Part shown: positions 1 through 24,284 of the stretch, piece by piece
How positions within the stretch are numbered: the first letter of the stretch is position 1
Layout of the letters: every line of letters starts with the position of its first letter
DNA from: Fastidiosibacter lacustris
GTDB lineage: Bacteria > Pseudomonadota > Gammaproteobacteria > Francisellales > Francisellaceae
Direction: 5' to 3'
DNA: 24,284 nucleotides
Assembly (NCBI RefSeq): GCF_003428155.1
Contig: NZ_QLIR01000024.1
Coordinates: 1-24,284 of the forward strand
Translations under genes and position numbers: made by a program
The notes under the pieces: model-generated
Told to the model about the DNA's origin: nothing
The model's database searches: none
Seen by the model: the letters and a program-made list of their open reading frames with translations, nothing else

Positions 1-242
1 AACACCAATAGCAACTTTTACTGATGGGAAAACGCACTGGCAAGAGAAGGTTGAATTGCTCAACCATATCTGACAAAAATCGCGTTTGAAAAATAGGCAA
101 CTGTCAGGTCAAGTCTAAACTTATACACATTACACTTTATGTTTCAAAATTATTTAAGTTTTGGTTGGTGTAATTCTCTTAATCCGTTATTTCATTTGCA
201 ACTTCTATGAGGTAGAATCCCTCAATATGAAGATAGGCAGTA

Positions 243-2057
243 TTGTTAAACTATATGAAAAAAACGTTCTATAATATTCCAGCGACACGTTTATTGCCTA
301 GCAAATGGGATTTGTTTTCACTCTTTTTTGTATTGTCTATGATTTTTATTATTGCTTGGGTGTGTAGTAGCTTGGGTGGTAGTGTTGACTATCGTAATAT
401 TGATACTTTAGCTAAATATGAGCATGTTTCTATGAATTTGTGGAATTTGCCAAAGTATGCGGCAAATACAACTGTTCGAATGTTTATCGCACTTTTTTGT
501 TCATTCGTTTTTAGCTTTGTAATTGGGGCGTGGGCTGCTAAGAGTAAACGTGCTGAGGGCATTATTATTCCTATTATTGATATTTTACAATCCATTCCTA
601 TTTTGGGTTTTTTAGCGATCACGATTACAGGATTTTTAGCTATCTTTCCCTATTCTTTGTGGGGTGCTCAACTTGCTGTTATCTTTGGGTTATTCACTGC
701 TCAAGCTTGGAATATGATGCTAAGTTTCTATCAATCGTTAAAGACAATACCAAAGGAATTAAGAGAAGCTGCTGATATGTATCAGCTATCTGGATGGCAG
801 CGTTTTTGGAAATTGGAAGTACCTTTTTCTATGCCTGGTCTGATATGGAATACGATGATGTCAATGTCAGCCAGTTGGTTTATGATTGTAGCGTCTGAGA
901 GCATCGTTGTTAATTTTTCTCAAACGACTTCTGCTACCATTAATCTTCCAGGAATCGGCACTTTTATTGATCAAGCTAATAATGAACGTGATTTTAGTGC
1001 GGTTTTTTTAGCTATTATTGTAATGCTTGTGGTGATCATTTTATATGATCAACTGATTTTTAGACCAATTGTTAAATGGTCAGAAAAGTTTGTTGTTACA
1101 GAAATACAGCAAGAAATAGGATCCAATTCATGGTTTTTAAAACTATTGCAACGTTCAACAATTTTGCAAGGCTTTAGCCATTTTATGGCGTTACAAGCAA
1201 ATCGCATCGTCAATATTTCGTGGTTTAAAAAGGACTTAAATAAGAACTACAATCAGCTTAAGCATCAAAAAGATGATGGGAGTAATTCGCGTCTACAGGC
1301 GGCAATTTGGCAGTTGTGTGTCGCTGTTAGCATTGGTCTGTTCATTTATCTTGCATGGCAGTTTATCTATGGCAACAAGGAGGCACCCATTACATTTGCT
1401 GAAACTTTAAAAGTATTTGGATATGGGCTATTGACAGGGTTACGTGTATTTATATTAATAATCATTGCTTCAATTATCTGGGTGCCTATTGGTATTTGGA
1501 TTGGTTTGCGCCCAACTGTCGCTGAGAAAGTGCAGCCTTACGCTCAAATTTTTGCAGCTTTTCCAGTAAATGTGTTATACGGATTGTTTGGCACGGTGGT
1601 GATTGCATTTAATCTGAATTTTAATATTTGGTGTATATTGCTGATGGCATTAGGTACTCAATGGTATATTTTGTTTAACGTGATTGCTGGTGCTTCTGCT
1701 ATTCCACATGAACTTAAAATGGCTGCTAAAAATATGCAATTAAAAGGAACTGTAAAATGGTTTAAGTTCTTGTTTCCTGCTGTTATGCCTTTTTATGTAA
1801 CAGGTGCAATTACTGCTGCAGGTGGTGCCTGGAATGCAAGTATCGTTTGCGAATATATCAATTGGGGTAAAGATTCAGTGATTATGGCTTCAGGGATTGG
1901 TGCTTATATTTCTGAGCAATATAATGCACCAGGCGATCATACGGCAAATATTGCGCTAGGTGTGGTAGTAATGTGTGTTTTGGTAGTGCTTACAAATAAA
2001 TTGTTCTGGCGCAAACTTTATAATTACGCTGAAAAGCGTTTTAGTATGAATATGTAA
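243..2057 (+). CDS. ABC importer permease with two fused permease modules (TauC/SsuC/NrtB-like, duplicated-permease type)
   Basis: 604-aa ORF made almost entirely of hydrophobic helices. Two internal modules each carry an EAA-type cytoplasmic loop: PKELREAADMYQLSGWQRFWKLEVP in the first half and PHELKMAAKNMQLKGTVKWFKFLFP in the second. An ABC ATPase gene follows directly. The true start may be ATG 255 (MKKTFY...) rather than TTG 243. Confidence 0.85.
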   Translation: MLNYMKKTFYNIPATRLLPSKWDLFSLFFVLSMIFIIAWVCSSLGGSVDYRNIDTLAKYEHVSMNLWNLPKYAANTTVRMFIALFCSFVFSFVIGAWAAKSKRAEGIIIPIIDILQSIPILGFLAITITGFLAIFPYSLWGAQLAVIFGLFTAQAWNMMLSFYQSLKTIPKELREAADMYQLSGWQRFWKLEVPFSMPGLIWNTMMSMSASWFMIVASESIVVNFSQTTSATINLPGIGTFIDQANNERDFSAVFLAIIVMLVVIILYDQLIFRPIVKWSEKFVVTEIQQEIGSNSWFLKLLQRSTILQGFSHFMALQANRIVNISWFKKDLNKNYNQLKHQKDDGSNSRLQAAIWQLCVAVSIGLFIYLAWQFIYGNKEAPITFAETLKVFGYGLLTGLRVFILIIIASIIWVPIGIWIGLRPTVAEKVQPYAQIFAAFPVNVLYGLFGTVVIAFNLNFNIWCILLMALGTQWYILFNVIAGASAIPHELKMAAKNMQLKGTVKWFKFLFPAVMPFYVTGAITAAGGAWNASIVCEYINWGKDSVIMASGIGAYISEQYNAPGDHTANIALGVVVMCVLVVLTNKLFWRKLYNYAEKRFSMNM

Positions 2058-2107
2058 TTTGGCGTGAGAAAGAAGAAACGACTCTACTTAATAAATAAAG
2101 GATAATC

Positions 2108-3457
2108 ATGATTAATAACGATAGTATAGTATCGAAAGCTCACAATGTGAGCTCAAAGGAAATACAGCGTATATTATGTGTTGACAAGGTATCCAAAGCC
2201 TTTAAAAAACCTGATAAGCAAGATTTAATGGTACTTGAAGATGTCGATTTTACAATGAAAGAAGGTGAAATAATTGCTCTTCTAGGAAAGTCTGGCTCTG
2301 GTAAATCTACTTTGCTAAGAATCATTGCAGGACTGACTGCACCTACTACAGGGGAAGTAATTTATCGCGACAAAAAGGTATCAGGACCTGTTCCTAATGT
2401 GTCAATGGTTTTTCAAAGCTTTGCTTTGATGCCGTGGTTGACCGTATTGCAAAATGTAGAGTTAGGTCTAGAAGCACGTAATATCAGTGCCAGTGAGCGT
2501 AAAGAAAAAGCATTAAAAGCGATTGATATGATTGGTTTGGATGGTTTTGAAAACGCATATCCCAAAGAGCTATCAGGCGGGATGCGTCAGCGTGTGGGTT
2601 TTGCACGTGCGCTTGTATTGCAGCCAGACTTGTTGTTAATGGATGAGCCCTTCTCAGCACTTGATGTGTTAACGGCAGAAAATTTGCGTGAAGATTTATT
2701 GGAGTTATGGGAAAAAAATGATGCGATGAAGGGAATCTTATATGTTACTCATAATATTGAAGAGGCAGTGCTCACAGCGGATAGAATCATTATTTTTGGT
2801 AGTAATCCTGGCTTTATTCGAGGAGAACTTAAAGTTGACTTACCTCATCCAAGAAACTCTCAAGATGAGGCTGTCACCGATTTAATTGATGAAGTATACC
2901 GAATGATGACAACAGCAGAAACAAGAGAGCTAACTGAGCGCATGAATAAGCGTAAAGCACTTAATATTGGTTATCGATTGCCAGATGCTGAAGTTTCTGA
3001 GTTAACTGGATTATTGACTGAGATGGATGATTTACAAGCTAAAGGCTCAATCGACTTACCTGATTTGGCAGATCATGTGCGCTTAGATATTGATGATTTG
3101 TTTCCAATTATTGAAACTTTATCCGTACTTCATTTAGCTAGTGTATCAGATGGGGATATTACAATGACTACCTTGGGTAAACACTTTATGTCCGCAGATA
3201 TTGAGGAGCGTAAAGTGATCTTTTCTAAGCTTTTAGTGCAGCATATTCCATTGGCGCGTCATGTGATAAAAGTTTTAAAGGAACGCCCAAATAAAAAAGC
3301 GCCAGAATCACGTTTCTTATCTGAGCTTGAAGATTATTTAAGCGATGATGAAGCTGTACGTGTGTTTAATACCTTTATTAATTGGGCGCGTTATGCTGAG
3401 ATTGTTGAATACGACGCCGCAATAGGTATATTAAGCTTAGATGAAACCAATACCTAA
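2108..3457 (+). CDS. ABC transporter ATP-binding protein (nitrate/sulfonate/taurine-type NBD) with a C-terminal extension of about 190 aa
   Basis: Walker A GKSGSGKST, Q-loop FQSFALMPW, signature LSGGMRQRV, Walker B LLLMDEPFSALD, H-loop YVTHNIEEA. AAGGA lies 7 nt upstream of the ATG. Residues from about 260 to 449 extend beyond a normal NBD and have no motif I can name. Confidence 0.9.
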   Translation: MINNDSIVSKAHNVSSKEIQRILCVDKVSKAFKKPDKQDLMVLEDVDFTMKEGEIIALLGKSGSGKSTLLRIIAGLTAPTTGEVIYRDKKVSGPVPNVSMVFQSFALMPWLTVLQNVELGLEARNISASERKEKALKAIDMIGLDGFENAYPKELSGGMRQRVGFARALVLQPDLLLMDEPFSALDVLTAENLREDLLELWEKNDAMKGILYVTHNIEEAVLTADRIIIFGSNPGFIRGELKVDLPHPRNSQDEAVTDLIDEVYRMMTTAETRELTERMNKRKALNIGYRLPDAEVSELTGLLTEMDDLQAKGSIDLPDLADHVRLDIDDLFPIIETLSVLHLASVSDGDITMTTLGKHFMSADIEERKVIFSKLLVQHIPLARHVIKVLKERPNKKAPESRFLSELEDYLSDDEAVRVFNTFINWARYAEIVEYDAAIGILSLDETNT

Positions 3458-3783
3458 TAGGTATAAATGAATATAGAGTAATTAAGATGCTAGTGTGTAC
3501 TTATTTAAGTGGCTTTTGATACTAAAATTAAACAATAATCACTAACCATATCAATTGTCATACTGGATTATCACTCATGATGTATTTAAGGAATGGGGCA
3601 CTGAAAAGTGATCAAATCGTATGTTCAAGTTGAATGCAATGTGAAATTATCGTGCCTTGGATAGAAAATGGAACATTCAAAGCGGTATTAGATATGGGTT
3701 TTGACAATTTAGTGACATTTGATCATATAGGTCAATTTTATTTAGAACAATTGTTGGCTTCGTTATAATGTTGGGTAGTAATT

Positions 3784-5832
3784 TTGACAGAGTATTATAG
3801 CATTGATATTAAAAAACTATTTTCAGACGCTGGTTTGCACATGCGTGAAGCACAACTTCAGATGATTGAAGCTGTTAAAATAGCACTGGTTAATGATGAA
3901 AAAATTATAATTGAAGCCCCGACGGCAACAGGTAAGAGTTTTGCATATTTATTGGGTGCTCTGCTAGCTAACAAAATGCGATGTGAGCAAGGACATGAAA
4001 AACTTACCATTGTTCTATCAACAGCAACCGTGGCATTGCAAGAGCAATTAATGGATAAAGACTTACCGTTTATTCACAAGCTACTACAAGCACATGATTT
4101 AGCTTTTAGCTATCAGCTAGCAAAAGGGCGTTCACGTTATTTGTGTCCGCGGAAATTGCATAGCCATAGCTTAATAGAAACTGATTTAATTACCGAAGCA
4201 GAAAGTTTAGATAAGCGATTTCAAAAAGATTGGGATGGCGATTTTGATTTATTAGAGGAACCCCTTTCAAAAACACTGATGCAAGAGATATATAATACCA
4301 GTAGCTCATGCTCATTTACTCGTTGTGAATATTATCGCGAATGCCCGTTTTTGATAGCACGTCAAGGCTTAAAAAAAGTAGACATAATTGTTACTAACCA
4401 CAGTTTACTACTATCTCATTTAGATTTAGGAGATGGTTCGATTTTACCTAAATTTGAAAAGAGTATATACATAGTTGATGAATGCCATCATTTACCAGAT
4501 CGAGCGTTAAAGTCTTTGTCAGGTTTTGCATCATTATTGGGTTCTCACACTTGGATTAACGATGTTGATAAGTTATTAAATGCTTTACCAGCAGAACTTG
4601 CGGATAAAACTCGGCGTGAAAATTGGAAGCTTGTATGTACAAACCTCATTCAGCAACTCACCTATATGCAACAACTTATAGATCCACTTTATCGGCAAGC
4701 ACAAAAAGAAGAAACCGTGTGGCGTATCAAACATTTGGACGATGAAATGCTTAAGCTTGCAACAGAAATTAAAACTTCTGCGAGTTTCTATGTTATACAA
4801 TGTCAAAAACTTAAAGATGAGCTCGATAATTTTATTGAAAAAAATGAAATATATTCAGTAAGTAGTTTGGAAAAACAATTTACCCAAATGGGTTTTTTAT
4901 TGGAGCGTGCTCAAAATTTGCAGATGGTATGGTCATTGATGATAAACTCAGCCACTTCCCCACCGATTGCAAAGTGGGTTATTCCACATGATAAAAAAAT
5001 CAAGCAGGAAGAAATCCAAACGGATATATTGGCAACCAGTTTTCAAGATTATGATATTCATGCTTCACCAATTGAAGCAGCATCATTGCTGAAACAAGCA
5101 TTCTGGCAACACGTTCAACACGGGGTGGTATTGTGTTCTGCGACTGTACGCTCATTGGGGAAATTTGATCGATTTTTAAATGCTATAGCGCTTAAAAAAG
5201 AAGCAAAAACGCTGCTCTTGCCCTCACCATTAAATTATGAAAAATCAAAGATGATTATTCCTAATATGAAAAATGAACCAGTACAGCAAGAAAATCATAT
5301 TGATGAAACAGCAAAACTACTTAATGAACTCTATTTAAAGGACTTGCATGAAGGTGCTTTGGTATTGTTTACGAGTATCTATGCAATGGAAAAAGTCTAT
5401 ATGCGTCTTAGTGCTCAACTGAAAAAAATTACCTTAGTTCAAGGAGATCGCTCAAAGCAAGCAATGATTGCCATCCATAAAAAACGCATAGATGCTTTTA
5501 AACCTTCAGTTATTTTTGGTGTAGATAGTTTTTCAGAAGGAGTAGATTTGCCTGGTGCATATTTAACACGCTTAATTATTCATAAACTGCCATTTTCTGT
5601 GCCAACAAATCCGATTGATAAAACGCGCGCTGAGTGGTTAGAATCTATCAATCGCAAGCCATTTATGGATATATCCTTGCCGCAAGCTTCTTTAAAGCTT
5701 ACTCAAATGGTTGGTCGCTTAGTCCGCACTGAGTCGGATGTTGGTGAAGTGATTATTTTGGATAGGCGCTTAAAAACAAAATTTTATGGTAAAGCATTAT
5801 TAGATAATTTGCCACCTTTTCAAATTATTTAG
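3784..5832 (+). CDS. dinG: DinG/YoaA-family ATP-dependent DNA helicase (XPD-like SF2, Fe-S cluster type)
   Basis: Walker A APTATGKSFAYLL and DEAH-type box IVDECHHL. Four cysteines (CPRKL, then SSCSFTRCEYYRECPF) sit where the DinG/XPD 4Fe-4S domain lies. C-terminal motifs FGVDSFSEGVDLPG and QMVGRLVRT. TTG 3784 is the only in-frame start after the upstream TAA at 3766-3768. The N-terminal HMREAQLQMIEAV resembles the DinG/YoaA Q-region. Confidence 0.85.
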   Translation: MTEYYSIDIKKLFSDAGLHMREAQLQMIEAVKIALVNDEKIIIEAPTATGKSFAYLLGALLANKMRCEQGHEKLTIVLSTATVALQEQLMDKDLPFIHKLLQAHDLAFSYQLAKGRSRYLCPRKLHSHSLIETDLITEAESLDKRFQKDWDGDFDLLEEPLSKTLMQEIYNTSSSCSFTRCEYYRECPFLIARQGLKKVDIIVTNHSLLLSHLDLGDGSILPKFEKSIYIVDECHHLPDRALKSLSGFASLLGSHTWINDVDKLLNALPAELADKTRRENWKLVCTNLIQQLTYMQQLIDPLYRQAQKEETVWRIKHLDDEMLKLATEIKTSASFYVIQCQKLKDELDNFIEKNEIYSVSSLEKQFTQMGFLLERAQNLQMVWSLMINSATSPPIAKWVIPHDKKIKQEEIQTDILATSFQDYDIHASPIEAASLLKQAFWQHVQHGVVLCSATVRSLGKFDRFLNAIALKKEAKTLLLPSPLNYEKSKMIIPNMKNEPVQQENHIDETAKLLNELYLKDLHEGALVLFTSIYAMEKVYMRLSAQLKKITLVQGDRSKQAMIAIHKKRIDAFKPSVIFGVDSFSEGVDLPGAYLTRLIIHKLPFSVPTNPIDKTRAEWLESINRKPFMDISLPQASLKLTQMVGRLVRTESDVGEVIILDRRLKTKFYGKALLDNLPPFQII

Positions 5833-6107
5833 AAAAAGGATCGTTTGGATCAGTCTACTCATCCAAGAGCCATTTTTGTCTATTTCATAAAGCACCTCTT
5901 TTATTTAATTAGGATGTTTAATAGTCTAGTTTAGACCGGACAATTCATGTGTTCTTACTTAGGACATTTTATTTATTCTCTACAACTATTAAGACAGTTT
6001 GAGGTAGAGTAATAATTAGTTGTGACCTGCTTCACATAACTTGTTTTATTGATTATATTCATGTCGCTTTTTACATAGTTTTCCATAAACCAATAACTTT
6101 TAAATGC

Positions 6108-6117
6108 GATTACCCTG
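6108..6117 (+). repeat. Left copy of the 10-bp direct repeat GATTACCCTG flanking the low-GC island
   Basis: Exact 10-mer also present at 9981-9990. The upstream context partly matches: TTAAAtgcGATTACCCTG versus TTAAAactGATTACCCTG. Confidence 0.35.
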
Positions 6118-6203
6118 TAAAAGATATAGGGTCTTTGCTTGCGTGGTTGAGTATTAGGAAATATTATAGTAAATTAATTTTCAATTAGGAGGGATATCAC
6201 CGT

Positions 6204-7208
6204 ATGGATAGTATTGAATCAGTTCTTGAATTTTGGCAATTATGTGAATTATCTGATTTTAAAAGATTCAATTGTGCAAAAGAAAACGTCTCCCCTTTAG
6301 ACTTATCACAGATTAATAAATTTAAACAAATAGCTAATGAATATAGCAAATCGAATAACAAGGACTATAGAGTAAAAATAGACAATAAAACAACTAATAT
6401 ATATAAAGTTTATTTAGGACTTATCCAAGCAAAAGAAGCAATAAGATACGTTTACGATGCTTTTAAGAAAAGTGGTTTACTAGGCGAAGATATAGATATT
6501 ATTAATGCACTTGAAAAAGAGTTTGAGAAAATAAAGAAGCAAGATTGTACCTATCTAGCATACCTATATCTTGATCATAATTTGAATATAGTTTCAATTA
6601 AAGGTAATTGTTTTAATATAAATCCTATTTTTTATATATCAGCTATGCTACCTGATAAAAGTAAGTTAAATAATTTTGAACTGAATAACTTTGCAGAGGG
6701 ATATAGTGATGAGTTTAAAATAAAACATGAGGTGATCAATAGAAGCAATACTATTGTTATACCTGATGTTCAAAATCTTCTTAAGATTGGTCAGTATCCA
6801 AATGCTTTAAAGACATTATTATCATGTGATAAGTGTACACATCTATACATTTTTAACGAAACTATTAATGAAATACTTAACATTGCCAATACGTTATCTC
6901 ACCCATGTAGCAAGAATGCCTCTAATATCCTTGATGAAATATCCAAAGTAAAAAACAATCAGATTGAAGAACCTCGTCAATATCCTTATATATGTTTTGC
7001 AGAACGTCGAAGAGAACACTATGAACATTGTCATGAAGAATATTTATTAAACTCAGCAATTAAATTGCCATCGGAACAACCGTTTAGCTTTGTTTTTTTA
7101 TATACCAAGCATGAGTTGAGAAACTTTAGTATAAATCTTCCTATAAATTTATATTTAATCACGTGGTTTGATAAAGAGCTTTTCTATACACCACCGCTTG
7201 TTTCTTAA
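6204..7208 (+). CDS. Hypothetical protein, probably the N-terminal fragment of the downstream helicase reading frame
   Basis: 334-aa ORF with a strong AGGAGGG (6187-6193) upstream of ATG 6204. Very AT-rich, Asn/Lys/Ile-rich composition. No catalytic motif recognised. It ends at a TAA in the same frame as the helicase ORF that follows. Confidence 0.6.
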   Translation: MDSIESVLEFWQLCELSDFKRFNCAKENVSPLDLSQINKFKQIANEYSKSNNKDYRVKIDNKTTNIYKVYLGLIQAKEAIRYVYDAFKKSGLLGEDIDIINALEKEFEKIKKQDCTYLAYLYLDHNLNIVSIKGNCFNINPIFYISAMLPDKSKLNNFELNNFAEGYSDEFKIKHEVINRSNTIVIPDVQNLLKIGQYPNALKTLLSCDKCTHLYIFNETINEILNIANTLSHPCSKNASNILDEISKVKNNQIEEPRQYPYICFAERRREHYEHCHEEYLLNSAIKLPSEQPFSFVFLYTKHELRNFSINLPINLYLITWFDKELFYTPPLVS

Positions 7209-7421
7209 AATAAACCTGTAGATCAAAAAATTTTAGACTCAATATTTCGTCACATAAAAGACAGACTAAATATACCTGAAAATTTTTCATGTATTCAAAA
7301 ACCGTATTTTTTTGCTAAACGATATGAGAATCACAATATTAGACGTATTCATTCAATCGTTAAAACGAGCTTAACGAGTTACTATATTGATTCTCTTCGT
7401 GAAAGACTTAGTAAACTCTCA

Positions 7422-9815
7422 TTGCCATATATTATGGGGAAATCTCAGCGTATTGATGTGAATGATGGCAATATTAATACTAGAAAATCTATCAATGACC
7501 TTAAATATTTTAAACTTGTAAATAGTCGGTGGCCAAATAGTCATGCCCTTTACTATGCACAACAAGCAGCAGTAAACCTTTTTATCTCAAATCATAATAA
7601 ATCAAATGAGAACATATTTAGCATTAATGGTCCTCCAGGTACTGGGAAAACAACACTATTACAAGATGTTATTGCTTATATCGTAACTAAAAGAGTGGAA
7701 AATTATCTCAAGCGTGATGGTAAAATATTTGACAATAATTCTCTACGAGATGATATATGCGGAAAGTACGAGATATTAGTCACTTCTCACAATAATAGCG
7801 CCATTAAAAATATAACTGAGGACTTGCCTCAAGCTAAAAAGATAAACTTTGATTACCTTAAAGCTAGTAAAGAGGATTTTTTGCTTCACGATTGTGCAAA
7901 GAAATTCTATGACTCTATTATAACTAATAAAGAACAAAAGGATGAAGGCGAAGACAATAAAAAAGACGACCGTACATATTGGAGCTTCATTGCTTTAACA
8001 TTAGGAAAAAAGGATAACTTTACAAAATTTAAAACTGCCTTTCAATCTGTGCTTGACTATATTGAAGATGATAGAAACCTGCACAATGAAAGACTAAGAG
8101 ATCATCAGTATTTGACACATAGGATGGCTAGATTAAAAAGTGAATTCTTAGCTATAAAATCAGAAATTATAAGTATCAATAAATTATTTGAGCAACTATC
8201 AGGTCTGCACGAACTAGATAAGAAAATAAACACCCTACAAACTTCGATTAAAGATACTTCTAGCGGTATAGCATCATTGAAATCAGAAATTCAGAAGCAT
8301 AAGAGTAGAGCCGATGAGCTAAATGCAGAGAGTGTTTTTTTAAATGAACAGATTAAGATCACAAATCATCGCTTAGTGGTGAAAGAGACAGCGATAGGGA
8401 GTTTTGGTTTTTTTGCAAAAATTTTCAAAAATAGTGCGTTTAATAAACTTGTTCATGAAAAATCTTCTATAGCAGCAACACTAGACAATCATTTAAGCCA
8501 ACTGCATAAAGTAAATAGTGAAAATAAAGAAACCAAAAAGCAACTAGATGACTTGAGCAGCAAGCTAAGCCAAAATATATCTATTCAAAAGGCGAAAGGA
8601 AACGAGTGTCAAAAAATGATAAATCTTAAATCCTTTCTTCTCAAGAAAAGTGAGGATTGCAACATTAATAATGAGAACTATTATCGGCTTTGTGAAGAAA
8701 ATATACAAAAAAATAGCCTGTTTAATAAACCTAATTATCTTGAGAAAAAAGCACAGCTATTTAAGGTAAGTATCCAAATTAGTGAAGTTATTTTCTTGCT
8801 CAACATTGATAAATTTGCCAATGAAATAAAGTTTTACCATGATAATTATGCAAAAAGAGATTTGTGTAACTCCGATAAAATAAAACTACAAAAAGCTTTC
8901 TCTGCTATTTTTTATGTTTTTCCAGTTATATCAACCACGCTAGCATCATCTTATACGATGCTCCGCAATATATCTCAGTATGGTACTTTGCTATGTGATG
9001 AATCAGGTCAAGCCACCCCGCAATCTTTAATTGGTTCTTTAAATAGAGCAAATAATGCTTTAATTATTGGAGATCCACTGCAGATAAAACCCGTATTTAC
9101 AGCTCCAGAGATTGTAATAAAAATACTTCAAGAAAATTTTAATATTGATGATATATATTCACCTTTTGTATCATCAGCACAACAACTCGCAGATAATGCT
9201 AATATATATGGCTCATTTTATACTGTTGAAAATAAGAAAGTATGGGTTGGAATGCCGTTAGTTGTTCATACTCGCTGTGTAAATCCAATGTTTAACATAT
9301 CAAATACAATTTCGTATAATCAAAAAATGGTTCTAGCAACACCACCTATTAAGAGTGAGGATAAAATAAACTCCCTTCCTAAGAGTGGTTGGATTAATGT
9401 TTATTCAGAGACTGAAGACTTTAGAAATAACGGATCAACAAAAGAAGAAACTGAACTGTTCAATTTTATTGAGCTATATAAGGAAGAATTAGGAGAAGAA
9501 TACTTTATCATCTCGCCGTTTAATGCTATATATGATATTTCTTGTGGCTCACGTGAAAGTAAATTAGGGACTGTTCATACTTTTCAAGGACAGCAAAGTG
9601 ATGTCGTTTTTATAGTGCTTGGTGGAAAGAATCCAGGTTCCAACGCATGGGTTGCTTCAACAGCCAATATACTTAATGTTGCCATTACAAGGGCAAAAAA
9701 AAGAGCTTATATTTTTGGAGACTACAATGTATGGAAAAAGTATAATTATTTCAATGTTGCGGCAGACAATTTAAAACCAATTAACTATAAAAATAAAAGC
9801 CTTATAACATATTGA
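7422..9815 (+). CDS. Upf1/DNA2/NAM7-like superfamily 1B helicase (AAA_11/AAA_12 type) with a large coiled-coil insertion
   Basis: Q-like YYAQQAAVNLF; motif I INGPPGTGKTT (GPPGTGKTT at nt 7629-7655); Ia ILVTSHNNSAIKNI; II LLCDESGQ (DESGQ at nt 8997-9011); III LIIGDPLQIKPV; V VHTFQGQQSDVVFIVLG; VI LNVAITRAKKRAYIFGD. The frame is already open from 7209, 71 codons upstream of the first candidate start (TTG 7422, ATG 7434). Neither start has a Shine-Dalgarno sequence. Confidence 0.85.
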   Translation: MPYIMGKSQRIDVNDGNINTRKSINDLKYFKLVNSRWPNSHALYYAQQAAVNLFISNHNKSNENIFSINGPPGTGKTTLLQDVIAYIVTKRVENYLKRDGKIFDNNSLRDDICGKYEILVTSHNNSAIKNITEDLPQAKKINFDYLKASKEDFLLHDCAKKFYDSIITNKEQKDEGEDNKKDDRTYWSFIALTLGKKDNFTKFKTAFQSVLDYIEDDRNLHNERLRDHQYLTHRMARLKSEFLAIKSEIISINKLFEQLSGLHELDKKINTLQTSIKDTSSGIASLKSEIQKHKSRADELNAESVFLNEQIKITNHRLVVKETAIGSFGFFAKIFKNSAFNKLVHEKSSIAATLDNHLSQLHKVNSENKETKKQLDDLSSKLSQNISIQKAKGNECQKMINLKSFLLKKSEDCNINNENYYRLCEENIQKNSLFNKPNYLEKKAQLFKVSIQISEVIFLLNIDKFANEIKFYHDNYAKRDLCNSDKIKLQKAFSAIFYVFPVISTTLASSYTMLRNISQYGTLLCDESGQATPQSLIGSLNRANNALIIGDPLQIKPVFTAPEIVIKILQENFNIDDIYSPFVSSAQQLADNANIYGSFYTVENKKVWVGMPLVVHTRCVNPMFNISNTISYNQKMVLATPPIKSEDKINSLPKSGWINVYSETEDFRNNGSTKEETELFNFIELYKEELGEEYFIISPFNAIYDISCGSRESKLGTVHTFQGQQSDVVFIVLGGKNPGSNAWVASTANILNVAITRAKKRAYIFGDYNVWKKYNYFNVAADNLKPINYKNKSLITY

Positions 9816-9960
9816 AAACAGATTAGAAAAAGAGCAGTGTAAACTCAAACATAAGAATGGGAAAGCGTGAGTAAGTACCAACCTGCTTAATTAGAACATA
9901 TCCCCTTCCTTTAGAGATGGAGGGATGTCAATTGAGTGCACTTTATTCGATCTTAATTTA

Positions 9961-9989
9961 TTGACACAAACGTTAAAACTGATTACCCT
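9961..9989 (+). promoter_or_regulatory. Candidate sigma70-type promoter of the iscR-suf operon
   Basis: Consensus -35 TTGACA (9961-9966), a 17-nt spacer, and a weak -10 TACCCT (9984-9989), placed 30-60 nt upstream of the iscR start. Pattern match only. Confidence 0.25.
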
Positions 9990-9990
9990 G
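9981..9990 (+). repeat. Right copy of the 10-bp direct repeat GATTACCCTG flanking the low-GC island
   Basis: Exact match to 6108-6117. It lies about 30 nt upstream of the iscR start and overlaps a candidate promoter. Confidence 0.35.
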
Positions 9991-10019
9991 GGTGCAAATG
10001 ATACTAAGTTAGTCCTATT

Positions 10020-10457
10020 TTGATGTTAAAGGTCAGTAAACTTGCTGATTATGCGGTTATGACTGTGTTGAAAATTGCACAATCCCCACAGGCTTTACAT
10101 AGCGCAACCGATCTTGTGGCAGTGACGAGGCTTAACCTGCCAACCTTACGTAAGATTCTAAAAATATTAAGCAACAAGGGGATTTTACATGCCAAACGCG
10201 GTTCAGAGGGTGGTTATGAGTTAGTAAAAGATATCAAAACGTTATCCGTATTGGATGTGGTAGAAGCGATTGATGGGCAACTTGCTTTTACCGAATGCTG
10301 TGAGAAAGGATTTAAGTATTGTGCTGTGACTAATTGTCAAATGAGTAGTTACTGGCATGTGATTAATAAGAAAGTGCGTGAAACATTGAATGTATTTTCG
10401 ATACAAGAACTCATAAATAGAGAAATCAATAGCAAAGAGATTAAGCATTATGACTGA
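10020..10457 (+). CDS. iscR: Rrf2-family Fe-S-responsive transcriptional regulator (IscR-like)
   Basis: N-terminal Rrf2 winged-helix signature ([14 protein letters not shown]...[29 protein letters not shown]). Clustered Cys93/Cys94/Cys101/Cys106 plus His113 are candidate cluster ligands. The gene sits directly upstream of sufB and overlaps it by 8 nt. The likely start is ATG 10023 rather than TTG 10020. Confidence 0.85.
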
Positions 10458-11892
10458 TGACAAGATAAACAAAATAATCAATCAAGAATATAAGCATGGC
10501 TTTGTGACAAATATCGAACAAGAAACTTTTCGAGCAGGCCTTGACGAAGGTATTATTAGTCAAATTTCTGCACGTAAAAATGAGCCTGAATTTATGTTGC
10601 AATGGCGCTTGCAAGCATATCGTAAGTGGTTAAAAATGAAGGAGCCAACTTGGGCACACGTTAACTATGAACCCATTGATTATCAGTTAATTAGCTATTA
10701 CTCAGCACCAAAATTCAATAAAGATCAACCCAAAAGCTTGGATGAGGTGGATCCTGAGTTAATCGAAACTTATAACAAGCTAGGAATCCCTTTGCATGAG
10801 CAAGAAATGTTAGCAGGTGTTGCAGTGGATGCTGTTTTCGATTCGGTATCTGTTGTCACAACATTTAAAGAAAAGCTTGCTGAAGCAGGAGTGATATTTT
10901 GCCCTATTTCAGAAGCGCTAAAGAAGTATCCAGAAGTGGTGCAAAAATACATCGGTAGCGTTGTGCCACAAACTGATAATTATTTTGCTGCTTTAAATTC
11001 AGCTGTATTTAGTGATGGTTCCTTTGTTTATATTCCCAAAGGTGTACGCTGTCCGATGGAACTATCAACATATTTTAGAATCAATGCTTCTAATACGGGG
11101 CAATTTGAGCGTACGCTCATTATTGCGGATGAAGGCAGCTATGTCAGTTATTTAGAAGGCTGTACAGCACCTATGCGTGATGAGAATCAACTACATGCAG
11201 CAGTTGTTGAACTCATTGCACTTAAAGATGCAGAGATTAAATATTCTACAGTACAAAATTGGTATCCTGGTGATAAAGAAGGTAAGGGAGGCATTTACAA
11301 TTTTGTAACAAAACGTGGTCTATGCAAAGGGGAGAATGCAAAAATTTCATGGACACAAGTCGAAACTGGTTCATCAATCACTTGGAAATACCCATCGGTT
11401 ATTTTAAGAGGTGATAATAGTATCGGTGAGTTTTACTCAGTTGCGTTAACGCGTCATGCTCAGCAAGCCGATACGGGAACAAAAATGATTCATATGGGTA
11501 AAAATACCAAAAGCACGATTATCTCAAAAGGTATCTCAGCAGGATGCGCACAAAATACATATCGCGGGTTGGTGCGTACCTTGCCTGTTGCTGAAAATGC
11601 GCGAAATTTTTCACAATGTGATTCTCTTTTAATTGGTCATCAGTGTAGTGCGCATACTTATCCTTACATTGAAAATAAAAGCGAAACAGCGCAAATCGAG
11701 CATGAAGCAACGACTTCAAAAATCTCAGATGAACAGTTGTTTTACTGTCAACAGCGCGGCATAAGTAACGAAGATGCGGTGGCGATGATCGTTAATGGTT
11801 TTTGTAAAGACGTATTTAAGAAGTTACCACTGGAATTTGCGGTAGAAGCACAAAAATTGATAGAAGTTAGTCTAGAAGGGGCGATTGGCTAG
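10450..11892 (+). CDS. sufB: Fe-S cluster assembly scaffold protein SufB
   Basis: 480 aa. N-terminal EYKHGFVT matches the SufB YKYGF signature. The long beta-helix-type C-terminal region is collinear with SufB, and sufC and sufD follow. Confidence 0.95.
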
Positions 11893-11962
11893 TAGTGCTA
11901 ATATGCCAATAGTACTTGAAGTACTAAAGAGTTAAAAGAATAAGGTAGAACTGGTAAAAAAG

Positions 11963-12715
11963 ATGTTGTTAGAAATTAAAAACCTACATACAAAAGTTGA
12001 AAATAAAGCGATTTTAAAAGGTATTGACCTTAGGATCAATCCAGGTGAAGTACATGCGATTATGGGACCAAATGGTGCTGGTAAAAGTACGCTAGGTAAT
12101 ATACTAGCAGGAAAACCTGGTTATAAAGTAACAGAGGGAGAAGTGCTATTAGAGGGTAAGAACCTTTTGGAACTTGACGCATCTGAGCGTGCGCATGTAG
12201 GTGTATTTTTAAGCTTCCAGTATCCTGTTGAAATCCCAGGGGTAAGTAATACGCAATTCTTAAAGACAGCGGTTAATAGTATGCGTAAGGCACAAAACCA
12301 GTCTGAGCTTGATGCAATGAGTTTTATGAAAAAGCTGCGTGCAAATATGGAAATTCTAGAAATGGATCAAAAGTATATGAAACGTGGTGTTAATGATGGG
12401 TTTTCAGGTGGTGAAAAAAAGCGTAATGAGATGTTACAAATGATGATGTTAGAGCCAAAAATTTGTATTCTTGATGAGACGGATTCAGGACTTGACATTG
12501 ACGCTTTGCAGGTTGTATCAAAGGGTGCTAACCATATGCGTGATCAAAAGCGAGGATTTATTGTCATCACTCATTACCAGCGCCTATTAAACTATATAGT
12601 GCCAGATTTTGTTCATGTGCTCGCAGATGGCAAGATTGTAAAATCGGGCAATCGTTCGTTGGCATTAGAGCTTGAAGATAAAGGCTATGCTTGGATTAAT
12701 GAACAAGGAGTTTAA
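11963..12715 (+). CDS. sufC: Fe-S cluster assembly ATPase SufC
   Basis: 250 aa. Walker A GPNGAGKST, signature FSGGEKKRNE, Walker B ICILDETDSGLD, H-loop ITHYQRLL. Positioned between sufB and sufD. Confidence 0.95.
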   Translation: MLLEIKNLHTKVENKAILKGIDLRINPGEVHAIMGPNGAGKSTLGNILAGKPGYKVTEGEVLLEGKNLLELDASERAHVGVFLSFQYPVEIPGVSNTQFLKTAVNSMRKAQNQSELDAMSFMKKLRANMEILEMDQKYMKRGVNDGFSGGEKKRNEMLQMMMLEPKICILDETDSGLDIDALQVVSKGANHMRDQKRGFIVITHYQRLLNYIVPDFVHVLADGKIVKSGNRSLALELEDKGYAWINEQGV

Positions 12716-12717
12716 AA

Positions 12718-13977
12718 ATGTTAGTTTTAGAGAAGGCTTTAGAAGAGTTACCGTTTGTAGATAAAAATACAATTGCAAAGCGACAAAGTGCTTGGCAGGC
12801 TTTTAATGCGGCAGGCTTCCCAAGTAAAAAAAGTGAAGCGTGGCGCTATACTGATTTAAATGCCTTATATCAAAAATACAACATTAAAACCATCAAGTTA
12901 AGTCATAATAAAAATGCAGCTGAGTTTATGTCTTTGCTTAACCTGTATCCAGGTACTTATTATAATATTGTTTTTATTGATGGTACTTTAATTTACTTTG
13001 ATCAAGTTGAAGGGCTTGTTATTGAAAATATACTCACAAAAGAAAGTAAGTTGAACCTAGATGCAGAAGATGCTATAAATGCAATAGATTTACTTAATAT
13101 GTCGTCAACGATTGCAGGTGTTTACATTGAAGTTAAACAAGACATTAAATTAATTAAACCTATCCTTATTACTTATGCTCATAGTGATGGCAGTGCGGGG
13201 ATGTTGTTAAACTATCATAATCACATCAAAGTGGGTAAATCGGCACAATGCTTTATTCGTGAACATTACATTACATTTAGTCATGTTTTAACTGCAATCA
13301 ACGTTAAAACACAGCTTGACCTTGCAGAAGACGTGCATTATACATATGACGTATTGGCAAACATAACCATGCAAAGACTTTTGATCACAAATAGTATTTT
13401 TGTGAAGCTATATAAAAATTCTTACTATGAAACCTTTCAATTGTCATCACAATCGGCACTCAATCGTGTTGACTTTAATGTTGATTTGCTAGAAGAAGGC
13501 GCTGTTTTTAATGCAAAAGGTATTTATACTTTAGCGCAATCTGCACGAGCGGACTATCACTTTTATGTTAATCACCTGGCATCAAATACTCAAAGTGATG
13601 TATCATTTCGAGGTGTTGTTGGAGGTAAGGCATCCGCAACCTTTAATGCGAAGGCTTACGTGAATAAAGGATTGCATGGCATTAAAGCTTTTCAAAATAA
13701 CCGTAATATTCAACTAAGCAATAGTGCTGAAATAAATACCAAACCCGAACTTGAAATTTATTCGGATGATGTTATTTGTTCACATGGTGCAACGATTGGT
13801 TATTTAGATAATCAAGCGTTATTTTATTTAAAATCTCGTGGGATCCCAAACAATGATGCAATGACGCTTCTCATAGAGGGGTTTGCTAAAGAGCTAATTA
13901 CCCTTTTAGATCGAGATGAAGCTACATTGCAAGATTATATTGATAATTTTGAGGGTCATATCAAAAATTTGTTGTAG
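12718..13977 (+). CDS. sufD: Fe-S cluster assembly protein SufD
   Basis: 419 aa. N-terminal AWQAFNAAGFPSKKSEAWRYTDL is the typical SufD motif. C-terminal KPELEIYSDDVICSHGATIGYLD is shared with the SufB/SufD fold. AAGGAG lies 7 nt before the ATG. Confidence 0.9.
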   Translation: MLVLEKALEELPFVDKNTIAKRQSAWQAFNAAGFPSKKSEAWRYTDLNALYQKYNIKTIKLSHNKNAAEFMSLLNLYPGTYYNIVFIDGTLIYFDQVEGLVIENILTKESKLNLDAEDAINAIDLLNMSSTIAGVYIEVKQDIKLIKPILITYAHSDGSAGMLLNYHNHIKVGKSAQCFIREHYITFSHVLTAINVKTQLDLAEDVHYTYDVLANITMQRLLITNSIFVKLYKNSYYETFQLSSQSALNRVDFNVDLLEEGAVFNAKGIYTLAQSARADYHFYVNHLASNTQSDVSFRGVVGGKASATFNAKAYVNKGLHGIKAFQNNRNIQLSNSAEINTKPELEIYSDDVICSHGATIGYLDNQALFYLKSRGIPNNDAMTLLIEGFAKELITLLDRDEATLQDYIDNFEGHIKNLL

Positions 13978-14087
13978 AAGTTTATCTTTTAAGAACTACT
14001 TGCAAAATTCAGTATTGATTGAATTTTAGCTTAATCAAAACCTTTAATTTATATTAAGCTTATGCAGCTTTTAAATTTATTTTATTA

Positions 14088-14225
14088 CCTTGCAGTATAG
14101 ATTATGAGAAGGGAGGGAGAAAGTATACTGCAAGGCAATTTGCTTGGTCTCAAGGGTTTAGATCACAGGTCATACTGAAAGAGAAGGGAGAGAGAAGTAC
14201 TGCCCTATAATCGAATGCCCTTGAG
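14088..14225. ncRNA. Candidate structured small RNA: two adjacent hairpins, each displaying a purine-rich GGA-repeat motif (CsrA/RsmA-sponge-like). Strand undetermined.
   Basis: Perfect 12-bp stem CCTTGCAGTATA (14088-14099) / TATACTGCAAGG (14124-14135) with a 24-nt loop GATTATGAGAAGGGAGGGAGAAAG. Second 8-bp stem CTCAAGGG (14149-14156) / CCCTTGAG (14218-14225) encloses a near copy of the motif, GAGAAGGGAGAGAGAAGTACTGC (14181-14203). It lies in a 553-bp gap with no ORF. Confidence 0.25.
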
Positions 14226-14315
14226 TGAAGTCAGTATCACAAGCAAAAATTAAAATAAGCTTAAGGTAACCATAAATGTTGATAAAATTTTATAAAAAAT
14301 GAATTTTCTTTTTTG

Positions 14316-14329
14316 ATGTGATATCACAT
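14316..14329. promoter_or_regulatory. Perfect 14-bp palindrome ATGTGATATCACAT, a candidate operator upstream of the amino-acid permease
   Basis: Self-complementary 14-mer about 200 nt upstream of ATG 14531. Its right end overlaps the right arm of a second inverted repeat, AAATGAAT (14297-14304) / ATTCATTT (14328-14335). Confidence 0.25.
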
Positions 14330-14530
14330 TCATTTATCTGTAAAGCTAGACAAGTTAAGTTTCGTTGTTTTTGTTTAGTATTATTTACGTTGTGATTGAG
14401 TCGTAAATTAGATATTGGATTTTGTTATATAAAATTTTTGTTTTAGTCATCTAATATTTTGATTGACCATAAAAAAAATTGGTTCTAATATTCGCACTTT
14501 CTGTCACTCTAACTTAAGGCATGATCAACT

Positions 14531-15910
14531 ATGACGGAAGTAAAAACATTAAGAAAAGACCTTAAACTGCGCCACCTTGAACTTATTTCTTTAGGAGGAA
14601 TTATTGGATCGGCCTTTTTCCTTGGAACAGGTTATATTGTTGCTCAAGCTGGACCTGCCGTTTTAATTTCGTACGCTTTGGGTGGATTAATCGTTTTTCT
14701 TGTGATGTTATGTTTGTGTGAACTAACGGTTGCAATGCCAAGTTCCAGTTCATTTATTCAATACGCCAGTGACTACATTTCACCAACTTGGGCCTGTGGG
14801 ACAGGTTGGTCGTATTGGTTAAACTGGATTGCATATATTCCAGCAGAGTGCACGGCTGCAGGAATCATAATGCACTATATTATTCCGAGTGTGCCAGCGT
14901 TTAGTTGGGCTATGTTATTTGGGTTTGTCATTACCATTATCAATTTGTCCAAAGTACGCATATTTGGTGAGATGGAGTTTTGGCTAGCAATTGTAAAAAT
15001 TTCTGCAATTATCATGTTTTGCATATTAGCCTTGTTTATATTTTTTGGTTTATATAAAAGTAGTGGCAAAATGCCAACGATTGGCACTGAGTATTTGCTT
15101 GGAGATGGTGGTTTCTTCCCTAAAGGAAAGCTTGTTTTAATTAGTTTGATGGTCATGTTATTGGTTAATTTTCAAGGCTCGGAAATCGTTTGTTTGGCAG
15201 CAGCTGAATCTAAAGATACCGATGTTGCGATTCCACGCGCTTCACGCAATATTGCTATTCGCATCGTGCTATTATATTTAGTACCAGTTTTTCTGTTAGT
15301 ACTTATTTTTCCCTGGAGTAAAATGGACAGTGACACTTCTGTTTTTATATTAGCTTTGCAACAATATGGCTTTCATTGGATAGCAGGCATATTTACATTT
15401 GTTGTACTAACGGCGGCATTTTCTTGTGCTAATAGTGGCATGTATGCAAGTGTAAGGGCTTTATATGGACTTTCTCAACAAAAAATGGCACCAAAAATTT
15501 TCTCGCGCTTGAATCGCCATCAAGTTCCGATGATAGCTGCAATTTTTACTTTGGTTTGTATTTGGATCTTTCTAATATTGTCATACTTTTTTTCATCAAC
15601 AACTGCATTTTCATATTTGTTAAGTATCTCTGGGTTCACTGGTGCAATTTGTTGGATTTCAATTTGTTGGGCGCAGTATAACTTTAGAAAGCATTGTAAA
15701 CGGAATAACATCGAATTAAAGGGAAAGTTTAAAACACCTTTTTATCCTGTGGTTCCACTTTTGGGGATTTGGCTACAAATTGCTTGTTTAGTGTTGTTGT
15801 TATGGAATGAAGAGTTGCGTCCTGCGTTTTACTTTGGTGCTCCTGCTGTTTTTTTGCCGATGATTATTTATTGGGGTTATAAAAAATATGCTAAAAGGTC
15901 AAGTGTTTAG
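14531..15910 (+). CDS. APC-superfamily amino-acid permease (AAT family, LysP/AroP/AnsP-like)
   Basis: 459 aa with about 12 hydrophobic segments. N-terminal signature LKLRHLELISLGGIIGSAFFLGTGYIVAQAGPAVLISYALGG...CELTVAMP...GWSYWLNW is typical of AA_permease transporters. Confidence 0.85.
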   Translation: MTEVKTLRKDLKLRHLELISLGGIIGSAFFLGTGYIVAQAGPAVLISYALGGLIVFLVMLCLCELTVAMPSSSSFIQYASDYISPTWACGTGWSYWLNWIAYIPAECTAAGIIMHYIIPSVPAFSWAMLFGFVITIINLSKVRIFGEMEFWLAIVKISAIIMFCILALFIFFGLYKSSGKMPTIGTEYLLGDGGFFPKGKLVLISLMVMLLVNFQGSEIVCLAAAESKDTDVAIPRASRNIAIRIVLLYLVPVFLLVLIFPWSKMDSDTSVFILALQQYGFHWIAGIFTFVVLTAAFSCANSGMYASVRALYGLSQQKMAPKIFSRLNRHQVPMIAAIFTLVCIWIFLILSYFFSSTTAFSYLLSISGFTGAICWISICWAQYNFRKHCKRNNIELKGKFKTPFYPVVPLLGIWLQIACLVLLLWNEELRPAFYFGAPAVFLPMIIYWGYKKYAKRSSV

Positions 15911-16031
15911 GTGTTTTATAGATCATAAAATCTTGATGTTTATTTGCTAATTATTTTTTTTATTTCTTTTTAATAAAATTTTTATTTACAGCAGCTTATG
16001 TTGTTGTTAATTTATGTAAGATTTTTAAGAG

Positions 16032-16067
16032 CTTTGTCTCTAGTTGTGGTACAACTAGATGACAAGG
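16032..16067 (+). promoter_or_regulatory. Strong bulged hairpin/palindrome in the speA upstream region
   Basis: TCTAGTTGT (16039-16047), loop GGT, ACAACTAGA (16051-16059). The stem is extended by CTTTGTC / GACAAGG around a 1-nt bulge at 16060. No T-run follows on either strand, so it is not a canonical terminator. Confidence 0.35.
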
Positions 16068-16231
16068 TGAGTTTAAGGGGCGCTTTGAGTGTGAATGTGG
16101 TATTAAAATGCGTTATTATACACCATTGGTGCATATTGACGTGTTTGCTTTGCCACAGTATGTCGTAGAGGTATTACGCTAGCTAAACGTGATGCAATTC
16201 CATTAACAATTTTCATAGAAGGAGGATTTCT

Positions 16232-17917
16232 ATGGAAAACCATTTATTTTCATTAAAGGCATTTCAAACTTTTGAACCCTATTTTAGCTATGATCAGAAT
16301 AATCAGCTATGCGTTCATTATGGACAGAATTTTGAGCAATTTATGCCTCTTGTTGACATTGTTAATAATGCACTTGAGCAAGGTGCCAAAAAGCCTTGTG
16401 TGCTTACTTTTAGACATATTACAGAAGATAGAATGCTTAAGCTCTATCAAAGTTTTAATAAAGTGATGAGAAATTATCGTTATCAAGGACATTATCAATT
16501 AGCCTACCCAATTAAAGTCAATCCAAATGCTAATGTTATGCAAACATTAAAGAATTGTGCACATAAGCACGATTTACCGTTTAGTTTTGAAGTCGGTAGT
16601 AAATCTGAGCTTTTGAGTGTTTTGGCGATCAGTTCAAAACAAAATAGTATTATTTGTAATGGATTTAAGGACCTTGAGTTTTATCGGTTGGGGAATTTGG
16701 CAGCAAAACTTGGATTTAAAGTGGTGATGGTGCTTGAGCATGTTAGCGAAGTGACTTTGGTCAAAGCTTTAGCTCAAGAAGATCATGTTTACGTTGATTT
16801 AGGGTTTAGAACTAAACCTTTTATTGATGATTTACATAGTATAAAGTTTGGTTTGAGTCTTGTAGACATATTAAGTGCAAAAAATGAAATTAAGGCACTA
16901 AATCTTGCACATAAGGTCGTACTTTTACACGGTCATATTGGTTCACAACTTAAGAATCTAAAACAAGTAGAAAAACATATCAATATGATGGTTTGTTTAT
17001 ATGCAGAATTGCTTAAAGAGTGTGTTAACTTAAACTTAATCGACTTAGGTGGTGGTTTGGGTATTGATTATTTAAATACTCAAAAACCACACTTTGAATT
17101 TGACTATTATGCGCAGACAGTTGTTAGAACATTTAGCTATTATGTTGATTTATTCGACTTACCTCATCCAAACCTGATTACAGAATCTGGGCGTGCAATG
17201 ACAGCGATGTCTAGTGTGTTAATTGTGTCCCCACTTTATCAAACCTTGTGTTTTGATTCTGTTGCACAAACAAGTTATGATAAAGCGACACAAGATCAAT
17301 GGTTAAGAGGTGACATTGATTTAAACACTCTTCTAGGGAGTAGTAACTTAAGTTATATCGATCAGACAAATCAATACAAGTTATGGTTAAATTTTTCGTT
17401 ATTCCAATCGCTACCAGATCACTGGGGAATTAATCAGCATTTTCCTTTGCTACCCGTAAGACATTATTCAGCAACGGAAACTATAGATTGTCAGATATTT
17501 GATATTTCTTGTGATGCAGATGGTGTCATCAAGGGCAAAGATGGCATGGATTATATTTCCTTACCTATGACTGAAATTGGGGATCTTGCCTTTATGTTTG
17601 TTGGTAGTTATCAAGACATGTTAAGTAGTAAGCATAACGTCATTGGCAAGACTAGTAGGGTCGAGATAAACTTTAATATGTATGATGAATGTGTAATATC
17701 GGTTGAAGCGGCAGAAGACTATCATGCTTTATTATGTCAATATGGGCATAATCCTCTATCTCTCTTATCTAAATTTCAGCGGCTTAGCCAATACAATGCA
17801 CAAACTGAGCTTACCACTAATGATTTAACATTATTGGATAATATGTTAAATGGGTTTCCTTATTTACAATTCACTACATATGAGGAGTCTGTGAATGCAA
17901 AAATATTTGCCAGCTGA
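16232..17917 (+). CDS. speA: Biosynthetic arginine decarboxylase (PLP-dependent, Orn/DAP/Arg decarboxylase fold), short form
   Basis: PLP-lysine motif AYPIKVNPN, glycine-rich DLGGGLGIDY, ESGRAMTA. GAAGGAGG RBS. Followed by aguA (23-nt overlap) and aguB, the next two steps of the agmatine route. Confidence 0.85.
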   Translation: MENHLFSLKAFQTFEPYFSYDQNNQLCVHYGQNFEQFMPLVDIVNNALEQGAKKPCVLTFRHITEDRMLKLYQSFNKVMRNYRYQGHYQLAYPIKVNPNANVMQTLKNCAHKHDLPFSFEVGSKSELLSVLAISSKQNSIICNGFKDLEFYRLGNLAAKLGFKVVMVLEHVSEVTLVKALAQEDHVYVDLGFRTKPFIDDLHSIKFGLSLVDILSAKNEIKALNLAHKVVLLHGHIGSQLKNLKQVEKHINMMVCLYAELLKECVNLNLIDLGGGLGIDYLNTQKPHFEFDYYAQTVVRTFSYYVDLFDLPHPNLITESGRAMTAMSSVLIVSPLYQTLCFDSVAQTSYDKATQDQWLRGDIDLNTLLGSSNLSYIDQTNQYKLWLNFSLFQSLPDHWGINQHFPLLPVRHYSATETIDCQIFDISCDADGVIKGKDGMDYISLPMTEIGDLAFMFVGSYQDMLSSKHNVIGKTSRVEINFNMYDECVISVEAAEDYHALLCQYGHNPLSLLSKFQRLSQYNAQTELTTNDLTLLDNMLNGFPYLQFTTYEESVNAKIFAS

Positions 17918-18878
17918 GTGGCAAAAACATAGTGCAACATGGATGATTTGGCCTATTCGTTATCAAATTTGGCCAAATTTTGAAAAGGCTTGCCAAGTAT
18001 ATGCAAATGTTGCTAATAAAGTCAGTGAATATGAGACAGTAAAGGTGATTGTGGCACCAGAACAAATCAAGCTTGCACGTCAATATTTGTCTCAACATAT
18101 TCATTTAATTCAATATCAGGCTGATGATTCTTGGGCTCGCGATAGTGCACCAATTTTTATGAATAATAATGGTAGCTTATTGGCTTTGAACTGGCGATTT
18201 AACGCTTGGGGTGAGAAATTCTTACCCTATGATCAAGATCAAAAACTAAAGCTTATGCTTGCACAAATTGAATCTTGGGATACGCTTGAAATTGATATGG
18301 TGTTAGAAGGAGGGGCTATTCATAGCAATGGTCAGGGAACGTTGTTAACTACTGCAGAATGCTTGCTTAACTCTAATCGCAATAAAAACCTCTCTAAAAA
18401 AGAAATTGAACAAAACTTATCAACGTATTTAAACGTTTCTCGTCAACTATGGTTACCGTTTGGAATAGACGGGGATGTAGATACTGATGGCCATGTCGAT
18501 AATGTGGCATGTTTTAGTAATGAAAAAACAATTTGTATTCAAGCTTGTTATGATCAATTAGATGAAAACTATGTGCGCCATAATCACAATATGAGTTATT
18601 TACAACAGATCGCACCAGATCTTGATGTAGTTGAAATTCCTCAGCCTCAAAAACGGAGTTTTCAAGGTGAGCGCTTAGCATTATCTTATTTAAATTTTTA
18701 TATTTGTAATGGTGCCTTGATTATGCCAAAGTTTGATCAGGAAAAAGAAGATCAAAATGCAAAGACCATCCTTCAAGAACAGTTTCCAACTTATGATATT
18801 CATCAAATTAATGTACAGGATTTAGTTGTAGGAGGCGGTGGTATTCATTGCATTACCATGCAACAGCCAAAGTGTTAA
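17895..18878 (+). CDS. aguA: Agmatine deiminase
   Basis: LPAEWQKHSATWMIWP, DSWARDSAPIF, EGGAIHSNGQGTLLTT, DTDGHVDN, and C-terminal catalytic-Cys motif GGGGIHCITMQQP. GAGGAG RBS inside the speA 3' end. Confidence 0.92.
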   Translation: MQKYLPAEWQKHSATWMIWPIRYQIWPNFEKACQVYANVANKVSEYETVKVIVAPEQIKLARQYLSQHIHLIQYQADDSWARDSAPIFMNNNGSLLALNWRFNAWGEKFLPYDQDQKLKLMLAQIESWDTLEIDMVLEGGAIHSNGQGTLLTTAECLLNSNRNKNLSKKEIEQNLSTYLNVSRQLWLPFGIDGDVDTDGHVDNVACFSNEKTICIQACYDQLDENYVRHNHNMSYLQQIAPDLDVVEIPQPQKRSFQGERLALSYLNFYICNGALIMPKFDQEKEDQNAKTILQEQFPTYDIHQINVQDLVVGGGGIHCITMQQPKC

Positions 18879-18972
18879 AAATCTCTATAAGCTTCTGTGG
18901 CATCAAAACCTTGACTTAAATTGCATAAAATAGAAATGAATAAGAGTTTAATAAAAGAAAAAGGAAAATAAA

Positions 18973-19830
18973 ATGACTGTTAAAGTAGCGGTTATTCAAT
19001 CAAAATTCAGTAATGACGTTGATAGTAATATCATACACTTAAATCAAAGAGTTGTTGAGGCAGCAGTAAGAGGTGCACAAATTATTTTGATGCCTGAATT
19101 GCCGTCATATTGGTATTTTTGTAAACGCCAAGATCCAGCGTATTTTGCTATGGCAGAAACTTTAGAGGAGTGTAAACTTATTGGTTTAATGCGAAAAATT
19201 GCTAAGGAATATCAAGTAGTATTGCCAACAAGCTTCTTTGAAAAAGTTGGAAACACATGTTTTAACTCTGTGGCGATGATTGATGCAGATGGAAGTATTT
19301 TAGGTATATATCGTAAATCTCATATTCCTGATGGTGCAGGTTATCAAGAGAAATATTATTTCTCACCAGGAAAATCAGGTTTTAAAGTATGGCAGACGAG
19401 ATATGCTAAAGTAGGCTGCGCAATTTGTTGGGATCAATGGTTTCCAGAAGCAGCAAGGATTATGGCGCTTAAAGGTGCAGATTTGCTTTTATATCCAACT
19501 GCAATTGGTAGTGAGCCACATTTACCAGACTATGATTCAAAAGATCACTGGCAGCGAACAATGCAAGGACACGCAGCAGCAAACATGGTTCCTGTTCTTG
19601 CTGCAAATCGCTATGGGGAAGAAAGTGATAGTAGCATCCAGACAACTTTTTATGGCAGTTCATTTATTACAGATGGCTTTGGACAGAAAATAGCAGAATC
19701 ACCGCGCCAAGGTGACGATATTCTCTATGCGAGCTTCAATTTGAAAAAGCTTCAAGAAAACCGCTTTGCATGGGGTCTATTCCGTGATAGGAGACCTGAG
19801 CTATATCATGATATTACGGCGGAAGCATAA
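18973..19830 (+). CDS. aguB: N-carbamoylputrescine amidase (nitrilase/CN-hydrolase superfamily)
   Basis: VAVIQ...MPELPSYWYFC (catalytic Glu), YRKSHIPD (Lys), AICWDQWFPEAAR (Cys). The 285-aa length and position after aguA fit the family. Confidence 0.92.
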   Translation: MTVKVAVIQSKFSNDVDSNIIHLNQRVVEAAVRGAQIILMPELPSYWYFCKRQDPAYFAMAETLEECKLIGLMRKIAKEYQVVLPTSFFEKVGNTCFNSVAMIDADGSILGIYRKSHIPDGAGYQEKYYFSPGKSGFKVWQTRYAKVGCAICWDQWFPEAARIMALKGADLLLYPTAIGSEPHLPDYDSKDHWQRTMQGHAAANMVPVLAANRYGEESDSSIQTTFYGSSFITDGFGQKIAESPRQGDDILYASFNLKKLQENRFAWGLFRDRRPELYHDITAEA

Positions 19831-19893
19831 GGATATATGCCAATAAAATCGGCTCACTGTTATACGTTGCCTAAGTTTCAGCTTCTGAGATTA

Positions 19894-21156
19894 CTAGTCC
19901 GCCAACGATAGCAAAAATCTTTTGTTTGAATACTTCTCTAGCGCTAACAGCAACATCCCAATGATTCCTAACACAGTTGATCCACTTATTAGCCAAAAAG
20001 GCAGCATCGTAAAACCATATTTATCTAAAATAACTACGGACAATGCGGGTATTGGGGCACTGAAAATAGAATAACTAATATTGTACGATAGCCCAATGCT
20101 ACGACATCTAAAACCAATGTGAGTCATTTCGGCAATAATGACAGTATATGTTGATGCCATCATACCAAATAAAGCAAAGATAAGCATCAAGGTAAACGCG
20201 CTAATAAAACCATTAATTAGGTTACTATAAAATAAATGACCAAGTATAGATGTTGCTATAGTTAGACAGCAGAAAAAGAGTTTCTTATTTACATAGTCGC
20301 TGATAATTCCTCCAAGAAAACAGCTGAAAATCATAACGCAAGAGCCATAAAAAATAAGATCTGATACAAGTTTTTTATCGATAGTTAAATAAGTTTCTGC
20401 GTAGCTAGGCAGAAACAAAAATAATTGCGTTGTAAGCATTGCTGCAGGAGCAACCAAGAGTATTCCGATAACGATATTTTTAGTGTGTTTTATCTTATTA
20501 TTTTTAATTGCATATTCCTTCTTGAATGCTAGAAATTCAGGAGTTTCATACAAGCCTTTTCTTAAGAAATAAATCAAAATAGAGAGTGCTGCACCAAATA
20601 GAAACGCGATTCTCCAACCATACTCATATAAGGGATTTGACACTGGAATATAACTAATGACCATAAAAACAAATGTACTTAGCATAATTCCTAAACCAAG
20701 ACATGAGAAAATAACGCTAATAGCCATTCCTTTTTTCTTAGGGAAGTGTTCAATGCTATATGATATTGCAGTTGGGATTTCTCCGCCTATGGCTAGTCCT
20801 TGTATTATTCTTAGTAGAGCGAAAATGATAGCTGTAGATATACCAATAGTTTCAGTGCTGGGTAAAATTGCCATTAAAAGGGTTGATAAAGCTAGGGTTA
20901 GCATAGTAAAAAAGAAACTCGTTTTCCTGCCGTATTTATCACCTATAAAGCCAAAAATCAATCCTCCAATAGGTCGAATAAAATAACCAAGAGCAAGTAT
21001 TAGAAAAGCATATATAATACCTAAAGCAACTGACTCTTCAGGGAAAAATGACTTTGCGATTACAGGTGCAAAATATGCAAATATTGCAAAATCATAATAT
21101 TCAATTCCTGCACCACAGCCAGAAATAGCAAGAGTTTTTAATTGATTAAGTTTCAT
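19894..21156 (-). CDS. MFS transporter (metabolite:H+ symporter-like, ProP/KgtP-type)
   Basis: 420 aa with about 12 TM segments. Loop 2-3 motif GFIGDKYGRKTSF. GGAGG RBS (revcomp of 21166-21172 region) before ATG 21156. Confidence 0.85.
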   Translation of the reverse strand: MKLNQLKTLAISGCGAGIEYYDFAIFAYFAPVIAKSFFPEESVALGIIYAFLILALGYFIRPIGGLIFGFIGDKYGRKTSFFFTMLTLALSTLLMAILPSTETIGISTAIIFALLRIIQGLAIGGEIPTAISYSIEHFPKKKGMAISVIFSCLGLGIMLSTFVFMVISYIPVSNPLYEYGWRIAFLFGAALSILIYFLRKGLYETPEFLAFKKEYAIKNNKIKHTKNIVIGILLVAPAAMLTTQLFLFLPSYAETYLTIDKKLVSDLIFYGSCVMIFSCFLGGIISDYVNKKLFFCCLTIATSILGHLFYSNLINGFISAFTLMLIFALFGMMASTYTVIIAEMTHIGFRCRSIGLSYNISYSIFSAPIPALSVVILDKYGFTMLPFWLISGSTVLGIIGMLLLALEKYSNKRFLLSLAD

Positions 21157-21316
21157 TGTGTTATATCCTCCCCTAATTTATTAGTTAGAATATAAGGTTT
21201 TATGCATCTTATAACAACCTAATTTTTGCATGGCAATTGAATGCTTGTAACGTCCAATTTTATTTGAGATTCCTAACACTTTATTTTGTTTTTGACTGAA
21301 TCTGTTATTAAAGGCA

Positions 21317-22531
21317 TCACTTAATCAACACAGGCTTAAATACTTTGGCGTTACCATCGTTTTCGACTTTACGAAACGGTAAGGTAAACGAAAATCTTGG
21401 TCCTTCAAATAATGAGTCATTCAATTCTTCGCCATCACAGAGCAAGTCAGCATAATACTTGGCTAAGGAAAGATCATAAGCAAAGTTATGTTTATCCGTG
21501 GCGATATGGCTTTGAGATTTATAGACAAGATGCTCTGCACGAATATTACCGTCTTCTAATTCTAGAAAAGGCATATTGCCATCAAATTCAAAAGTAACAT
21601 ACAATTTATCTTTCATACCATCTTCGGCAGTAATAGTTAAACGAATGTCTTTTTTTCTGCTGTCTCTATCTATGGCTTTTGTGTAATTGGCAAATAAAGT
21701 GCGGATAACGTGACGGATTTTTTTATAATCGACATAAAGTTTTTGTTTGGATTTTTCGTCCATATCAAATGAGACACTCACATCGAATTCTGCGCTGATT
21801 GAGGCATCTGCAAGATTTACCTCGTTTTGAATCAGTTCTTGTAAATACAAAGGAATTTGGTTTGTTTCTGGTTCCTTATCTTGATCTAATATTGATGTAT
21901 TTATTTTTTGATAAAGCGAGTATATGTCAGATAAACTTTCATTAATATTATAAAACTCATCATTAAGTTCAGTACGAACATTATTTGGAATATCCAATTT
22001 CATTAGTCGGTGCTCAATATTTTCGAGTGATTGAGAAATAACCTTAAGAGATTCAACGTAATCGTAACCATAAGATTTAAGATAGGCTCTTTGATATTCT
22101 AATTTTTTCTCAAGCTGATTTTTTTGTTGTATGGTTTCAGTCTCGAGTTTTTTGCGTTCGGTGATGTCGATGGAAATATTTAAAGTTCCAATTACTTCCC
22201 CTTTCTTATTCCGCCAGGGCGCAATAGTAGTATCAAAAATTTTAGTGTCACCTGTGATTTGATCTTTAACAATTTCTTCACAGTGGATCTGTTTTTTATA
22301 ATTGATAACATCATTTCTATTTTTAGTCAACTTAACTGCTATTTCTTTTGGATAGACATCAAAAGCATTTACACCTAACCAATTTTTTTCAGAGTTGATA
22401 TTTGCTGCCTTAACAGCAAACTTATTCATAAAAGTTACTTTGTGTTGTAAATCAGTACCATAAATAGGTTGAGGTATCATATCTGCAAATTCTTCAAAAG
22501 ATGGCGTAATTGTAGTGATATCTACTGGCAT
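21317..22531 (-). CDS. PAS-domain protein with a degenerate (catalytically dead-looking) histidine-kinase-like C-terminus
   Basis: Residues 1-138 are identical to the upstream kinase except T69/I69. The C-terminal half is collinear with DHp-CA but has Tyr156 in place of the phospho-His (SYGYDYVESL vs NFSHDVNLPI). The N-box reads LFANYTKA, G1 is FDGNMPF rather than DTGMGI, and G2 is YDLSLAKYY rather than GTGLGLYIV. Confidence 0.8.
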   Translation of the reverse strand: MPVDITTITPSFEEFADMIPQPIYGTDLQHKVTFMNKFAVKAANINSEKNWLGVNAFDVYPKEIAVKLTKNRNDVINYKKQIHCEEIVKDQITGDTKIFDTTIAPWRNKKGEVIGTLNISIDITERKKLETETIQQKNQLEKKLEYQRAYLKSYGYDYVESLKVISQSLENIEHRLMKLDIPNNVRTELNDEFYNINESLSDIYSLYQKINTSILDQDKEPETNQIPLYLQELIQNEVNLADASISAEFDVSVSFDMDEKSKQKLYVDYKKIRHVIRTLFANYTKAIDRDSRKKDIRLTITAEDGMKDKLYVTFEFDGNMPFLELEDGNIRAEHLVYKSQSHIATDKHNFAYDLSLAKYYADLLCDGEELNDSLFEGPRFSFTLPFRKVENDGNAKVFKPVLIK

Positions 22532-22543
22532 AATGCTTCCTTA
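22118..22543 (-). repeat. Copy A of a 426-bp near-identical direct repeat (RBS plus PAS module)
   Basis: Aligns to 23264-23689 at a constant offset of 1146 nt. I found one mismatch (G 22326 vs A 23472). It spans 12 nt upstream of the ATG through codon 138. Confidence 0.9.
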
Positions 22544-23677
22544 GTTTTTATTTTTCTTAAATGGTATCTCAACCCAAAATGTAGAACCTTTTCCAACAAC
22601 ACTTTCAAAGTCTACTTTGCCACCTAATAGATCAAGGTTGCTTTTGACAATATATAAACCGAGTCCTGTACCATGAATATTTGTTTCATAAGAACTGACT
22701 AAACGTTTACCTCGTTTATATATTTTTTCGCGATCTGACTCAGCAATACCCATACCCGTATCAGTAACGATAAACTTAACTACCCATTCCTCTTTATGAT
22801 CGATGATTTTCACTTCCAATGTAATTTCTCCTTCTTTTGTGTACTTAATCGCATTCGATAACAAATTACGTAAAATTTGTCTTGTTTTAGAAAGGTCACC
22901 ATTGAGTTTGCTTGGTATAGTCTTATCCATAGAATAAGAAACAGAAAGCTTTTTACTTTGTTCAATCGAAGCCTTAGCAAGCTCAATTTCATCTTGAACC
23001 ATGAGTGATAAATCAAAGTCACTTAAGACAATTATATGCTCAAATTGCTCTTTCAGCATTACATCGGTCATCTGCTCAAGCATTTTATGTAACGACATAA
23101 CGTTTTTATTTAATTGATTAATGAAATTGGTGAATTTTTCATCTTCTTTACCCAAAATTTTTAAAAGCGCAAGATTACCTACTAACGCATTAATGGGTAA
23201 ATTAACATCATGACTAAAATTTTTGATGAATTCTTTTTTGATTTGATCTTTTCCTTCCAACTCATTTTTTTGTTGTATGGTTTCAGTCTCGAGTTTTTTG
23301 CGTTCGGTGATGTCGATGGAAATATTTAAAGTTCCAATTACTTCCCCTTTCTTATTCCGCCAGGGCGCAATAGTAGTATCAAAAATTTTAGTGTCACCTG
23401 TGATTTGATCTTTAACAATTTCTTCACAGTGGATCTGTTTTTTATAATTGATAACATCATTTCTATTTTTAATCAACTTAACTGCTATTTCTTTTGGATA
23501 GACATCAAAAGCATTTACACCTAACCAATTTTTTTCAGAGTTGATATTTGCTGCCTTAACAGCAAACTTATTCATAAAAGTTACTTTGTGTTGTAAATCA
23601 GTACCATAAATAGGTTGAGGTATCATATCTGCAAATTCTTCAAAAGATGGCGTAATTGTAGTGATATCTACTGGCAT
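22541..23677 (-). CDS. Soluble PAS-domain sensor histidine kinase (HisKA + HATPase_c)
   Basis: PAS core at residues 10-125. H-box FIKNFSHDVNLPINAL (His156), N-box LRNLLSNAIKYT, G1 DTGMGI, G2 GTGLGLYIV. No TM segment. AAGGAAG RBS. Confidence 0.9.
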   Translation of the reverse strand: MPVDITTITPSFEEFADMIPQPIYGTDLQHKVTFMNKFAVKAANINSEKNWLGVNAFDVYPKEIAVKLIKNRNDVINYKKQIHCEEIVKDQITGDTKIFDTTIAPWRNKKGEVIGTLNISIDITERKKLETETIQQKNELEGKDQIKKEFIKNFSHDVNLPINALVGNLALLKILGKEDEKFTNFINQLNKNVMSLHKMLEQMTDVMLKEQFEHIIVLSDFDLSLMVQDEIELAKASIEQSKKLSVSYSMDKTIPSKLNGDLSKTRQILRNLLSNAIKYTKEGEITLEVKIIDHKEEWVVKFIVTDTGMGIAESDREKIYKRGKRLVSSYETNIHGTGLGLYIVKSNLDLLGGKVDFESVVGKGSTFWVEIPFKKNKN

Positions 23678-23689
23678 AATGCTTCCTTA
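23264..23689 (-). repeat. Copy B of the 426-bp near-identical direct repeat (RBS plus PAS module)
   Basis: See copy A. The upstream end of this copy lies inside the 3' end of the thioester-reductase gene (…AGTAAGGAAGCATTATGCCAGTAG). Confidence 0.9.
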
Positions 23690-24284
23690 CTTTCTATCTT
23701 TATTTCTCTGAGATAGGTGTTATTTAACGATAAAACGTTTATCTTTTGCCATTTAAAATCAAAGTTTTTTAAATTTTTTAAGATATTTTCAGTTTTATTT
23801 TGCAATATTAATAGATTAAACTTACTCATAAAATTCTGATCTTCTTGCCAGCCCATGCGTAATAAAAATCGTCCAATTAAATCACTATTATCATTATTGT
23901 GTAAATAATCAATTAAATCGTCAATAAATTTATCAAAGCTCACTTTAGCGAGAGGTTGGTTTTTGACTGTAAGCATGTCGGATAATCGAATTAAATTTGG
24001 ATTAAAAACGTGATAAGTATCATTGCTTAATTCTACTTTGTTAAAAAGCTTTACAATCGCTTGTGCTGTAATATCGGCAGGGGAGATTTCCACTTCATCC
24101 AGAACTTCAGCAATACACCCTAATTGAGCGATAAACTTCACATAGTTAGCAAAAGAGTTATCTTCAACATCCTCTTGTACTTTGCCATTTTGTTGCATAA
24201 ACGCTAAATTACCGACTCGATAAATATTGCTTTTTATTCCCTTCTCGCGCCATTTAATGGTTTCAATCTCACCTAAATACTTAG
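23668..24284 (-). CDS. 3' part of a gene encoding a terminal thioester-reductase (NAD_binding_4/SDR-type) domain protein, NRPS/PKS/carboxylate-reductase-like. Partial; the 5' end is outside the window.
   Basis: My hand translation shows the frame open from 24198 to the window edge: KYLGEIETIKWREKGIKSNIYRVGNLAFMQQNGKVQEDVEDNSFANYVKFIAQLGCIAEV...ISPADITAQAIVKLF...TYHVFNPN. This is collinear with the R-P-G-x-I-x-G ... PVD-x-x-A-x-AI ... (Y/F)H-x-x-NP region of TR domains. The TAG stop (23668-23670) overlaps the kinase start. Confidence 0.65.
   Translation of the reverse strand, partial: KYLGEIETIKWREKGIKSNIYRVGNLAFMQQNGKVQEDVEDNSFANYVKFIAQLGCIAEVLDEVEISPADITAQAIVKLFNKVELSNDTYHVFNPNLIRLSDMLTVKNQPLAKVSFDKFIDDLIDYLHNNDNSDLIGRFLLRMGWQEDQNFMSKFNLLILQNKTENILKNLKNFDFKWQKINVLSLNNTYLREIKIESKEALCQ

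What the first reader, a model, noticed from the sequence alone, without database searches (positions are those of the whole stretch)
6204..9815. Low-GC insertion between dinG and iscR-sufBCD encodes a giant Upf1/DNA2-like helicase with an unknown N-terminal module: candidate stand-alone defence or anti-mobile-element system
Seen in the sequence:
- The segment sits between two housekeeping units, dinG and iscR-sufBCD.
- It is clearly more AT-rich than its flanks. My hand counts of single 60-nt lines give 13, 19 and 20 G+C inside it (lines starting 6361, 8641, 9301). The lines at 4081 (dinG) and 11101 (sufB) give 24 and 26.
- It carries one long frame of 1202 sense codons with all SF1B motifs: GPPGTGKTT, DESGQ, GDPLQIKPV, TFQGQQSDVV, NVAITRAK.
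- It also has about 400 N-terminal residues with no motif I can assign, and an insertion of about 370 aa between motifs Ia and II.
- No neighbouring gene explains a housekeeping role.

From established knowledge: large single-polypeptide Upf1-like SF1 helicases fused to an effector or sensor module are a recurring design in anti-phage and anti-plasmid systems, for example Nhi-type nuclease-helicases and the Mokosh helicase component.

My inference: this protein shows no PLD/HKD motif or other known partner signature, so it may represent an undescribed variant. The defence role is not shown by the sequence.
Basis: partly seen in the sequence, partly recalled or inferred. Interest (0 to 1): 0.85.

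Follow-up and report, generated by a model that had tools for sequence, protein, structure and literature searches.

The report
Broken Mokosh-like defence helicase gene
A strain-specific, horizontally acquired gene for a giant Upf1-type helicase sits between two housekeeping operons; it is related to the Mokosh anti-phage system but has a degenerate PIN-like module instead of the usual nuclease, and a stop codon cuts it in two, so it is probably a dead copy of a rare, untested defence gene.

Summary
Window 6204-9815 (Fastidiosibacter lacustris) is one frame of 1202 sense codons with all the SF1B motifs, broken by a single TAA at 7206-7208. It is 30.6% GC against 35.1% for the rest of the window.

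A second genome, 99.4-99.8% identical in both flanks, lacks the gene. There, window 6046-9808 is replaced by 519 bp of IS5-type and TnpB remnants. The gene is therefore accessory and sits in a variable, IS-scarred spot.

Sixteen intact homologues of 1110-1269 aa (33-44% identity) align end to end with the two window ORFs, so this copy is nonsense-disrupted.

The helicase, including its roughly 300-aa coiled-coil stalk, matches the PADLOC model for Mokosh type II MkoC (E 7e-62). The match covers only profile positions 159-949 of 1136. The C-terminal PLD nuclease that defines MkoC is absent, and no PLD gene lies anywhere in the window.

The "unknown" N-terminus is a conserved roughly 175-aa domain followed by a PIN-like fold. 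It is homologous (hhalign E 2e-23) to a sister protein with a bona fide PIN_4 domain, but its catalytic acidic residues are not conserved in this clade.

Homologues lie next to Avs4, CBASS Cap2/Cap3, Hachiman, integrases and ICE genes.

Verdict: a pseudogenised member of an uncharacterised, PLD-less variant of Mokosh type II. Defence is plausible but untested.

The parts
6046..9808 (+). Strain-specific segment of 3763 bp: promoter region plus the whole helicase frame. The conspecific genome GCA_024208055.1 has 519 bp of IS remnants here instead.
   Evidence: blastn of window against L086: 146-6045 = 99.8% and 9809-19076 = 99.4% identical, nothing in between. Junction sequences read. GC 30.6% against 35.1% for the rest of the window.
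6031..6059 (+). Promoter-like site (TTCACA-17-TATATT) that spans the left junction. It is a consensus match only.
   Evidence: The number of sites found does not exceed the shuffle expectation, so this is weak.
6187..6192 (+). Shine-Dalgarno sequence AGGAGG, 11 nt before the ATG at 6204.
   Evidence: Read directly from the sequence.
6204..6731 (+). N-terminal conserved domain (aa 1-176). It carries the motifs ILxFWxLCE, TYxAYxYLD and INPIFY, which hold most of the N-terminal module's invariant positions. Its fold and function are unassigned.
   Evidence: Alignments A1/A2 give the invariant residues W9, C12, E13, G70, T112, Y113, N136, P137, F139. It is shared with P0018. No Pfam, PDB or PHROG match. 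Boundaries mapped.
6732..7175 (+). PIN-like domain (aa 177-324) with a degenerate active site. At the four canonical acidic positions the window has D, E, E and a gap.
   Evidence: Foldseek of the N-terminal model finds Utp24, SMG6, SMG5 and Utp23 PIN domains at probability 0.98-1.0 but E 3e-3 to 3e-2. hhalign to P0018 gives E 2.2e-23, and P0018 residues 140-270 are Pfam PIN_4 at E 1e-10. The acidic positions are not conserved in the clade.
7206..7208 (+). In-frame TAA (codon 335) that splits the gene. It lies in a poorly conserved stretch just after the PIN-like domain.
   Evidence: Sixteen homologues read through this region as single polypeptides.
7209..7553 (+). Bridge region (aa 336-450) with the conserved S(F/Y)YID(A/S)L...DVN...RK.IN...W block that joins the N-module to the motor. 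The first canonical restart codons (TTG 7422, ATG 7434) lie after most of it and have no Shine-Dalgarno sequence.
7554..8012 (+). RecA1 domain, first part, with Walker A GPPGTGKTT (nt 7629) and motif Ia.
   Evidence: Pfam AAA_11, motifs, model of P0002, mapping.
8013..8918 (+). Insertion of about 300 aa inside RecA1: a long antiparallel coiled coil plus a helical bundle (the stalk).
   Evidence: AF2 model of homologue P0002 shows helices 585-617, 619-688, 695-768 and 796-858. A PDB profile search gives only coiled-coil look-alikes here. The MkoC profile aligns through it in one stretch.
8919..9770 (+). Rest of RecA1 (DESGQ at 8997, GDPLQ at 9069) and RecA2 (TFQGQQSDVV at 9579, NVAITRAK at 9675). 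All catalytic motifs are intact.
9806..9870 (+). Tail of a TnpB/OrfB_IS605 pseudogene (..IENRLEKEQCKLKHKNGKA*), shared with the other strain. The helicase's last codons and its TGA stop (9813-9815) lie inside this shared DNA.
   Evidence: Translations. Pfam OrfB_IS605 E 2e-5 (25.0 bits, below the family's 30.5-bit cut-off) on the longer L086 copy. Junction sequences.

Best explanation
The segment is a horizontally acquired, strain-specific single-gene cassette (own Shine-Dalgarno sequence, about 160 bp of upstream DNA, one ORF). It landed in an IS-scarred variable spot between dinG and iscR of Fastidiosibacter lacustris.

**What it encodes.** A member of a rare clade of about 1150-aa proteins built as:
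1. a conserved N-terminal domain;
2. a PIN-like domain;
3. a bridge region;
4. an Upf1-like SF1B motor with a roughly 300-aa coiled-coil stalk inserted in RecA1.

The motor, stalk and bridge are homologous to the helicase part of Mokosh type II (MkoC). The C-terminal PLD nuclease of MkoC is missing, and the effector or sensor position is taken by the N-terminal module.

**Proposed working of intact members (inferred, not shown).** As in Mokosh, the ATP-driven 5'-3' motor engages phage or plasmid RNA, or single-stranded or R-loop replication intermediates. In the sister clade with an intact PIN_4 the fused nuclease would cut that nucleic acid. In this clade the PIN catalytic residues are not conserved. 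The module more likely binds or senses nucleic acid, and interference would come from translocation or remodelling, or from an unlinked partner.

**This copy.** A TAA at codon 335 separates the N-module from the motor, and no restart signal recovers the conserved bridge. This allele is most likely a recently inactivated pseudogene: all helicase motifs are still intact.
For: **Shown**
- One frame with a single stop.
- Colinearity of the two ORFs with 16 single-chain homologues of 1110-1269 aa, including the C-terminus.
- Absence from a genome 99.4-99.8% identical in the flanks, where IS5-type and TnpB remnants sit instead.
- Lower GC at all codon positions.
- PADLOC MkoC E 6.7e-62 over profile positions 159-949 of 1136. 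Eight relatives likewise stop at about 945-951.
- Millman et al. define type II Mokosh as an N-terminal helicase plus a C-terminal PLD, both required for defence.
- Upf1-like fold of homologue P0002: pLDDT 83.7, best matches SETX, UPF1, IGHMBP2, DNA2.
- PIN link through Foldseek, hhalign and Pfam PIN_4 in P0018.
- Non-conservation of the PIN acidic residues in the clade.
- The N-module is found only in about 14 clusters among 1.84 billion representatives, nearly all about 1110-1180 aa proteins of this architecture, the rest shorter.
- Neighbours of homologues:
  - Avs4 at 1580 bits, directly upstream of P0010.
  - CBASS E1-E2 and JAB near P0013.
  - Full Hachiman HamAB and a GajA/AriA-like ATPase directly upstream of P0018.
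  - Abi_2, an integrase and an OLD nuclease in an ICE next to P0015.
  - PIN-TPR-GreABC in a transposon-like element (integrase plus DUF6262) next to P0005.

**Inferred**
- The defence role, the substrate and the non-catalytic role of the PIN-like domain.
Against: - No member of this clade, or of the wider PLD-less family, has been tested.
- The defining Mokosh nuclease is absent, and no nuclease active site is conserved in the clade, so a helicase-only mechanism has no characterised precedent in that system.
- Only eight homologue neighbourhoods were examined, not a statistical enrichment.
- Two contexts place relatives just downstream of traG in F-type transfer regions, which also fits a transfer or establishment role: the Aliarcobacter ICE, and distant relatives on Klebsiella conjugative plasmids.
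- In the window itself no defence or mobile-element gene is adjacent apart from the TnpB remnant.
- The stop codon rests on one draft assembly. Its reality cannot be checked without reads.
- The window protein deviates at 22 of 227 clade-conserved columns. This is the highest value but close to other lone lineages, so decay beyond the stop is not demonstrated.
- The structure models are of a 44%-identical homologue, and the PIN hits have weak E-values.
Confidence: 0.6

Rival explanations
1. The gene is functional here. Either the TAA is an assembly or sequencing error, or the two halves (a 334-aa N-module and a motor restarted at TTG 7422 or ATG 7434) work as a two-protein system.
For: All helicase motifs are intact and there is no frameshift. 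RefSeq annotates two proteins rather than a pseudogene. The stop falls in a variable linker between domains. Splitting effector and helicase into two genes occurs in Mokosh type I.
Against: All 16 homologues are single chains. No separate N-module gene stands out among 1.84 billion representatives: the hits are full-length proteins plus a few shorter sequences. The restart codons have no Shine-Dalgarno sequence, and a restart would lose 72-76 residues including the nearly invariant S, Y, L and E of the SFYIDALxE block. A base-substitution error is uncommon in short-read assemblies (general knowledge, not checked here).
Confidence: 0.15
2. The family is not immunity but an accessory helicase of mobile elements, serving conjugative transfer, establishment of incoming DNA or anti-defence. 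The window copy would be a leftover of a decayed element.
For: The Aliarcobacter homologue lies about 2.9 kb downstream of traC-traU-trbC-traG in an ICE. Helicase-part relatives occur on 683 plasmids, 579 of them conjugative. In a Klebsiella IncFIB/IncHI1B plasmid the gene lies 1.6 kb downstream of traH-traG. Integrases flank several homologues. The window locus carries IS remnants.
Against: The positions are not conserved within transfer operons. Other homologues sit in chromosomal islands beside Avs4, CBASS parts or Hachiman with no transfer genes, or between housekeeping genes. The plasmid relatives lack the N-module and are only about 31% identical. Regions downstream of traG in ICEs are known cargo hotspots (general knowledge). 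The best profile match is a validated defence protein.
Confidence: 0.2
3. It is a housekeeping DNA-repair or RNA-quality-control helicase linked to its neighbour dinG.
For: It is adjacent to dinG on the same strand. The fold resembles Upf1, Sen1 and DNA2.
Against: It is absent from a 99.4-99.8% identical conspecific genome. Its composition deviates from the host. No NCBIfam family reaches its cut-off. The closest homologue is only 44% identical, and those with a named source are Aliarcobacter or metagenomes. The gene is disrupted here.
Confidence: 0.03

Closest known systems
Mokosh type II (MkoC; Millman et al. 2022)
   Same: Both are single large polypeptides with an Upf1-like SF1 motor (COG1112). 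The MkoC profile aligns in one stretch through the bridge, RecA1, the coiled-coil insertion and RecA2 (window aa 345-1179 against profile 159-949, E 6.7e-62). Homologues are mobile or defence-island associated.
   Different: The C-terminal PLD nuclease (profile positions about 950-1136), which is required for Mokosh defence, is absent. There is no HxKxxxxD motif and no PLD gene in the window. The N-terminal 344 residues do not align with MkoC and form a different module. The score of about 208 bits covers about 70% of the profile.
Uncharacterised PIN_4-helicase proteins (P0018, 1283 aa, metagenomic)
   Same: The N-module is colinear and homologous (hhalign probability 99.5%, E 2.2e-23 over about 400 residues), and so is the motor (E 1e-96). 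The NTD and bridge motifs are shared. P0018 sits directly after a complete Hachiman system.
   Different: P0018 keeps all four PIN acidic residues and passes the Pfam PIN_4 threshold. The window's clade does not. P0018 itself has no experimental characterisation.
Eukaryotic Upf1-like helicases (UPF1, SETX/Sen1, IGHMBP2, DNA2) and the UPF1-SMG6 pairing
   Same: The RecA1/RecA2 core has insertions in RecA1 and gives the best structural matches. A PIN endonuclease (SMG6) working with an Upf1 motor is the logic of nonsense-mediated decay (established knowledge). SMG6 and SMG5 PIN domains are among the structural hits of the N-module.
   Different: Here the PIN-like fold is fused in cis, N-terminal, and degenerate. 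The stalk is a roughly 300-aa coiled coil rather than domains 1B/1C. No CH or other regulatory domains are present. Sequence identity to the matched structures is 11-19%.
PhoH2 (PIN_4 fused to a PhoH ATPase/RNA helicase)
   Same: The architecture idea is the same: an N-terminal PIN_4-type domain followed by a P-loop RNA helicase (from my own knowledge, not tested here).
   Different: The motor family is different (PhoH, not Upf1-like). PhoH2 is much smaller and has no coiled-coil stalk. Pfam PhoH gave no hit on the window protein.
Nhi and Mokosh type I MkoA
   Same: Both are SF1 helicases used in defence. Weak PADLOC MkoA hits (E 3e-18 and 3e-15) are restricted to helicase motifs.
   Different: There is no Nhi hit for the window protein. 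There is no serine-threonine kinase domain and no MkoB partner gene.

Membership tests
Upf1-like SF1B helicases | Motifs I, Ia, II, III, V and VI in the canonical order | tested here: met
   GPPGTGKTT, VTSHNN, DESGQ, GDPLQ, TFQGQQSDVV and NVAITRAK are present. Pfam AAA_11 E 6e-17 and AAA_12 E 1e-7.
Upf1-like SF1B helicases | Two RecA domains with accessory insertions in RecA1, and structural similarity to Upf1, Sen1 or IGHMBP2 | tested here: met
   Tested on the model of the 44%-identical homologue P0002 (pLDDT 83.7). Foldseek finds SETX at E 1e-13, UPF1 at 2e-10 and IGHMBP2 at 6e-10. The window protein itself was not modelled.
Mokosh type II (MkoC) | COG1112/Upf1-like helicase with a functional Walker A motif | tested here: met
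   PADLOC PDLC03924 E 6.7e-62 over the helicase part. The Walker A motif is intact.
Mokosh type II (MkoC) | C-terminal PLD-family nuclease domain with an HxKxxxxD motif, in the same polypeptide | tested here: not met
   Profile positions 950-1136 are unmatched in the window protein and in 8 relatives. There is no Pfam PLD hit and no H.K....D string. The protein ends 38 residues after motif VI.
Mokosh type II (MkoC) | Protection against phage that depends on both the ATPase and the nuclease | not testable with these tools
   This needs a plaque assay.
Mokosh type I (MkoA + MkoB) | Helicase with a serine-threonine kinase domain plus a separate PLD gene | tested here: not met
   There is no kinase domain and no PLD gene in any window ORF. 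The MkoA hits cover only helicase motifs.
PIN domain-like superfamily | Three-layer alpha/beta/alpha PIN fold | tested here: inconclusive
PIN domain-like superfamily | Conserved acidic residues (D, E, D, D) that bind the catalytic metal | tested here: not met
   In the alignment with P0018, position 1 is D, E or S. Position 2 is variable. Position 3 is mostly D or E. Position 4 is deleted or is N or D. The window has D, E, E and a gap.
Defence-island genes (guilt by association) | Recurrent placement next to known defence systems, in variable regions | tested here: inconclusive
   Homologues lie beside Avs4, CBASS E1-E2/JAB, Hachiman, Abi_2/OLD and PIN-TPR-GreABC. Only 8 neighbourhoods were examined, with no statistics. 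In the window itself the neighbours are housekeeping genes plus a TnpB remnant. The locus is variable between two strains.
Nhi (nuclease-helicase immunity) | Match to the Nhi nuclease-helicase profile | tested here: not met
   No PADLOC Nhi hit for the window protein at E <= 0.01.

The most novel reading that the evidence does not exclude
Intact members of this clade, together with the PIN_4-bearing sister clade, would form an undescribed single-gene immune system. It would be a Mokosh-II-type Upf1-like motor in which the C-terminal PLD effector has been exchanged for an N-terminal module (a conserved unknown domain plus PIN). In the window's clade the PIN active site has decayed. Protection would then work without a nuclease in cis, through motor-driven remodelling of invader RNA or replication intermediates, or through the conserved roughly 175-aa N-terminal domain acting as a new sensor or effector.
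Probability: 0.3. Interest if true: 0.65.

Novelty: new variant of a known kind. Interest (0 to 1): 0.45.

Why it matters
- **Annotation risk.** Mokosh is common, but in the papers read here its mechanism is still only hypothesised. All nine family members tested match the MkoC model without the nuclease, and 683 plasmids carry relatives of the helicase part. Profile-based annotation could count such proteins as Mokosh type II although the defining effector is missing.
- **Effector exchange.** The clade found here, and its PIN_4 sister beside Hachiman, suggest that effectors are exchanged on one motor-and-stalk chassis (C-terminal PLD against N-terminal PIN). That gives a natural experiment on what the helicase senses and whether a nuclease is needed at all.
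- **This genome.** The practical message is modest. The dinG-iscR spacer is a strain-variable, IS-scarred spot that holds a dead defence-type gene.

Tried and rejected
**Searches that gave little or nothing**
- The single genome-contig scan, run with DinG to compare the locus across relatives, returned only hits of 35% identity or less from unrelated phyla. The useful comparison came instead from the cluster look-up and an exact-protein look-up.
- The search for homologous proteins with the N-terminal alignment A2 returned nothing, perhaps because low-complexity, AT-rich candidates filled the list. The exhaustive phmmer search stands in for it.
- A metagenome scan for the left-junction 27-mer found nothing.
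- Literature searches for PIN plus Upf1-like defence proteins found nothing relevant.

**Ideas considered and rejected**
- Terminal direct or inverted repeats and target-site duplications at 6046/9808: only short matches of the size chance would give.
- tRNA or Rfam elements as integration sites: none in the window.
- A shared upstream partner gene: the 1518-aa (L003) and 1511-aa (L089) upstream proteins are unrelated. One is Avs4; the other is a PIN-TPR-GreABC protein.
- N-module homology to the wider family: no similarity to P0025, and only an insignificant trace to P0116.
- Extra decay of the pseudogene: not demonstrable.
- The 10-nt GATTACCCTG shared upstream of the helicase and of iscR (family D9): judged a chance match.

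Full report
**1. What is in the sequence**

The window is a whole 24,284-bp contig of Fastidiosibacter lacustris (Thiotrichales), identified from exact protein look-ups.

- The frame 6204-9815 on the + strand translates into 1202 sense codons with one internal stop, TAA at 7206-7208.
- The mechanical ORF list, and RefSeq, therefore show two genes: a 334-aa "hypothetical protein" and a 797-aa "AAA domain-containing protein".
- The frame lies between DinG (3784-5832) and Rrf2/IscR-SufB-SufC-SufD (10020-13977).
- No other ORF of the window encodes a PLD or any other defence-type protein.
- The segment is 30.6% GC against 35.1% for the rest (500-nt windows, Mann-Whitney p = 6e-4). It is below every other + strand gene at each codon position. 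The difference is real but moderate.
- A good Shine-Dalgarno sequence (AGGAGG, 6187-6192) precedes the ATG.

**2. The gene is accessory and the locus is a variable, IS-scarred spot**

A second genome (GCA_024208055.1, locus L086) carries the same gene order. Compared with the window:

| Window coordinates | L086 |
|---|---|
| 146-6045 | 99.8% identical |
| 6046-9808 (3763 bp) | absent; 519 bp of other sequence instead |
| 9809-19076 | 99.4% identical |

- Those 519 bp encode the C-terminal end of an IS4/IS5-type DDE transposase (Pfam DDE_Tnp_1, E 6e-6) and a fragment of a TnpB/OrfB_IS605 gene (E 2e-5).
- The tail of that TnpB fragment is also present in the window (about 9806-9870). The last codons and the TGA stop of the helicase lie inside this shared DNA.
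- The event is therefore a replacement, not a clean insertion, and its direction cannot be decided from two genomes.
- There are no terminal repeats, tRNA genes or Rfam elements at the borders.
- SNP density differs across the spot: 10 in 5900 nt on the left, 60 in 9268 nt on the right. This would fit a recombination breakpoint there.
The one conspecific genome available gives the opposite result.

**3. This copy is broken**

- In the multiple alignment the two window ORFs are colinear with these single chains from the first residue to the C-terminus. The TAA falls in a poorly conserved stretch just after the PIN-like domain.
- The first canonical in-frame restart codons (TTG 7422, ATG 7434) have no Shine-Dalgarno sequence. 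A restart there would drop 72-76 residues, including the nearly invariant positions of the S(F/Y)YID(A/S)LxE block.
- In an exhaustive search of 1.84 billion representatives, the N-module hits are full-length proteins plus a few shorter sequences.
- All catalytic helicase motifs are intact.
- The window sequence deviates from clade-conserved columns (22 of 227) only slightly more than other lone lineages. If the stop is real, inactivation is recent.
- Whether the TAA is real cannot be checked without reads.

**4. The motor**

- Pfam finds AAA_11, split over aa 453-965, and AAA_12.
- No NCBIfam model reaches its cut-off.
- A profile of the family hits Sen1, IGHMBP2 and UPF1 among solved structures.
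- An AlphaFold2 model of the closest intact homologue, P0002, has pLDDT 83.7 and pTM 0.72.
- Its best Foldseek matches are SETX, UPF1, Aquarius, IGHMBP2, Sen1, DNA2, ZNFX1 and nsp13. This is an Upf1-like SF1B helicase.
- The insertion between motifs Ia and II is a long antiparallel coiled coil (helices 585-617, 619-688, 695-768) followed by a helical bundle. It maps to window aa 604-905.

**5. Relation to Mokosh**

- The only strong PADLOC hit is MkoC, the single protein of Mokosh type II. The E-value is 6.7e-62, with window aa 345-1179 aligned in one stretch to profile positions 159-949 of 1136.
[quoted passage not shown] A later preprint reports the type II protein as a monomer with narrow specificity.
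- The window protein ends 38 residues after motif VI, has no HxKxxxxD string and no Pfam PLD hit.
- Eight other family members likewise match the profile only up to about position 945-951, at 180-234 bits.
- The defining nuclease is therefore tested and absent. The protein should not be filed as Mokosh type II, although its bridge, motor and stalk are clearly homologous to MkoC.
- Helicase-part relatives (about 31% identity, lacking the N-module) occur on 683 plasmids, 579 of them conjugative.

**6. The N-terminal 400 residues**

- No sequence library recognises them.
- The module is rare. Among 1.84 billion representatives only about 14 clusters carry it, nearly all as proteins of about 1110-1180 aa with this architecture, the rest shorter.
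- A model of P0002 residues 1-425 (pLDDT 78, pTM 0.77) gives PIN-domain nucleases as its best and repeated structural matches: Utp24/Fcf1, SMG6, SMG5, Utp23 and AF0591. Probability is 0.98-1.0, but E-values are weak (3e-3 to 3e-2) over about 105-130 columns.
- Independent support comes from a distant relative, P0018 (1283 aa).
  - Its residues 140-270 pass Pfam PIN_4 (E 1e-10).
  - Its whole N-terminus aligns colinearly with the clade's N-terminal profile (hhalign probability 99.5%, E 2.2e-23).
- P0018 has all four canonical acidic residues (IPDTS, KELD, NDEL, STDKN). In the window's clade these positions are not conserved:

| PIN acidic position | Window's clade | Window |
|---|---|---|
| 1 | D, E or S | D |
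| 2 | variable | E |
| 3 | mostly D or E | E |
| 4 | deleted, or N or D | gap |

- The second half of the N-module (window aa about 177-324) is therefore a PIN-like fold that is very probably not a conserved nuclease.

**7. Neighbourhoods of homologues**

No partner gene is conserved. The contexts are mobile or defensive:

| Homologue | Neighbourhood |
|---|---|
| P0010 | Directly downstream of a full Avs4 (1580 bits) and two integrases |
| P0013 | Near CBASS-type E1-E2 and JAB genes and an integrase |
| P0005 | After a PIN-TPR-GreABC pair in a transposon-like element (integrase plus DUF6262) |
| P0015 (Aliarcobacter lanthieri) | In an ICE, downstream of traC-traU-trbC-traG and upstream of Abi_2, an integrase, SbcCD and an OLD-type nuclease |
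| P0012 | Between housekeeping genes, with HepT/MNT and a DUF5906 protein nearby |
| P0008 | Beside many small ORFs and a reverse transcriptase |
| P0018 (PIN_4 sister) | Directly after a complete Hachiman system (HamA 352 bits, HamB 894 bits) and a GajA/AriA-like ATPase with DUF2779 |

This is the usual kind of evidence for a defence gene. It rests on eight neighbourhoods, without statistics.

**8. Mechanism: what is shown and what is inferred**

Shown:
- the architecture;
- homology of the motor and stalk to MkoC;
- absence of PLD;
- the PIN-like fold with a non-conserved active site;
- accessory status;
- disruption of this copy.

Inferred:
- Intact proteins act as single-chain immune or anti-mobile-element factors.
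- The 5'-3' Upf1-type motor engages invader RNA or single-stranded replication intermediates, as hypothesised for Mokosh.
- In the PIN_4 sister clade the fused nuclease would cut the substrate.
- In this clade the degenerate PIN and the conserved N-terminal domain more likely bind or sense. The effect would come from ATP-driven remodelling or from an unlinked partner.

Confidence is high for identity and accessory status, about 0.75 for the pseudogene, and about 0.5-0.6 for a defence role of the family.

**9. Rivals**

- **Functional here (0.15).** The TAA may be an assembly error, or the gene may be functionally split. The evidence is given in section 3.
- **Mobile-element accessory function rather than immunity (0.2).**
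  - For: the position downstream of traG in the Aliarcobacter ICE, and of distant relatives in Klebsiella IncFIB/IncHI1B plasmids.
  - Against: such regions are also cargo hotspots, and other homologues have no transfer genes nearby.
- **Housekeeping role next to dinG.** This is excluded by the presence/absence polymorphism.

**10. Verdict**

The gene is a new variant of a known kind: a Mokosh-II-related helicase with PLD lost and an N-terminal PIN-type module gained.
- In this genome it is most likely a dead copy, and no function has been tested for any member.
- Interest is moderate. The case is useful mainly as a pointer to a widespread PLD-less MkoC-like family, and to an effector-swap series that could help explain what Mokosh helicases sense.

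Noticed in passing
window 1-145; L086 5543-6305: The first 145 nt of the contig do not match the otherwise 99.8% identical genome. That genome has an IS1-type transposase fragment (HTH_Tnp_IS1, 98 aa) just upstream. This looks like a second strain-variable junction, or a contig break at a repeat.
   Followed up: partly
window 146-6045 versus 9809-19076 (against L086): SNP density is about four times higher to the right of the variable spot (60 in 9268 nt, dense over sufB-sufD) than to the left (10 in 5900 nt). That would fit a recombination boundary at the dinG-iscR spacer.
   Followed up: partly
L086 12206-12724: In the other strain the spacer holds two transposase relics back to back. One is an IS4/IS5-type DDE C-terminus interrupted by a stop (..VVERSFA*LEKCRRLWKNCERK..). 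The other is an internally truncated TnpB fragment.
   Followed up: yes
L003 2788-7344 and 7365-10913: A full-length Avs4 (PADLOC 1580 bits) lies 20 bp upstream of the helicase homologue P0010, behind two integrases. This may be a two-gene mobile defence cassette.
   Followed up: partly
L092 1666-11852: A compact defence island: a complete Hachiman system (HamA, HamB), a GajA/AriA/NsnB-like ABC ATPase with a DUF2779 protein (no PADLOC model for the latter), then the PIN_4-helicase P0018.
   Followed up: partly
L088 1473-7940 / L089 1477-7940: A DUF676-PIN-TPR-GreABC protein plus a permuted GreAB-C protein sit directly upstream of homologue P0005, in a transposon-like element (integrase plus DUF6262). 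In one assembly the first protein is split in two (833 + 688 aa); in the other it is fused (1511 aa).
   Followed up: no
L091 (Klebsiella pneumoniae plasmid NZ_CP095649.1 189878-192772): A 964-aa PLD-less MkoC-like helicase lies 1.6 kb downstream of traH-traG. Relatives are found on 683 plasmids, 548 of them Klebsiella and 579 conjugative. They are annotated only as DEAD/DEAH box helicase or AAA domain-containing protein.
   Followed up: partly
window 21317-22531 and 22541-23677 (- strand): Two adjacent paralogous PAS_4 proteins. The upstream one (22541-23677) has HisKA and HATPase_c domains. The downstream one has no detectable kinase domain. GC3 of these minus-strand genes (0.42-0.44) is well above that of the + strand genes (0.26-0.37).
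   Followed up: no
window 13978-14530: The suf cluster stops after sufD. A 550-nt AT-rich gap (28% GC) is followed by an amino-acid permease, and no sufS or sufE is in the window. Downstream, 16232-19830 encodes an arginine-decarboxylase-type enzyme, an agmatine-deiminase-type protein (PAD_porph) and a CN_hydrolase, which looks like a putrescine pathway.
   Followed up: no
window 6100-6117 and 9973-9990: An 18-nt stretch, 83% identical (core GATTACCCTG), occurs upstream of both the helicase and iscR. I judged it a chance match for this length of AT-rich DNA.
   Followed up: partly
tool behaviour: A profile search with the N-terminal alignment returned no hit at all, although its own members are in the database. 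The 8000-candidate word filter may have been filled by low-complexity, N/K/I-rich proteins. Negative results for AT-rich queries from this tool should be read with care.
   Followed up: no

Follow-up and report, generated by a model that had tools for sequence, protein, structure and literature searches.

Positions 6204 to 9815 of the Fastidiosibacter lacustris DNA analysed here (24,284 nucleotides, hereafter the window) are one ancestral gene, as shown by comparing the translated sequence with its relatives. We consider it probable that this helicase gene was acquired horizontally and became a young pseudogene when a single base substitution introduced an in-frame TAA codon. The two proteins annotated at the locus are halves of one disrupted gene, and their separate annotation is an artefact of gene calling. 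The first-pass annotation had offered four options for the TAA, namely a recent nonsense mutation, a sequencing or assembly error, low-level readthrough and a two-polypeptide arrangement; of these, a genuine nonsense mutation still accounts best for the data.

A single stop codon interrupts the helicase frame

Read as one frame, 6204-9815 comprises 1204 codons, of which two are stops: the TAA at 7206-7208 and the terminal TGA at 9813. In the 1203 codons of the helicase gene the TAA is thus the sole lesion, with neither a further stop nor a frameshift (Table 1). The upstream, 334-aa ORF (6204-7208, ATG start) and the downstream ORF (7422-9815) share one frame, as the first-pass annotation had noticed, and the 71 codons between them (7209-7421) are open and also lack an in-frame ATG, GTG or TTG, while the remaining two frames close at 7211 (TAA) and 7219 (TAG). 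The rough estimate that 71 open codons would arise by chance in well under 1% of cases agrees with a computed P of 0.002, for which the probability of a stop per codon (0.083) was taken from the base composition of the gene itself; in the wrong frames of the same gene, the longest open runs are 52 and 39 codons.

The upstream ORF is preceded by the AGGAGGG ribosome-binding site that had been reported for it (6187-6193). In the annotation the downstream ORF stands as a protein of its own, with 797 aa (from TTG 7422) or 793 aa (from ATG 7434), and the earlier remark that these restarts lack a ribosome-binding site holds: no GGAG/AGGA-type Shine-Dalgarno sequence is present within the 20 nt that precede TTG 7422 (GAAAGACTTAGTAAACTCTCA) or the 20 nt that precede ATG 7434 (AAACTCTCATTGCCATATATT). 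A scan for internal promoters gave no usable signal: it listed 26 promoter-like sites, where chance alone would produce 23.3.

Table 1. Features of the interrupted helicase locus (window coordinates)
Feature	Position	Strand	Remarks
Strain-specific 3763-bp segment	6046..9808	+	blastn; between dinG-like and Rrf2/sufB genes
Shine-Dalgarno AGGAGGG	6187..6193	+	read from sequence; upstream of ATG 6204
Codons 1-334, N-terminal domain, function unassigned	6204..7205	+	separate 334-aa protein in NCBI; P0122
In-frame TAA	7206..7208	+	only lesion; opposite a sense residue in 16 relatives, flanks free of indels
71 stranded codons, residues 336-406	7209..7421	+	without start codon; conserved folded part
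Upf1-like SF1 helicase core with long coiled-coil insertion	7422..9815	+	Pfam, PADLOC, PDB and Foldseek matches; P0001, P0121

Relatives encode the whole product as one protein

The comparison of orthologues proposed in the first-pass annotation was carried out with 16 relatives (33-44% identity, 1110-1269 aa), each of which is a single protein covering 98-99% of the fused product. At the column of the stop codon these proteins carry a sense residue, mostly serine or threonine (T, S, S, S, T, T, T, I, K, S, C, T, S, S, A and S), and the alignment is gap-free on both sides. No relative is split at this position, and these 16 unsplit, gap-free orthologues support one helicase gene interrupted by a single nonsense codon. 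The stretch 7209-7421 holds the family-invariant residues S392, Y394, L398 and E400 (motif SFYIDALxE), which identifies the 71 open codons as leftover coding sequence; the PADLOC match to MkoC likewise begins at the tenth of them. Met411 is not conserved, its place being taken by R, N, K or E in the relatives.

The part upstream of the stop belongs to the same proteins, and shares 24-42% identity with the N-terminal regions of the relatives of 1110-1269 aa. When the 334-aa sequence was searched exhaustively against 1.84 billion representative proteins, 16 matches were obtained at E<=0.001: 11 are N-termini of proteins of 1110-1181 aa, and of the remaining five, one is the query itself, two are damaged copies and two match only weakly and in part. 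Of the 16, 14 look like true family members. The family is thus very rare among these representative proteins. No relative of more than 46% identity was found among 5.8 billion proteins, and a metagenome scan with a 36-mer spanning the stop gave no match. Among the matches listed in a scan of GTDB genomes there are only distant helicases, whose alignment to the query, again among the matches listed, starts at about residues 336-390.

The position of the break was also considered in a structural model of the closest intact relative, P0002 (pLDDT 85.7, pTM 0.76). The stop corresponds to T311 of this protein and lies within a predicted β-strand (308-314), and the equivalent of the stranded codons (residues 312-388) is modelled with block pLDDT values mostly between 78 and 94, and 59 in one block. 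Since the break would thus cut through a β-strand within a folded part of the model, a designed split into two proteins is unlikely.

An Upf1-like helicase with an unassigned N-terminal domain

The helicase part scores above the Pfam gathering thresholds for AAA_11 and AAA_12, and the family-invariant motifs GPPGTGKT (476-483), CDESGQA (931-937) and VAITRAKK (1159-1166) supply the Walker A, motif II (DExx) and motif VI (TRAK/R) elements that, together with AAA_11 and AAA_12, mark Upf1-like SF1B helicases. A PDB sequence profile search of this part returned Sen1, IGHMBP2 and Upf1, and Foldseek with an orthologue model returned Senataxin, Upf1 and IGHMBP2 (E 3e-13 to 1e-9). The helicase core fold and motifs are common to these eukaryotic SF1B proteins and the protein of the window, whereas the latter is bacterial, has other accessory domains and is only 10-19% identical to them.

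The first-pass annotation had called the locus a defence gene. In support of this label, the best PADLOC match is MkoC (2.8e-62, profile positions 159-949 of 1136), and the intact orthologues match the same profile at 1e-63 to 1e-68. MkoC, the protein of Mokosh type II, joins an Upf1-like RNA helicase to a PLD nuclease at its C-terminus (bioRxiv 10.1101/2022.05.11.491447). The Upf1-like (COG1112) helicase of that system is present here, and the two families are also alike in consisting of a single large gene that stands alone in variable mobile-element contexts. The defining PLD nuclease, however, is absent: Pfam detects no PLDc domain in the window protein, profile positions ~950-1136 of MkoC have no match in this protein or in five orthologues, and an HxKxxxxD motif is not conserved across the 17 sequences. 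Membership in Mokosh type II is therefore rejected. The family further differs from MkoC by its N-terminal domain of ~330 aa, which is without a sequence match in the searches run, and by a coiled-coil insertion of ~200 residues within the helicase. The label is thus backed only in part, in that the helicase portion of MkoC is matched strongly and relatives occur in mobile-element or defence-type contexts; a role in phage protection is putative, and so is the autoimmunity cost suggested in the first-pass annotation.

The N-terminal 334 aa have no match in Pfam, in PADLOC or in the PDB sequence profile search. With a model of this ORF (pLDDT 74), the top 14 Foldseek matches in the PDB are all PIN domains (SMG6, SMG5, Nmd4, VapC and Utp24); they are weak, with E values from 2.5e-3 to 0.04 and TM scores of 0.16-0.28 when normalised to the query and 0.29-0.57 when normalised to the target. 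Invariant positions of the domain are M1, W11, C14, E15, G72, I80, T116, Y117, N140, P141, F143 and N315, which include only one acidic residue in place of the four conserved acidic residues of PIN catalytic sites.

A strain-specific gene in a pseudogene-rich lineage

The helicase gene is an accessory, foreign-looking and strain-specific element. The 3763-bp segment that sets this strain apart carries the helicase gene only, and its GC content is 30.6% against 35.5-36.1% in the flanks. On either side, the sequence is 99.8% and 99.3% identical (blastn) to a contig of 'Ca. Nebulobacter yamunensis' (JAMBMW010000009.1), which lacks the segment and has an unrelated 519 bp in its place. Orthologues in other genomes also stand alone in variable mobile-element contexts. 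Predicted pseudogenes are numerous in both organisms: F. lacustris has 129 among 1914 ORFs (~7%), and 'Ca. Nebulobacter' has 191 among 1986 (PMC9837558).

The lesion is most likely recent, since no other stop or frameshift has accumulated in the 1203 codons. Over the 162 sites that are invariant in the other sequences, the protein of the window shows 9 private changes, as compared to 4-7 in comparable lone lineages; the difference is not significant, and relaxed constraint is accordingly unsupported.

The family has been damaged elsewhere as well, by a frameshift in P0019 (L086) and an internal deletion in P0129 (L087). Counting the nonsense codon described here, independent damage is seen in three lineages of the family.

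Alternative explanations for the stop codon

If the TAA were a wrong consensus base, the locus would hold an intact gene of 1203 codons. Such an error would fit a single lesion in 3.6 kb that leaves all other family-invariant motifs in place, and the sequence is known from only one assembly, with both protein clusters coming from one contig. However, the lesion is a substitution rather than a homopolymer indel. At the coverage reported for the F. lacustris assembly (~100x; PMC9837558), substitutions seldom occur as consensus errors, and an error of this kind is therefore unlikely. The many predicted pseudogenes of the lineage (PMC9837558) and the disruption of further family members also speak against it, and we infer that the organism does carry the stop.

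The two ORFs might instead encode a functional two-polypeptide system, in which the 334-aa protein would work together with a helicase whose translation begins anew at TTG 7422 or ATG 7434. Mokosh exists both with two genes (type I) and with one (type II) (bioRxiv 10.1101/2022.05.11.491447), the NCBI annotation has two CDSs, and the N-terminal domain appears separable in that the distant helicases among the matches listed align from about residue 336-390 onwards. Against this, the relatives are never split here, the 71 codons offer neither a start nor a Shine-Dalgarno sequence, the methionine at 411 is not conserved, a restart would remove the invariant SFYIDALxE motif, and the break would interrupt a predicted β-strand where the model is of good quality, which together make such an arrangement quite improbable. 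Programmed or leaky readthrough of the TAA, by which some full-length protein would be made from the fully open and intact frame behind it, is very improbable: the relatives have a plain sense codon here, a search of the window with Rfam revealed no RNA family (a tRNA scan was likewise empty), and TAA is an ordinary stop in the window, where it terminates six other ORFs. The ORFs that the first-pass annotation had cited as ending on TAA, at 2055-2057, 12713-12715 and 19828-19830, are indeed closed there. TAG and TGA are used likewise, and recoding by an alternative genetic code is rejected, as all three codons terminate other ORFs of the window. Of the bacterial stop codons, TAA is the least prone to leak, and a mechanism that recodes it is not known from bacteria on the standard code.

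Discussion

In the explanation we favor, that of a nonsense mutation in an acquired gene, a gene of 1203 sense codons fusing an N-terminal domain to an Upf1-like SF1 helicase would have arrived horizontally, as a single-gene, low-GC cassette between a dinG-like gene and the Rrf2-suf operon, in a bacterium of the Fastidiosibacter lacustris/'Ca. Nebulobacter' lineage. Later, one base substitution would have turned a sense codon into the TAA at 7206-7208; given the Ser/Thr-rich column in the relatives, a serine TCA codon would be the simplest candidate for the original. The consequences for expression can be predicted from the sequence: initiation at the strong Shine-Dalgarno sequence would yield only the 334-aa N-terminal fragment, ending within a folded region, and little or no helicase would be made, since the nearest start codons in this frame are 216-228 nt further on and have no Shine-Dalgarno sequence. 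A protein made from such a restart would be short of ~75 conserved residues.

There is no essential difference between this gene and the nonsense-mutation pseudogenes of bacterial accessory or defence genes, with which it shares the single premature stop, full-length orthologues, strain specificity, a foreign composition and a host lineage with many predicted pseudogenes. The disrupted helicase gene opens no new mechanism and is probably an ordinary young pseudogene. One could go further and propose that the family constitutes an undescribed single-gene immune or anti-mobile-element system, and that the gene, being costly, was lost here under selection and not by random decay. The features of such a system may include a possibly PIN-like, non-catalytic N-terminal domain and an Upf1-like helicase that carries the long coiled-coil insertion but lacks a PLD domain, yet we regard this proposal as doubtful.

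For users of sequence databases, the 334-aa and 797-aa entries are the halves of one disrupted gene and would mislead analyses of domains and families. For the biology of the organism, the locus provides a further case of a horizontally gained, defence-like helicase gene that was probably silenced soon after its arrival in a pseudogene-rich lineage, and it is among the few differences in gene content between the free-living F. lacustris and the near-identical, endosymbiotic 'Ca. Nebulobacter'.

An in-frame TAA divides a single helicase gene

Translation of 6204-9815 (the fused gene, by which residues are numbered) bears out the common frame that the first-pass annotation had assigned to the two ORFs, giving 1204 codons with two stops, the TAA at 7206-7208 and the terminal TGA at 9813-9815. 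As that annotation had also described, 71 open codons (7209-7421) follow the TAA, and stops block the remaining two frames at 7211 and 7219. These stranded codons include no in-frame ATG, GTG, or TTG. At the stop probability of 0.083 per codon expected from the fused gene's own base composition, such a run would arise by chance with P = 0.002, in keeping with the earlier estimate of well under 1%, and the longest open runs in the wrong frames of the gene are 52 and 39 codons. The strong ribosome binding site ascribed to the upstream ORF is present, and no Shine-Dalgarno-like sequence was found in the 20 nt upstream of either possible restart, TTG 7422 or ATG 7434, again as annotated. Given that TAA, TAG, and TGA alike terminate other ORFs in the window, the standard code is in use, and TAA is a genuine stop elsewhere, as had been claimed.

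Coordinates of the two ORFs of the interrupted gene
Feature	Position	Strand	Remark
Upstream ORF, ATG start	6204-7208	+	Shine-Dalgarno AGGAGGG at 6187-6193
Downstream ORF	7422-9815	+	Shares frame with ORF 6204-7208

A search of ~5.8 billion proteins, with the fused product as query and the stop written as X, recovered 16 relatives (P0002-P0017), all of them single proteins of 1110-1269 aa, with 33-44% identity by BLASTP (35-46% in the multiple alignment) and 98-99% query coverage, save for P0012 (71%). The alignment has no indel where the window sequence crosses the stop, reading FYTPPLVS-X-NKPVDQKILDSIF against FYLPAITS-T-QSPIDEKILNEIF in P0002, the closest intact relative. In the orthologue comparison that the first-pass annotation had called for, every relative carries a sense residue at the stop column (T,S,S,S,T,T,T,I,K,S,C,T,S,S,A,S); with this composition, a one-step change to TAA from a serine TCA codon would be the simplest guess. 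The opposing case named at the time, orthologues in two genes without conservation across 7209-7421, is not what we found: the relatives are single proteins, and the stranded codons hold the family-invariant residues S392, Y394, L398, and E400 (SFYIDALxE motif). Met411, encoded by ATG 7434, is R, N, K, or E in the relatives. When the 334-aa ORF alone was used to search 1.84 billion representative proteins exhaustively with HMMER (E<=0.001), there were 16 matches including the query itself: 11 to the N-termini of proteins of 1110-1181 aa, two to damaged copies, and two that are weak and partial. Among the proteins retrieved from the 5.8 billion proteins and 1.84 billion representatives, none is split at the stop position. 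The two ORFs together make up one gene, cut by a single TAA.

The break lies within a predicted folded region

The AlphaFold2 model of P0002 is confident (pLDDT 85.7, pTM 0.76) and places the stop column at T311, within a predicted strand (308-314). Residues 312-388, which correspond to the stranded codons, form strands and helices with pLDDT mostly of 78-94 per 10-residue block (one block, 59), so the break does not fall in a flexible linker. On this model, the 334-aa product would end within a folded unit, and ~75 conserved residues would be missing from a restart product.

Domain composition and relation to Mokosh

Pfam AAA_11 and AAA_12 match the downstream part, its PDB sequence matches include Sen1, IGHMBP2, and Upf1, and the full P0002 model resembles Senataxin, Upf1, IGHMBP2, Aquarius, and ZNFX1. 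The fused gene product is a Upf1-like SF1B helicase. The first RecA domain contains a coiled-coil insertion of ~200 residues, as judged from long helices at 585-768 of the P0002 model and matches to the PI3K p85 coiled coil. Among PADLOC profiles, MkoC of Mokosh type II scores best, at 2.8e-62 with the window protein and between 1e-63 and 1e-68 with intact orthologues; the match is limited to profile positions ~121/194 to ~950 of 1136. Mokosh combines a Upf1-like helicase with a PLD nuclease, placed at the C-terminus in type II (bioRxiv 10.1101/2022.05.11.491447). While its helicase is related to that of MkoC, the window family is without the PLD nuclease: neither a PLD Pfam match nor a conserved HKD motif was found in the protein, which by definition does not count as a Mokosh system.

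The 334-aa N-terminal domain has no match in Pfam or PADLOC and no PDB sequence match, family profile included. Top Foldseek PDB matches of the AlphaFold model of 6204-7205 (pLDDT 74) are exclusively PIN domains (SMG6, SMG5, Nmd4, and VapC), all of them weak (E >= 2.5e-3). The set of four acidic residues that PIN domains conserve is lacking; a PIN-like fold may serve as a lead only. SMG6, SMG5, and Nmd4 are partners of eukaryotic Upf1.

The gene is strain-specific cargo

One 'Candidatus Nebulobacter yamunensis' contig (JAMBMW010000009.1) runs collinear to the window (identity 99.8% in the left flank and 99.3% in the right), and carries 519 unrelated bp (8841-9359 of our extract L084) in place of window segment 6046-9808. 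This 3763-bp segment has 30.6% GC vs 35.5-36.1% in the flanks, and its right junction lies inside the final codons of the helicase gene, common to both (ATATTGAAA). The 519-bp segment encodes a 62-aa ORF ending IPKSWVVERSFA*, which we take to be a C-terminal fragment of an IS5-family transposase. This replacement in a near-identical locus marks the helicase gene as cargo specific to the strain, at a variable site flanked by a dinG-like gene and the Rrf2-suf operon. Nearest relatives of the window SufB are from Francisellaceae/Fastidiosibacteraceae, and the window probably comes from Fastidiosibacter lacustris or a strain very close to it. In other genomes, intact orthologues are lone genes in variable contexts; that of Aliarcobacter lanthieri is carried on a conjugative element, together with an integrase and an Abi_2 gene, and further ones have unrelated neighbourhoods.

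The upstream DinG-like helicase gene (3784-5832) matches the PADLOC 'typeIV_DinG' (CRISPR type IV-associated) profile at 2.3e-111. Since it is conserved in both strains and no cas genes lie nearby, it is probably a housekeeping DinG, not a defence component.

Origin and age of the lesion

The probable explanation, in our view, is that the TAA is real and arose recently as a nonsense mutation in an accessory gene gained by horizontal transfer, which would make the gene a young pseudogene. The lesion looks recent, and the 1203 codons of the fused gene contain no second stop or frameshift, which upholds the earlier statement that no further lesion exists in 3.6 kb. Private substitutions, counted by leave-one-out at columns otherwise invariant in the alignment, number 9 of 162 in the window copy, vs 4-7 in other lineages without close relatives there, a difference that is not significant (Poisson P ~0.15). 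Six are non-conservative (E535K, E962K, R1023T, K1107N, E1131Q, and K1147N; nt ~7806-9645), at positions invariant in 16/16 relatives. In terms of the Upf1 helicase motifs, some of these changes map to, or directly beside, motifs Ia, III, IV, and V; E535K, for example, belongs to motif Ia and E1131Q to motif V. Relaxed constraint on the window copy would be, at most, faintly hinted at by these sequence comparisons.

A base-call error at the TAA is unlikely; the assembly of F. lacustris SYSU HZH-2 (QLIR00000000), the probable source genome, has 100x coverage (PMC9837558). The same study reports 99.38% ANI between this free-living strain and 'Ca. Nebulobacter', and predicted pseudogenes numbering 129/1914 and 191/1986, respectively (PMC9837558). 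A functional split into two polypeptides is disfavoured, and we regard it as quite improbable, because the downstream part has no start signals, Met411 is not conserved, and a break inside a folded region speaks against two subunits by design. Readthrough is less probable still, as TAA is a normal terminator in the window.

Damaged relatives and annotation

Two further family members are damaged. P0019 (866 aa; L086, 5001-8380) is followed by a 241-aa AAA_12 ORF in a different frame, and tblastn with P0002 places the frameshift near 7556-7589, where sequencing error is possible in this Logan assembly. The P0019 gene sits between RAMP/CHP04423 genes and cas1, adjoining a type III-like CRISPR-Cas locus. 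P0129 (377 aa; L087, 5001-6134, also L088) is an in-frame internal-deletion derivative, present on 7 contigs, which fuses N-domain residues ~4-183 to the last ~200 residues (AAA_12). It neighbours MobC/NikA-like, topoisomerase, and giant SNF2 protein genes, a conjugative-element-like context.

NCBI nr and UniRef list the halves separately, as proteins of 334 aa (P0122) and 797 aa (P0121, TTG start), and an alternative gene call of the downstream half gives 793 aa from ATG 7434; the database records examined flag neither half as belonging to a disrupted gene. The NCBI pair P0122 and P0121 should be taken together as a single gene that is disrupted. The finding itself is ordinary and of modest interest only, owing to the rarity of the family, its MkoC-like, PLD-less architecture, and its two other damaged members.
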